This document shows positions 1 through 31,061 of a stretch of 31,061 bases of DNA, piece by piece. A program made the position numbers and the translations under genes. The DNA lies in the IMG/VR virus record IMGVR_UViG_3300029767_000022, positions 1 to 31,061 of that record; one strand, 5' to 3'. Within the stretch, counting starts at the first letter, position 1, and the number at the start of each line of letters is the position of its first letter. The notes below the pieces were generated by a model that saw only the letters and a list, made by a program, of their open reading frames with translations, was not told where the DNA came from and ran no database searches. The stretch comes from a virus.

Positions 1-109
1 CTTGTGGGCGTTCTTGGAAGCCGCCTTTACCGGTTGGGTTGTTCACGCCTCCGGTTATTCGTCCGTGGGCGTCTCTGGTTACGTTGCTCATAAGGGGTAT
101 TTTATGCTT
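1..109. repeat. Terminal direct repeat, left copy (identical to 30953..31061); signature of a circular or circularly permuted contig
   Basis: Read base by base: nt 1-109 equal nt 30953-31061. The repeat runs through the 5-prime end of the small-terminase ORF (ATG 31043 = 91). It is therefore an assembly overlap or terminal redundancy. Unique length is 30,952 bp. Confidence 0.95.
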
Positions 110-257
110 TCTTGGGTTTAGTTTGCTGTTGGTGTTGGTTGATGATGGTTTGTATTTCTTCTGGAGTGGTGTTGAGTAGTTGGGCGATGTATTCGGTGTT
201 GTAGTGTTTGCGGTGCCATTGGAGGGCTAGTTCGGTTTTGTGTTGGCTGAGAGGCAT
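102..257 (-). CDS. Small hypothetical protein (51 aa), possible helix-turn-helix, immediately upstream of terS on the circular map
   Basis: Below the 60-aa track cutoff. Hand translation: MPLSQHKTELALQWHRKHYNTEYIAQLLNTTPEEIQTIINQHQQQTKPKKA. AAGGAA lies 5 nt upstream of ATG 257. The stop at 104..102 is 10 nt before the terS start (91 = 31043). Confidence 0.6.
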   Translation of the reverse strand: MPLSQHKTELALQWHRKHYNTEYIAQLLNTTPEEIQTIINQHQQQTKPKKA

Positions 258-266
258 GATGGTTCC

Positions 267-425
267 TTACGCGAGGATGTAGGTTATCAGGAGTTTGAGT
301 AGGGCGATAGTGCCGGTGGTGATGAGGAGTACGGCTAGGGTGATGAGTAGGACGCCGAGAATGCGGCCTAGCTTGTAGCCGGGTGTGGTGTTGCGGAAGT
401 AGTCGAATTCGCTTGGTTTCTTCAT
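267..425 (-). CDS. Small membrane protein (52 aa, one long hydrophobic segment)
   Basis: Hand translation: MKKPSEFDYFRNTTPGYKLGRILGVLLITLAVLLITTGTIALLKLLITYILA. ATGA start/stop overlap with the RusA ORF at 422..425. Confidence 0.6.
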   Translation of the reverse strand: MKKPSEFDYFRNTTPGYKLGRILGVLLITLAVLLITTGTIALLKLLITYILA

Positions 426-871
426 TGGTTTGGTTTCCATGTGATTGTGAGGGATACGCCGGTGGTGGTGTTGTCGGCGTATCGTTTGTGGCTGGTTACG
501 TCGGTTATCTGACAGTCATCATGCCAGATTTGGGTTTCTGTGATGGCGTCGTATAGGGCGCGTTGGAGTTTGTCTATATCGGGTTTGACTGTGGGGTGTT
601 TGCGTTTGGTGGGTGGGATGGTTTTGGGGCGTGGCAGGTAGAACGTGGTTTCTATTTTGATGTATGAGTTGGGTGGGATGGTTGGGTGTTTGTGGCTGAG
701 GATGGTGTCGCGCACGTGGTCGCGCCACGGGCGTTCCTTCTTGTCCATTGGTATGAGGCGGGTGACGGGTTTGCCTGTGGTTCGGCTCCTGCCGGTGATT
801 GGACGGTAGGAGCCTTTACTGGCGGGGATGCCGGGAATGAACAGGCTAAACGAGAATGGTTCGCCGGTCAT
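422..871 (-). CDS. rusA: RusA-family Holliday-junction resolvase (149 aa)
   Basis: C-terminal part of the 366-aa track ORF, starting at internal ATG 871 (MTGEPFSFSLFIPGIPASKG...). ATGA overlap with the upstream stop at 868..871. PDIDKLQRALYDAIT and WHDDCQI fit the RusA acidic catalytic cluster. Confidence 0.85.
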   Translation of the reverse strand: MTGEPFSFSLFIPGIPASKGSYRPITGRSRTTGKPVTRLIPMDKKERPWRDHVRDTILSHKHPTIPPNSYIKIETTFYLPRPKTIPPTKRKHPTVKPDIDKLQRALYDAITETQIWHDDCQITDVTSHKRYADNTTTGVSLTITWKPNQ

Positions 872-1479
872 TGGTTGAGCTCCGCCAAGTCGAACGTTGG
901 TTGCGTTTCCGCTTTGAGCTTGAGCGTGCGTAGGGTGTCGGCACGGTTGCTTTGATGCTTGTATGCTAGTTGGCCTTGGCCGACGTATTTGAAGCGTTGC
1001 CCGCAATTGTGGCAGAACAGCGGGTCTGGGTTGTTCTTGTAGATTTCGAGGATTCGTCGGTAATATTCGGCGTTGTTTTCGGGTTGTCCGTTGATGCAGC
1101 GTCGTGTGGTGTCCGGCCAGATCAACGCTCCGCATCGAGGACAATAGGAGACGGGTGGGATACCGTCCACGGGTTTCGGGCTTGCGGTGATGAACTTCAT
1201 GGGTGTCCAGAAGTCGCCGGTTTTGCTGAGCATGTCCCGGTAGGTTTTGACGAAGCCTATGAGATCGAACGATTCGGCTGTAAGGCAGCATTCGAGAATG
1301 TTGAATTCGTCCATACTGTTGACGAACGCATGGCACTCCAGCAGGTAGAGTAGTGATACCGGGATACTGTTGAGTTCGTTCGCGTCCTCGTAGTCTAGGA
1401 AGGTTATGGTGGTGTCTTCGCGTTCGTCTTCTGGGCAGTTCTGCCAAACTTTGACGTATGCGCGTTTCGTGAATTTCAT
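868..1479 (-). CDS. Hypothetical protein with C-terminal CxxC...CxxC zinc ribbon (203 aa)
   Basis: Track ORF. YCPRCG and CHNCG motifs lie 43 residues apart. ATGA coupling at both ends (868..871 and 1476..1479). No family recognised. Confidence 0.8.
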   Translation of the reverse strand: MKFTKRAYVKVWQNCPEDEREDTTITFLDYEDANELNSIPVSLLYLLECHAFVNSMDEFNILECCLTAESFDLIGFVKTYRDMLSKTGDFWTPMKFITASPKPVDGIPPVSYCPRCGALIWPDTTRRCINGQPENNAEYYRRILEIYKNNPDPLFCHNCGQRFKYVGQGQLAYKHQSNRADTLRTLKLKAETQPTFDLAELNQ

Positions 1480-1787
1480 GATTGCTCCTTTCCCGAGAAT
1501 ACGCCGGTTTGGTAGGCGTCACAGATCATCCGGACGAGTTCGTCTGCCTCTAGTTGGATAAATGGGTACTCGCTCGTATCGATTTCACGGCCAGCAGCCT
1601 GTTTGGGATTCTCGGTTTGTTCCGATTCGGTGATCTTCGATGAGGCCAATAATTCTAGGACTTCATCGGAGACTTTGGTAGTTGATTCGATGATGTAATT
1701 CTTATCTTGCTTGTCAATGTCCATAGCGCTTATGGCCGAGTGTATTGCGTAACGCAGTTGTTGGTCCTCTACGAGATAGCGGGTCAT
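1476..1787 (-). CDS. Hypothetical protein (103 aa)
   Basis: Track ORF 1476..1829 trimmed to ATG 1787 (MTRYLVEDQQ...), which has AAGGAA 6 nt upstream. The longer start would overlap the small ORF 1819..1953. Confidence 0.7.
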   Translation of the reverse strand: MTRYLVEDQQLRYAIHSAISAMDIDKQDKNYIIESTTKVSDEVLELLASSKITESEQTENPKQAAGREIDTSEYPFIQLEADELVRMICDAYQTGVFSGKEQS

Positions 1788-1818
1788 GGTAATTCCTTTC
1801 AATCGGTGGTGACTTGGG

Positions 1819-1953
1819 TCAGTCCGCACATTTCTTCCTTGGTGGCAGACTGTGCACAGCCAGCCTGTATCCGCAGTACGGGCAGGTCACGTAATATGTG
1901 CCCACCGTCTCGCCGCAGTGGGTGCACTCTACATATCGGATTGCCCTGCTCAT
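1819..1953 (-). CDS. Small zinc-ribbon protein (44 aa)
   Basis: Below the track cutoff. Hand translation: MSRAIRYVECTHCGETVGTYYVTCPYCGYRLAVHSLPPRKKCAD, with CxxC-x11-CxxC. ATGA overlap with the upstream stop at 1950..1953. Confidence 0.55.
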   Translation of the reverse strand: MSRAIRYVECTHCGETVGTYYVTCPYCGYRLAVHSLPPRKKCAD

Positions 1954-2147
1954 TTCGTGTCCTTCCAATGTTTTTCACGCCAGTCGGCTACAGCCTTGCG
2001 GTCTTCGTCTGTTAATCCCGCATGGCACTTGAACATGACAAGGCTGAGCGCGAACTCGTAGCCTTTGCTCCACATGTCAGGCACGCCATGCTCATGGTTC
2101 TCGTCGAAGAGGTAACGGCAGTAATCATGCAGTTCGTCAATCGTCAT
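1950..2147 (-). CDS. Hypothetical protein (65 aa)
   Basis: Track ORF with ATGA overlaps at both ends. No recognisable family. Confidence 0.75.
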   Translation of the reverse strand: MTIDELHDYCRYLFDENHEHGVPDMWSKGYEFALSLVMFKCHAGLTDEDRKAVADWREKHWKDTK

Positions 2148-2389
2148 TTCGTGTCCTCGCTTTGATTCGGTACTTCCGTGGGCATGTTGCCGGAATAGTC
2201 GAGCAGGGAACGGCAGTGGTCGGCTGTCTTTTCGTATGCGTTGACTTGTCCCTTCACGACACCGTATGCGGCCTTGTCATGCTGCATCAGAAGAGCGCTC
2301 GCCAGTCTCAGGCCTTCCGCTGCTAACTGTTCGCACCAGTCGATGATCTCGTTGAGCGTCTTGTCTTTCTCGGTGACGTTCGCTGCCAT
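2144..2389 (-). CDS. Hypothetical protein (81 aa)
   Basis: Track ORF. It abuts the SSB stop codon (2390..2392). No recognisable family. Confidence 0.75.
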   Translation of the reverse strand: MAANVTEKDKTLNEIIDWCEQLAAEGLRLASALLMQHDKAAYGVVKGQVNAYEKTADHCRSLLDYSGNMPTEVPNQSEDTK

Positions 2390-2845
2390 TTAGAACACGT
2401 CCCATTCGTTGTCGGTCTGGTTGAGCGAGTTGGTCGGGCCGAACGTGTCGGTTCCCGTCCACTGGTTGCCGGTCTGCTGGTCTTGCTGAGGCTGCTGGTT
2501 CTTGGCTTTGAGCATGGCGAGGCTGATGGTCGCGTGTTCGATGATGAAGTCGGTGCGCGGCTGCCCTTGGTTGTCGGTGTCGGTCTTCCATTTCAGGACA
2601 CCCTCGACCCTTACCGGTGTGCCCTTGCGCAGCATGCGTTCGTAGGTTTCCGCAAGTCTCAGGTCATACTCGAATATGGTCGCCCACATGGTGTTGTGGT
2701 CTACCCACTGTTTTGTGGTCTTGTCCATGTGTCCGCCTGTGGCGGCGACTTGGATAAGCATGTAGGGGGTGCCGTTGCGGGTCTGTTTGCGTTCGGGGTC
2801 TGCCGCCAAGCGTGCGATCGGCAGTGTGATTCTTGGATCATTCAT
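2390..2845 (-). CDS. ssb: Single-stranded DNA-binding protein
   Basis: 151 aa. N-terminal OB-fold-like pattern (ITLPIARLAADPERKQTRNGTPYMLIQVAAT...VRVEGVLKWKT), a Gln/Gly/Asn-rich linker, and an acidic-aromatic C-terminal tip DNEWDVF typical of bacterial/phage SSB. Confidence 0.9.
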   Translation of the reverse strand: MNDPRITLPIARLAADPERKQTRNGTPYMLIQVAATGGHMDKTTKQWVDHNTMWATIFEYDLRLAETYERMLRKGTPVRVEGVLKWKTDTDNQGQPRTDFIIEHATISLAMLKAKNQQPQQDQQTGNQWTGTDTFGPTNSLNQTDNEWDVF

Positions 2846-3020
2846 CGTTGATCGTTGCTCCCATGGGTAGTGGTGTGATGTCGGGGTTGAAGTAGTAGCG
2901 GTTGCCTACCTTGATGTATGGCAGTCGTTTCTCACGGCAGTATCTGCGGACCGTCTGGATGTTGAGGTGCCATCGTTCCGCGTACTGCTCCGTCGTTGCG
3001 GTGTAGTCTCTAGCGTACAT
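2838..3020 (-). CDS. Small helix-turn-helix DNA-binding protein (excisionase/MerR-like HTH, 60 aa); first gene of the leftward arm
   Basis: The pattern EQYAERWHLNIQTVRRYCREKRLPYIKVGNRYYF matches the Xis/MerR-type HTH (…T.rr....G.lp..k.G.r..F). No Shine-Dalgarno precedes ATG 3020, and a predicted promoter places +1 on the A of the ATG. Confidence 0.8.
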   Translation of the reverse strand: MYARDYTATTEQYAERWHLNIQTVRRYCREKRLPYIKVGNRYYFNPDITPLPMGATINDE

Positions 3021-3026
3021 GATTCA

Positions 3027-3055
3027 AATATACATCAGATTATTCTTGATTGCAA
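3027..3055 (-). promoter_or_regulatory. Candidate leftward promoter (leaderless transcript for the HTH gene)
   Basis: On the minus strand: -35 TTGCAA (3055..3050), a 17-nt spacer, and -10 TATATT (3032..3027). Standard spacing puts +1 at 3020, the A of the ATG. Confidence 0.4.
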
Positions 3056-3078
3056 GTAGTATGTGCTAGCTATATAAT
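3050..3078 (+). promoter_or_regulatory. Candidate rightward promoter of the replication-initiator operon
   Basis: -35 TTGCAA (3050..3055), a 17-nt spacer, and -10 TATAAT (3073..3078), embedded in an alternating AT tract TATATAATATATATAT. The -35 hexamer is its own reverse complement and is shared with the leftward promoter. Confidence 0.55.
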
Positions 3079-3141
3079 ATATATATGCGCACTGGTTCCG
3101 GGCGCACCAATATCAAATAAGATAGTAATAGGAATAAAGTA

Positions 3142-3173
3142 AGCGCCTCCCCGTGGAAACTGAGGGAGGCGCT
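3142..3173 (-). terminator. Perfect 10-bp GC-rich hairpin; reads as an intrinsic terminator on the minus strand and as a 5-prime-UTR stem-loop on the plus strand
   Basis: AGCGCCTCCC (3142..3151), a 12-nt loop, then GGGAGGCGCT (3164..3173). On the minus strand it is followed by TACTTTATTCCTATT (U-rich). On the plus strand no T tract follows, and it ends 18 nt before GTG 3191. Confidence 0.45.
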
Positions 3174-3190
3174 AACAGAAAGGTGGAAAC

Positions 3191-4099
3191 GTGTCCGATA
3201 CGAGTATAGCACAGAACTCGGGTTTTTCGATGCTGCCGAATTGGGCGGTGGATGATGACAGGTTGGGTGCCTACGATCTGCTGGTGTATATGGCGCTGAT
3301 ACGTCACGCCGACAACACCGGGCTCTGCTGGCCTAGTTTGGAGAGGCTGGCGAAGGTCGCGCGTTGCTCACAGCCCACGGTATCCAAGAGCCTCAACGTG
3401 CTGGAACAATTGGGGTACATTCGACGGGTCAAGTCCGATGGCAGGGCCAACCGGTATCACGTCTCGCTGTGGAAGCCCACCCCAAAACAGGGTTATGACC
3501 ATGCACCGACCCCAAAACCTGCTTTTGACCATGCACCGACCCCAAAACCTGCTTTTGACCCCCCAAAACCTGCTTTTGACCCACCCCAAAACGAGGTTTT
3601 GACTAACAATACCCAAGAGAATAAAACCCAAGAACAATACTCGCGCGACAAAGAAAAAATTACAGTCGCCTGCCATTCGGTGGATACCCTCAAGGCTCTT
3701 ATGGCGTTGTGGCCAAAGAAGTGCAGGGTGTCTAACGAATTCCTCATGTATTTCAATACGGCTTACGACGAGGTTGGTGCCGATGCGCTTATGAGAGCGG
3801 CGAAGCGTTTCGTGAAATCCTGCGAGGGTACGCCATTGCAGTATGTGCGGACTCTGCCCATGTGGCTGGCCGACTCGGTTAATTGGAGGGTCCAGAAGCC
3901 GGAGCAACGCAGCGAAGCCAAGTTAACGAATTGGATGGCCCATAGGCTTCCCGATTCCATGTCCGCCGACGTGGCGACCGTTCTGCGTGCGAGGCGTGTG
4001 TATTGGGGTGCCACCGGTGGTGTGGAGGCTTTGGAAATGGAATTCTTCCCAGACGAAGTTAAGAATGTGGGCAATTTGCAACAAGAACCAACAGTGTGA
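3191..4099 (+). CDS. Replication initiator-like protein, N-terminal winged-helix DNA-binding domain (302 aa, GTG start)
   Basis: The N-terminus (LPNWAVDDDRLGAYDLLVYMALIRHADNTGLCWPSLERLAKVARCSQPTVSKSLNVLEQLGYIRR) fits the helix-turn-helix replication/DnaD-type phage initiator pattern. A Pro-rich repeat linker DHAPTPKPAF x2 follows. RBS AAAGGTGG precedes GTG 3191. Confidence 0.75.
   Translation: MSDTSIAQNSGFSMLPNWAVDDDRLGAYDLLVYMALIRHADNTGLCWPSLERLAKVARCSQPTVSKSLNVLEQLGYIRRVKSDGRANRYHVSLWKPTPKQGYDHAPTPKPAFDHAPTPKPAFDPPKPAFDPPQNEVLTNNTQENKTQEQYSRDKEKITVACHSVDTLKALMALWPKKCRVSNEFLMYFNTAYDEVGADALMRAAKRFVKSCEGTPLQYVRTLPMWLADSVNWRVQKPEQRSEAKLTNWMAHRLPDSMSADVATVLRARRVYWGATGGVEALEMEFFPDEVKNVGNLQQEPTV
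3476..3592 (+). repeat. Iteron-like direct repeats inside the initiator gene (candidate origin of replication)
   Basis: There are two exact 30-bp units GACCATGCACCGACCCCAAAACCTGCTTTT (3497..3526, 3527..3556) and one 21-bp unit GACCCCCCAAAACCTGCTTTT (3557..3577). Further CCCCAAAAC cores lie at about 3478 and 3583. An AT-rich stretch follows at 3593..3663. Confidence 0.6.
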
Positions 4100-4118
4100 T
4101 ATAATATCTATATCACAC
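4076..4118 (+). promoter_or_regulatory. Extended -10 promoter overlapped by palindromic operator (copy 1)
   Basis: -35 TTGCAA (4076..4081), an 18-nt spacer, and TGATATAAT with -10 at 4100..4105. The palindrome is GTGTGATATA-atatc-TATATCACAC (4094..4118), with perfect 10-bp arms. Confidence 0.6.
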
Positions 4119-4138
4119 ATTGCATGGAAAGGATGCAT

Positions 4139-4537
4139 ATGAAAATCTACACAAACCGATACCACGACTTTACCCCGTCACAAGGCATACCGGTACGCAT
4201 AACGTACGGTTCGCCACGATGGCGACTTTCGTACACAATCGCAGCATCGGCGAAAACAGTGACGCCGGGCCGATGGTTCACGGAAGGAACCGACGAAGAA
4301 TTCACCGAACGGTATCGTGCCATGCTGGACTCACACGGGGTCGCCCGCATCAGAACGGAACTTGAAACGATATCGCAACTCAACGGAGGTAAAGACATCG
4401 TGCTTCTATGCTTCGATGACGTAAAAAAAGGCTTGTGCCACCGAACGATTTTCGCCCAATGGTGGCAGGAAAAGACCGGTGAAGAAGTCAAGGAATTACA
4501 AAAAGGTTTGGAGGCCGATCAAAATGTGCTATTCTAA
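4139..4537 (+). CDS. DUF488-family protein (132 aa)
   Basis: MKIYTNRYHDF...IPVRITYGSPRW...VTPGRWF...EEFTERYRAMLD...DIVLLCFDD...CHRTIFAQWW matches the DUF488 signature (MxIYTxxY ... ISxxxPxW ... LAPs ... Y...L ... vLLCyE...CHR..va.WL). ATG 4139 lies 5 nt after GAAAGGA. The track start 4124 is less likely. Confidence 0.85.
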   Translation: MKIYTNRYHDFTPSQGIPVRITYGSPRWRLSYTIAASAKTVTPGRWFTEGTDEEFTERYRAMLDSHGVARIRTELETISQLNGGKDIVLLCFDDVKKGLCHRTIFAQWWQEKTGEEVKELQKGLEADQNVLF

Positions 4538-4551
4538 TGACCGTTGCTATT

Positions 4552-4624
4552 CCGCCCCTAGCTCACCGGATAGAGCGCCCAATCTCGAATTGGGAGGCAC
4601 CAAGTTCGACTCTTGGGGGGCGGT
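4552..4624 (+). tRNA. tRNA-Arg (anticodon UCG), 73 nt, CCA not encoded
   Basis: Cloverleaf folded by hand. Acceptor stem CCGCCCC/GGGGCGG, then T8 A9. D arm GCTC-ACCGGATA-GAGC. Anticodon arm CCCAA-TCTCGAA-TTGGG. Variable loop AGGCA. T arm CCAAG-TTCGACT-CTTGG. Discriminator T4624. All stems are Watson-Crick. Position 33 is C, not U. Confidence 0.85.
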
Positions 4625-4627
4625 CTG

Positions 4628-6034
4628 ATGGCAGGTTTCAACTCACCGTCCATACTGTTCCTCAACACTTGGGATAAGCCAGAACGTGATTGGAACGGGA
4701 ATCTGTTTAGGCAGGCACTCGCGTCAGGGTATACGCGATACGTCGAACTGTACGCCGGAGCCTTCGCCAACTGCATGGTCGCCGTGGAGAACGGTTGGAA
4801 ACCGGAGCAAATCGAGGCGTGCGACGTGTGGGCGTACACCGCAGCGCTCGGATATGCGTACAGCGGGACGCCTCTCACCGAAATGCGGGCAACCGTTGAC
4901 GGTTCACCAGTCCCGCTCTCAGGAAACGCAGCGGATGACGCGGCTACCGTAATCTTGGCGCAATACCGTATGCGTCTCAGCAAGCACGACGATATCGATT
5001 ACTACCGTGAACTTCTGTCTGATCTTGACATCAACGGTTCGGAACACGTCGGCCAGCTACGGGAGCGAATCGCGGCGAATATGGTCAAGTTGGGGGGGCT
5101 GAGATACGAGCCCACCGACCCGATGAAGTATGCGGAACGCGTTATGGACGACCCGCACGCCATCGTGTTCGCCAATCCCCCTACGTATCCGGGAGCTTAT
5201 GAAAAGTTCTTCGAGACCGGGGGGAGGTTCCAATGGGCGGAACCTGAATACAACGTGTTCAATGCTCCCGTTGATATTCCCAAGCTCTGTAAGCTGTTCG
5301 ATGGGCGTAAGGCGTTGCTGATCTGCCAGCAGCAGCAAACGCCCGGAAACGCCGCAACTGATAGCCCGGTCTACGCTAGGCGTCTGGGTTTGGACAGTGT
5401 GATTTACATGAATTCCAACCGTCCGAACGAGGTCAAACGTCTTGTCGGCGGGAACATGGTGACTGTGGCGGCGTCGAAATCGGCGGAGATACCGATACCG
5501 ATATTGCCCAGAGATCATCAGATTACCGAACGTTCCGAAATCAAGGTCGTACCGTTACGTGATAGTACGGTACAAGACTCGTATCTGCAAGTGATGCGGC
5601 ATAGGATATCGGGAAACGTGAGCCCGATGTGTGTTCTCGTACTAATCGACGGTTACGTTGCCGGGATCATCGGATATGGTTTGCCAAATCCCATGTACAC
5701 GATTCGCTACGCGGTATTGCGTCAAGCATTCGGGGTATCCCACAAACGGTATCGGCTTACGAAGCTGGTCACGATGATAGCGTTACGTCGTTCCACGTTC
5801 CAGCTCTGCGCTAAGCCCAAGACGCAGATACTCGTCGATGCGTGCGATGGGCTGGCAACCGTTGAGTACACGCGATATCCCGAATCCAAGGGACTTCGCG
5901 GCCTGATGAAACTGGACAGACGTGACCGTAAGAACGGACAGTATCAATTGCAGTATAAGAGCGATTGGCACGAAGAGATCGGCTTAAGGAACATTCTCGG
6001 ACAGTTCCTAGCCAAAGAGAACAGGAGGAGATAA
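4628..6034 (+). CDS. Two-domain protein: N-terminal Dam-family (D12-class) adenine-methyltransferase-like domain with atypical NPPTY motif, plus about 170-aa C-terminal domain of unknown function (468 aa)
   Basis: Three landmarks align with E. coli Dam at nearly the same residue numbers: YVELYAGAFA (aa 38-47; Dam LVEPFVGAGS), IVFANPPTYPG (aa 179-189; Dam VVYCDPPYAPL), and ALLICQQQ (aa 229-236; Dam PVLISNHD). The start is set at ATG 4628 because the track start lies inside the tRNA. The C-terminal part (…CVLVLIDGYVAGIIGYG…RLTKLVTMIALRR…) is unassigned. Confidence 0.7.
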   Translation: MAGFNSPSILFLNTWDKPERDWNGNLFRQALASGYTRYVELYAGAFANCMVAVENGWKPEQIEACDVWAYTAALGYAYSGTPLTEMRATVDGSPVPLSGNAADDAATVILAQYRMRLSKHDDIDYYRELLSDLDINGSEHVGQLRERIAANMVKLGGLRYEPTDPMKYAERVMDDPHAIVFANPPTYPGAYEKFFETGGRFQWAEPEYNVFNAPVDIPKLCKLFDGRKALLICQQQQTPGNAATDSPVYARRLGLDSVIYMNSNRPNEVKRLVGGNMVTVAASKSAEIPIPILPRDHQITERSEIKVVPLRDSTVQDSYLQVMRHRISGNVSPMCVLVLIDGYVAGIIGYGLPNPMYTIRYAVLRQAFGVSHKRYRLTKLVTMIALRRSTFQLCAKPKTQILVDACDGLATVEYTRYPESKGLRGLMKLDRRDRKNGQYQLQYKSDWHEEIGLRNILGQFLAKENRRR

Positions 6035-6744
6035 TGGCCGATGTCGACACGTCGCAAGAAATGACCATAGCCGACGGTTTGGTAATCAAGTGGGTTGCCG
6101 TGGTCGATCTCAAGGAACAAGACCTGAACGCGCAGGTCATGGAACCACGTAAGTTCGACGCGCTGACCCAGAACATCAAGCTACGAGGGATGTTGGAGTC
6201 ATTGCCGTACTGTTCGCAACCGAACGGAGAAGGGCCGATAAGTATTGTTTCCGGCCATCATCGTACGAGAGCCGCCGCCCGCGCCGGTATCCAACGTATC
6301 CCGGTTATCGTGGACACGAAGCCTATGACACGTTCCACCATAACGGCGAAGCAGATAGCCGCCAACGAACTCACCGGCCACGCCGACGAGAAACTGTTGG
6401 CGCAGCTGGTCACTCAGATGGACAACGTAGACGACTTGTTGCTCAGCGGACTCGATCAGGACAGCCTACCGCACGTCGAACCGCAGCAAGTCAACCTGAA
6501 CGGTTTGAATGTGAAGTACGAGTATAAGGACGTGGAGTTTTTGTTTCTGCCCCGCGAATACGAAGAACTTGAACAGTTCGTGGATGATTGCAACTCGGAT
6601 ATGCTCGGGTTGGTGCCTATGGAATTGTACGACGAGTTCGTGCATCAGGTGACATCGTTCGCTTCACGTAACGGGATCAGGAATATGGCTGCTGCGGTAT
6701 CCAAGATCATCGATATAGCGAGGAAAGACGCCGAGGAAGAGTGA
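6034..6744 (+). CDS. ParB/Srx-like nuclease-domain protein (236 aa)
   Basis: PISIVSGHHRTRAAARAGIQRIPVIV is the ParB N-terminal (ParBc) GxxR box. ATG 6034 is preceded by AGGAGGAG and overlaps the upstream stop (TAATG 6032..6036). Confidence 0.85.
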   Translation: MADVDTSQEMTIADGLVIKWVAVVDLKEQDLNAQVMEPRKFDALTQNIKLRGMLESLPYCSQPNGEGPISIVSGHHRTRAAARAGIQRIPVIVDTKPMTRSTITAKQIAANELTGHADEKLLAQLVTQMDNVDDLLLSGLDQDSLPHVEPQQVNLNGLNVKYEYKDVEFLFLPREYEELEQFVDDCNSDMLGLVPMELYDEFVHQVTSFASRNGIRNMAAAVSKIIDIARKDAEEE

Positions 6745-6749
6745 TTACA

Positions 6750-6778
6750 GGCCGGGCGAGTCCCGGCCTTTTTGTTTG
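6750..6778 (+). terminator. Rho-independent terminator
   Basis: GGCCGGG-cgagt-CCCGGCC followed by TTTTTGTTT, starting 6 nt after the ParB-like stop. Confidence 0.85.
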
Positions 6779-6814
6779 CATCATAAGACACAATGTGATA
6801 TAATAAATATATCA
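6776..6814 (+). promoter_or_regulatory. Extended -10 promoter overlapped by palindromic operator (copy 2)
   Basis: -35 TTGCAT (6776..6781), a 17-nt spacer, and TGATATAAT with -10 at 6799..6804. The palindrome is TGATATA-ataaa-TATATCA (6796..6814). Confidence 0.6.
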
Positions 6815-6828
6815 AGCCAATAGGCTTG
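6813..6828 (+). promoter_or_regulatory. 5-prime-proximal mRNA stem-loop
   Basis: CAAGCC-aata-GGCTTG begins at about +2 of the predicted transcript from the 6776 promoter. Confidence 0.35.
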
Positions 6829-6850
6829 CATTATTCCCAAGGAGGACACA

Positions 6851-7231
6851 ATGAACGAGACATATATCCAGACTATTCGCGGCGACATCCAGCGCGTCAT
6901 CCACCTTGCCAAAGACCACTGGACTCAGGAGCCCAAACGGTGCGGCTTCAACTACCATCACGAACTCCACGGGTACATCCCAGTCTGCAAACTGTCCAAG
7001 CTGATCCGGGAAGCTCGGAACGAAACATGGGAGGAATACGCTTGGCTCTGCTACGAGAACCGCTACCTGACTCTGGAGCAGAAGGCTGCACAGATGCTGG
7101 AGTGCGAAAGCTATACAAAGTTTTTCACGACGCTGTACGAAACCTTTAAGCAGAAATCCCAGATGGAATCGCATCACACTGTCGCAAAAGTATTCGTCGG
7201 CGTTGACGGCTTCGAGTACCGCGCCTTCTGA
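6851..7231 (+). CDS. Hypothetical protein (126 aa)
   Basis: Track ORF with AAGGAGGA 6 nt upstream of the ATG. No family recognised. Confidence 0.85.
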   Translation: MNETYIQTIRGDIQRVIHLAKDHWTQEPKRCGFNYHHELHGYIPVCKLSKLIREARNETWEEYAWLCYENRYLTLEQKAAQMLECESYTKFFTTLYETFKQKSQMESHHTVAKVFVGVDGFEYRAF

Positions 7232-7252
7232 CAAGGCAAAGGAGGAACAGAA

Positions 7253-7630
7253 ATGGGAAACGCTACGGAAATCACTCTCGATCAGGCCCGCGACATGATT
7301 CGCAGCATCGATAACCGTCTAATCCCCGAATGCCGCGACTTCGACACATACACCGAGACAGACGATATCTGGCGTATCGGAGATTACGGATACGTTGACG
7401 CCGACGTGTACGAGCAAGCATTCCGGGACTATGAGGAACGTAACGGGAAGACCGAGTGGGCGAGCACCATGTACGTGCTTGAAGGCAATCAGCCGACCCG
7501 CCTCGAAGCCTTCGTGAAAGCGTACAATCTCGGCGGGATGCCAATGCTGGACGGGCTTTTGGGTGCCCAGTTCGACAACGGGGACGCGGATAATGTGTAT
7601 CTGACGAACGGCGAGGCATGGCCAATCTGA
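7253..7630 (+). CDS. Hypothetical, strongly acidic protein (125 aa; 25 Asp+Glu vs 10 Arg+Lys by hand count)
   Basis: Track ORF with AAAGGAGGA upstream of the ATG. No family recognised. Confidence 0.85.
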   Translation: MGNATEITLDQARDMIRSIDNRLIPECRDFDTYTETDDIWRIGDYGYVDADVYEQAFRDYEERNGKTEWASTMYVLEGNQPTRLEAFVKAYNLGGMPMLDGLLGAQFDNGDADNVYLTNGEAWPI

Positions 7631-7702
7631 GTTAATGCATGTCCTAGTGTCCCAATTGGCGTTATCTCGCCAGTTAGGACGTCATAGACACTCGTCCTAG
7701 CA

Positions 7703-7784
7703 CGTCCTACTAGGGGCGCTGGGACATGTCTATACGTGTCGCTGATTGCCTAATCCCACAACATGTGATATACTTTATATATCA
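7703..7784 (+). repeat. About 82-bp duplicated intergenic promoter block, copy 1 (partner 8761..8841)
   Basis: CGTCCTACTAGGGGCGCTGGGACATGTCTATACGTGTCGCTGATTGCCTAATCCCACAACATGTGATATACTTTATATATCA compared with CGTCCTACTAGGGCGCTGGAACCTGTCCCTGCGTGTCGCTGATTGCCTAATCCCACCACATGTGATATATTATATATATCA. The central 24 nt CGTGTCGCTGATTGCCTAATCCCA are identical. Confidence 0.9.
7746..7784 (+). promoter_or_regulatory. Extended -10 promoter overlapped by palindromic operator (copy 3)
   Basis: -35 TTGCCT (7746..7751), a 17-nt spacer, and TGATATACT with -10 at 7769..7774. The palindrome is TGATATA-cttta-TATATCA (7766..7784). Confidence 0.6.
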
Positions 7785-7810
7785 TCACATTATCAGAAAG
7801 GAGCACTGAG

Positions 7811-8404
7811 ATGGCAACCAACAATCTCAGCAACAAGTTCATGCAAGTTCTCAACGAAGTCCCCAACTTCGTCACCGACGAAACCGCACAGGCAGGCAAC
7901 CGGACTTATAAGTATCTCAACCTCGCCACGATACTCAAAACCATCAAACCGGTTTTCGAGAAGTACGGTCTGGCATTCAGCCAGCGCGTCACGTTCGACA
8001 ACACGGGAGAAACGCGACAGGCCATCGGAACAGTGGAAACCATCATTTTTGATGATACAGACCAGATGGTGGTCTGCTCCTATCCGTTCTTTGTGACCGG
8101 CGACCCCCAGCAGGTCGGTAGCGCGATCACTTACGCCCGCCGCTATAGTCTCTACGCAGTGTTGGGCATCTTCCCCGACAAGGACGACGACGGAGCGTAT
8201 GCCAAGCAGCGTTACGAGACCGCAGACCGTGCGATCAGCGCCGAACAGTACGCCGATCTGGTCAAGGCTATGGATGCGCACAATATCACATCCGCGGAGC
8301 GCGGAGACTTCATCAACGGCACTCTGAAACGTCGGGTCAGGGGATGGAATGGACTCACGCAAACCGACCTGAACAGTCTGATGAACGCCGTCAACCGAAT
8401 GTAA
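7811..8404 (+). CDS. erf: ERF-family single-strand annealing recombinase
   Basis: YKYLNLATILKTIKPVFEKYGLAFSQ ... QQVGSAITYARRYSLYAVLGIFPDKDDDG is the conserved Erf core (Y.Y..l..i...v.p.l...gl ... GsaiTYaRRY.l...lGi...DDDg). RBS AAAGGAG. Confidence 0.9.
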   Translation: MATNNLSNKFMQVLNEVPNFVTDETAQAGNRTYKYLNLATILKTIKPVFEKYGLAFSQRVTFDNTGETRQAIGTVETIIFDDTDQMVVCSYPFFVTGDPQQVGSAITYARRYSLYAVLGIFPDKDDDGAYAKQRYETADRAISAEQYADLVKAMDAHNITSAERGDFINGTLKRRVRGWNGLTQTDLNSLMNAVNRM

Positions 8405-8503
8405 GTGGCCTTTCGCGTTGGCGCACTTTTGGGATTTTGCTTAAAACAAACCGATTTATAAGCCCTCTTGTTCTAATAAGGGAGCTGGAATGGAGTATCT
8501 GAA

Positions 8504-8671
8504 ATGTTTGACAACGAACTTGCCTTCGACAAGCTGCTTGACTCGCTCGGCGCGGAAACGCTGCTGGATAATCTCGTTCGGGCGTTGACGGCTGATGAGC
8601 AGCGTGAGAACTTCGATTATATTGCGCGTTGCTTTGACATTGATCTTTCCGACTGCGAAAGCGAGGCGTGA
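8504..8671 (+). CDS. Small acidic hypothetical protein (55 aa)
   Basis: Below the track cutoff. Hand translation: MFDNELAFDKLLDSLGAETLLDNLVRALTADEQRENFDYIARCFDIDLSDCESEA (15 acidic, 4 basic residues). It has the same orientation as all neighbours and is followed by a weak hairpin GGGGA/TCCCC plus CTCTTATATT. It competes with the antisense track ORF 8456..8743. Confidence 0.55.
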   Translation: MFDNELAFDKLLDSLGAETLLDNLVRALTADEQRENFDYIARCFDIDLSDCESEA

Positions 8672-8760
8672 AAGGGGAACGTAAGTAGTCCCCCTCTTAT
8701 ATTCCGGGCTTTCGGGCGTGAGCCTATCAATCACACCCATCAATCACCGTTGATTATCCA

Positions 8761-8841
8761 CGTCCTACTAGGGCGCTGGAACCTGTCCCTGCGTGTCGCT
8801 GATTGCCTAATCCCACCACATGTGATATATTATATATATCA
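8761..8841 (+). repeat. About 82-bp duplicated intergenic promoter block, copy 2 (partner 7703..7784)
   Basis: See copy 1. An extra TGATATA half-site lies at 8853..8859. Confidence 0.9.
8803..8841 (+). promoter_or_regulatory. Extended -10 promoter overlapped by palindromic operator (copy 4)
   Basis: -35 TTGCCT (8803..8808), a 17-nt spacer, and TGATATATT with -10 at 8826..8831. The palindrome is TGATATA-ttata-TATATCA (8823..8841). Confidence 0.6.
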
Positions 8842-8924
8842 GGCATCGGGCTTGATATATGACCTAAGGAGTTGAACACAAACCATTATCAGTAATCGCA
8901 TTCTATATTCAGCATGAAAGACTT

Positions 8925-8950
8925 GTGGGCGGGACTCGTCACCCGCCCAC
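8925..8950 (+). promoter_or_regulatory. GC-rich 9-bp hairpin in the 5-prime UTR of the exonuclease gene
   Basis: GTGGGCGGG-actcgtca-CCCGCCCAC ends 23 nt before ATG 8974. Its position is analogous to the 3142..3173 hairpin before the initiator gene. Confidence 0.4.
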
Positions 8951-8973
8951 ACCCAACCGAAAGGACAACATCA

Positions 8974-9882
8974 ATGAAGATCATCAATGTATCGCAAGCC
9001 CACGAAACCGAGGCATGGCTCGACGAACGAGTGGGCCGTATCACCGGCACCAAAAGCGGCGGACTCGCCTTGGAACACTACGCTCAGACCGACGTAGAAA
9101 AACTTAAAGAGTACCGAGACAAGGCGTTGGAACAAGCGAAGAAGGCGAAGACGCCAGACAAAGCCAACGAGTATTACACGAAGGCCCAGAACTACGACGA
9201 GAAGATCGTGGACGCCGAAGCCAAGAACAAGCGGCTTAAGGTCGGCGTGGACTTCTGGAAGTTCCTAGCGGAACTGTGGGCCGGACCAGCGGACGGTGAA
9301 CCTCCGATGGAACGCGGCCACCGTCTCGAACCCGAGAATATCCAGATCACACTCAAAACGCTTGGCTTCAACCCCGTCGATTGCGTCCCCGATTGCGGTA
9401 TCTGGGAGAGTGACGACGACAACCGTATCGCGTGCAGTCCAGACGCCTACGAGAACACTGAGGAGCCGACGTGGGCCATCGAATGCAAGTCGCTCGGCTC
9501 AGCCTACCATTTGCAGACGGTAGTGCCGTGGATGATGCACACGGACGCCATGCGATCTCATATCGTCAACCTGAAACCTGAGCTGGTGGACGTTATTGAG
9601 CAGGTTCTTCCGGAATACACGCTCGACGGAAAGGCGACCGGCTTCGACTTTATCCCCGACCAGTATAAGGCGCAGGTGCTGCAATACTTCGTGGTGTGCG
9701 ATTCGCTGGAAGTCCTGTTTTTCTCGATGTTTGACCCGCGCGTGGTCGGAGAGGCAAGCCATCAGGTTATTCCCGTGTACCGTAAGGACATTACCGCAGA
9801 GATCGAGGAACATAAGCGTCGCCAGCTGGCCACGCTCCATATCTCCGATGTGCTGGCCGACGCTCTGGGGGTGACGTTCTGA
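8974..9882 (+). CDS. YqaJ-like (lambda-Exo-type, PD-(D/E)xK) recombination exonuclease (302 aa)
   Basis: ETEAWLDERVGRITGTKSGGL is the YqaJ N-terminal signature. CSPDAY...WAIECKSLGS fits the D...E.K nuclease core. The start is set at ATG 8974 (GAAAGGA upstream). Track start 8914 has no RBS and would place the 8925..8950 hairpin in coding sequence. The gene is a partner of Erf. Confidence 0.85.
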   Translation: MKIINVSQAHETEAWLDERVGRITGTKSGGLALEHYAQTDVEKLKEYRDKALEQAKKAKTPDKANEYYTKAQNYDEKIVDAEAKNKRLKVGVDFWKFLAELWAGPADGEPPMERGHRLEPENIQITLKTLGFNPVDCVPDCGIWESDDDNRIACSPDAYENTEEPTWAIECKSLGSAYHLQTVVPWMMHTDAMRSHIVNLKPELVDVIEQVLPEYTLDGKATGFDFIPDQYKAQVLQYFVVCDSLEVLFFSMFDPRVVGEASHQVIPVYRKDITAEIEEHKRRQLATLHISDVLADALGVTF

Positions 9883-10208
9883 TGAAGACCGCAACCATTC
9901 TGGAAAGCCCTGACATGTTCGCACTATTTGACGGATGCCCCACATGCAAGCGGCAGAGCGCCGTTTATCTGATGACGTGCCGCGTGTACGCCCAACAGAT
10001 GGGGCGTAGGCTCCGTATCGTGTCGTCGGGCAGCCCCACCGCCCGGGCGATACGCGCCATCGCCAAAGATCAAGGCGTAATCGTGCGCTACCCGATGATC
10101 TTGCTGGACGGATTGTTTTACTTCGAGCCGCAAGACATCAGCCTTGACGATTATCTAGTGGACGATGACGAAACCGAAGAAGAAGAGGAGGAACCCAATG
10201 AAAAATAG
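9882..10208 (+). CDS. Hypothetical protein with poly-acidic C-terminal tail (108 aa)
   Basis: Track ORF with an ATGA overlap with the exonuclease stop. The tail reads DDYLVDDDETEEEEEEPNEK. Confidence 0.8.
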   Translation: MKTATILESPDMFALFDGCPTCKRQSAVYLMTCRVYAQQMGRRLRIVSSGSPTARAIRAIAKDQGVIVRYPMILLDGLFYFEPQDISLDDYLVDDDETEEEEEEPNEK

Positions 10209-10536
10209 CATTTTAACCAGCGATGTGCTGGAACTGTTCGACCGTAACCATATCACCGCGAACACTCTGCGTAAGTTCGTGGTGGAGAGCGTTGCCGACT
10301 TTCTCGGAGACAACAAGCATGACAAGGTGTGCGGCAAACTGTTTGACCGTTGGTATCAGCACGTTCGACGCTCCATTTGGGTCGGTGCCGCTCAATACAT
10401 CTTGCAACAGCACGGGTTCGACCACGACGAAGCCACCAACGAGGCGAAACAACTCTACGAAAGCCTGTACGCGGATTACGACAAGCGGTATCACTGCTGG
10501 CGTCGCCACGAGGAAAGGAAAACCGATGAAGACTAA
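10198..10536 (+). CDS. Hypothetical protein (112 aa)
   Basis: Track ORF 10165..10536 trimmed to ATG 10198 (MKNSILTS...), preceded by GAGGAGGAA. Confidence 0.75.
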   Translation: MKNSILTSDVLELFDRNHITANTLRKFVVESVADFLGDNKHDKVCGKLFDRWYQHVRRSIWVGAAQYILQQHGFDHDEATNEAKQLYESLYADYDKRYHCWRRHEERKTDED

Positions 10537-10891
10537 TGGCAATTGGTGGACTGCCGTGCTTTCGGCTGGAATCACGGCGGGATACGCGACCACTGTCGTA
10601 CAGCTCTCGCCCGGCCCCGGCTATATGTTCTCCGCGCTCCGCCGCAAGCTGACCGTAAAGACCGAGAACCTGTCCAACTCGCTCCCCACGTGGGCCAAGG
10701 ATTACGTGGACAGTCTCGGAGAACTCGCCTATTGCGGCTGGTGTCTCAGCCCGTGGGTGTCGCTTCCGGTATGGGCGATGGCAGCCAAGATCAACCGGAT
10801 ACGGTTCGGAGTCAAGTGGGTGGCCGGGTGGATTGTGGCCGCTGGCATGGCCGCGTTCCTCCGCCACTCCGCTGAAACGGCGGTGGCATAA
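10526..10891 (+). CDS. Membrane protein, DUF1360-like (121 aa)
   Basis: Internal ATG 10526 of track ORF 10223..10891 (MKTNGNWWTAVLSAGITAGY...), preceded by GGAAAGGAAAA. It has hydrophobic segments, and the motif YCGWCLSPWVSLPVW resembles DUF1360 membrane proteins. The N-terminal 101 codons of the track ORF overlap the previous gene and are Ser/Thr/Cys-rich noise. Confidence 0.7.
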   Translation: MKTNGNWWTAVLSAGITAGYATTVVQLSPGPGYMFSALRRKLTVKTENLSNSLPTWAKDYVDSLGELAYCGWCLSPWVSLPVWAMAAKINRIRFGVKWVAGWIVAAGMAAFLRHSAETAVA

Positions 10892-11169
10892 TGTTCAACA
10901 AACAACAGGTTCATGTGCTGTTGATTCTTTGGATGGCTAAGCGACCGCTTACCCACGAGGAAATCGAACGTATGGCGGTATTAGCGAAGTATGACGATAC
11001 TCCGCAGGGATTGAGGACGCGCATGATCGAGCTTGAGCGTTCCGGTCATGTGTACCGTGTCGATCGGGATGGCGTGAACAGTCGGCACCGTCATTGCTGG
11101 CGGTTCGCGCTGACTGACGATGGGCGCGAAGCCATCAGTGAACTGTTCGGCAAAAACAGAAACATGTGA
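10891..11169 (+). CDS. Winged-helix (MarR/PadR-like) DNA-binding protein (92 aa)
   Basis: HVLLILWMAKRPLTHEEIERMAV...LRTRMIELERSGHVYRV fits a winged-helix recognition helix plus wing. ATAATG overlap with the upstream stop. Confidence 0.7.
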   Translation: MFNKQQVHVLLILWMAKRPLTHEEIERMAVLAKYDDTPQGLRTRMIELERSGHVYRVDRDGVNSRHRHCWRFALTDDGREAISELFGKNRNM

Positions 11170-11187
11170 TATAATCTATATATCACA
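11146..11187 (+). promoter_or_regulatory. Extended -10 promoter overlapped by palindromic operator (copy 5)
   Basis: TGATATAAT with -10 at 11170..11175. The -35 is weak (TTCGGC, 11146..11151, 18-nt spacer). The palindrome is TGTGATATA-atcta-TATATCACA (11165..11187), with perfect 9-bp arms. Confidence 0.5.
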
Positions 11188-11206
11188 TATCATAGGGAGG
11201 TGAAAC

Positions 11207-11536
11207 ATGCGCAAGCACAACAAAATCAAACCCGTAATCAACGGCCAAGAAGTCACCGTGGAACAGGACAGCCAGACCGGCCAGTTCTTCACACGACAGA
11301 ACATCGGCAACATCCCAGTTGACTACGCGACTATCAGCGACAGGGTGACCATCGGCCAGTGCATCAAATACTGGAGGATACGCCACGGGTATTCACAGGC
11401 GGAACTAGCCGAACGAATCGGCGTATCCAGCCCAAACGTAATAGCCATGTGGGAAAACGGACGCCGCAAACCGCAAAAGCAATACCGGTTGCGGCTGGCC
11501 GAACACCTCGGCTATGACATCCTGACCAAAGACTAG
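11207..11536 (+). CDS. XRE-family helix-turn-helix transcriptional regulator (109 aa)
   Basis: IGQCIKYWRIRHGYSQAELAERIGVSSPNVIAMWENGRRKP is a textbook HTH_3/XRE motif. RBS GGGAGGTGA. The gene sits directly behind the best palindrome copy. Confidence 0.85.
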   Translation: MRKHNKIKPVINGQEVTVEQDSQTGQFFTRQNIGNIPVDYATISDRVTIGQCIKYWRIRHGYSQAELAERIGVSSPNVIAMWENGRRKPQKQYRLRLAEHLGYDILTKD

Positions 11537-11585
11537 AACCTTGCACGATTAATCCAATCATCATCATCACACCAAAGGAGCAACA

Positions 11586-11873
11586 ATGAACACCATCAAC
11601 TATCTGACCTCGATCATCAACCTCTTACAGAAAAACCCCCAAGCACAGGAAATCATCGACACCCAAGGACTCGGACAGGAACTCACGTTCGGTCAAATCG
11701 GGATTAAAGACACCAAAGCGTTCCTCAAACTCTACGACGTTCTGGGCAGCGTTGAAGGCGTTAAGATCACGGCCATCCACGAATGCAAGACAGACACCGA
11801 TAGGCAATTTTTCTTCAAACTCGTCTCCCCGATAACCTTGTACTTCTTCCACTGCGAAGGAGTATCCGAGTGA
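11586..11873 (+). CDS. Hypothetical protein (95 aa)
   Basis: Track ORF with AAAGGAG upstream. No family recognised. Confidence 0.8.
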   Translation: MNTINYLTSIINLLQKNPQAQEIIDTQGLGQELTFGQIGIKDTKAFLKLYDVLGSVEGVKITAIHECKTDTDRQFFFKLVSPITLYFFHCEGVSE

Positions 11874-12199
11874 GCAAAACAGACCCTGATATCGAAACCC
11901 GTATGAAAGTGTTCCACCGAGACCACGGCAGATGCTTCATCTGTGGGCAATTCTTGAGCTCCTCCGCTTTCAACCTGCACCACAGGCGTATGCGCTCCCA
12001 CGCTTGGGAAGGACTAAACCTACCCAGCAACCTGATTACCGTCTGCGGCTCGGGTACTATGGGATGTCACGCACGCATCCACGCCCACCCAAAGGAATCA
12101 TACGCGAAGGGCTGGCTGGTAAGCGCCTACAACGATCACCCCGAGAACGTTCCAGTGTTCAGCGAATACCGAAATCGAGAATTCCTCTTGAACAACTGA
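11870..12199 (+). CDS. HNH endonuclease (109 aa, GTG start)
   Basis: RCFICG...NLHHRRMRS...NLITVCGSGTMGCHARIH matches the HNH zinc-finger/His-Asn-His pattern. GTGA overlap with the upstream stop. Confidence 0.9.
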   Translation: MSKTDPDIETRMKVFHRDHGRCFICGQFLSSSAFNLHHRRMRSHAWEGLNLPSNLITVCGSGTMGCHARIHAHPKESYAKGWLVSAYNDHPENVPVFSEYRNREFLLNN

Positions 12200-12211
12200 A
12201 AAAAGAAAGAA

Positions 12212-12248
12212 TAGCCCGGCACCAGTCGTCAAGACCAGTGTCGGGCTA
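12212..12248. terminator. Long hairpin at the convergence point of the two arms (bidirectional terminator candidate)
   Basis: TAGCCCGGCAC...GTGTCGGGCTA gives about an 11-bp stem with one G-U pair. It lies between the HNH stop (12199) and the last leftward gene stop (12326). Confidence 0.65.
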
Positions 12249-12325
12249 GTTCATTCGGTCATCACACCATCGCTCGAAAGGAGCAACACCAGTCTACCAC
12301 TTGGAAACACCAGTGTAGATGTGGT

Positions 12326-12760
12326 TCACGCTTCCTCACGCCACCCCTGCGGGTAAGCGTCCGGGGTCCACACGCAACCGTCGTAGATGCACGTGTAGTG
12401 TTTCCCGTTGTAGGTGATTTTGTCGCCTACATGATAGGCGTCGTGCGCGCCGGTAGGCTGCTTGTATTCCGGCCACTCGTCGGACGGTTCCTCGGGTTCG
12501 CCGGGGTCGGTCGATAAGCCGGATTCCAGCTTGCTCAAACGCTCCTCGACGGTTGTCTCCCATTCCTCAATGGCCTTCACGCGGTCGGCCAATGGGGCGT
12601 AGGAATCGTCGGGCTTGGCGTTTGTCTGCGCCTGTTCGAGAAGCTGTTTCATCTCATCCTCGGTAAGTTCGCTCATCGCATACAGCGTCTTGATGCGCTG
12701 GGTGAGGTCTGCGAGGTCGTAGCCTCCGGCGTTGATGAGGGTTTGGAATGTTTCGAACAT
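12326..12760 (-). CDS. Protein with C-terminal CBM5/12-like carbohydrate-binding motif and XkdX-like N-terminus (144 aa); last gene of the late arm
   Basis: The C-terminus AYHVGDKITYNGKHYTCIYDGCVWTPDAYPQGW fits the Y..GD.V.Y.G..Y.c......W.P......W pattern of CBM5/12. The N-terminus MFETFQTLINAGGYDLADL...ELTEDEMKQLL loosely resembles XkdX-type phage proteins. RBS AAGGAG. Confidence 0.75.
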   Translation of the reverse strand: MFETFQTLINAGGYDLADLTQRIKTLYAMSELTEDEMKQLLEQAQTNAKPDDSYAPLADRVKAIEEWETTVEERLSKLESGLSTDPGEPEEPSDEWPEYKQPTGAHDAYHVGDKITYNGKHYTCIYDGCVWTPDAYPQGWREEA

Positions 12761-12809
12761 TGGTTATGCTCCTTGGCGGAACAACTCGGATGCAATTGTC
12801 ATCATTACC

Positions 12810-13085
12810 TCACTTGGAGATGCCTGCGTAGTGGACGCCGAACATTCCGGCAACGCCGGAGCCGACCAGAGCGCAAGCGCCACCCATCACGGCCACCCAC
12901 GACGGCATGTCCGGTACAGCGCTCACGAAACTCAGCACCGCACCGGCGATACCAACCAGTCCGGAAACAAGATACGCCCACTTGCGAGTCGCTGCGTTGA
13001 ACGCCGGCACGTAATTATCATTACCGTCCGGCACTTCGTTATTGATCGCGGTGTCCTTGGTCGGATCACCAGTATTAATGCTCAT
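12810..13085 (-). CDS. Holin candidate (91 aa, two hydrophobic segments)
   Basis: WAYLVSGLVGIAGAVLSFVSAV and WVAVMGGACALVGSGVAGMFGV are two putative TM helices. The gene lies directly downstream of the endolysin. RBS TAGGAGG. Confidence 0.7.
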   Translation of the reverse strand: MSINTGDPTKDTAINNEVPDGNDNYVPAFNAATRKWAYLVSGLVGIAGAVLSFVSAVPDMPSWVAVMGGACALVGSGVAGMFGVHYAGISK

Positions 13086-13106
13086 AACAAACCTCCTATC
13101 GATAGT

Positions 13107-14264
13107 TTACTTGATGCGGATTGTCTGGCCCGCGTAGATCACGTCAGGGTTGGCGATACCGTTCAACGCCACCAGATTGGAGACACTGGTACCGTACTGG
13201 GCGGCGATACCACTCAATGTGTCACCGGGCTGGATAGTGTACGTCGTAACGGACGGTGACGGTGTAACGGACGGTGACGGTGCTCCGCCCGGCAGTTTCA
13301 GCACCTGACCCGGATAAATCAGATTAGGGTCGGCAATGCCGTTAAGCTGCTGGAGAGTCTGCCACGAAGTCCCAAACTTGGCGGCGATACCACTCAGCGT
13401 GTCCCCCGACTGCACCGTATACGTTCCACTACCGGACTGAACAGTATTGGCAGTACCATTGATATTCAACACCTGACCCGGATAAATCAGATTAGGGTCA
13501 GACAGATTATTAATCTGCGCCAACACCTGCCAGCTAGTCCCATACATCGACGCGATACCACTCAGAGTGTCACCAGAGCGCACGATGTACGTGCCAGACG
13601 CGGGAGTAGACGGAGCAGGAGCGGAAGGGGTCGGCACGTTGGTCACACTCGAATGACCCGCCTTATACGCGTTCCACGCATTCACATCACCATAGAACTT
13701 GTCAAGGTCAAGACTGCCTGAATATCCGGGCAGACGACCATTGCCCGAATACTGGCGGATAGCGCACGCATATGCGCCCTCGTTCCACGGCGTATCCTGA
13801 TACCCAGTAGCGTCCATATTCGCGTACTGGGCTACCCACAATCCACGATCACCAATGTTCTGCACGTCGTTAAGCATGGACGCTCCCACGTAGACGATAG
13901 GCTGGGAGCCTGTACGCTCGTACACGCGGTCACAGAACGACCTAATCCACTGCTGAGCAGACGCGCCAGACCCGACCAGTCCGTTACCCTGTTGCTCCCA
14001 GTCCAAGCACCATACGACCTTGCCGACCCAATTCGCGCAATTGTTCACAAAGTAGTCAGCCTCGGAAACGGCGTTACCGCCGTTAGCGTAATGGTATACG
14101 CCCACACACTTTCCCAGACTCAACGCCTGTTCCACCTGCCGAGCGCAATCCGCTGAAACATACCAGCATCCCTCTGTTGCCTTACTGATGACGAAATCAC
14201 ACGGTACAGCAGACAGGTCTATACCAGCCTGCCAATTACTAATGTCGATACCGTTCAAAGCCAT
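13107..14264 (-). CDS. Endolysin: GH25 muramidase domain plus three LysM repeats (385 aa)
   Basis: [29 protein letters not shown]...GVYHYANG is the GH25 signature. Three LysM modules follow ([20 protein letters not shown]..., [20 protein letters not shown]..., [20 protein letters not shown]...). The start is set at ATG 14264 with GGAGGAG 6 nt upstream. The 42-codon extension of the track ORF overlaps another small ORF. Confidence 0.92.
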
Positions 14265-14275
14265 CGAAACTCCTC

Positions 14276-14407
14276 CTATAGGCTGATCGTGTAGAAGAAC
14301 AGCCACGCCATGCATAAAACGGCGTAGGCCGTTATCAGAACGTGGACTATCAACGAGACGACAGAGAACGACATGATAATGATCATGCACCGTTTGAAAC
14401 GTCTCAT
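14276..14407 (-). CDS. Small hydrophobic protein (43 aa) overlapping the endolysin RBS; possible second holin/antiholin-type lysis factor
   Basis: Below the track cutoff. Hand translation: [43 protein letters not shown]. Its TAG stop (14278..14276) lies inside the endolysin Shine-Dalgarno region. Confidence 0.5.
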
Positions 14408-14451
14408 AGGATCACTTTAACATCAAAAACGAATCGATATTATTATCACCG

Positions 14452-14495
14452 ATAATGCCCATTATGCTAGAAACGGTGGAATTTGGAAACAGAAG
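14452..14495. repeat. Diverged direct repeat, copy A (partner 15315..15358); on the minus strand it contains a promoter-like TTTCCA-N17-CATAAT
   Basis: ATAATGCCCATTATGCTAGAAACGGTGGAATTTGGAAACAGAAG compared with ATAATGCCCCTTATGTCAGGAACGGTGGCGTGTGGAAGCTGAAG gives 34/44 identical by hand. Weaker, codon-phased similarity continues for about 50 nt. The minus-strand -10 is at 14466..14461 and the -35 at 14489..14484. Confidence 0.7.
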
Positions 14496-14501
14496 AACGT
14501 T

Positions 14502-14927
14502 GTGATCGACCCATACGCTGCAATGACTTTCAGTAGATCAGACGGACAATTGCAGGTAAACAACGGCATAACGCTAATGCGTATGACGTTTACGCATAAC
14601 GACTTCGACAGCGCATCTATCGTGAACGATAGTAAAGGAGCGAACGTAACTAACCTACCCGTAGGCGATTACTCCGTCTCCCTTACACTGCCAATGTCGA
14701 GCAACACCGGATGACTGAACCTCAATATCGGTGGCAGCAGTGGAATAACGAATTTAGGCCCGACTGTAAGCGAACAATTAACGGAAGGAGACGGGTTTAC
14801 CCGATTGAATTTGGCCACGATGCTGAGAGTAACTCAGACGAACACGAAGATACGGGTTTTCACAAACAATAACGTTTCCGATACCATGCGTGAAAAAGGA
14901 GCCAAGTTCATAACACGGCTCGGCTAG
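14502..14927 (+). pseudogene. Opposite-strand ORF inside the late arm, interrupted by one in-frame TGA (14712..14714): either a decaying moron gene or a read-through gene (70-aa and 141-aa products)
   Basis: Track ORF 14502..14714 (GTG start) continues in the same frame after the TGA to TAG 14925..14927, checked codon by codon: ...SSNTG*LNLNIGGSSGITNLGPTVSEQLTEGDGFTRLNLATMLRVTQTNTKIRVFTNNNVSDTMREKGAKFITRLG. No minus-strand ORF of 60 aa or more lies between 14391 and 14907. Hand-counted GC is 39-44% over 14401..14640. Confidence 0.5.
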
Positions 14928-15292
14928 TCATTATCTCCGGCCAGTTCCTCAAGCGATGCAATACGGTCGCGTAGATTATCAGGCAACGACGGTTTAGGAT
15001 AACCCTCCAAAAATTCAGGATCGATAATCTCGCAGACCTTCGACACCCAGTGACCCAACGCACGAATGTATCCCGTCTCCAAGTCGATGGTGTATTGCAA
15101 CTCATCACGATGCTTTATTAGCGCGTTTATCTTCTGGTCTTGCGCGTCGATCTGCCGTTTCATATCCCCCTGCGCGGAAACTAGGTCTTGATACGCGCTG
15201 GTCAGGTCCGACCGTCGGTTGGCTAGCCATGTTATGAGTCCTCCGAGTGCTACGCCGCCTACGCCGATGATCGCCGTGAAAATATCAATCAT
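14924..15292 (-). CDS. Membrane-anchored coiled-coil protein (122 aa), lysis-associated candidate (XhlA-like architecture)
   Basis: The N-terminal TM segment is IFTAIIGVGGVALGGLITWLA. A heptad-like region SAYQDLVSAQGDMKRQIDAQDQKINALIKHRDELQ follows. The stop overlaps the convergent plus-strand ORF in a CTAG tetranucleotide (14924..14927). Confidence 0.75.
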   Translation of the reverse strand: MIDIFTAIIGVGGVALGGLITWLANRRSDLTSAYQDLVSAQGDMKRQIDAQDQKINALIKHRDELQYTIDLETGYIRALGHWVSKVCEIIDPEFLEGYPKPSLPDNLRDRIASLEELAGDND

Positions 15293-15314
15293 AATCGCAT
15301 CTTACACCAATACA

Positions 15315-15358
15315 ATAATGCCCCTTATGTCAGGAACGGTGGCGTGTGGAAGCTGAAG
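15315..15358. repeat. Diverged direct repeat, copy B (partner 14452..14495); minus strand reads CTTCCA-N17-CATAAG
   Basis: See copy A. The minus-strand -10 is at 15329..15324 and the -35 at 15352..15347, about 25 nt upstream of ATG 15292. Confidence 0.7.
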
Positions 15359-15466
15359 CGTAAGACGATTACGTTCGGCAGTGATCAACACGTCTGGACA
15401 GATTTACATAATGTATGGTTCCGAAAACACGTTGCAGAGCGGTCGCATCACCGTTTGCTGGGAGTA

Positions 15467-16366
15467 TTAGGCCCCATACTTGATCGGATAGATAATGTTT
15501 GCCGTCAAGGAAATCGAATTGCCGTAGCCGTTGAACGAAATCAGAAGCTTCTTCGAATCAACAAGGCAATAACCGGAAGAAACGACAGTCGTGCCCACGT
15601 GGCACGTTAAGGTGCCGTAAGTCATGACAGAAGACGCCGGAGGTTCGTAGCCTTTCACTTCTTGGTTGACGAAAGAACCAGTGGAACCTTGATATGTCTT
15701 ATTTGCGTTAATCGTGCAAAACCCATTTCTAACGCACTCGGTTATGGACCATCCGTCGTGGGAACTGGTTTTCGGCGTATCGGAAACCCACGCATTACCT
15801 TTCCTGACATAAGGGACATTATCGGCAATAGTCACAGCCTCCTGCCCGTCCACCGCGTCAATGGTGTTAAGCTGGGTAAGATCACGCGCCATCAGGATAG
15901 CGTTATTACGAATCATCGGAGCCACATCAGACGCGACACCGGCATTGACCTTGGCAATCACAAGACCATTGATATTCGAGTCAGGCGTACCATCCGTGAA
16001 CACCTCGATCTTGCCGCGCGGAGTCGTACCGCGCGACTGAGACGGGTCTTCCACAGTGACCGCGATCTTGTAAGCGTTGGTGGAGTCCGCGAGTTGCACC
16101 GTTGTATTGGTGGTGATGGCGTAGGTGTACGCGCCGATGCCATTCCACGGGCTGATGGTGCCGCAATGAGCCTTGACCGTCACAGTCAGACCGCTCACAG
16201 TGACCAGAGGACTCGGAGAACCGTAACGAATACCCGACAACCCGTCGAACGCGCTACCATCGGACGGCAGCAACAGAGGATTGATGGCGTGCCTGTAATC
16301 GTCCGCCGTGTACTCCGGGGAACCGTTCTTCGCGGTAAGCGGGTGCATGATGATAGCCATAATCAT
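15467..16366 (-). CDS. Tail fibre / receptor-binding protein candidate (299 aa)
   Basis: It is the last virion-structure ORF and has a Thr/Ser/Gly/Asn/Val-rich beta-type composition. ATGA overlap with the upstream fibre gene. ATG 16360, 6 nt after GGAGGA, is an equally good start. The function call rests on position and composition only. Confidence 0.65.
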   Translation of the reverse strand: MIMAIIMHPLTAKNGSPEYTADDYRHAINPLLLPSDGSAFDGLSGIRYGSPSPLVTVSGLTVTVKAHCGTISPWNGIGAYTYAITTNTTVQLADSTNAYKIAVTVEDPSQSRGTTPRGKIEVFTDGTPDSNINGLVIAKVNAGVASDVAPMIRNNAILMARDLTQLNTIDAVDGQEAVTIADNVPYVRKGNAWVSDTPKTSSHDGWSITECVRNGFCTINANKTYQGSTGSFVNQEVKGYEPPASSVMTYGTLTCHVGTTVVSSGYCLVDSKKLLISFNGYGNSISLTANIIYPIKYGA

Positions 16367-17091
16367 TCCTCCGAATCGTCTACGACCATTTTATCTTTGT
16401 CAGCGGATAGAGCATCAACCTTAGCTTTGAGCGCATCCAAGTCATCCGCTACCTGTTGAGCGAGTCGGAGCGCCGCCACACCAAGCATGGGATAGTTGAT
16501 GCCTACCAGCGTGCCGTCTTCATCGTATTCACAGAAGAACCCCAATCCGTTTTCGTCCAAATCGTCGGCGATCATACCGACCAACGGCTGAGCATCATCA
16601 AGATTCTGGTTCTTGTCATCCTTCATCCGATATACGCGCCACTTCACCTTACGTAGAGCGTCAACCGGAATAAAGTCGTCGGCGTCCACGATATCCGTCT
16701 TCACTGCACGAATCGACTGGGCCGTGCCCATAGTGCCGTTAGACAACACCCACACCGCGCGCCAAGAGCCTGACGCAAACAAATTGTTATAAGCGTTGGC
16801 GATACCAGTACCACCACGATCGGGAGCCAATACACCCCAGTTCCACGTCTGAGTCTTAACGTCAATCTCGGCACGGGTATAGCTGTTGCGAGTGATGCTT
16901 TCCTGCACACGCTGGTCAAGATTGTTGGTCAGCGTCTGCACTTCCTCATACATTTTCGTAATCTGATCGACCATAGGTTTAACGCTGTTGACGATGCTCG
17001 GCGGCAGTTCCTGCAACTGGCGTTTAATGTCCGAGAACTGGCGTGCTGTAGCGTCCGCGCTATCTAGACTGAACTTGAATTTGCTCGGCAT
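16363..17091 (-). CDS. Tail fibre protein with C-terminal intramolecular-chaperone (peptidase S74-type) domain (242 aa)
   Basis: The C-terminus reads GTAQSIRAVKTDIVDADDFIPVDALRKVKWRVYRMKDD...PLVGMIADDLDENGLGFF...INYPMLGVAALRLAQQVADDLDALKAKVDAL. It fits the S74 pattern (S.R.K.dI ... yry ... G.iAeel ... idy..l ... terminal coiled coil). Confidence 0.7.
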   Translation of the reverse strand: MPSKFKFSLDSADATARQFSDIKRQLQELPPSIVNSVKPMVDQITKMYEEVQTLTNNLDQRVQESITRNSYTRAEIDVKTQTWNWGVLAPDRGGTGIANAYNNLFASGSWRAVWVLSNGTMGTAQSIRAVKTDIVDADDFIPVDALRKVKWRVYRMKDDKNQNLDDAQPLVGMIADDLDENGLGFFCEYDEDGTLVGINYPMLGVAALRLAQQVADDLDALKAKVDALSADKDKMVVDDSEE

Positions 17092-18220
17092 TCGTGTCCT
17101 CCTGCTGCAATATAGGTGTGATGGTCCACGCCTGACTAAAATCTATCTCGTACCCGATGATACGGGCTTTACCGTGATTCTGGCCGGGGAAATGCTCGGC
17201 GTCTTCTTCCACTGTCCACGATATGAGGTCGCCCGGCTTCCATTCCTCATACACCATAGGAGCGGAAAGCAGACTCAAGCCCATAGTGATGGTCTGGGTA
17301 CCGTTCTGCATCTGCAACAACGAGGACTTGGCGTGTTCGTTCAGCGTACTCTTGTTCGTGATGCCGGTGGACGGTTGGAACACATATTCCAGCATGGGCC
17401 TGTTAGGTTGGTTTGCGATCATCCAATCGGATTGCGGACGGTCTCCAGCGTCAGCCGTACTCACAGCCATTACCGCGTTAGCACCGTACCCGTTCGTGTA
17501 ATCCTCCAGCAGATTAAACATGGTCATAACGCTTTCGTCGAACGTGGTGCTTGGCGTGGTGGAGCCGATATGGTCGGCTACCGTCATCACAGGCTCATAA
17601 TGACCGTCATTGATGGCACGCCATGATGTACACCATTCCGGCCCATTCAAAACGTTCGCAAGCTCTTGCAGCACGCTTAACAAGGTCTTGTCGCTTTCTG
17701 CTTCATACGTTCTGTCGCGTTTGACGCTACTCGGGGACGCTTCGACAACGAGATTGAAACGGTGGTTTTTAAGCGTGGTGGTTACGAGGTCTTCCACGAT
17801 CTCGCACTGGTCACGATTCGTGTACGTATGATCCTGTACGTACACGTTATCGAGGTAGTGTTCGACGGTTGCCAACGTCAGTGTTAATCCGTCTCCGCGC
17901 ATTGCACGCTCGCGTTTGACCACGATACCGCCCCACAGGACTGTGGATTCGCGTACCAGAAGTATGGCGGCCTGATATGGTGTGGTGGCTTCATCCCAAT
18001 TGCGGGGAGCGTTGCGCCACGGGAGCGTGGCCGTTTCGCTGGTCGTTTCCTCGAAACGGTACGTCAAGTGGGTTAGTTGGAGGTCTGGGAGTTCGGCTAT
18101 CACCGTGCCGTCGTTCAACGTGACGGCGACGAACTGCAATCCGGAACGCTGCCACAATACACGCGCAGTGTCCGAGTATAAGCCGTTCGACTGCGGCAAT
18201 CGGTCAGAAATAAAAGGCAT
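17060..18220 (-). CDS. Minor tail protein, Tal-like baseplate hub candidate (386 aa)
   Basis: Second ORF after the tape measure, in the usual Tal position. No enzymatic motif recognised. Called mainly by synteny. Confidence 0.65.
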   Translation of the reverse strand: MPFISDRLPQSNGLYSDTARVLWQRSGLQFVAVTLNDGTVIAELPDLQLTHLTYRFEETTSETATLPWRNAPRNWDEATTPYQAAILLVRESTVLWGGIVVKRERAMRGDGLTLTLATVEHYLDNVYVQDHTYTNRDQCEIVEDLVTTTLKNHRFNLVVEASPSSVKRDRTYEAESDKTLLSVLQELANVLNGPEWCTSWRAINDGHYEPVMTVADHIGSTTPSTTFDESVMTMFNLLEDYTNGYGANAVMAVSTADAGDRPQSDWMIANQPNRPMLEYVFQPSTGITNKSTLNEHAKSSLLQMQNGTQTITMGLSLLSAPMVYEEWKPGDLISWTVEEDAEHFPGQNHGKARIIGYEIDFSQAWTITPILQQEDTNAEQIQVQSR

Positions 18221-18231
18221 CCGGCACCTCC

Positions 18232-19125
18232 TTAGATGTAAGCCGGGTTGAACGTGACCGTCATACGCGCGTTATCAGATGGTTCCTCGGCGCTGAACAT
18301 CCAAATATTCTCCCCGACCTCCGCGTAACTCCATTCTCGTCTGGTCACACTGCCACGTGCCGGGTCGGTGCCATCTATAAGAATCTCATGAGTGGCACCG
18401 TTGATAAGAATGTAATTACCCTCACCCAAACTGAGATCGAACGCCATGATATGCCCGCTCGGACTATGCTCAACCTGCGGATTGACCACAGGCCCATCGA
18501 TACGAATAGTCACCGGACTCGGAGCACTACCCGTGTTAGTAAGGCGCACGCTACCCGACACGGTTGTTTCAGACCACACCCACGTTGACCCCGTGCCCGT
18601 ATCGATGTCCTCGAAATGGGATGGGAACGTCATGCCGCCCTGAGTGTGCGGCAACCCGGTTTTTCCTCTCACTGACTGCATATCGTAAAGATACGAGTCC
18701 AAAGCGGTCAGTCCGATACTGAATTTGAGAATGTTCACACCAGCCCACTCCACCAGCGGAGCGGAAGACGATTGCATGACCTGCACCTGACGGCTGATGT
18801 CCCCCAACTCCACGACAAGCGACTGACTGGTGATATTAAACGAACGTTTGAACGCATCCCAAGCGTTGATGCAGTTTTCCGTGCATTTGCCGATAATATG
18901 ACCCTCGACACTGATCGAGCGACCCTGAGCCACTGGAATATTGCTAAACCAGCCATCCGACCATGCTTTGTCCTTGGTCTGCAAGGTCGAACCAACACCG
19001 TCAAACAATCCCGAAACGTTCTGAAACGTTACGTGCCACTCACACCCGTATGAGTCGATTCCGTACAAGGGGAACCCGTTCAGGGTCAAACGGACATCGC
19101 GCGGGTCAAGGGTAAAGATAGCCAT
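18232..19125 (-). CDS. Distal tail protein (Dit) candidate (297 aa)
   Basis: ORF immediately downstream of the tape measure. Size and position are typical of siphovirus Dit. Called by synteny. Confidence 0.65.
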   Translation of the reverse strand: MAIFTLDPRDVRLTLNGFPLYGIDSYGCEWHVTFQNVSGLFDGVGSTLQTKDKAWSDGWFSNIPVAQGRSISVEGHIIGKCTENCINAWDAFKRSFNITSQSLVVELGDISRQVQVMQSSSAPLVEWAGVNILKFSIGLTALDSYLYDMQSVRGKTGLPHTQGGMTFPSHFEDIDTGTGSTWVWSETTVSGSVRLTNTGSAPSPVTIRIDGPVVNPQVEHSPSGHIMAFDLSLGEGNYILINGATHEILIDGTDPARGSVTRREWSYAEVGENIWMFSAEEPSDNARMTVTFNPAYI

Positions 19126-19150
19126 ACCCTCAGTCTACCCGCGCGGCTTG

Positions 19151-21196
19151 TCACACGTAATGGAAATTAATCACCCTCACAGTCTCTTGAGCGGCCGCGT
19201 TCGGGTCAAGCGCGTTCACCGTGATAGGCGCGCTCACACGCGGACCACTATTCGCGTTCATGGGCACCGGGCTAGACACTACCGGCATGGGCGTCACGAT
19301 GGACGACGGCAGAAGAGAATTCACCATGTCTTCCACCGGACGAGTGGCCGCACGCTCGTTCTCCGATACGCCACGGCCAAGACCAGCAGGAATCATCCGA
19401 CCTATTTCACGATCGAAGACCTTAGACGGGGACGCGATACCCAGCAGGCTCTTGGCACCGTCGATGATACCGCCAACAGCGTCTTTGACTGCTGAGATGG
19501 CACCGCCGATGGCGTTCGTGATGCCGTTAATCAGACCTTGAATAATGTTCTTGCCTGCACTCAGCAACCATGATCCGGCTCCGCTGAACACGCCCATGAT
19601 ACGGCTTGGGATACTGGTGATGAAATTCATCATCGAGCTTACGCCATTGCTGACAGCGCTGGTGATGCCACTCCATGCACTGCCTACCGCGCCCTTGATG
19701 CCGTTCCATACACTACTGAAAATACCGCTTATGCCGCTCAGCACGCTTGAGATGACGCCTGACACTGCATTGATGGCACCGGAAACGATACTTTGGATAC
19801 CGTTCCAAACACTGGAAACGATATTCTGGATACCTTCCCATACTCCAGACCAATCACCGTTAATCGCGGCCAATACGGTGCTGATTATCGCGTTGACAAC
19901 GTTCATAACGGATGTGACAATCGTTTGAATGAATGGGAAAACCGCGTTAATGACACCCTGAATCGTTGAACCCCACGATTGAAACGCTGACTGGATTACC
20001 GGAAGCACGGCCTGAATCAACGCAGCGATGTTATTAATCACCGGCGTTACCGCAGTCGCGACAACACTCATAGTTTGCATGATGTTGCTCACTATGGTAG
20101 ATAACACGGGTGCAATGGTCTGTATCGCGGCCATGATGACAGGCATGACCGCGTTGCTGAGATTCTGTAAGGCACTCATAAGCGGCTTGAGCGCCGGGAG
20201 CAACTGAGATTGCACCATTCCCACAACTGGTTGAAACGCTGTCTGGAACGTTGTGCCGATTTGTGAGAGAATCGGGCCGATAGTCTGCACCAGTCCCGTA
20301 AAAACGCCGCTAAGACCACTGATGCCTTGCGCCAACATGCTGATACCGGATGTCAACGGGCCTTTGAACTGATCAAGAATCGTCGTACCCACACCAACCA
20401 CGGACGCTTCCAAATTACCCATCGCACCTTCAATAGTGCTGGTGCTGGTAGCGGCTTCCTTCGCGGCGTCCGTCATACCCAAGTCCATTATGGCTTGGTT
20501 GAATTCATCGGCGCTGATCTCGCCTTTCTCCATCGCGTCGCGGAAGTTCCCAGTGTAAGCGCCGTTCTTTAGCATCGCTTCCTGAAGTTTGCCGGATGCA
20601 CCGGGAATGGCGTCGGCTAGCTGGTTCCAGTTTTCCGTGGTGAGCTTGCCCGCGCCAGCGGTCTGCGTAAGCACCATACCCACCGAGCTAAAAGTTTCAG
20701 CGTTACCACCGGCGACAGCGTTCAAATTGCCTGCCGCCTCGGCTAGTTTGTCGAAGCCCTGTACTCCGTTCGCGGCAAGCTGTGCGGTCACGTTACGGAT
20801 ATCGCTGATGCTGTAGACGGTCTGGTCGGCGTAAGTCTGAGTGCTGGCGGTGAGCGCGTCAATCGTACCCGTATCCAGTCCTGCGAAGTTCAGCGTGCTT
20901 TTGAACTTGTCCGCAGAGTCGGAGGCTTCGATAATGTCTCCGGTAAGATCACCGATGGCGTCCACAGCCATTCCGATACCCGAGGAAACAAGACCGCCAA
21001 CGGCACCGGCGACGGCACCGAACTTACCGAACCCGCTGGAAGACTTGCTAGCCGATTTGTCAACGTTACCCAACGCTCCATCAGCCTGTCGCGCCGACTC
21101 TTCGATCTGACGACTACCCGATTCAATATCCTTAACGCCAGCGTTCCAGTCGCCGGTATTAATCTCGGCGTCTAGGGTCAGTGTCGAGTCTGCCAT
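19151..21196 (-). CDS. Tape measure protein (681 aa)
   Basis: It is the second-largest ORF (after the 695-aa portal-MuF) and is Ala/Gly/Ser/Ile/Val-rich. It has long degenerate internal repeats (…SVWNGIQSIVSGAINAVSGVISSVLSGISGIFSSVWNGIKGAVGSAWSGITSAV…). It lies between the chaperone pair and Dit. Confidence 0.9.
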   Translation of the reverse strand: MADSTLTLDAEINTGDWNAGVKDIESGSRQIEESARQADGALGNVDKSASKSSSGFGKFGAVAGAVGGLVSSGIGMAVDAIGDLTGDIIEASDSADKFKSTLNFAGLDTGTIDALTASTQTYADQTVYSISDIRNVTAQLAANGVQGFDKLAEAAGNLNAVAGGNAETFSSVGMVLTQTAGAGKLTTENWNQLADAIPGASGKLQEAMLKNGAYTGNFRDAMEKGEISADEFNQAIMDLGMTDAAKEAATSTSTIEGAMGNLEASVVGVGTTILDQFKGPLTSGISMLAQGISGLSGVFTGLVQTIGPILSQIGTTFQTAFQPVVGMVQSQLLPALKPLMSALQNLSNAVMPVIMAAIQTIAPVLSTIVSNIMQTMSVVATAVTPVINNIAALIQAVLPVIQSAFQSWGSTIQGVINAVFPFIQTIVTSVMNVVNAIISTVLAAINGDWSGVWEGIQNIVSSVWNGIQSIVSGAINAVSGVISSVLSGISGIFSSVWNGIKGAVGSAWSGITSAVSNGVSSMMNFITSIPSRIMGVFSGAGSWLLSAGKNIIQGLINGITNAIGGAISAVKDAVGGIIDGAKSLLGIASPSKVFDREIGRMIPAGLGRGVSENERAATRPVEDMVNSLLPSSIVTPMPVVSSPVPMNANSGPRVSAPITVNALDPNAAAQETVRVINFHYV

Positions 21197-21525
21197 TACA
21201 CGTCCTTCCCGAGTTTTTCGATAATCGTGTTAATATTGCGGTCGCCGTGCTTGCTGAACGCGGCGGCGATGCAGTCGAACGTCATGAGATATTGTTCCGC
21301 CAGTCGCCGCCGTCGGATACGGCGTCCCTCTCTGAGCAGGTTCATCATCAGGGAAGGAGACACGTTGTTTTCCAGCACGTCGCGGATAGCCTGCCACCCA
21401 TACAAGTCACCAAGCTCGGCGAGGATATGAACGCTCGGAAGCGGCTTGCGAGCCGCCTCCTTCTGTTTGTAATTCTTCATCGCCTCCCGTTCGGCGGGAG
21501 TAAGCAGGCTATCCCACGACTTCAT
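21196..21525 (-). CDS. Tail assembly chaperone, second ORF of the pair (109 aa)
   Basis: Position between the first chaperone and the tape measure. Own SD (AAGGTG) and a TAATG overlap with the upstream stop. It lies in the -1 frame relative to the upstream ORF. Confidence 0.6.
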   Translation of the reverse strand: MKSWDSLLTPAEREAMKNYKQKEAARKPLPSVHILAELGDLYGWQAIRDVLENNVSPSLMMNLLREGRRIRRRRLAEQYLMTFDCIAAAFSKHGDRNINTIIEKLGKDV

Positions 21526-21878
21526 TAGTCACCTTTGATGTCGACCGTGATGTTCTTCGCCATCAGACCGCACAACGCGGTCATGGCACGCTGATAGGCA
21601 AGGTCGCTACGTTTACGAGTCTGTGAAGCCCACTCGGAGAATTTATCAGCTGGACTCATAAGCGATTCGACCAGCGGGAAGATAATCTTTTCAGCGGTTT
21701 CCAAAGTCTCACGGTTCGTCACGCCAGCGCTCAGCTTGTCAATTGTTTCCGCATTATCCAAGATCGTGAGCATATCCTTAGAGCCGAGCGGGCGCATGGT
21801 GTACACGGTGCCGTCGATTTTCACGGTGAGGGTGCGGAACGCTTCTCGGGTGTCGATGCTCAAAACAGGGGTAGTCAT
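21525..21878 (-). CDS. Tail assembly chaperone, first ORF of the pair (117 aa)
   Basis: Position directly after the major tail gene and its hairpin. The size is typical of gpG-like chaperones. RBS GGAG. Confidence 0.6.
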   Translation of the reverse strand: MTTPVLSIDTREAFRTLTVKIDGTVYTMRPLGSKDMLTILDNAETIDKLSAGVTNRETLETAEKIIFPLVESLMSPADKFSEWASQTRKRSDLAYQRAMTALCGLMAKNITVDIKGD

Positions 21879-21944
21879 TATATTTGCTCCAATCGTGTGA
21901 TATTATGAATCATGTTGCTTTTCTCGGGACCTTTTCTCTCCTGC

Positions 21945-21975
21945 GCCCGCTACCACTAAAATTCTGGTGGCGGGC
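21945..21975 (-). terminator. Hairpin after the major tail protein gene (attenuating terminator candidate, no U tract)
   Basis: Minus strand: GCCCGCCACCAG-aatttt-AGTGGTAGCGGGC, starting 12 nt after the stop at 21987. Confidence 0.45.
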
Positions 21976-21986
21976 GTTACTTATGC

Positions 21987-22814
21987 TCACGCACTGGCGA
22001 CATTGAATTTAACCACGGTTTGAACAGCGCCAGCCTTGAACGTGACGGTACCCGTACCAGCCTGCTTAAACTGAATATCCCAAGTACCATCCCCGTTGTC
22101 CGTAGCGACAGCCTTAGCAGTTTCAGCTACGGTGGCGGTGATGGTACCAGTCGCACCATTCGGAGACGCCACCACATTCACGGTCACATGATCGTCGATC
22201 TTGCCCGAGATGTTCGCCGGGGACGCGGTAAGCGCGGTGACCAGAACGTTCTCCGTCTTGATGGTGCCGGAATCCTCGTCGTAGTACGATGGGTTATCTA
22301 GATCAAGCTCGCCCATGACCACGGCACCGTTTGCACCGGGAGTCATCGAGCCGGACAGTGTGACCACGAACGGGTCGGACAGGCTCACGGTGAACTCGCC
22401 GCCCGCGCTGGTTAGCGCCTGCGGGATACGGAAGTCCTGCGCCGATGAATGGCCATCGCACACGTTATGGATAATGATGTCACGCGGAGTGTTGGAAATA
22501 CATTCGTTGCCGCCGAAACGCACCTGACCCGTCTCGGACAGCGAACCGGAGATAACTCGCTTGAACTTCGCATTATGGTACAGTTCCGGAAACAGCATAC
22601 CGAGGTAGCGGACGCTCGGACAGATAATGTTCAGCTCGAAACTCATTTCCTCGTATGAACCGTTCGGTACGTTGATAGTGCCGGACTGCGAAGCAACCTC
22701 GGTAGTGCCGGGAGTAAGGGTGATGCTGCCGACTTCATCCTGAACGTAGTCGGGGGAGATCACCATATCGTCGATGTAGACTGTCTTCTTGCCAATAATG
22801 GGGTAGGAAGCCAT
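21987..22814 (-). CDS. Major tail protein with C-terminal Ig-like domain (275 aa)
   Basis: Position upstream of the chaperone pair. The C-terminal 80 aa (VTALTASPANISGKIDDHVTVNVVASPNGATGTITATV...GTVTFKAGAVQTVVKFNV) look like a Big_2-type Ig fold. The start is set at ATG 22814, with AAAGGA 6 nt upstream. Confidence 0.8.
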   Translation of the reverse strand: MASYPIIGKKTVYIDDMVISPDYVQDEVGSITLTPGTTEVASQSGTINVPNGSYEEMSFELNIICPSVRYLGMLFPELYHNAKFKRVISGSLSETGQVRFGGNECISNTPRDIIIHNVCDGHSSAQDFRIPQALTSAGGEFTVSLSDPFVVTLSGSMTPGANGAVVMGELDLDNPSYYDEDSGTIKTENVLVTALTASPANISGKIDDHVTVNVVASPNGATGTITATVAETAKAVATDNGDGTWDIQFKQAGTGTVTFKAGAVQTVVKFNVASA

Positions 22815-22867
22815 TGTTTGTCCTTTCGTCGGGCGGGACTGCACACGCGGCGACTAATGGACGGTTC

Positions 22868-23296
22868 CTATTCTACCGTTGCCGGGTCGAGTTTGTAATC
22901 CACATTGAACCGGATGCTTTTCACCCAGCGGCCTTCCCCGTCGATGGCGTCCATGTCGATTGCGGTAGCCGGATGCACGCGGATTGATACAAAGTCAATA
23001 TCAGCGATAGGGTTGCATGTCAGTCGGCAATACTCATGCAGACGATTGTTGACGAAGTGCAGGAGACGGAGCATCAGACGGCCTTGTTCGATCACGTCGA
23101 AATAGCGGCTACTGATAGTGAGCTGATCGGTGTAGAGGTCGCCGTTGATGCCCACGGTGTTCGCGTTGACCCAGATGCCCTCGGCGTTCGTGACGCTGCC
23201 CGTGTCCAGTACTGGGCTGGTGCCGAAGAACAGTGTCTTTCCGTAAGTGCCGAAACCCTCGTTTTGGAGGGTCATGCACATGGCCAGATCAATCAT
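22868..23296 (-). CDS. Tail terminator / tail completion protein candidate (142 aa)
   Basis: ORF directly upstream of the major tail gene. Called by synteny only. Confidence 0.5.
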   Translation of the reverse strand: MIDLAMCMTLQNEGFGTYGKTLFFGTSPVLDTGSVTNAEGIWVNANTVGINGDLYTDQLTISSRYFDVIEQGRLMLRLLHFVNNRLHEYCRLTCNPIADIDFVSIRVHPATAIDMDAIDGEGRWVKSIRFNVDYKLDPATVE

Positions 23297-23306
23297 GATG
23301 GCGCTC

Positions 23307-23630
23307 CTATCCTAGGTTGAAATATGATTTAGCACGGCTAGCGGCAGTGTTCCTAGCCCGCTGGAGGTAGCGTACCGTGTTCGGGTGCAACCGGTTCGTG
23401 TGTTCGCGGATACGTGCGTAAGGCACGCGACTGTTGCCGAACGTGATACGCCACTTTACGGTGGAAAGTTGTTGGAAACGGCCACTGTTACGCAGCGCTC
23501 CAGTCAAGACGGGAGCGTTCTGACGTGCCATCTTGAGAATGTCCGTCATCATTCGAACGCCACCCTTGTTCAACTGTTGGGTGGAGAGCTTACGCGCCCA
23601 ATCGGCGGACAACTGTAATCGGTAACTCAT
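23307..23630 (-). CDS. HK97 gp10-like neck/tail-completion protein (107 aa)
   Basis: ILKMARQNAPVLTGALRNSGRF...VPYARIREH fits the HK97 gp10 family pattern (...aP..tG.Lr.si...v.Ya..vE.G). Confidence 0.65.
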   Translation of the reverse strand: MSYRLQLSADWARKLSTQQLNKGGVRMMTDILKMARQNAPVLTGALRNSGRFQQLSTVKWRITFGNSRVPYARIREHTNRLHPNTVRYLQRARNTAASRAKSYFNLG

Positions 23631-24010
23631 ATGCTGTCCCTGCCATACGGGTTCCCGTACACGGTGATGAACCGGGTTTCTCCCATGTCCATGTCATCGC
23701 CGCGACTGGCTTGCGTGACTTGGTACACTCTGCCATCGGACAATTTCACCATGAGATCGGGCCATAGTTCCATGTTTTCCCGCAAGTCCTCGGGAACCGT
23801 GTCCGTTTGAATATGGAAGCGTCGGGTGCTGATACGCGAACCGTATTCGGTCGGCTGATCGGACTGTGTTGAATGCTTCACAATCACCTGCAAGTCGGCC
23901 AGTTGTTCGTTAGGCAGACCGGGAGCCGTATACCGCCAAAGCGTAGCCGTCTGGACTTGGTTAGGGAACAGTCGGAACGGGTCACAGAGCGTTGCCATAA
24001 GCGTAGTCAC
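23627..24010 (-). CDS. Head closure / head-tail adaptor candidate (127 aa)
   Basis: Position in the head-tail joining block, with ATGA coupling to the next gene. Called by synteny only. Confidence 0.5.
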   Translation of the reverse strand: MTTLMATLCDPFRLFPNQVQTATLWRYTAPGLPNEQLADLQVIVKHSTQSDQPTEYGSRISTRRFHIQTDTVPEDLRENMELWPDLMVKLSDGRVYQVTQASRGDDMDMGETRFITVYGNPYGRDSI

Positions 24011-24644
24011 CCCCCACGTAATCCTGCGGGTTGAGCCACCACGGCAGATTATGGTGCTTGCGAGGCATGGAGAGAATACCCCCTGTCGGGACTCCGTTAC
24101 GGCATAGACTCCACTGGCTAATAAGCGACCGGTACGGCGTCAACGCACGTTCCATAGCCGTCTCGTTGATTGTTGCGTAGCCCACGCTCACATCCTCTAT
24201 GCTCTTGGATGTGATGCGGTCTGTCTGTTCAAGAACGTTCTGATCTGCCTCGATGACCGCTGCAAGCACCGAAGATAATGGGGCGGGCAGTTTGGCGAAC
24301 CCGTGCGTTCCCGTCACGGTGACTGCCGTGCCTACATTGAGACGTTGCGCGATAGTCAGATAGTTGGCGTACTTGGTTTCGGGAGTCCACCCGTCACCCA
24401 TAGCGTAGTTCACATGAAAAGCGAGAGTCACGCCGTCGGTGGTCTGCACGTTGGTTACTTCCGAATACCACGCCAATAGGGCTACGTGGCGACCGTCTCC
24501 TACGATGATTCCAATGTAATCATCCGTAATCGGGAATAGGTCTTTTTGGCATAGGATGTTGGCGAGGTCTGCGAGCGCGGCGTCCTTCCATCGCGCGTAG
24601 ATCGTCTCTCCTACTTGATCGATTACGCTTGCGTCGATGTCCAT
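23982..24644 (-). CDS. Head-tail connector candidate (220 aa)
   Basis: First ORF of the joining block after the capsid/collagen-like genes. Called by synteny only. Confidence 0.45.
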   Translation of the reverse strand: MDIDASVIDQVGETIYARWKDAALADLANILCQKDLFPITDDYIGIIVGDGRHVALLAWYSEVTNVQTTDGVTLAFHVNYAMGDGWTPETKYANYLTIAQRLNVGTAVTVTGTHGFAKLPAPLSSVLAAVIEADQNVLEQTDRITSKSIEDVSVGYATINETAMERALTPYRSLISQWSLCRNGVPTGGILSMPRKHHNLPWWLNPQDYVGGDYAYGNAL

Positions 24645-24668
24645 GTTTGCTCCTTCCGGAAATGAGTT

Positions 24669-24701
24669 AGGCCCTACCTCCCATTGTAGGAGATAGGGCC
24701 T
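24669..24701 (-). terminator. Hairpin after the collagen-like gene
   Basis: AGGCCCTACCTCC-cattgta-GGAGATAGGGCCT gives about 12 bp with one mismatch. It lies in the 93-nt gap between 24738 and 24644. Confidence 0.45.
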
Positions 24702-24737
24702 TTGCGGTGCAGTCCCGCTACTGTTTAGGGTAGCGTG

Positions 24738-25133
24738 TCAGACGGACGCCATCAGACCTGCGTCGATCAGAGCTTTCACCACTTCGGCAACAGAACCGGT
24801 CGAAGGGTTAACGTGAGCGGCCTTAGTGATCGGACCAGCTGGGCCAGCCGGACCAGCTGGGCCAGCCGGACCCTGCGGGCCAGCCGGACCAGCTGGGCCA
24901 GCCGGACCCTGCGGGCCACGCGCACCAGCCGGACCAGCTGGGCCAGCCGGACCAGCTGGGCCAGCCGGACCCTGCGGGCCAGCCGGACCAGCTGGGCCAG
25001 CCGGACCCTGCGGGCCCGTCAAAGACACTGGTTTGCCGGACTTGTCCACAACGTTGATGACCTTAATCGTGTTCAGGTTGTCTTCTGGCAGCGCTTTGCT
25101 GTCGACTCGTACGTACATTTCAGCGTTCATCAT
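24738..25133 (-). CDS. Collagen-like (Gly-X-Y) repeat protein, translationally coupled to the capsid gene (131 aa)
   Basis: There are 21 uninterrupted G-X-Y triplets ([12 protein letters not shown], aa 40-102) between a 39-aa N-terminal and a 29-aa C-terminal non-repeat region. ATGA overlap with the capsid-fusion stop at 25130..25133. Confidence 0.9.
24828..25016. repeat. Tandem 9-bp-periodic repeat encoding the Gly-Pro-Ala/Gln triplets
   Basis: Units GGACCAGCTGGGCCAGCCGGACCCTGCGGGCCAGCC... repeat with higher-order periodicity. The repeats are in-frame coding, not spacer-separated. Confidence 0.9.
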
Positions 25134-26950
25134 TTACTCTTCGGCTTGATGACCACGGCGGACTTCTCAGCGTCCAGACCGCCACCAGCGTAGATTTCCT
25201 GAAGATACTCGTTGGTGTTGGTGGACAGCGCGAAGTTGGTGAAAGCCTCGATGGAGGTATCGCCAACCACCGCGTAGTGGGACGCGGACATGATGACGCC
25301 CATAGTGGTGGTGTCGTCCGTGTCCGTCCACCATTCAGGGGTAATGATCCGGTTAACGCCGAGGGCGCGGGCCAGAGTATCGTCACCGCCGAGAGCAATG
25401 TACGTGTTGCCGTTAGCATTCGCGGACATCAGCAGGTCGGCCACGGTGTCAGCGTTGCACAGCAGCACCTTGTTGCCCTGAGCGCGAACCATGTGGGAGG
25501 CACGCACGAAGTCCATCAGCGGAGTGTCATCTGTCATGGTGTAGGAGAGCGCGAAACGGTTGCCATTCCACTCGGACGACTTGTCTGCTGCGTCGGTCAC
25601 GACGGAACGGAAATGGGCCATGTCCGTGTAACCGCCGAGCGTGATCTGACGTTCGATGGTCTGGACGATGTAGTTCGGGAGTTCCTGAAGCACGTAGCGG
25701 AGCAGAGCGCCCGGACGCTGGGTGCGGCGGATATCACCCTTGTTCAGCTTGATGTACTTGTAGGTGTAATCGGCCTGAAGCTCACGCTTCACGAACGAAA
25801 GCACCTGTTCCTCCTTCTTCGTGCCGTAGGAGGCCACAGGGTAGCCGTGAGCACGGGTCTCGTCAGTCAGACCGGCAACGTTGCCACCGATGGTCAGGCG
25901 ATCCATACCGGTTTTGCGCAGCAGGTTCCACAGGCCGGAGCCACGCGTGTTCAGCGCGTCCGCGATTGTGGTGATTGCCGCAGTCGGGATGAACTTGTTC
26001 ACATTGTCACCGTCAACGCCGAACGATGCGGTGTCCGACATGTTACGGTTCACAGTGTCAGTCCACTCACGGTGGAATGCTTCGACACCCTTGTTATCAG
26101 TGTCGATCAGGGCACGTTCGAACGCGATCATAGCGTCATCGGAGTCAAGCCACGTCTTACGGTCGTGGGAGAACGTCACGGTACCCGACTGGTGGGCGGC
26201 GTGGTTGGCTTTGTTAATGATGATGGTCTGGCGACCGCTGGAAGTCTGCACGGGGTCCTCCGGTGCCGGGGTGCCCTCGCCCTCGCCCTCGCCTTCCTTC
26301 TGGTTGGTGATGGCAGCGGTGATGTCATCGAGAGCGGACTGCATGATGTCACCGATGGAATCGGTGAGCTGTTCCGCCTCGTCCGGGGTGAGTTTGAACT
26401 GGGCGATGGTACGCGCCAGTTTCTTCAGGAGTTCCGGGTTCATGGTGTCTCCATTCTTGTTGTTGCGGCTGTTGATTGCGGTGAAAGCGGCCCTTGGGTC
26501 GGCCCCACGATAGACAACGCTGATTTCCAGTAGTTCGCCATCGTGGATGATCCCGTCCTTGCCGGGACACTGGTTGAATTCAACGGTGATGCTGAAACTG
26601 TTGGTCAGGCATCCGTCGGCGGCAAGCTGGCGGATACGTTCGCCTTGATCGACCTCGCTGAGTTTCGCTTCGGCCATCATCCCATCATCGGTCATCCAAA
26701 GTCGGGTGATTGCACCCGCTTGGCATTCGATACTGGGCATGTGGTCGATCAGGAGCGGAAGGGATAGTTTGTCGGACTCGGTGAGATCGGACACCAGTTT
26801 CAGAGTGCCGTCGATTAACGGCGCTTTCAGTGTCTTCAAATCTACGGTGAGTCCGTCGCACATCACTTTGCCGCTGTTGGCAAGGAAGGTGAGGGTACGA
26901 CCATTGGTTTCTGGGGCACCGCTGTTGGCGAAGCTCTTACGAGTCTTCAT
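25130..26950 (-). CDS. Fusion protein: HK97-family prohead protease (S78) - scaffold-like linker - HK97-fold major capsid protein (606 aa)
   Basis: The N-terminus [22 protein letters not shown]...NSFSITVEF...[14 protein letters not shown] fits the prohead protease pattern (v.ll..H......iG ... S.gf). The middle is helical/acidic ([56 protein letters not shown]). The C-terminal 320 aa or so is major-capsid-like. The start is set at ATG 26950, because the longer track start overlaps ORF 27004..27144. Confidence 0.8.
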
Positions 26951-27003
26951 CTTGGCCCTTTCAGATAGGGGGTTAGTGGTGCGGTCGAACGTCCTTAATG
27001 GGC

Positions 27004-27144
27004 TTAATGTTCTGACCCCCATAGTAGCACGATGCGGTACGTGTCCAAACCTTTGCAGTTCGGGCACTTCAACGTAACCATCGTGTCACGGGCGCAGGAA
27101 CCTAGATACCGTCCGCAATGTTTGCAATGGATGTCGTAAGTCAT
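27004..27144 (-). CDS. Mu Com-like zinc-ribbon protein (46 aa)
   Basis: Below the track cutoff. Hand translation: MTYDIHCKHCGRYLGSCARDTMVTLKCPNCKGLDTYRIVLLWGSEH, with CxxC-x16-CPxCK spacing as in phage Mu Com. ATGA overlap with the portal-MuF stop at 27141..27144. Confidence 0.55.
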   Translation of the reverse strand: MTYDIHCKHCGRYLGSCARDTMVTLKCPNCKGLDTYRIVLLWGSEH

Positions 27145-29228
27145 GATTCCACCACCTCGTAATCCTCGTAGCATCGGCAGTTTGGGTGTCCGTTCGGGGT
27201 TTGCATACTCTCGAAATTGTTCACGTAGGTTCGGTCTCCGATTTCCACGCTGGCGTTTTCAGCCAGATACGTGTCATCGAGCGCGATTCGCTTGCCTTCC
27301 ATGTGACGGCAGAATTCGCACACTTTTTCGTCTCCGCTGGTACGCCATACCTTGTACAGTCGGACGCCGAGCGTTTCGCTGAGATTGCGGGCACTGTAGA
27401 GACTGCCGAGCCGTTGCGATTGCACGGTTTCGCATCGGGCAATCAGTTCGGCGTGATCGTTGCCCATGCGTTCGAGCTCGTCACGCAGGCGTTCGGCGTC
27501 CCACTGTTCCACGTCGGCACGGTTCAGGATTTCTAGGACGTTGTTTGTGATGGTTTTGCTGGTGGACTTGGCGATGCTACGCAAGTGGTCCACGTAGGCT
27601 TCATGCACGGTGTCGGGGAGTTCAGTCCAGAAGTAGAGTTGCCGCCAATCATCGGCAGTGTAGTTCTCGATTTCCACGGCAATGGAGCTTTCGGGGTGGG
27701 TCTCCGCCCACACGGTAATGACCTGCTCCAACTCGTAGCCGGTACGGCGGGCGTAGGCGGCGAGGTTGGTCATCAGGTCATCTTTCACGTTGTTTATCCA
27801 CTGGTCGCCGATGGCTTCCAGATCGTCGCGTAATCCGTTCTGAGAACGGCGGGCGAGTCTGATAACCCTGTCCACATAGGTTCGGGTGGCGGGAAGGATG
27901 CGTTTCTCTGTTGCTGTCTCCTGCGGTTTGATATTACGGCTATACCGTTTTGCGGCTACTGGGATAGTCAGCGTCGGAGCCTGCTGATGCAAGTCAAGAC
28001 GCTTGTACGAGTCGGGTAAGCCGAGCGCATCCACGGCAGACTCCAGACTGACACCCATGTTCAGGAGTTGGGTGAGCGAGTCAATACGTACCTTCTGGAT
28101 GTCGGCCTGAACCTTCTCTACGTCGGTTTGGGAAGGCAGAGCGAGGTCGAAAGTGATGCCATACCCAAGTCCACCGGTGATGCGGTCTAGTTCGAACTGC
28201 CATTTATCCCACACCGTCATACACAACGGCTTCAACGTATTCTCGATGAACGCGCGTTCGGCCTGTTCGGCGTTGGCGTAGGTCTGCCCGTTATCGATGC
28301 CGCGAATAATGTCCGGGACTGCCAGAGCGTTCGACAACCTGTTGTTTACCACGTCGTTGACGGCCTGCAAGTCCAGCGTATCGTTGGTGTTCTGGAATGG
28401 CACCCACACCAGTTTGCTGGTGGTGCTGGGCTTATGGGTCATAGGGTCAACCGGGATCATGTTGTATACGATTCCGTTGTTGTTGCCCGCGCCACGGAAT
28501 GTGCTTTCGAGGCGTTCGCGGTTGCGTTGGAAGTCCTCGGTGTTCTCCGATACGATGCCGAGCATTCCAGCCGGTACAGCGTTGTTGCCGAAGAAACCAC
28601 GCTCATAGTCGGCGATCATATCGTCCACGTTCGCCCACTTCTTCACCGTCATAGCAGGAGCAATGCCGCGCGTCGGATCGTTCGGATGCTGCGAATAGCT
28701 GAGGGCGATGGTTTCGTCTCGGGAGAATTCGTAGACTCGTTCGCCGTCGCCCAAGTCCATCGTGACGCGATGATACCAGTCCGAGCGAGAAGAATTATAC
28801 TGGCGGCTGTTCGACGGTAACAGCGTATATCCGATGATGTTGTCGGCTGTAATGTCTCCGCCCGGCCCGTTAGTTGTCCAGATAAGAATATCCAAGTGTG
28901 ACTGGGTGAGGATGGTGGCGCAAACAATCTTGAGAAACTCCAAGCATGAATACGTGTCGTTGGGCGCGTAGAGCGCGGCCAATGGTGCGGGAGCCGGTTC
29001 GATACGCCGGTTGTCCGAGTCCACGGCGTAGGGGATTACCGTGCTGAACCGTTGGGCGATAGCGTTCACGTAGGGAAACACGTTGTCGTAGGTGTCGTGC
29101 AGTGGAATGGTGTTGCCGCCCATCGGCTGCCAAATGTTCCCGCCCATCGGTGTGGGGGACATACTGGGCGCATGGTTACGGTCGAACGCGCTCATAAAAC
29201 CTTCACGGAGATTGTTCAGCAGGCTCAC
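27141..29228 (-). CDS. Portal protein fused to a C-terminal MuF / SPP1 gp7-like minor head domain (695 aa)
   Basis: The size and position after TerL, plus the portal-like N-terminal 450 aa or so, support the portal call. The C-terminus WRTSGDEKVCEFCRHMEGKRIALDD...PNGHPNCRCYEDYEV is the Phage_Mu_F signature (…DerVc..C..l.G…HPnCRC). GTG start with GAGGAA upstream. Confidence 0.85.
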   Translation of the reverse strand: MSLLNNLREGFMSAFDRNHAPSMSPTPMGGNIWQPMGGNTIPLHDTYDNVFPYVNAIAQRFSTVIPYAVDSDNRRIEPAPAPLAALYAPNDTYSCLEFLKIVCATILTQSHLDILIWTTNGPGGDITADNIIGYTLLPSNSRQYNSSRSDWYHRVTMDLGDGERVYEFSRDETIALSYSQHPNDPTRGIAPAMTVKKWANVDDMIADYERGFFGNNAVPAGMLGIVSENTEDFQRNRERLESTFRGAGNNNGIVYNMIPVDPMTHKPSTTSKLVWVPFQNTNDTLDLQAVNDVVNNRLSNALAVPDIIRGIDNGQTYANAEQAERAFIENTLKPLCMTVWDKWQFELDRITGGLGYGITFDLALPSQTDVEKVQADIQKVRIDSLTQLLNMGVSLESAVDALGLPDSYKRLDLHQQAPTLTIPVAAKRYSRNIKPQETATEKRILPATRTYVDRVIRLARRSQNGLRDDLEAIGDQWINNVKDDLMTNLAAYARRTGYELEQVITVWAETHPESSIAVEIENYTADDWRQLYFWTELPDTVHEAYVDHLRSIAKSTSKTITNNVLEILNRADVEQWDAERLRDELERMGNDHAELIARCETVQSQRLGSLYSARNLSETLGVRLYKVWRTSGDEKVCEFCRHMEGKRIALDDTYLAENASVEIGDRTYVNNFESMQTPNGHPNCRCYEDYEVVES

Positions 29229-29286
29229 AGTTTCCTCGATTCGTCATAAGACCCTGCGTCTAGTCTACCGGGTGCAACGCATAAAC

Positions 29287-30672
29287 CTAGCAAACAGCAA
29301 CGTCCCACGATGGAAGTTGCAGCGGCTTGTAGTAGGCGAGAAGGACGCTGTCCGCTAGATCGGGGCTACCAGTCTGATTCTCTGTTTTGTAGTCTTTCTT
29401 CCGCTGCACTTCGCGTAGGTTTCTGTTGTTGATTGCCCATTCACGGGTGCTGAGTTCCTGAAACAGTTCGGCTCGGTGTTCCAGATTCGGGTTGATGGTG
29501 ATTTCCGAAAGCTGTTCGGCAAACTCGAACCATAATTCCGAACTGACTGCCGGATAGCGGTCGGGATGCTTGGGCTTGGCTCCGAAGTTGACGCCGTTCA
29601 CTGGTTGGCTTCGGCTGCGGAGAATATCCGTTACTCCTCCGCCCACGCCGGTATCGTCCACGTTGATGATGCTTGGATGATGTGTCCCGGCAAAGGTTAT
29701 TATGCGTTCCGCTGTTTCGACAAGACTGGTCTTGCTCCAGCTCACGAGGTCTACTAGGTGGCGTCCCTTTACGATGGCTACGGCGGTTCGGTCGGCTCCG
29801 TATCGGGCCACGTCAACACCGAAGCTTACGCCGCCGTCTGTTTGAGGTTGGCGTTCGGTCGCGTCTGTGAGTTGCTGCCAGCTTATGATCTGGTTGATTG
29901 TTTTCTCGTAGGGCATTCCTTCCCAGATGTGGGCGAAGTCTGGGTTGTTTCGTGATTCCTCGACCTGTCGCAGAATCTCTTCCGGGAGTATTCCGGCTTG
30001 TTCCGCGTCCCGCCATGTGGTGTGATGGTGGGTGGTGCGCTGTTGGGTGAGCTGGCTCGGATGGGTGACGAAACGTGTGGTTATCGCATCCTCCGGGGTT
30101 AGGGGGTTACGGGTGAAGATAATGGTGCTGCCGTTCTTTCGGATGGTCGGCAGCAACACGTCTAGGCTATGGTCGGTGATGAACTGGGCTTCTTCTACCC
30201 AGCACCTATCTACGCCCTCGACGCCTTTTAGTGTGCTTTCCGGGTCTTCGTGCAAGCCCTTGAACCAGAACACACTGCCGTTGACGTGTGTTATCTGTTC
30301 GCGGGTGATAGTGAAGCCGGGAAGCTCATAGCGGCTGATGATATCCGCTAGGAGCTGTTTGACGCTTTCCTGAATGCTGTTCTGGAATTCACGGGTGCAT
30401 AGGATGCGGGTGGGGTACATGCTGGCTTCGAGCGCTAGGGCTAGGGCTACGCTGGTGCTTTTCGCGCTTGAACGGCCTCCGCTGTAGTCGTAGTAGCGGT
30501 ATGGTGGATTGTCACGGTCATGGAGGAAGAACAATAAATCTTCGTATGCTTTGGGGATTACGAGGTTGAATGTTCCGTTTTGTTCCATAATGTGCGCGCG
30601 ATTCTCAATAGTATGGTCTTCACCCGAGGGAACCCGAGCCTTATTGAGAATAGTAGGCTCGGGTTTGTTCAC
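29287..30672 (-). CDS. terL: Terminase large subunit (461 aa)
   Basis: Walker A-like SGGRSSAKST, Walker B CWVEEAQF, and nuclease motif GVDVARYGADRTA. ATGA-type overlap with terS. Confidence 0.93.
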   Translation of the reverse strand: MNKPEPTILNKARVPSGEDHTIENRAHIMEQNGTFNLVIPKAYEDLLFFLHDRDNPPYRYYDYSGGRSSAKSTSVALALALEASMYPTRILCTREFQNSIQESVKQLLADIISRYELPGFTITREQITHVNGSVFWFKGLHEDPESTLKGVEGVDRCWVEEAQFITDHSLDVLLPTIRKNGSTIIFTRNPLTPEDAITTRFVTHPSQLTQQRTTHHHTTWRDAEQAGILPEEILRQVEESRNNPDFAHIWEGMPYEKTINQIISWQQLTDATERQPQTDGGVSFGVDVARYGADRTAVAIVKGRHLVDLVSWSKTSLVETAERIITFAGTHHPSIINVDDTGVGGGVTDILRSRSQPVNGVNFGAKPKHPDRYPAVSSELWFEFAEQLSEITINPNLEHRAELFQELSTREWAINNRNLREVQRKKDYKTENQTGSPDLADSVLLAYYKPLQLPSWDVAVC

Positions 30673-31043
30673 TTCACCGTGACGTTGATCGTAGGCGGCT
30701 CGTACATCTGCACCGTCTGGTCAACCTGCTGTCGGGGCATGCCCTCGGTACGGTTGGCAATGTCCTGATAGGCGCGGAATGCTTTCTCACCGTCTTTCTT
30801 TGATTCAAGGACACGACGTAGGGCGATCTGTTCGGCTTGGGTCAGTTCGTCCATACGCTGCACCCATTCCGCTAGTTCCTCGTTCGTGAGTTCAAGGAAT
30901 TGCTGGAGGTTGTATTTCACGCTGCCGCGTTTTGTCCATTTGCGACTGCGGTCTTGTGGGCGTTCTTGGAAGCCGCCTTTACCGGTTGGGTTGTTCACGC
31001 CTCCGGTTATTCGTCCGTGGGCGTCTCTGGTTACGTTGCTCAT
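30669..31043 (-). CDS. terS: Terminase small subunit candidate (124 aa)
   Basis: It lies immediately upstream of and overlaps terL. It has a basic N-terminus and a helical middle (NLQQFLELTNEELAEWVQRMDELTQAEQIALRRVLE). Called by position and composition. Confidence 0.7.
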   Translation of the reverse strand: MSNVTRDAHGRITGGVNNPTGKGGFQERPQDRSRKWTKRGSVKYNLQQFLELTNEELAEWVQRMDELTQAEQIALRRVLESKKDGEKAFRAYQDIANRTEGMPRQQVDQTVQMYEPPTINVTVK

Positions 31044-31061
31044 AAGGGGTATTTTATGCTT
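30953..31061. repeat. Terminal direct repeat, right copy (identical to 1..109)
   Basis: Same comparison as the left copy: CTTGTGGGCGTTCTTGGAAG...GGGGTATTTTATGCTT at both ends. Confidence 0.95.

Follow-up and report, generated by a model that had tools for sequence, protein, structure and literature searches.

Five of the six early transcription units in the stretch of viral DNA analysed here (31,061 nt in its entirety; the window) start from a near-identical strong promoter that carries a 19-bp palindrome, TGATATA-N5-TATATCA. The five sites are best read as host-sigma early promoters with the extended -10 element of the primary sigma, and their sequence points to a phage-encoded dimeric repressor, most likely the XRE-family protein of positions 11207-11536, that would block all five through the palindrome as its operator; we give this explanation roughly two chances in three. 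The window represents a small phage, probably of virulent lifestyle, with Bifidobacterium phages as its relatives and Bifidobacterium as the presumed host. Its early arm is devoted to replication, recombination and DNA modification.

A palindrome fused to five early promoters

The original prediction placed TGATATA-N5-TATATCA at five sites, and exact matches are found at all five, with the sequences quoted for 4094-4118 and 11165-11187 correct; 0.04 matches in the window would be expected from shuffled sequence. Allowing up to two mismatches across the whole window adds a single sixth match, at 22985 within a late gene, and six matches were reached in none of 100 shuffles. A search with the 23-mer, tolerating mismatches at up to 5 of 18 positions, again returned these five sites and no others, and the palindrome/promoter family ranks top among the direct-repeat families found de novo in 3000-12300. 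Although non-coding sequence makes up 7.2% of the window, all five palindromes lie in it, bar 3-nt overlaps with the TGA stop codons of the genes at 3191-4099 and 10891-11169; with that proviso, the claim that the full motif is absent from coding sequence stands for the exact copies.

The promoter elements likewise agree with their description: the left arm supplies TG-n-TATAAT, TATACT or TATATT at every site, and a -35 hexamer lies 17-18 nt upstream at four of them and is weaker at 11146, all as predicted (Table 1). Arms of 9-10 bp, which had been ascribed to the best copies, are present at 4095 and 11165 only. Across relatives conservation of the two bases of the outer left TG is 94% and 86%, against only about 40% at their mirror positions in the right half; the outer TG is thus a promoter feature, which leaves a symmetric element of 19 bp rather than 23-25.

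Table 1. Promoters, palindromes and candidate regulators in the window
Feature	Position	Strand	-35 (spacer, nt)	-10	Palindrome	Remarks
Copy 1	4076..4115	+	TTGCAA 4076-4081 (18)	extended, TGATATAAT 4097-4105	4097-4115 (extended 4094-4118)	stop codon of initiator gene (3191-4099) in left arm; precedes DUF488 gene (4124-4537)
Copy 2	6776..6828	+	TTGCAT 6776-6781 (17)	6799-6804	6796-6814	terminator-like hairpin 6749-6769 upstream; 5'-proximal stem CAAGCC/GGCTTG 6813-6828 downstream
Copy 3	7701..7784	+	TTGCCT 7746-7751 (17)	TATACT 7769-7774	7766-7784	within repeated cassette of ~85 nt; precedes ERF recombinase gene
Copy 4	8759..8861	+	TTGCCT 8803-8808 (17)	TATATT 8826-8831	8823-8841	second copy of the cassette; followed by 5' hairpin 8833-8861; YqaJ exonuclease operon downstream
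Copy 5	11146..11187	+	TCGGCA/TTCGGC 11146-11152, weak	extended, TGATATAAT 11167-11175	11167-11185 (extended 11165-11187)	stop codon of winged-helix gene (10891-11169) in left arm; XRE gene starts 20 nt past the extended palindrome
Initiator-gene promoter	3050..3078	+	TTGCAA (17)	TATAAT, no TG extension	none	
Leftward promoter	3027..3055	-	TTGCAA (17)	TATATT		
XRE-family protein, 109 aa	11207..11536	+				N-terminal beta domain, C-terminal HTH_3 domain
Winged-helix-topology protein, 92 aa	10891..11169	+				second candidate regulator; PadR-like per one source
HTH_17 (excisionase/MerR-like HTH) protein, 60 aa	2838..3020	-				third candidate; first gene of leftward arm

The promoter of the initiator gene stands apart. 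It had been put forward as a degenerate sixth copy, and it is a good promoter, but one without TG extension or palindrome: it differs from the palindrome core at 4 of 14 positions and lacks both the outer TGA and the outer TCA triplet. It is thus an unregulated exception among the rightward promoters, and the proposal that the palindrome precedes every rightward operon holds for five promoters of six. L165, a related phage, has an equivalent of this initiator promoter. The leftward and initiator promoters share a self-complementary -35 hexamer, and the ATG of the HTH_17 gene lies 7 nt past the leftward -10, which suggests a leaderless mRNA.

Conservation and a symmetric variant

When 67 loci were retrieved by way of the XRE gene, independently of the motif, their early arms (504 kb) contained 251 copies and their late arms (598 kb) none. 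Retrieval with an unrelated gene gave 51 relatives with 216 copies; TTGnnn lies 16-18 nt upstream of 211 of these (at 17 in 168), and for most an ATG-initiated ORF follows 9-45 nt downstream. Both arms, including the non-promoter right arm TATATCA, are 97-100% conserved, on a par with the -10 region, while the spacer and flanking bases are only 38-78% conserved, the exception being the final position of the -10 hexamer, at 95%. The same motif recurs in more distant clades, in five copies in the L165 clade and in three in the L164 clade (0.04 expected in each); in the latter, left-arm position 3 varies among A, T and C with no matching change on the right. Neither L164 nor L165 has the DNA-modification genes, so the motif is not tied to DNA modification. 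The flanks of the motif fall into 19 upstream and 12 downstream types that occur in 32 combinations; judged by these sequences, the promoter cassettes are junctions between mosaic gene modules.

The relatives furthest removed, namely the Bifidobacterium phages BlindBasel1 and BlindUri1 together with bee-gut contigs (syntenic genomes, large terminase 62% identical), have TGTTA-N9-TAACA at three promoters in place of TGATA-N9-TATCA, in an unchanged frame relative to the -10. The base change is symmetric, affecting positions 3 and 17, and falls on the free "n" of TGnTATAAT. This symmetry argues for a co-evolving pair of dimeric protein and operator.

The left half of the proposed operator is the TGnTATA of the extended -10 itself, and the right half spans the predicted start, from about -3 to +4. 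Since promoter function fully explains the left arm, it is the right arm, whose TATATCA matches no promoter consensus, and the symmetry that argue for an operator.

Candidate binding proteins and other readings of the palindrome

The XRE protein is the leading candidate for the repressor. Its gene is syntenic in all four clades, upstream of an HNH gene, and its recognition helix reads SSPNVIAMWENG in the window and SSPTVIMMWENG in L164, which have identical operators, and TTA-QAIRYWESG in BlindBasel1, which has a different one; this match between helix and operator comprises two operator types only. The C-terminal domain resembles P22 c2, 434 repressor, SinR, HipB and restriction-modification (R-M) controller proteins, which are dimers that bind palindromes; structural matches of the XRE model are weak (Foldseek E 0.01-0.1). 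The XRE protein may regulate its own gene, another element of the original prediction. The palindrome lies directly upstream of that gene in the window's clade (60 of 67 loci) and in L165; no palindromic promoter stands directly before it in the L164 clade or in BlindBasel1.

The XRE, winged-helix and HTH_17 proteins occur together in every examined relative whose sequence extends over their positions, and their distribution therefore does not discriminate between them as candidates. That the same operator is bound by the PadR-like winged-helix protein or by the HTH_17 protein we regard as unlikely. PadR and MarR proteins are palindrome-binding dimers, and the winged-helix gene ends within the best palindrome; a homologue carries the name 'putative PadR-family' in one database source, and the predicted recognition segment is conserved between the clades that have the operator in common. 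However, Pfam gives no match to this protein, its predicted structure has low confidence (pLDDT 59, all structural matches non-significant), and its counterpart in BlindBasel1 is doubtful (phmmer E 0.007 against 13 proteins). The HTH_17 gene, present in four of four clades, heads the opposite arm, which would fit a switch from the early to the other arm, but excisionase-type HTH_17 proteins are usually monomers on direct or asymmetric sites. The palindrome was also considered as the binding site of the initiator, and this was rejected because the initiator has iterons of its own at 3476-3609.

It is very unlikely that no dedicated repressor is involved and that the right arm is a promoter or initially transcribed element, acting in start-site selection, RNA polymerase contacts or promoter escape, or was merely inherited with a duplicated promoter cassette. 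The left arm is wholly promoter sequence, the predicted start lies within the right arm, and paralogous cassettes are evident (7714-7784 and 8771-8841 are 89% identical). Yet the right arm mirrors the -10 half exactly and is invariant across hundreds of copies whose neighbouring positions diverge, and in the Blind clade the downstream TAACA mirrors the upstream TGTTA, as shared ancestry alone would not predict; we know of no primary-sigma promoter element TATATCA at -3 to +4. A nucleic-acid hairpin, whether an RNA processing or stabilising stem or a DNA structure promoting recombination of modules, is a very improbable identity for the palindrome. The RNA of the 4095 and 11165 copies, which have no preceding terminator, does fold (-12.1 kcal/mol, z -4.6, and -9.6 kcal/mol, z -3.2), and the cassettes do lie at mosaic junctions; the other three copies, however, fold no better than shuffled sequence, the stems are A/U-rich with no U tract after them, the arms are invariant with no compensatory changes seen within a clade, and recombination at a conserved 45-nt promoter requires no special structure. 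Phage promoters can borrow host operators, but recognition by a host-encoded regulator is just as hard to credit: the exact 23-mer, to which the scan was confined, gave 45 scattered single matches among 185,579 species genomes and was absent from Bifidobacterium, and the operator type changes between phage clades together with the phage-encoded HTH proteins.

Relation to known phage control elements

Operators of the lambdoid, 434 and P22 repressors or Cro are likewise dyad-symmetric, 14-19 bp long, overlie strong early promoters at the -10 and start, and are bound by a dimeric XRE-fold protein that regulates its own gene, as is only proposed here. They form tandem O1-O3 arrays at two promoters, whereas the window has single operators at five dispersed promoters, and in these the TGnTATA of the extended -10 doubles as a half-site; the window yielded no integrase, CI-type C-terminal domain or further lysogeny gene, and the N-terminal beta domain of its XRE protein has no significant match in the PDB. 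The conserved inverted repeats (CIRs) of the Streptomyces phage phiC31, bound by its c repressor, also constitute one palindrome at many intergenic early sites of an actinobacterial siphovirus, beside repeated conserved early promoters, such that one protein could control the early arm. In contrast, phiC31 is temperate, its early promoters are non-canonical, its CIRs lie apart from the promoter core, and its sequences and repressor family are unrelated. The C-boxes of R-M controller (C) proteins similarly pair a small XRE-fold protein with a palindrome over the promoter of its own gene (C.AhdI, C.BclI and C.EcoT38IS are among the structural matches of the XRE model, all non-significant at E 0.04-0.13), but are paired sites at one promoter that mediate activation and repression; the site described here is single and repeated at five promoters of unrelated genes.

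Stoperators measure 13-14 bp, are present 20-30 times and depend on orientation for their action. In cluster A mycobacteriophages they are asymmetric sites for a monomeric repressor at numerous positions across the genome (PMC9283540). They share with the window's sites the repetition of one repressor site in short intergenic gaps, a possible block to both initiating and elongating polymerase, and clade-specific variants (PMC9283540, PMC6550527); the sites described here, unlike stoperators, are symmetric, only 3-6 in number, and confined to promoters and to the early arm. The PeSLs of T4-type phages are cassettes of promoter and stem-loop at variable gene modules (PMC2839356, PMC4122927). Like them, the window's repeated early-promoter cassettes flank small variable modules and act as recombination junctions, and in several copies the promoter is preceded by a terminator and followed by a stem-loop; PeSLs have not been described as repressor operators, and their host, promoter sequence and phage type are unrelated to those of the window.

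Proposed consequences for the early arm

A repressor dimer bound to the 19-bp operator would occlude -10 to +4 and so block RNA polymerase at all five promoters together. The 4095 and 11165 sites have no terminator before them, so that bound repressor could block read-through transcription there as well. One regulator for the entire arm would account for five rightward promoters out of six but not for the operator-less initiator promoter, which, like the leftward promoter, would remain active. The promoter with a built-in operator is a real and well conserved element, yet one of a familiar type in phage control; with the XRE protein made from the last of the five promoters, it would provide negative feedback on the early arm or shut it off.

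Five predicted early promoters that share a palindrome

The sequence TGATATA-N5-TATATCA occurs exactly five times in the window, as the original prediction had it, against 0.04 occurrences expected in the shuffled window, and a blind search of positions 3000-12300 returns it as the top direct-repeat family. Relaxing the 23-nt extended form to 5 mismatches in 18 positions retrieves the same five sites from the window and no others. In every copy the left arm of the palindrome is itself the TGnTATAAT-type extended -10 element, with its TG one base upstream of the hexamer in all five. A TTGnnn -35 element stands 17 ± 1 nt farther upstream in four; the hexamers previously placed at 17-18 nt are present, that at 11146 being as weak as had been stated. 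A TATAAT-like hexamer with A2 and T6, the TG and a TTGnnn -35 together mark these sites as predicted extended -10 promoters of the primary sigma; B. breve promoters are of the form TTGACA-17-TATAAT (PMC5746004). The 19-nt symmetric core, extending from the TG to about +4 of the predicted start, overlaps the core promoter and the start site. All five copies fall in non-coding sequence, which makes up 7.2% of the window, and the assertion that the motif is absent from coding sequence needs to be amended only in that the TGA stop codons of the genes at 3191-4099 and 10891-11169 reach into left arms.

The supposed sixth, degenerate copy does not survive inspection: it has a good promoter (TTGCAA-17-TATAAT), 4 mismatches in the 14 core positions, no TG extension and neither outer triplet, which makes it a promoter that lacks the palindrome. 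It is one of two divergent, back-to-back promoters that share a self-complementary -35 element, TTGCAA, a layout also seen in two distant clades (L165 and L164). The ATG of the HTH_17 gene follows the -10 element of the leftward promoter by 7 nt, which implies a leaderless mRNA. The initiator gene's 5' leader contains a strong, GC-rich hairpin, GCGCCTCCC-loop-GGGAGGCGC (L165 keeps the stem with a different loop), which could be an attenuator or an opposite-strand terminator.

Coordinates of features in the window
Feature	Position	Strand	Remarks
Promoter-palindrome, copy 1	4097 (called 4095 in the text)		-10 TATAAT
Promoter-palindrome, copy 2	6796		-10 TATAAT
Promoter-palindrome, copy 3	7766		-10 TATACT
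Promoter-palindrome, copy 4	8823		-10 TATATT
Promoter-palindrome, copy 5	11167 (extended from 11165)		-10 TATAAT
Promoter without palindrome	3050-3078
Divergent promoter pair	3018-3078		shared -35 at 3050-3055; leftward -10 TATATT at 3032-3027
GC-rich hairpin	3141-3173
Rightward arm	3191-12249	+	HTH_36 initiator, DUF488-N3a, DAM-like/GNAT, ParB_N, ERF, YqaJ exonuclease, winged-helix-like, XRE, HNH nuclease
Leftward arm		-	HTH_17, SSB, RusA fusion, terminase, portal, capsid, tape measure, tail proteins, LysM endolysin
HTH_17 protein	2838-3020	-	present in all clades
Iterons	3476-3609		inside HTH_36 initiator gene
Modification gene cluster	4124-6744
tRNA-Arg (anticodon TCG)	4552-4625		predicted by ARAGORN
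Winged-helix-like protein	10891-11169	+	92 aa; modeled winged-helix topology, pLDDT 59 (low confidence)
XRE protein	11207-11536	+	HTH_3 domain at residues 50-105
5'-proximal stem-loops	6813-6828, 8833-8861
Low-GC island	14391-14923, 15293-15466		in late arm
Small ORFs in island	14502-14714, 14711-14872	+
Direct repeat in island (~45 nt)	roughly 14452-14496, 15314-15358
Identical ends	1-109 = 30953-31061

The phage, its genome and its host

Since the first and last 109 nt of the window match exactly and relatives continue through the join, the window represents a complete, circularly assembled genome of 30,952 bp, that of a siphovirus with two divergent arms starting at 3020 and 3190. The window yielded no integrase or CI-type repressor and homologues of its XRE protein are found only on phage-sized contigs, so the phage is probably virulent. 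Searching 50,697 phage records by megablast with both arms brought up no close cultured relative; protein-level searching identified the Bifidobacterium phages BlindBasel1 and BlindUri1 as the closest cultured phages (62% identity in the large terminase, genome-wide synteny), and it is from this kinship that a Bifidobacterium host is inferred. The NCBI and ENA records that carry the phage are metagenome contigs. In one 142-kb relative (L178, IMGVR_UViG_3300014917_000051; segment 11379-18031), phage sequence stops just past the convergent end of both arms and gives way to two IS605 OrfB/TnpB genes and unrelated genes, probably through chimeric assembly or a TnpB-associated insertion.

Several other features of the genome deserve mention. 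The gene cluster that follows the first promoter-palindrome matches recent Pfam phage DNA-modification families (DUF488-N3a, DAM-like-phage1 with GNAT-phage-like, and ParB_N). A tRNA gene lies between its DUF488 and DAM-like/GNAT genes, overlapping the mechanically assigned TTG start of ORF 4613-6034, whose true start is probably farther downstream. The late arm contains a low-GC island with two small rightward ORFs and a direct repeat; BlindBasel1 and L164 likewise have an opposite-strand gene between the lysin and tail genes.

Conservation and the extent of the symmetric element

The exact 23-mer retrieved 66 viral contig stretches, 60 of them belonging to ~30-kb relatives that are 85-97% identical; relatives were also refetched through two proteins, DAM-like/GNAT (51 loci) and XRE (67 loci), to avoid selection by the motif itself. 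The 51 DAM-like/GNAT loci hold 216 copies with at most 2 mismatches, 211 of them having a TTGnnn -35 at 16-18 nt (17 nt in 168), and most standing 9-45 nt upstream of an ATG-initiated ORF. In the 67 XRE loci, the early arm contributes 251 copies in 504 kb and the late arm none in 598 kb; a copy lies just upstream of the XRE gene in 60 of these loci.

Conservation by column was computed from 227 copies in relatives (174 distinct sequences). The arms are conserved at 88-99% (left, TGATATA) and 97-100% (right, TATATCA), and the T and G of the extended -10 at 98-99%; spacer positions 8, 10, 11 and 12 fall to 54-78%, position 9, the last T of the -10 hexamer, remaining at 95%. Conserved arms around a variable spacer are what the dyad symmetry of an operator for a dimeric HTH repressor would look like. 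The TG just outside the left arm is conserved at 94% and 86% and its mirror positions on the right at only ~40%, which assigns it to the promoter (a TRTG-type -16 region); on this pattern the symmetry extends over 19 bp. Arms of 9-10 bp, as described previously, are real at 4095 and 11165 but peculiar to those two copies. The most invariant part of the whole element is its right arm, TATATCA, which to our knowledge fits no promoter consensus; this combination is the chief argument that the element has a further role.

A second form of the palindrome in distant relatives

The window's putative operator (GTGTGATATAATATCTATATCACAC in its 25-nt form) persists in distant clades as the degenerate 19-mer TGATAT-N7-ATATCA. 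The L165 clade, with a YqaJ 80% identical to the window's, has five such promoters, and the L164 clade (YqaJ 66%, XRE 48% identical) has two or three per genome, with an invariant right arm, ATATCA, and a looser left arm. BlindBasel1, BlindUri1 and bee-gut contigs instead have the palindrome TGTTA-N9-TAACA (in BlindBasel1, TGTTATACTGATACTAACA) at three early promoters per complete genome, where 0.06 are expected; it is kept between members with 83-84% identity in the XRE protein. Relatives of this Blind clade were found among metagenome contigs and none in IMG/VR. Rewritten as TGATA-N9-TATCA, the window site is set apart from the Blind type by position 3 and, symmetrically, position 17. In each 19-mer the first two bases are the TG of the extended -10 and positions 4-9 its hexamer, so that the variable position 3 coincides with the unconstrained n of TGnTATAAT. 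Such a mirrored base change is expected of a co-evolving pair of dimeric protein and operator; mere shared ancestry of the promoter copies predicts none.

In BlindBasel1, an unannotated HTH_17 ORF (28441-28286, minus strand; region 28441-29139) heads the leftward arm. Its promoter contains a perfect palindrome, ATAACACAT-N5-ATGTGTTAT, the right arm of which is the extended -10, and ~650 nt of non-coding DNA separate this promoter region from the ERF gene.

Candidate regulators

The XRE protein matches the 434 repressor and SinR in sequence. Its structural model, of moderate confidence (pLDDT 75), has an N-terminal beta domain and a five-helix domain; the nearest structures (P22 c2, HipB, SinR, restriction-modification controller proteins, ClgR) score E values of only 0.01-0.1. 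The gene is syntenic in all four clades (in BlindBasel1 at 3509-3922). Its homologues as found are all at least 60% identical, all on phage-sized contigs, and provide no independent test by context. The recognition helix reads SSPNV or SSPTV where the operator is kept and TTA-QA in the Blind clade; TGATA-N9-TATCA thus pairs with SSPN/TV and TGTTA-N9-TAACA with TTA-QA, a correlation drawn from two operator types only, across which all three candidate proteins co-vary. In the window's clade and L165, but not in L164 or BlindBasel1, a palindrome immediately precedes the XRE gene, a position that would suit autoregulation. Foldseek found no significant structural match to the low-confidence model of the 92-aa winged-helix protein; one source calls a homologue PadR-like. 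Since the XRE, winged-helix and HTH_17 proteins co-occur in every examined relative that covers their positions, presence and absence do not separate them, and the XRE protein is favoured, not established, as the putative operator-binding protein.

Other readings and known systems

A site for the replication initiator is ruled out by the separate iterons that the initiator has within its own gene: five tandem copies of CCCCAAAACCTGCTTTTGACC at 21-30-nt spacing, likely the replication origin in the style of lambda O. Nor is the motif a target of the DNA-modification genes, since the cluster (DUF488-N3a, DAM-like/GNAT, ParB_N), present in the window's clade, is missing from L164 and L165, although both retain the motif. 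A host regulon or operator can be set aside on searching 185,579 species genomes with the exact 23-mer only, which gave 45 scattered single matches, none in Bifidobacterium; the matches in five viral contigs (L012, L027, L036, L041, L042) are isolated, in unrelated AT-rich sequence, and uninformative. An RNA hairpin was also rejected: folding is better than that of shuffled sequence for just two copies, 4095 and 11165, and Rfam yields no known RNA family in the window. The reading as a promoter with a predicted operator is well supported by the patterns of conservation, and the underlying observation is solid.

In its proposed working the element is comparable to a lambdoid or 434-type operator, here scattered over separate early promoters. 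It also resembles the repeated CIRs of phiC31. It recalls the stoperators of cluster A mycobacteriophages (PMC9283540, PMC6550527); however, stoperators are asymmetric, occupy numerous positions genome-wide and are bound by a monomeric repressor (PMC9283540), whereas the site here is symmetric, present in 3-6 copies and confined to early-arm promoters, with none in the 598 kb of late arm, and thus lacks their defining features.

The cassette at module borders

The flanks of 247 cassette copies comprise 19 upstream and 12 downstream types in 32 combinations, and an 85-nt version is duplicated on either side of the ERF module in the window. A repeated promoter at the borders of variable modules, with reassortment at the repeat, is reminiscent of the PeSL cassettes of T4-type phages (PMC2839356, PMC4122927); judged by its flanks, the cassette is also a module junction. 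About 40% of copies run on into a 5'-proximal stem, TCAAGC-loop-GCTTGA, with compensatory variants (CAAGC/GCTTG vs CAGGC/GCCTG). This stem, at the predicted 5' end of the transcript, shares sequence with the right arm and may be an mRNA-stabilising hairpin or a third half-site.

Implications

The several strands can be joined, tentatively and with a probability of roughly three in ten, as follows. The operator would be built into the extended -10 element, specificity being set by the one free base of TGnTATAAT and by its mirror base at the start site, so that an A/T swap would create a new specificity and leave the promoter undamaged; the same 45-nt cassette would serve as a homology patch for exchange of early modules. 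A virulent Bifidobacterium-type lineage would thereby couple PeSL-like shuffling with a global shut-off of the early arm that depends on a single small XRE protein.

The analysis provides a regulatory map for a widespread uncultured phage lineage, whose protein clusters have >1,500 member sequences in public assemblies and whose only cultured relatives infect Bifidobacterium; it reveals the recombination points of these genomes' modules, predicts six early promoters, and proposes a single candidate master regulator whose site is defined to 19 bp. It overturns nothing, extending instead the well-known logic of phage repressors and operators; if confirmed, it would offer a compact promoter/operator pair, in two natural specificity variants, of potential use in Bifidobacterium genetics.

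Follow-up and report, generated by a model that had tools for sequence, protein, structure and literature searches.

A non-canonical tRNA gene is tightly linked to a Dam-like/GNAT-like fusion gene in a phage module that may aminoacylate DNA

The window, the whole 31,061-nucleotide stretch of IMG/VR record IMGVR_UViG_3300029767_000022 that was analysed, carries at bases 4076-6778 a single transcription unit consisting of a promoter, a DUF488 gene, a tRNA-Arg(UCG), the gene for a 468-aa two-domain protein, the gene for a ParB-like protein, and a terminator. The sequence-only reading had described a four-gene operon running from promoter to terminator, and all its elements were recovered in place, including the overlap of the last two genes at TAATG (6032-6036), where the 468-aa ORF meets the ParB-like ORF. 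Its surroundings here are early genes, with the replication initiator on one side and the ERF recombinase on the other, and the terminase is on the opposite strand. Its features are as follows.

4076..4105, plus strand: promoter, TTGCAA, 18-nt spacer and TG-extended TATAAT (promoter scan)
4094..4118, no strand: perfect 10-bp inverted repeat GTGTGATATA / TATATCACAC, arms at 4094-4103 and 4109-4118 (repeat search)
4124..4537, plus strand: DUF488 protein of the DUF488-N3a type, 137 aa (Pfam, PHROG)
4552..4625, plus strand: tRNA-Arg(UCG), non-canonical (ARAGORN, Rfam RF00005, own covariance model)
4628..6034, plus strand: 468-aa two-domain enzyme, Dam-like and GNAT-like, ATG at 4628 (Pfam, AF2)
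4658..5473, plus strand: DAM-like-phage1 domain, aa 11-282 (PF22555, 179 bits, 1.2e-52)
5174..5188, plus strand: NPPTY motif, aa 183-187 (sequence alignment of homologues)
5534..6016, plus strand: GNAT-phage-like domain, aa 303-463 (PF22559, 109 bits, 2.4e-31)
5864..5866, plus strand: codon of E413 in GNAT strand beta5 (alignment against tRNA type)
6034..6744, plus strand: ParB-like protein, 236 aa (Pfam, PHROG, fold match)
6749..6778, plus strand: intrinsic terminator, 8-bp stem (7 G-C), 5-nt loop and T-run (terminator search)

In the single-site scan, the promoter at 4076-4105 scored no better than shuffled sequences. The extended -10 word TGTGATATAAT is present in six copies on the plus strand against 0.25 expected, a number reached in 0 of 100 shuffles, and it is kept at 90% or more per column in 48 relatives. 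The copies at 6794, 7764, 8821 and 11165 each lie just 5' of a plus-strand ORF, and the remaining one, at 21896, lies within the minus-strand late genes. The inverted repeat overlaps the -10 and is a candidate operator with a presumed regulatory role. At the other end of the unit, the terminator stem (6749-6769) is followed by TTTTTGTTT and is conserved in 46 relatives.

The DUF488 protein matches PF22751 with 26.9 bits (Pfam cutoff 27), PF04343 with 22.2 bits and PHROG 2450 at 1.4e-18, and its residues C96 and C105-H106-R107 are conserved across modules. ATG 4139 is its likelier start, because this codon is preceded by GGAAAGGA and the homologues start at MKIYT. The ParB-like nature of the last protein, also proposed earlier, is borne out by an N-terminal domain of the ParB CTPase fold, with matches to PHROG 7405 (2e-50), Caulobacter ParB 6t1f (E 2.9e-4) and Pfam ParB_N (24.7 bits, cutoff 26.3). 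Its motifs REQDxNA, SGHHR (nt 6250-6264) and AKQxAHN are conserved, SGHHRTRAAARAG is located at aa 73-85, and an HTH domain was not detected in the 236 residues.

The 468-aa protein was modelled with AF2 at pLDDT 89. It has 129 homologues, nearly all of about 480 aa and with both domains, and the fusion family comprises 1183 clusters at 50% identity. The DAM-like-phage1 domain has a Rossmann fold into which a helical segment (aa 69-155) is inserted. The three landmarks by which the protein had been likened to E. coli Dam are indeed co-linear with Dam residues 31-40, 177-187 and 222-229, but the alignment is not significant: hhalign gave a probability of 0.55% and aligned only motif I, and Pfam returned no significant match of the domain to PF02086. 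With the D12-class enzymes (Dam, PF02086) it shares motif I, an acidic residue after beta2, a helical insertion and a PP-aromatic motif in the same order, with spacing close to that of E. coli Dam, and a viral D12-class N6-adenine methyltransferase from BFVD, ranking fourth at E 3.8e-4, is its best methylase fold match. It differs from them in lacking a significant sequence match, in the Thr inserted in NPPTY, in a Phe replacing the second glycine of FxGxG (YVELYAGAFA, aa 38-47), and in its fusion to a GNAT domain. Within NPPTY, P184 and P185 are invariant, whereas the first position varies by clade and is Asn, Ala (Streptomyces clade) or Phe (Jeon and Clawz); the PP-aromatic core is retained. 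Inteins of homologues are inserted directly after this motif. The relationship to Dam is drawn from motif order, the Pfam name and a single weak fold match.

For the C-terminal part, the earlier impression of a GNAT/Mom-type core holds, and what was found is a GNAT fold rather than an ordinary target-recognition or DNA-binding domain. The domain was modelled at pLDDT 93.7, and Foldseek against PDB retrieved GNATs at probability 1.0, with Mu Mom (8bv8) in fifth place. Mom fits it no better than acetyl-CoA GNATs, which are the top matches; FemX, L/F-transferase and TacT were absent from the top 50. By sequence, no similarity to Mom was detected (hhalign probability 0.4%). Conservation is equally high in the GNAT and Dam-like halves, and in the GNAT half D341, R376, T411, R424 and Y443 are invariant. 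The proteins alone are not new: their architecture is already known, computationally only, since PF22555 and PF22559 are defined in Pfam.

The sequence-only reading had regarded the tRNA as co-expressed with the proteins. It does belong to the same unit, but comparative data go further: no other partner is linked to the fusion gene as tightly. In 31 of 32 clusters at 90% identity, and in 13 of 14 at 70%, a tRNA or tRNA-like element on the strand of that gene is located no more than 1.3 kb 5' of it, the 32 clusters being dereplicated lineages that span several bacterial phyla. The gap is often 0-10 nt and the tRNA frequently abuts the start codon; in the window its 3' end lies 2 nt before the ATG, and in Mycobacterium phage Jeon it overlaps the start codon. 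Across 878 kb of module loci, all 76 covariance-model matches were upstream of the fusion gene and on its strand. A locus retrieved once the idea had been formed (L253) shows the identical arrangement, and the adjacency persists where DUF488 or the terminase has another location (the window, L056, L058, L059, L061 and L065). On the other side, the ParB-like gene directly follows the fusion gene in every locus long enough to show it.

The tRNA-Arg is placed by Rfam RF00005 at 4552-4624 (50.9 bits, cutoff 29) and scores 69.8 bits with our own covariance model R1. Its acceptor reads C1-G72, C2-G71, G3-C70, C4-G69 and U73, CCA is not encoded, and the anticodon loop is UCUCGAA, with C33; A20, C35 and G36 are retained. 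Across lineages, the module tRNAs are of Arg, Lys or Gly type, plus one Gln, and the amino acid is kept while the codon is not: anticodons are tcg, acg, ccg, tct and gcg in the Arg clade, tcc, ccc and acc in the Gly tRNA arrays, and ctt in the Lys clade. C33 was found in 30 of 33 unique module tRNA-Arg sequences; U33 was present in 27/27 CC-start tRNA-Arg(tcg) without a module and in 146/150 other phage tRNAs. Eleven module tRNAs have a pyrimidine at position 37, against 0/150 background phage tRNAs. In some, the anticodon loop is only 6 nt long or 24 nt are inserted, and the Gly-type ones lack the T-loop motif GTTCRA and the D-loop GG. Anticodon bases are retained while decoding features are relaxed. 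Acceptor pairs 1-4 are nearly invariant, with a near-universal C1-G72/C2-G71 start, and pairs 5-7 covary freely.

GNAT residue 413 appears, from the alignment, to track the amino-acid identity of the tRNA. It is E in 25/25 Arg-type and Q in 23/24 Lys-type modules, M or A in Gly-type ones and T with Gln; this correlation amounts to only about 3-4 independent switches, because tRNA types largely follow the clades of the protein tree. D351 is restricted to the Lys type.

The recurrence of the tRNA-enzyme pairing in very different phages suggests that the tRNA delivers its amino acid, arginine here, onto phage DNA. Mom of phage Mu, a GNAT enzyme, takes glycine from Gly-tRNAGly and attaches it to the N6 position of dA in double-stranded DNA (PMC13219725); charged tRNA has been known as its donor since 2023/2026 (Silva et al., Nat Commun 2026, PMC13219725), and its authors note that the donor cannot be deduced from structure (PMC13219725). 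We tentatively propose, as a serious possibility somewhat short of probable, that the module carries out Mom-type, tRNA-dependent aminoacylation of DNA adenine, in which a dedicated tRNA would be the donor, the Dam-like domain would flip the base and the ParB-like protein would be the activator. Gene content, folds, motifs, tRNA linkage and tRNA peculiarities were computed here; the chemistry is what we infer from them. The operon would be transcribed from the TGTGATATAAT promoter, and tRNA processing would free the tRNA, so that the mRNA of the fusion enzyme would retain hardly any leader. The host CCA-adding enzyme would finish the 3' end and the host arginyl-tRNA synthetase would charge the tRNA, which its anticodon loop with C33 would render ill suited to the ribosome. 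The GNAT-fold domain would remove the arginyl group from the tRNA 3' end, and the Dam-like domain would bind double-stranded DNA and flip an adenine into the NPPTY pocket, with N6 as acceptor; Mom-type chemistry might be followed by the same on-base rearrangement. The ParB-like protein may serve as DNA-loading or activating partner, and DUF488 may service the tRNA 3' end. Adenines would end up with a large adduct of positive charge, which, if the proposal is true, would protect the phage genome against restriction or other defences aimed at DNA. In sister lineages the amino acid written would be lysine or glycine, as set by their tRNA.

Several observations count against the proposal. Among them are the missing sequence similarity between the GNAT domain and Mom and its equally good matches to acetyl-CoA GNATs. 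The CC-start acceptor is not module-specific, since 119 of 120 such tRNAs in viral contigs have no module nearby. A decoding role is possible because 25% of the Arg codons used by this phage are CGA or CGG, and the module interval may partly be a tRNA island because ordinary tRNA-Leu, Trp and Ser share it in Oscillospiraceae prophages.

It is rather unlikely, in our view, that the module is an ordinary anti-restriction methyltransferase whose Dam-like domain methylates adenine N6 with SAM, the GNAT being an accessory acyl-CoA enzyme or non-catalytic and the tRNA a decoding tRNA or a processing signal travelling with the cassette. NCBI and UniRef label the Streptomyces homologues "putative antirestriction adenine methyltransferase", and motif order resembles that of class-alpha Dam. 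The invariant Rossmann residues G44 and D66, which would bind the SAM adenosine, and the SAM synthetase gene just upstream in several Firmicutes loci (including FP_Brigit, L118 and L121) both fit real methyl transfer and speak against aminoacylation; the D12-class fold match, the acetyl-CoA enzymes heading the GNAT matches, the good Rfam score of the window tRNA and the CGA/CGG codons in use agree with it as well. However, the catalytic Asn/Asp of motif IV is replaced by Ala or Phe in the clades named above, a Thr precedes the aromatic residue, matches to PF02086 and E. coli Dam are not significant, and the GNAT domain is as conserved as its partner. Nor would methylation explain why a tRNA is retained across phyla beside one gene, with amino-acid identity kept over codon, or why U33, R37, loop length or the T-loop are lost while stems covary.

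The tRNA could instead be the target, the module making, marking or repairing phage tRNA to keep translation going when host anticodon nucleases or further defences attack tRNAs. In this scheme a tRNA adenine would be the substrate of the Dam-like domain, acylation of the tRNA or of its aminoacyl group would fall to the GNAT, and the healing of RNA ends to DUF488 and the ParB-like protein. We consider this distinctly unlikely. Anticodon nucleases classically attack tRNA-Lys and tRNA-Arg, phages bear escape tRNAs with altered anticodon loops (compare PMC12409363), the C33 and position 37 changes could block cleavage, and Burroughs and Aravind reportedly predicted in 2023 that the DUF488 clade acts on RNA termini and sugar phosphates. 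GNATs acting on tRNA exist (TacT, AtaT and TmcA, reviewed in PMC13219725). Against a protected tRNA, the 6-nt loops, the 24-nt insertion and the loss of the T-loop and D-loop GG are hard to square with decoding, and the module has no RNA ligase. The ParB-like partner suggests DNA, as does gene order: in at least 14 of 19 representative loci the module directly precedes terminase genes. ParB-like activators are documented for DNA base modification.

A role confined to genome termini, which the module would modify or trim during terminase action instead of modifying bases genome-wide, is very unlikely: most lineages do carry the module immediately 5' of the small and large terminase and portal genes, the ValentiniPuff module is divided between the two ends of the genome record (DUF488 and a tRNA-like element at the right end, the fusion gene from nt 10), and Burroughs and Aravind are said to have predicted novel DNA-end processing for the DUF488 clade in 2023, but the window module lies among early genes opposite to the terminase, Jeon and Clawz have no terminase gene after it, the ValentiniPuff numbering may reflect how a circularly permuted genome is conventionally opened, and neither enzyme domain hints at DNA-end chemistry.

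If the module does aminoacylate DNA, Mom (PF25680) is one of its close parallels in fold and acceptor: both are phage-encoded GNAT folds, linked to a tRNA and presumed to be anti-restriction, with adenine N6 in double-stranded DNA as the proposed acceptor here, and Gly-type modules exist. Mom, in contrast, is dissimilar in sequence and stands alone with an essential HTH-like insertion, whereas in the module a minimal GNAT is joined to a Dam-like domain; Mom uses host Gly-tRNAGly, whereas the module encodes a tRNA for itself (Arg, Lys or Gly), in many cases a non-canonical one, together with ParB-like and DUF488 partners. The staphylococcal cell-wall tRNAGly are likewise dedicated, non-ribosomal tRNAs that keep synthetase identity while the T-loop and other translation features deviate, and they feed the GNAT-fold aminoacyl-transferases FemXAB; they are host-encoded and their acceptor is a peptidoglycan precursor, whereas the module tRNA is phage-encoded in the operon of its enzyme, with DNA as presumed acceptor. 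In NAR Genom Bioinform in 2023, Burroughs and Aravind reportedly defined, by computation, a phage system of DUF488-N3a, DAM-like-phage1 and GNAT-phage-like proteins (plus ParB). The window proteins are members of these families (PF22751, PF22555 and PF22559), with the same neighbourhood; the families are named by fold only, and the tRNA is added here. A search of the accessible literature found no mention of a tRNA component of this system; the component appears to be new, with priority for the observation uncertain. Certain thymine dioxygenases of phages, which act on already replicated DNA, depend on a ParB-like activator (PMC13229309). In these 5mYOX/ParB pairs (PNAS 2026, PMC13229309), as in the module, a short protein of the ParB-CTPase fold, with conserved nucleotide-binding motifs and no obvious DNA-binding HTH, lies beside an enzyme that modifies bases post-replicatively, or in the module would do so, although the enzyme of the pairs is an unrelated Fe/2OG dioxygenase acting on thymine and involves no tRNA.

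The window holds a nearly complete siphovirus genome of ~31 kb, in which the terminase subunits, portal, capsid, tape measure and a GH25-LysM endolysin are encoded on the minus strand and the early genes on the plus strand. Positions 4076-6778 form a single plus-strand transcription unit of four genes between a promoter and a terminator, for which the coordinates and motifs of the sequence-only reading all proved correct on rechecking:

4076-4105, plus strand: promoter TTGCAA-18-TATAAT with TG extension (promoter scan)
4094-4118, no strand assigned: perfect 10-bp inverted repeat overlapping the -10 (repeat search)
4124-4537, plus strand: DUF488 gene, between promoter and tRNA
4552-4625, plus strand: tRNA-Arg(UCG) (ARAGORN, Arg(tcg); Rfam RF00005)
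4628-6034, plus strand: 468-aa fusion ORF (Pfam PF22555 + PF22559)
6034-6744, plus strand: ParB-like ORF, overlapping the fusion ORF in TAATG
6749-6778, plus strand: terminator (terminator call; conserved in relatives)

Taken on its own, the promoter scored no better than chance in the scan. Its extended -10 word, TGTGATATAAT, occurs with at most one mismatch six times on the plus strand by word count (4095, 6794, 7764, 8821, 11165 and 21896), against 0.25 copies expected. Four of the five other copies lie directly 5' of plus-strand ORFs, and the copy at the operon promoter is kept in 48 close relatives; the word apparently marks the plus-strand early and middle promoters of this phage. The inverted repeat is a possible operator, and the true start of the DUF488 gene is probably the ATG at 4139. 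Upstream, 3191-4099 encodes a replication-initiator-like protein (HTH_36; PHROG 270) with a tandem peptide repeat beginning PTPKPAFD(H/P), and the DNA repeats underlying it (~3530-3600) could be intragenic iterons.

The architecture of the fusion protein is that of a known family, described computationally and catalogued in Pfam. Residues 11-282 match PF22555 'DAM-like-phage1' (179.3 bits, cutoff 27; 1.2e-52) and residues 303-463 match PF22559 'GNAT-phage-like' (109.2 bits, cutoff 27; 2.4e-31), both above the gathering score and in this order within one protein of ~480 aa, and the same two domains occur in 120 homologues among the matches listed. The Pfam families of this architecture are presumably to be attributed to Burroughs & Aravind (2023). 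The AlphaFold models have a pLDDT of 89 for the full-length protein and 93.7 for the C-terminal domain. Because of the Pfam assignments, the confident models and their fold matches, the earlier description of a Dam-like domain followed by a 'Mom-type GNAT', the latter given only as an impression, can be accepted as right. NCBIfam and PADLOC gave no match for the fusion protein, profile and single-sequence searches of PDB sequences with it returned nothing, and the PHROGs matched by the module proteins are all of unknown function; some homologues are labelled 'putative antirestriction adenine methyltransferase' by NCBI. A remote full-length structural relative, with ~200 residues more, is the top BFVD match A0A8S5SJK3 (695 aa, Siphoviridae sp. 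ct4Uy2; E 6e-18 over 475 columns, 15% identity). Its name, 'Amidoligase enzyme', stems from automatic annotation of a metagenome and was disregarded.

Members of the family are fairly numerous and diverse, with 129 matches in a 90%-identity collection, 1183 clusters at 50% identity (E<=1e-3) among 1.84 billion proteins, and members on 278 viral contigs and in prophages of 46 species. Prophage hosts include Streptomyces and other actinomycetes, Lachnospiraceae, Oscillospiraceae, Christensenellaceae, Selenomonadales and Desulfovibrio, as well as Acidobacteria, Chloroflexi and Verrucomicrobia MAGs. A tblastn search with the fusion protein against 50,697 phage records yielded three records from two phages (ValentiniPuff once, FP_Brigit twice), and Mycobacterium phage Jeon gp68 and Gordonia phage Clawz gp29 are strong members by Pfam. 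A single-sequence scan of the viral contigs with Jeon gp68 found nothing, and a two-sequence alignment used as query added one locus.

Our main new result is that the tRNA belongs to the module. tRNA elements were located with ARAGORN and with R1, a covariance model trained on module tRNAs. A tRNA gene lies between the DUF488 gene and the fusion gene in all well-sampled lineages except one; of the clusters, 31 of 32 at 90% identity and 13 of 14 at 70% have an element on the same strand no more than 1.3 kb upstream, and every R1 match in 878 kb of module loci (76/76) lies 5' of the fusion gene in the same orientation. The tRNA ends 2 nt before the start codon in the window and 0-10 nt before it in four other lineages, and the tRNA-Gly annotated in Jeon runs into the start of gp68. 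This adjacency is kept even where DUF488 or terminase is located elsewhere, and L253, a locus fetched afterwards, has the same arrangement; a caveat on the linkage is that ordinary tRNAs share this interval in the Oscillospiraceae loci.

Three main tRNA types (Arg, Lys, Gly) and one Gln case were found. Anticodons are tcg, acg, ccg, tct and gcg in the Arg type, ctt in the Lys type, and tcc, ccc and acc in the Gly type, which is single in Jeon and Clawz and forms tandem arrays in Oscillospiraceae prophages. The arrays, in prophages of Oscillospiraceae/Clostridia, consist of 2-4 CC-start tRNA-Gly-like genes, most of them missed by ARAGORN, with ordinary tRNA-Leu, Trp or Ser genes in the same interval (L numbers denote compared loci):

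L118, 4969-5192: tandem tRNA-Gly-like array
L119, 5561-5902: tandem tRNA-Gly-like array
L120, 5560-5902: tandem tRNA-Gly-like array
L121 and L124, 4857-5185: tandem tRNA-Gly-like array
L101, 125-272: tandem tRNA-Gly-like array

The cloverleaf is strongly backed by covariation of the module tRNAs, with acceptor pairs 1-4 (C-G, C-G, G-C, C-G) almost invariant and pairs 5-7 varying with compensation. The window tRNA itself folds into a cloverleaf with an Arg anticodon (RF00005, 50.9 bits against a cutoff of 29) and departs from the usual U33 and G1-C72, having the loop UCUCGAA (C33) and a C1-G72 stem. C33 was found in 30 of 33 unique module tRNA-Arg sequences, as against U33 in 146 of 150 background phage tRNAs, none of which has a CC start, and in all 27 CC-start tRNA-Arg(tcg) found without a module. 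A pyrimidine occupies position 37 in 11 module tRNAs and in 0/150 of the background. Anticodon loops of only 6 nt, still holding TCG, TCT or CCT, occur in ValentiniPuff, L058, L085, L087 and L090, and the Gly type has neither the GTTCRA T-loop nor the D-loop GG. Anticodon-loop insertions of ~24 nt are present in L086, L092 and L125. These are module tRNAs of 91-93 nt from Nonomuraea and Streptosporangium prophages (5887-5979 in L086 and L092, 4537-4629 in L125), and the structured insertion may represent an intron or a lengthened arm. When checked by eye against the textbook identity rules, the tRNAs retain the anticodon bases, together with A20 (Arg type) and A73 (Lys type). As judged from these sequences, the module tRNAs appear to keep their synthetase identity elements and to relax the features that face the ribosome.

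The CC-start acceptor was considered as a module-specific signature and rejected: a scan of viral contigs for the 5'-CCGC pattern recovered at least 120 tRNAs, mostly Arg tcg/tct with some Ile tat and Gln ttg, and 119 of 120 had no module nearby. The useful discriminator is C33 together with the other decoding features. The 5'-CCGC (C1-G72) prophage tRNAs of L132-L251 (e.g. L132 8401-8477, L134 10095-10171) show the canonical U33/R37 loop; many derive from predicted prophages of isolate genomes.

The C-terminal domain is a GNAT: with the domain model as query, Foldseek matched PDB GNATs with probability 1.0, and the structure of Mom from phage Mu (8bv8) ranks 5th and 11th. Mom moves glycine from Gly-tRNAGly to adenine N6 in double-stranded DNA, after which the product rearranges on the base, and its authors suggest that the acceptor end is the main part of the tRNA that it recognizes (preprint 2023, paper 2026; PMC13219725). 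The GNAT fold is common to both proteins, but sequence membership is not shared: the fusion protein does not match the Mom family PF25680, whereas Mom itself does at 2.4e-75, and hhalign detected no relation between the GNAT domain and Mom (probability 0.4%). Nor is the HTH-like insertion of Mom (residues ~175-209), which is essential for its activity (PMC13219725), present in the C-domain model, which runs beta6-beta7-C-terminal helix with no extra helix-turn-helix.

The type of the tRNA is mirrored by residue 413 of GNAT strand beta5, which is E413 in the window. This residue is Glu in 25 of 25 Arg-type proteins, Gln in 23 of 24 Lys-type proteins, Met in the Oscillospiraceae Gly type, Ala in Jeon and Clawz, and Thr in the Gln-type protein; Asp351 is confined to the Lys type, and neighbouring beta4 positions switch too. 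The Gly-array lineage is nested within the Lys clade, giving at least one clean switch. Because the tRNA types overall follow the protein tree, this covariation is suggestive and not proof; it came from a comparison finer than an 80% threshold scan and includes few independent switches. The scan itself did not yield clean three-way specificity-determining positions: only four columns passed, separating Arg from the rest, and these probably reflect phylogeny.

A ParB-like gene lies directly 3' of the fusion gene in every locus long enough to show it, a DUF488 gene lies 5' in most loci, and the two window proteins match exactly the same 18 of the 50,697 phage records. The window DUF488 scores 26.9 bits against the 27-bit cutoff of PF22751 'DUF488-N3a'. 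The ParB-like protein scores 24.7 bits with ParB_N (PF02195), just below the 26.3 cutoff, and aligns with the CTP-binding domain of Caulobacter ParB (6t1f, E 2.9e-4); its N-terminal ParB domain has the box II GxxR, SGHHRtraA in the window aligned to aGerRwrAA in 6t1f, which is conserved in 24 module homologues. Beyond aa ~95 neither HTH_ParB nor any other Pfam family matched. In having no HTH it resembles the ParB-like proteins associated with dioxygenases, which activate phage thymine dioxygenases on double-stranded DNA (2026; PMC13229309).

The most economical reading, which we put forward tentatively, is a Mom-type reaction split over more parts, in the window a version that would write arginine, set against the background of the Mom transfer from tRNA to adenine and the activation of dioxygenases by ParB-like proteins. 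The dedicated tRNA would be charged by a host synthetase, and the minimal GNAT domain would take the aminoacyl group from it. DNA binding and adenine flipping, which Mom gets from its HTH-like insertion, would be provided by the Dam-derived domain, with the ParB-like protein as activator. The linkage and peculiarities of the tRNA and the covariation of residue 413 point indirectly to such use of an aminoacyl-tRNA as acyl donor for DNA adenine. DUF488 is left unexplained. More doubtful is the generalization to a phage enzyme family that would write Arg, Lys or Gly on DNA adenine, the choice being set by the adjacent, dedicated, translation-insulated tRNA, bases being flipped by the Dam-derived domain and the ParB-like protein serving as activator.

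The N-terminal domain bears on the strongest of the alternatives. In the full-length AlphaFold model it appears to have a Rossmann methylase-like fold with a helical insertion, for which the best methylase match is a viral 'D12 class N6 adenine-specific DNA methyltransferase' (BFVD rank 4 with the full-length model as query; E 3.8e-4, probability 1.0, TM 0.44); matches in the PDB were generic Rossmann methylases at E>1e-3. PF02086, the D12-class Dam family, did not match at E<=0.1, and E. coli Dam showed no significant relation by sequence (hhalign probability 0.55% over 10 columns); in a search for Dam homologues, the listed matches were exclusively enterobacterial Dams with at least 86% identity to the query, useless for a profile. 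In place of the canonical (D/N)PP(Y/F/W) tetrapeptide of D12-class Dam, the protein has NPPTY, with an inserted Thr. The putative SAM-binding motif I is ExxxGxF with the second Gly lost, and the acidic residue after beta2 is D66; G44, D66, P184, P185, E192, W203 and Y208 are invariant in the domain. At the first position of NPPTY, the Streptomyces clade has Ala, and Jeon and Clawz have Phe; only PP is invariant within the motif. Hint/LAGLIDADG inteins of ~250-300 aa, in several Streptomyces and metagenomic homologues, sit directly after (N/A)PPTY in at least nine representative clusters (homologues P0098, P0027, P0119, P0242-P0244, P0266, P0292 and P0294; profile position 188/189, window aa 187/188, nt ~5188), and this loop is marked as functionally central because they insert right behind the motif. 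Plain or additional methylation is kept as a rival because the SAM-type Rossmann residues are invariant and SAM synthetase genes lie near some modules; we regard it as unlikely.

Less probable still is a role centred on the tRNA, as a substrate of the module or as the molecule repaired; it agrees poorly both with tRNAs barely able to decode and with the ParB and terminase context. A decoding role of the tRNA is compatible with codon usage in the window phage. As for that context, the small and large terminase subunits and the portal are the next genes 3' of the module in at least 14 of 19 representative loci. This neighbourhood might suggest work on DNA ends or in packaging, which is very improbable and does not fit the window, where the module departs from the pattern and sits between the replication initiator and an ERF recombinase. 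Elsewhere, several Firmicutes phages and prophages carry an S-adenosylmethionine synthetase gene a few genes 5' of the module (L001 2993-4171, FP_Brigit; L118 2309-3490; L121 2765-3931). L112 (2065-3462, an Acidobacteria MAG) is the sole sampled lineage with fusion and ParB-like genes and neither a tRNA-like element nor DUF488 in the 2 kb upstream.

In the literature searched we found no experimental work on the fusion family and nothing under the Pfam accessions or the NCBI product name; nor did this literature, which excluded the 2023 paper defining the Pfam families, mention the conserved odd tRNA or how it covaries with the GNAT domain. Our findings would amount to a candidate case of Mom-type tRNA-dependent DNA modification. 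If this reading is true, Mom would no longer be a one-off: its single known case would extend to a diverse family of ~1,200 clusters, and tRNA-dependent DNA aminoacylation would be a family trait in phages of Actinobacteria, Firmicutes and other phyla. Cationic, arginyl- or lysyl-derived adenine adducts would be new among natural DNA modifications, and the module would be a clear case of a virus-encoded tRNA for a non-translation job, explaining some "odd" phage tRNAs discarded by annotators. It would also place ParB-like and DUF488 proteins in a concrete biochemical context, and such enzymes could become site-specific DNA labelling tools. If the reading is wrong, the conserved linkage of tRNA and enzyme still needs an explanation.

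The Mom-type reading is directly testable, since cultured phages exist for each tRNA type: FP_Brigit (Lys), ValentiniPuff (Arg-like) and Jeon/Clawz (Gly). In ValentiniPuff, a Microbacterium phage, the module spans both ends of the sequence record: the right end holds DUF488 (gp111) together with a tRNA-like element (L084 5355-5427; MH825712.1 62354-62426) that is not annotated and whose anticodon loop has 6 nt, and the fusion gene is gp1, starting at nt 10 (L002 10-1446).

Follow-up and report, generated by a model that had tools for sequence, protein, structure and literature searches.

Layout of the locus and the interrupted reading frame

The DNA analysed here (hereafter the window, to which all coordinates refer) is the whole IMG/VR stretch IMGVR_UViG_3300029767_000022, positions 1–31,061, and is the complete genome (∼31 kb) of a phage from a family that is very abundant in the human gut. 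The isolates closest to it are Bifidobacterium phages of the bee gut (TerL 62% identical), and the Bifidobacterium phages BlindBasel1 and BlindUri1 are tied to it through TerL and the N-terminus of the receptor-binding protein (RBP) only. The family is probably virulent with Bifidobacterium as its host; no integrase was found in the window phage. The genome encodes ERF, YqaJ, RusA and SSB (Pfam scans), its only tRNA is Arg-TCG, and an Rfam scan of the window gave no RNA element.

The locus lies among genes for endolysin, small membrane proteins and a fibre. The whole RBP gene (15467..16366, −) sits downstream of a Dit gene and a Peptidase_S74 fibre gene and, from position 16366 down, the order is RBP constant part (hereafter Rc), crossover site C, cassette cas2, site B with a cas4 remnant, a 122-aa gene, inverted cas1, site A, leader and lysis genes. 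The features are as follows.

14373..14448, +: 'leader', fixed DNA outside the invertible segment, beside the lysis genes (survey of ∼80 loci)
14417..14446, +: promoter-like site TTAACA-18-TATTAT, directed into the invertible segment (10/12 matches)
14449..14481, +: crossover site A, core GATAATGCCCATTATG at 14451–14466, coding for DNAHYARNGGI(W), the junction motif (core search)
14482..14927, +: cas1, putative silent alternative C-terminal receptor-binding cassette, inactivated in the window (Rc fusions in relatives, dN/dS, fold)
14712..14714, +: nonsense codon TGA replacing Trp (TGG), G to A at 14714 (alignment of intact homologues)
14924..15292, −: 122-aa gene, membrane-anchored coiled-coil protein, phrog_1397, within the invertible segment and flipping with it
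15313..15349, +: crossover site B, core AATAATGCCCCTTATG at 15314–15329, between the RBP stop and the 122-aa gene (inverted repeat I1)
15343..15470, +: cas4 remnant, a third cassette (comparison with intact copies)
15467..15787, −: cas2, the C-terminal cassette now expressed in the RBP (same cassette silent, on the opposite strand, in L001)
15788..15824, −: crossover site C within the RBP gene, core GATAATGTCCCTTATG at 15808–15823, coding for DNVPYVRKGNAW (core search)
15823..16366, −: Rc, 181 aa (88–94% identical in about 100 loci)

We then compared this arrangement across the family (100 loci, 87 unique; L-numbers label related loci or assemblies). Every RBP consists of the constant part, a junction DNAHYVRNGGxW and one of at least 11 unrelated cassette classes, and the RBP has about 2000 relatives or clusters in databases. 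About half of the genomes hold a single cassette and no silent copy, and the multi-cassette layout is absent in BlindBasel1 and BlindUri1. In 11 of the 87 unique loci, the 122-aa gene and the RBP gene lie on opposite strands. Intact cas4 (99 aa) occurs in L001, L016, L023 and L048; the remnant in the window has lost ∼140 nt and retains the N-terminal 12 aa (WKLKRKTITFGS) and, in a different reading frame, the C-terminal ∼24 aa (SGQIYIMYGSENTLQSGRITVCWEY, then the stop).

An earlier, sequence-only reading had taken the plus-strand frame at 14421–14927 for a horizontally acquired moron, either freshly pseudogenised or read through at its TGA. Retranslation of 14400–14927 agrees with its description: following a TAA at 14418–14420, the frame is open to the TAG at 14925–14927 with a single break, the TGA at 14712–14714; the first ATG, GTG or TTG past that TAA is GTG 14502; the TAG shares the palindrome CTAG with the stop codon of the convergent 122-aa gene; and the minus strand of the gap holds small ORFs only (35 and 49 aa). 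GC is indeed below that of the genome, and the composition is unlike that of the rest of the late arm, but the difference in GC (45.8% at 14421–14927 versus 54.3% genome-wide) is milder than the 39–44% versus ∼57% in a capsid stretch first given, and the expressed cassette cas2 is also low (47.7%). That the frame is genuine protein-coding DNA is borne out by more than 200 database proteins that match it at E ≤ 0.01 (67–89% identity among the 120 matches listed). These homologues span the entire ORF, and where the window has the TGA, all intact copies aligned have Trp. Megablast and tblastn of the ORF region against 50,697 phage records gave no match, and a cas1 profile search of 185,579 genomes for prophages and hosts found no prophage copy.

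The identity of the ORF follows from its position in relatives. cas1 is fused in frame to Rc in at least eight loci (L008, L009, L017, L019, L020, L042, L056 and L063), with an intact 339-aa Rc–cas1 ORF in L009; among the 23 copies in the survey, 19 are silent and 4 expressed, and the window, like most other carriers, has it inverted and silent. Because cas1 is fused in frame to Rc in some relatives, both the missing start and the conserved stretch that precedes the first start (DNAHYARNGGIW, i.e. the recombination junction common to the tail-fibre gene) are explained, and what had appeared anomalous is expected of such a cassette. The cas1 copies in silent positions evolve under purifying selection (dN/dS 0.40; cas1 family about 0.4, median 0.43). 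Pfam and PHROG scans of the ORF returned only a sub-threshold Phage_tail_C_2 (E = 0.058), and a profile search against PDB sequences returned nothing. The structural model is all-beta and of low confidence (pLDDT 56.5); its fold matches are TNF/C1q jelly rolls (i.e. the BclA C-terminal domain, the Bd2734 fibre tip and the Tuc2009 tripod), so that cas1 may resemble trimeric fibre-tip heads, with low confidence. The suggested roles in superinfection exclusion or host modulation find no support.

Our results suggest, with a probability of about 0.85, that the ORF is not a stand-alone gene but an alternative 3′ cassette of the tail-fibre/RBP gene, with neither a promoter nor a start of its own.

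Crossover sites and inversion between relatives

The junction core is present in exactly three copies in the window (A and B on the plus strand, C on the minus strand), against 0.05 expected by chance. Across 113 unique copies, cassette-less relic sites included, the consensus CGATAATGyCCATTATGT is conserved to at least 90%; it is ∼18 nt long and has dyad symmetry (ATAATG-yC-CATTAT). Its D, N, H and Y codons all end in T (4/4), compared with 29–48% T-ending codons for these residues in late genes. At leader-side sites, GATATTATTAT...CCGAT is also at least 90% conserved. A diversity-generating retroelement was considered and rejected: no repeat partner was found beyond the ∼35-nt crossover sites, and no RT in Pfam scans.

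What separates relatives from one another is a set of exact inversions with their ends at these sites. In L009, L017, L019 and L020, blastn places the first ∼100 nt (the leader) in inverted orientation at a distance of ∼1 kb, and the cassette there follows Rc. In the inter-site segments of L068 and L054, positions 1–1476 align to 1510–1 at 89.8% with collinear flanks; in the B–C segments of L001 and L048, 1–592 aligns to 592–1 at 98.6%; and one and the same segment is present in L009 and L007 with its flanks exchanged. Comparisons across different genomes thus show the segment both ways round, and its breakpoints coincide exactly with the sites.

These arrangements point to a mechanism in which recombination between site C and an oppositely oriented A or B would invert the DNA between them. 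The inversion would place another receptor-binding head, in frame, behind the constant shaft at DNAHYVRNGGxW, and the exchange of heads would change host specificity. The predicted leader promoter may drive the 122-aa gene once the segment is flipped.

How often this happens is a separate matter. The near-identical genome pairs all share one architecture, none differing in orientation alone, and no short contigs end at crossover sites; frequent switching within populations is therefore not demonstrated, and the inversions could be rare evolutionary events. It is a real possibility, if short of probable, that the heads are shuffled rarely by homologous recombination of co-infecting phages at the conserved junction, with no programmed switch and with silent cassettes as passive leftovers. 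No recombinase gene and no isogenic orientation pair was found in our searches, the phage has its own ERF, YqaJ, RusA and SSB, about half of the genomes are of the single-cassette type, and about a quarter or more of the silent copies are broken, all of which are consistent with such shuffling. However, the core is conserved at the nucleotide level, synonymous positions and cassette-less relics included, and is dyad-symmetric; silent cas1 is under purifying selection; and the same cassette sets are seen in all site permutations. The sites would also make a poor substrate for homologous recombination, with the longest identical run of within-genome site pairs being 6–39 nt and mostly under 20. 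Across 41 nt, site copies show a median of 11 mismatches within genomes versus 9 between genomes; within-genome sites are thus generally no more alike than between-genome ones, which argues against frequent homologous exchange. Central dinucleotides agree within genomes at 0.80 versus 0.63 expected, a weak excess that is not decisive. Among single pairs, the L001/L048 B–C sites differ at 3 of 41 positions; sites A and C of the window differ at 15 of 41 and are the worst of 46 pairs.

Alternatively, the inversion may be a programmed, frequent switch, with an enzyme that would either come from the host in trans or belong to the ERF/YqaJ/RusA recombination system of the phage itself. No serine or tyrosine recombinase was revealed in the window by Pfam and PHROG scans of ORFs of at least 100 aa outside the structural module, and searches for a serine-recombinase motif and by tblastn with approximate Gin and XerD queries were negative there as well. 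A 17-nt core scan of 185,579 genomes gave ∼120 single matches in unrelated taxa, about the estimated chance level, and neither a multi-site host locus nor a candidate recombinase. The joint reading is that this abundant gut phage family carries a multi-cassette RBP shufflon without an encoded recombinase, inverted by a host invertase in trans or by ERF/YqaJ/RusA, with a leader promoter that keeps the 122-aa gene on in either orientation. Taken as a whole, we regard it as tentative and somewhat doubtful.

The leader, and decay of the stored cassette

At the TGA position, each of the 19 other unique cas1 copies in the DNA-level comparison has TGG, which upholds the first of the two earlier options, that the frame is inactivated in this genome. 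The same TGA is present in a second, independently deposited assembly (L243, ENA ERZ28636093) that is 99.97% identical to the window (2 mismatches, both elsewhere, in 6.9 kb). Other changes accompany it: cas1 in the window has 13 private nucleotide changes (1–5 in close relatives) and eight further private amino-acid changes, several of which affect residues that are invariant elsewhere, and its dN/dS relative to the nearest relatives is about 1.0, versus the family median of 0.43. Relaxed selection is not significant, the private N:S ratio being 9:4 versus 71:26 in the other copies (Fisher p = 0.75). Truncations are confined to silent copies (87 aa in the window, 140 in L052 and L062, 55 in L051, 66 in L053, 67 in L080 and 23 in L105). 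Because of the nonsense mutation, the other private changes and the divergence of site A from site C, we read the cas1 of the window as a decaying spare part; if flipped in, it would yield a truncated fibre.

A sequencing or assembly error that hides an intact silent cassette is improbable. The TGA is a one-base difference from the consensus, and G-to-A changes make up 6 of the 13 private ones, a pattern that could reflect damage or error; but L243 shares the TGA, the copy carries the eight other private amino-acid changes, and the neighbouring cas4 is clearly deleted.

Upstream of the cassette, an ATG at 14373 lies in the cassette frame ahead of the TAA at 14418, and this leader bears on the reading of the ORF as an independent opposite-strand moron of ∼184 aa, pseudogenised by TAA 14418 and TGA 14712. 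Many database proteins are in fact called as 180–192 aa with a leader start, the promoter-like site lies just upstream of site A and GC is below that of the genome, all in favour of this reading. However, in an unbiased set of ∼80 loci, the leader is often without an ATG, stopped at the same codon 16 (GSS or GSL, then stop) or frameshifted; it is not a conserved ORF and, given this variation, TAA 14418 is ordinary variation too. Furthermore, the first 35 nt of the leader overlap the 5′ end of a minus-strand ORF (43 aa, 14276..14407), the promoter-like site is downstream of ATG 14373, and the same leader precedes unrelated cassettes elsewhere (139 aa in L009, 189 aa in L028). Since cas1 sits in frame behind Rc in relatives and is syntenic across the family, neither a stand-alone gene nor a fresh acquisition is indicated; a start of its own and a conserved autonomous ORF, as expected of a moron, were not found, and we hold this reading to be very improbable. 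An ATG-initiated open leader is present in about one-third of leader-attached cassettes, so occasional stand-alone translation of these may occur.

That the TGA is decoded (by leaky UGA-C termination, Trp or Sec insertion, or a suppressor) to give a short and a long isoform is hardly credible: the TGA stands exactly at a Trp codon position with C next, but a TGG-to-TGA change is a single transition and TGA is in 0 of the 19 other unique copies, TGA is, as the sequence-only reading had itself observed, an ordinary stop in the window (19 of 36 confident genes end in it), Arg-TCG is the sole tRNA, the 64 nt from the TGA onward fold no better than shuffles (z = 0.00; i.e. no sign of a SECIS-like hairpin), the copy shows further signs of decay, and the cassette where it now sits lacks a start codon or expression context. 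Neither a conserved stop nor a downstream structured element, as expected for read-through, was thus observed.

Relation to known invertible tail-fibre systems

In general terms, the locus shows what is seen in invertible fibre cassettes: a constant 5′ part with opposed start-less cassettes, inverted sites at the borders, and both orientations between relatives. The closest comparison is the Rin shufflon of Bifidobacterium breve and B. longum prophages (Mavrich et al. 2018, PMC6109161), in which a constant RBP N-terminus (Rc) is combined with several dissimilar C-terminal cassettes of ∼100–160 aa (Rv), next to a tyrosine invertase gene (rin) and with an 11-bp rix site, TTCCCTAACCC (PMC6109161). 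The two share (i) probably the same host group; (ii) an Rc with dissimilar C-terminal cassettes; (iii) inversion at short repeats that lie within the RBP gene and ahead of each cassette; and (iv) a site just past the 3′ end of the expressed gene. They differ in that (i) the rin invertase flanks the Rin cassettes, while none was found at the window locus in Pfam scans; (ii) the site here is an ∼18-nt dyad-symmetric core that itself codes for a conserved peptide motif; (iii) an unrelated 122-aa gene rides within the invertible segment here; and (iv) Rin resides in prophages, whereas the present family yielded neither an integrase in the window nor a prophage copy in the 185,579 genomes (cas1 profile). 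The rix site TTCCCTAACCC has one match with one mismatch in the window (at 23958), well away from the locus and no more than chance would give.

The tRNA-Met-integrated bifidoprophages 689b-1 and Bb423phi2 undergo an inversion of ∼500 bp with no flanking recombinase, for which an invertase in trans has been proposed (PMC6109161). In these, as here, the 3′ end of a tail gene inverts together with a small gene at a recombinase-less locus. By contrast, they are temperate phages with an 8-bp repeat (CAGGGTTA) and two alleles, and in the present family the core is ∼18 nt long, a genome has as many as three sites, the cassettes fall into at least 11 classes and the RBP has about 2000 database relatives.

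The Mu G/Gin, P1 C/Cin and p15B Min systems likewise have a constant 5′ fibre part outside the segment, alternative 3′ parts opposed inside it and a stored copy without start or promoter; the three sites here, from which several isomers can arise, recall p15B Min. In contrast to the window, in which none was found, these systems have a serine invertase beside the segment. They also use 26-bp gix/cix/mix sites with a Fis-dependent enhancer, and carry a chaperone gene (U/U′) for each cassette, whereas one 122-aa gene is common to both orientations here.

The cassette reading explains a start-less, stop-interrupted ORF without recoding, and it indicates that silent fibre cassettes have been mis-called as hypothetical proteins of 148–192 aa (more than 200 entries of this kind). 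What becomes of stored cassettes after a lineage stops flipping can be seen in the broken cas1 and in what is left of cas4. At the family level, a cassette-switching locus with at least 11 receptor-binding heads is present in one of the commoner human-gut phage families, with a well-defined crossover core and no recombinase found in cis. If switching is programmed, the locus would be a tractable model for host-range bet-hedging in phages of gut Actinobacteria and for trans-acting (host) invertases; if it is not, it would illustrate cleanly how RBP modules are exchanged at a conserved junction.

The probable silent receptor-binding cassette and its neighbourhood

Translation of 14400–14927 on the plus strand gives RLIGSL*HQKRIDIIITDNAHYARNGGIWKQKNVV...SSNTG*LNLNIGG...FITRLG*, i.e. 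a single frame that is open from 14421 to the TAG at 14925–14927, with the TGA at 14712–14714 as its sole break. This agrees with the sequence-only reading, which was also right that no canonical start lies upstream (after the TAA at 14418–14420, the earliest start-type codon is GTG 14502), that the TAG overlaps the stop of a convergent 122-aa gene in the motif CTAG, and that TGA is a stop elsewhere, where it ends 19 of 36 confident genes. GC content is below that of the genome (45.8% versus 54.3%), but less extremely so than the 39–44%, versus ∼57% in a capsid stretch, counted earlier. The protein-like stretches on both sides of the TGA are real coding sequence: a database protein search with the ORF found >200 relatives (67–89% identity among the 120 matches listed), most of which are called as 180–192 aa on ∼31-kb contigs.

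The ORF had been regarded as a moron, i.e. a stand-alone gene. Its relatives argue otherwise, because some of them have it in frame behind the constant N-terminus of the receptor-binding protein (RBP) (e.g. locus L009). When 14373–14927 was compared by blastn with the first 20 related loci, four (L009, L017, L019 and L020) gave a split match: the first ∼100 nt match the other strand ∼0.5–1.5 kb away, while query nt 77–555 follow the RBP constant N-terminus. L009 has an unbroken 339-aa ORF (...EAVTIADNAPYVRNGG-MWKQKNVV...FITRLG), and the same motif occurs in the RBP gene of the window (15467..16366, minus strand) as DNVPYVRKGNAW at 15788–15822, one arm of inverted repeat I1. The alignments by themselves would suggest an autonomous gene with two nonsense mutations (TAA 14418 and TGA 14712), a reading that the split match and the L009 fusion make improbable. 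We consider it probable, at roughly 85%, that the ORF is a silent alternative C-terminal RBP cassette (hereafter cas1) in an invertible segment, inactivated by a nonsense mutation.

Locus map of the window, read from the right
16366 down to 15823, minus strand: Rc, the constant RBP part
15788–15824, minus strand: site C, a putative crossover site inside the RBP gene that encodes the junction motif
After site C, minus strand: cas2, the cassette now expressed
15313–15349, plus strand: site B, with the cas4 remnant
15343–15470, plus strand: third RBP cassette (cas4), reduced to a remnant by deletion
14924..15292, minus strand: 122-aa gene, within the invertible segment
14927 back to 14482, plus strand (opposite to the RBP): cas1, silent
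14449–14481, plus strand: site A, between cas1 and the leader
Beyond site A: the leader, followed by a 43-aa membrane ORF and next a GH25-LysM endolysin

The family was sampled with the RBP constant part alone (∼100 loci, 87 unique), so that no cassette was favoured. Every RBP in the 87 unique loci consists of the constant 181 aa, the junction DNAHYVRNGGxW and one C-terminal cassette; the cassettes belong to at least 11 unrelated classes of 99–166 aa, and cas1 is 158 aa long if the junction D is taken as its first residue. The sample contains cas1 23 times: four copies are expressed behind the constant part and 19 are silent, inverted and adjoining the fixed leader beside the lysis genes. Further expressed copies occur in L008, L009, L017, L019 and L020. 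The Dit gene and a Peptidase_S74 fibre gene precede the RBP gene, and the lysis genes follow it, a position consistent with a receptor-binding role of the cassette. An AlphaFold2 model built on a shallow alignment is all-beta (mean pLDDT 56.5, ∼70–79 across the C-terminal 90 residues) with a disordered leader. Its best Foldseek matches are TNF/C1q-like jelly rolls (i.e. the BclA C-terminal domain, the Bdellovibrio Bd2734 fibre-tip domain and TNF-family ligands), with a weaker match to the Tuc2009 baseplate tripod. The predicted fold would tentatively fit a trimeric receptor-binding head.

The TAA at 14418 aligns to Tyr in relatives called from the leader ATG, which the window also has at 14373. 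Among the loci sampled without cassette bias, the leader frequently has no such ATG (NTRITHRLKRL...), ends like that of the window in a stop at codon 16 (GSS*) or carries a one-base shift (...SYHRTNRYYYHR*). The first 35 nt of the leader coincide, on the opposite strand, with the start of the 43-aa minus-strand ORF. Because the leader is not kept as an ORF and overlaps the 43-aa ORF, this TAA is ordinary variation in DNA that is probably untranslated on the plus strand. The many database entries of 148–192 aa are gene-caller artefacts of silent cassettes. The leader region also carries a promoter-like site (TTAACA-18-TATTAT, 14417–14446) directed into the segment. Transcription from this site might serve the 122-aa gene in the flipped segment, where that gene faces away from the late operon, as in 11 of the 87 relatives.

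The 122-aa gene encodes a membrane-anchored coiled-coil protein (phrog_1397) with a weak Rz-like spanin match. The 43-aa hydrophobic ORF (14276–14407, minus strand) is immediately upstream of the GH25 + 3×LysM endolysin (13107–14264, minus strand). The long endolysin ORF is listed from GTG 14390, but translation most likely begins at ATG 14264, which a GGAGGAG Shine-Dalgarno sequence precedes.

Segment inversion and crossover sites

Sequence comparison between relatives shows inversion of the segment directly. In L068 and L054, which have two cassettes and the 122-aa gene in common, positions 1–1476 of one 1.5-kb inter-site segment align to 1510–1 of the other at 89.8%, with flanks collinear at 95%. 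Likewise, the 592-nt B–C segments of L001 and L048 align 1–592 to 592–1 at 98.6%, and L009 and L007 share the same cas1/122-aa gene/c5 segment with swapped flanks. Three-site genomes occur in several permutations (e.g. L001, L048 and L087), the expected product of a multiple-inversion ('shufflon') system. In L017 and L019, a site copy runs directly into the final 8 codons of the 122-aa gene (3489–3571; DNAHYARNDGTWEELSGDNG*), beside the full gene in the other orientation. This arrangement is a trace of a more complex rearrangement that does not fit a simple A × C or B × C inversion.

The window has just three copies of the core GATAATGYCCMTTATG, at A, B and C (0.05 expected by chance). Its consensus, CGATAATGyCCATTATGT, is ≥90% conserved over 113 unique copies and includes the dyad ATAATG-yC-CATTAT. 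The constraint on the core acts on the DNA itself, as a recombination site would require: the core is kept (i) at B sites with no cassette behind and non-coding DNA in front and (ii) in the third bases of the Asp, Asn, His and Tyr codons, each of which ends in T (T-ending use in phage late genes: 35, 29, 48 and 32%, respectively). In other respects, the sites of one genome are rather dissimilar (median 11 differences in 41 positions per pair; the longest stretch of identity is mostly <20 nt). Such pairs are a poor substrate for homologous recombination, which would point to a site-specific enzyme. Pfam and PHROG scans, which covered window ORFs ≥100 aa other than those of the structural module, detected neither a serine nor a tyrosine recombinase; the matches were a replication initiator, DUF488, a DAM-like/GNAT protein, a ParB-like protein, ERF, YqaJ exonuclease, RusA, SSB and an HTH protein. 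Scanning 185,579 genomes for the core gave single matches only, at chance level.

The logic of the locus is common to Mu G/Gin, P1 C/Cin and p15B Min, but these have an adjacent serine invertase, which is absent here. The locus most resembles the Rin shufflon of Bifidobacterium prophages (PMC6109161), but it has neither the rin gene nor the rix site of that system; a recombinase-less ∼500-bp inversion has also been reported in other bifidoprophages (PMC6109161). Further differences are the greater length of the dyad-symmetric core, which also serves as a coding motif, the number of cassette classes (at least 11) and an unrelated gene riding inside the segment; moreover, the phage lacks an integrase, and no prophage copies of it were detected. 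The nearest isolates, the bee-gut Bifidobacterium phages BlindBasel1 and BlindUri1 (TerL 62% identical), have a single-cassette layout. Our literature search found no paper on the RBP locus of this phage family.

Other features of the genome

Bases 1–109 are repeated perfectly and directly at 30953–31061, so the window is a complete, circularly permuted genome of ∼30,950 bp that was assembled as a circle. An element of ∼45 nt occurs five times, always on the plus strand ahead of early genes (4074–4118, 6773–6817, 7743–7787, 8800–8844 and 11144–11188), and ends in TGTGATATAAT-like extended −10 boxes (TTGC...N...TGTGATATAAT); these are probably an early-promoter family, possibly with an operator. 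Four to five direct repeats of 21–30 nt (CCCCAAAACCTGCTTTTGACC) at 3476–3609, within the replication-initiator gene 3191..4099 (HTH_36; PHROG replication initiation), look like replication-origin iterons. The sole tRNA, tRNA-Arg(TCG), lies at 4552–4625 between early genes, and a fused DAM-like/GNAT-like protein (4613..6034) adjoins a ParB-N-domain protein (5965..6744). A small structural gene (24738..25133, minus strand) contains at least 18 9-nt repeats at 24795–25052 that encode collagen-like G-X-Y triplets (GPAGPAGPQ...).

The stop codon and decay of stored cassettes

In two alignments, the window TGA aligns to a Trp that is invariant among intact copies. Comparison with related phages provides the intact version: the others carry TGG, and L009 has the intact fusion. 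Leaky read-through at UGA-C had been offered as an alternative to pseudogenization. It is unsupported: every other copy carries TGG, the phage's sole tRNA is Arg-TCG, and the 64-nt stretch that begins with the TGA is no more stably folded than shuffled sequence (z = 0.00), with no SECIS-like hairpin.

Pseudogenization is the proposal that stands, with TGG changed to TGA at the invariant Trp. Cassettes shorter than their class length occur in silent positions only: 87 aa in the window, 140 in L052 and L062, 55 in L051, 66 in L053, 67 in L080 and 23 in L105, together with several short relics. Purifying selection acts on cas1 across the family (median dN/dS 0.43). The value of 0.40 among silent copies implies that stored copies are used often enough over evolutionary time to stay functional.

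The window copy differs from this pattern: against its nearest relatives, its dN/dS is 0.9–1.0, and it has 13 private nucleotide changes versus 1–5 in close relatives. Nine of the 13 are non-synonymous, several at otherwise invariant residues. The N:S ratio of these changes is not significantly unusual, so relaxed selection here rests on their excess. Six of the 13 substitutions in 14482–14927 are G to A on the plus strand, TGG to TGA included. Site A differs from the expression site at 15 of 41 positions, the most diverged of 46 pairs examined. In the cas4 remnant, the first 12 and last ∼24 codons survive in different frames, compared with an intact 99-aa cas4 in L001, L016, L023 and L048. 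A second, 99.97%-identical assembly (ENA ERZ28636093) has the same TGA. From the dN/dS, the private changes, the diverged site A, the cas4 remnant and the shared TGA, we conclude that cas2 is now in effect fixed as the expressed cassette of the window lineage and that the spare ones are falling into decay.
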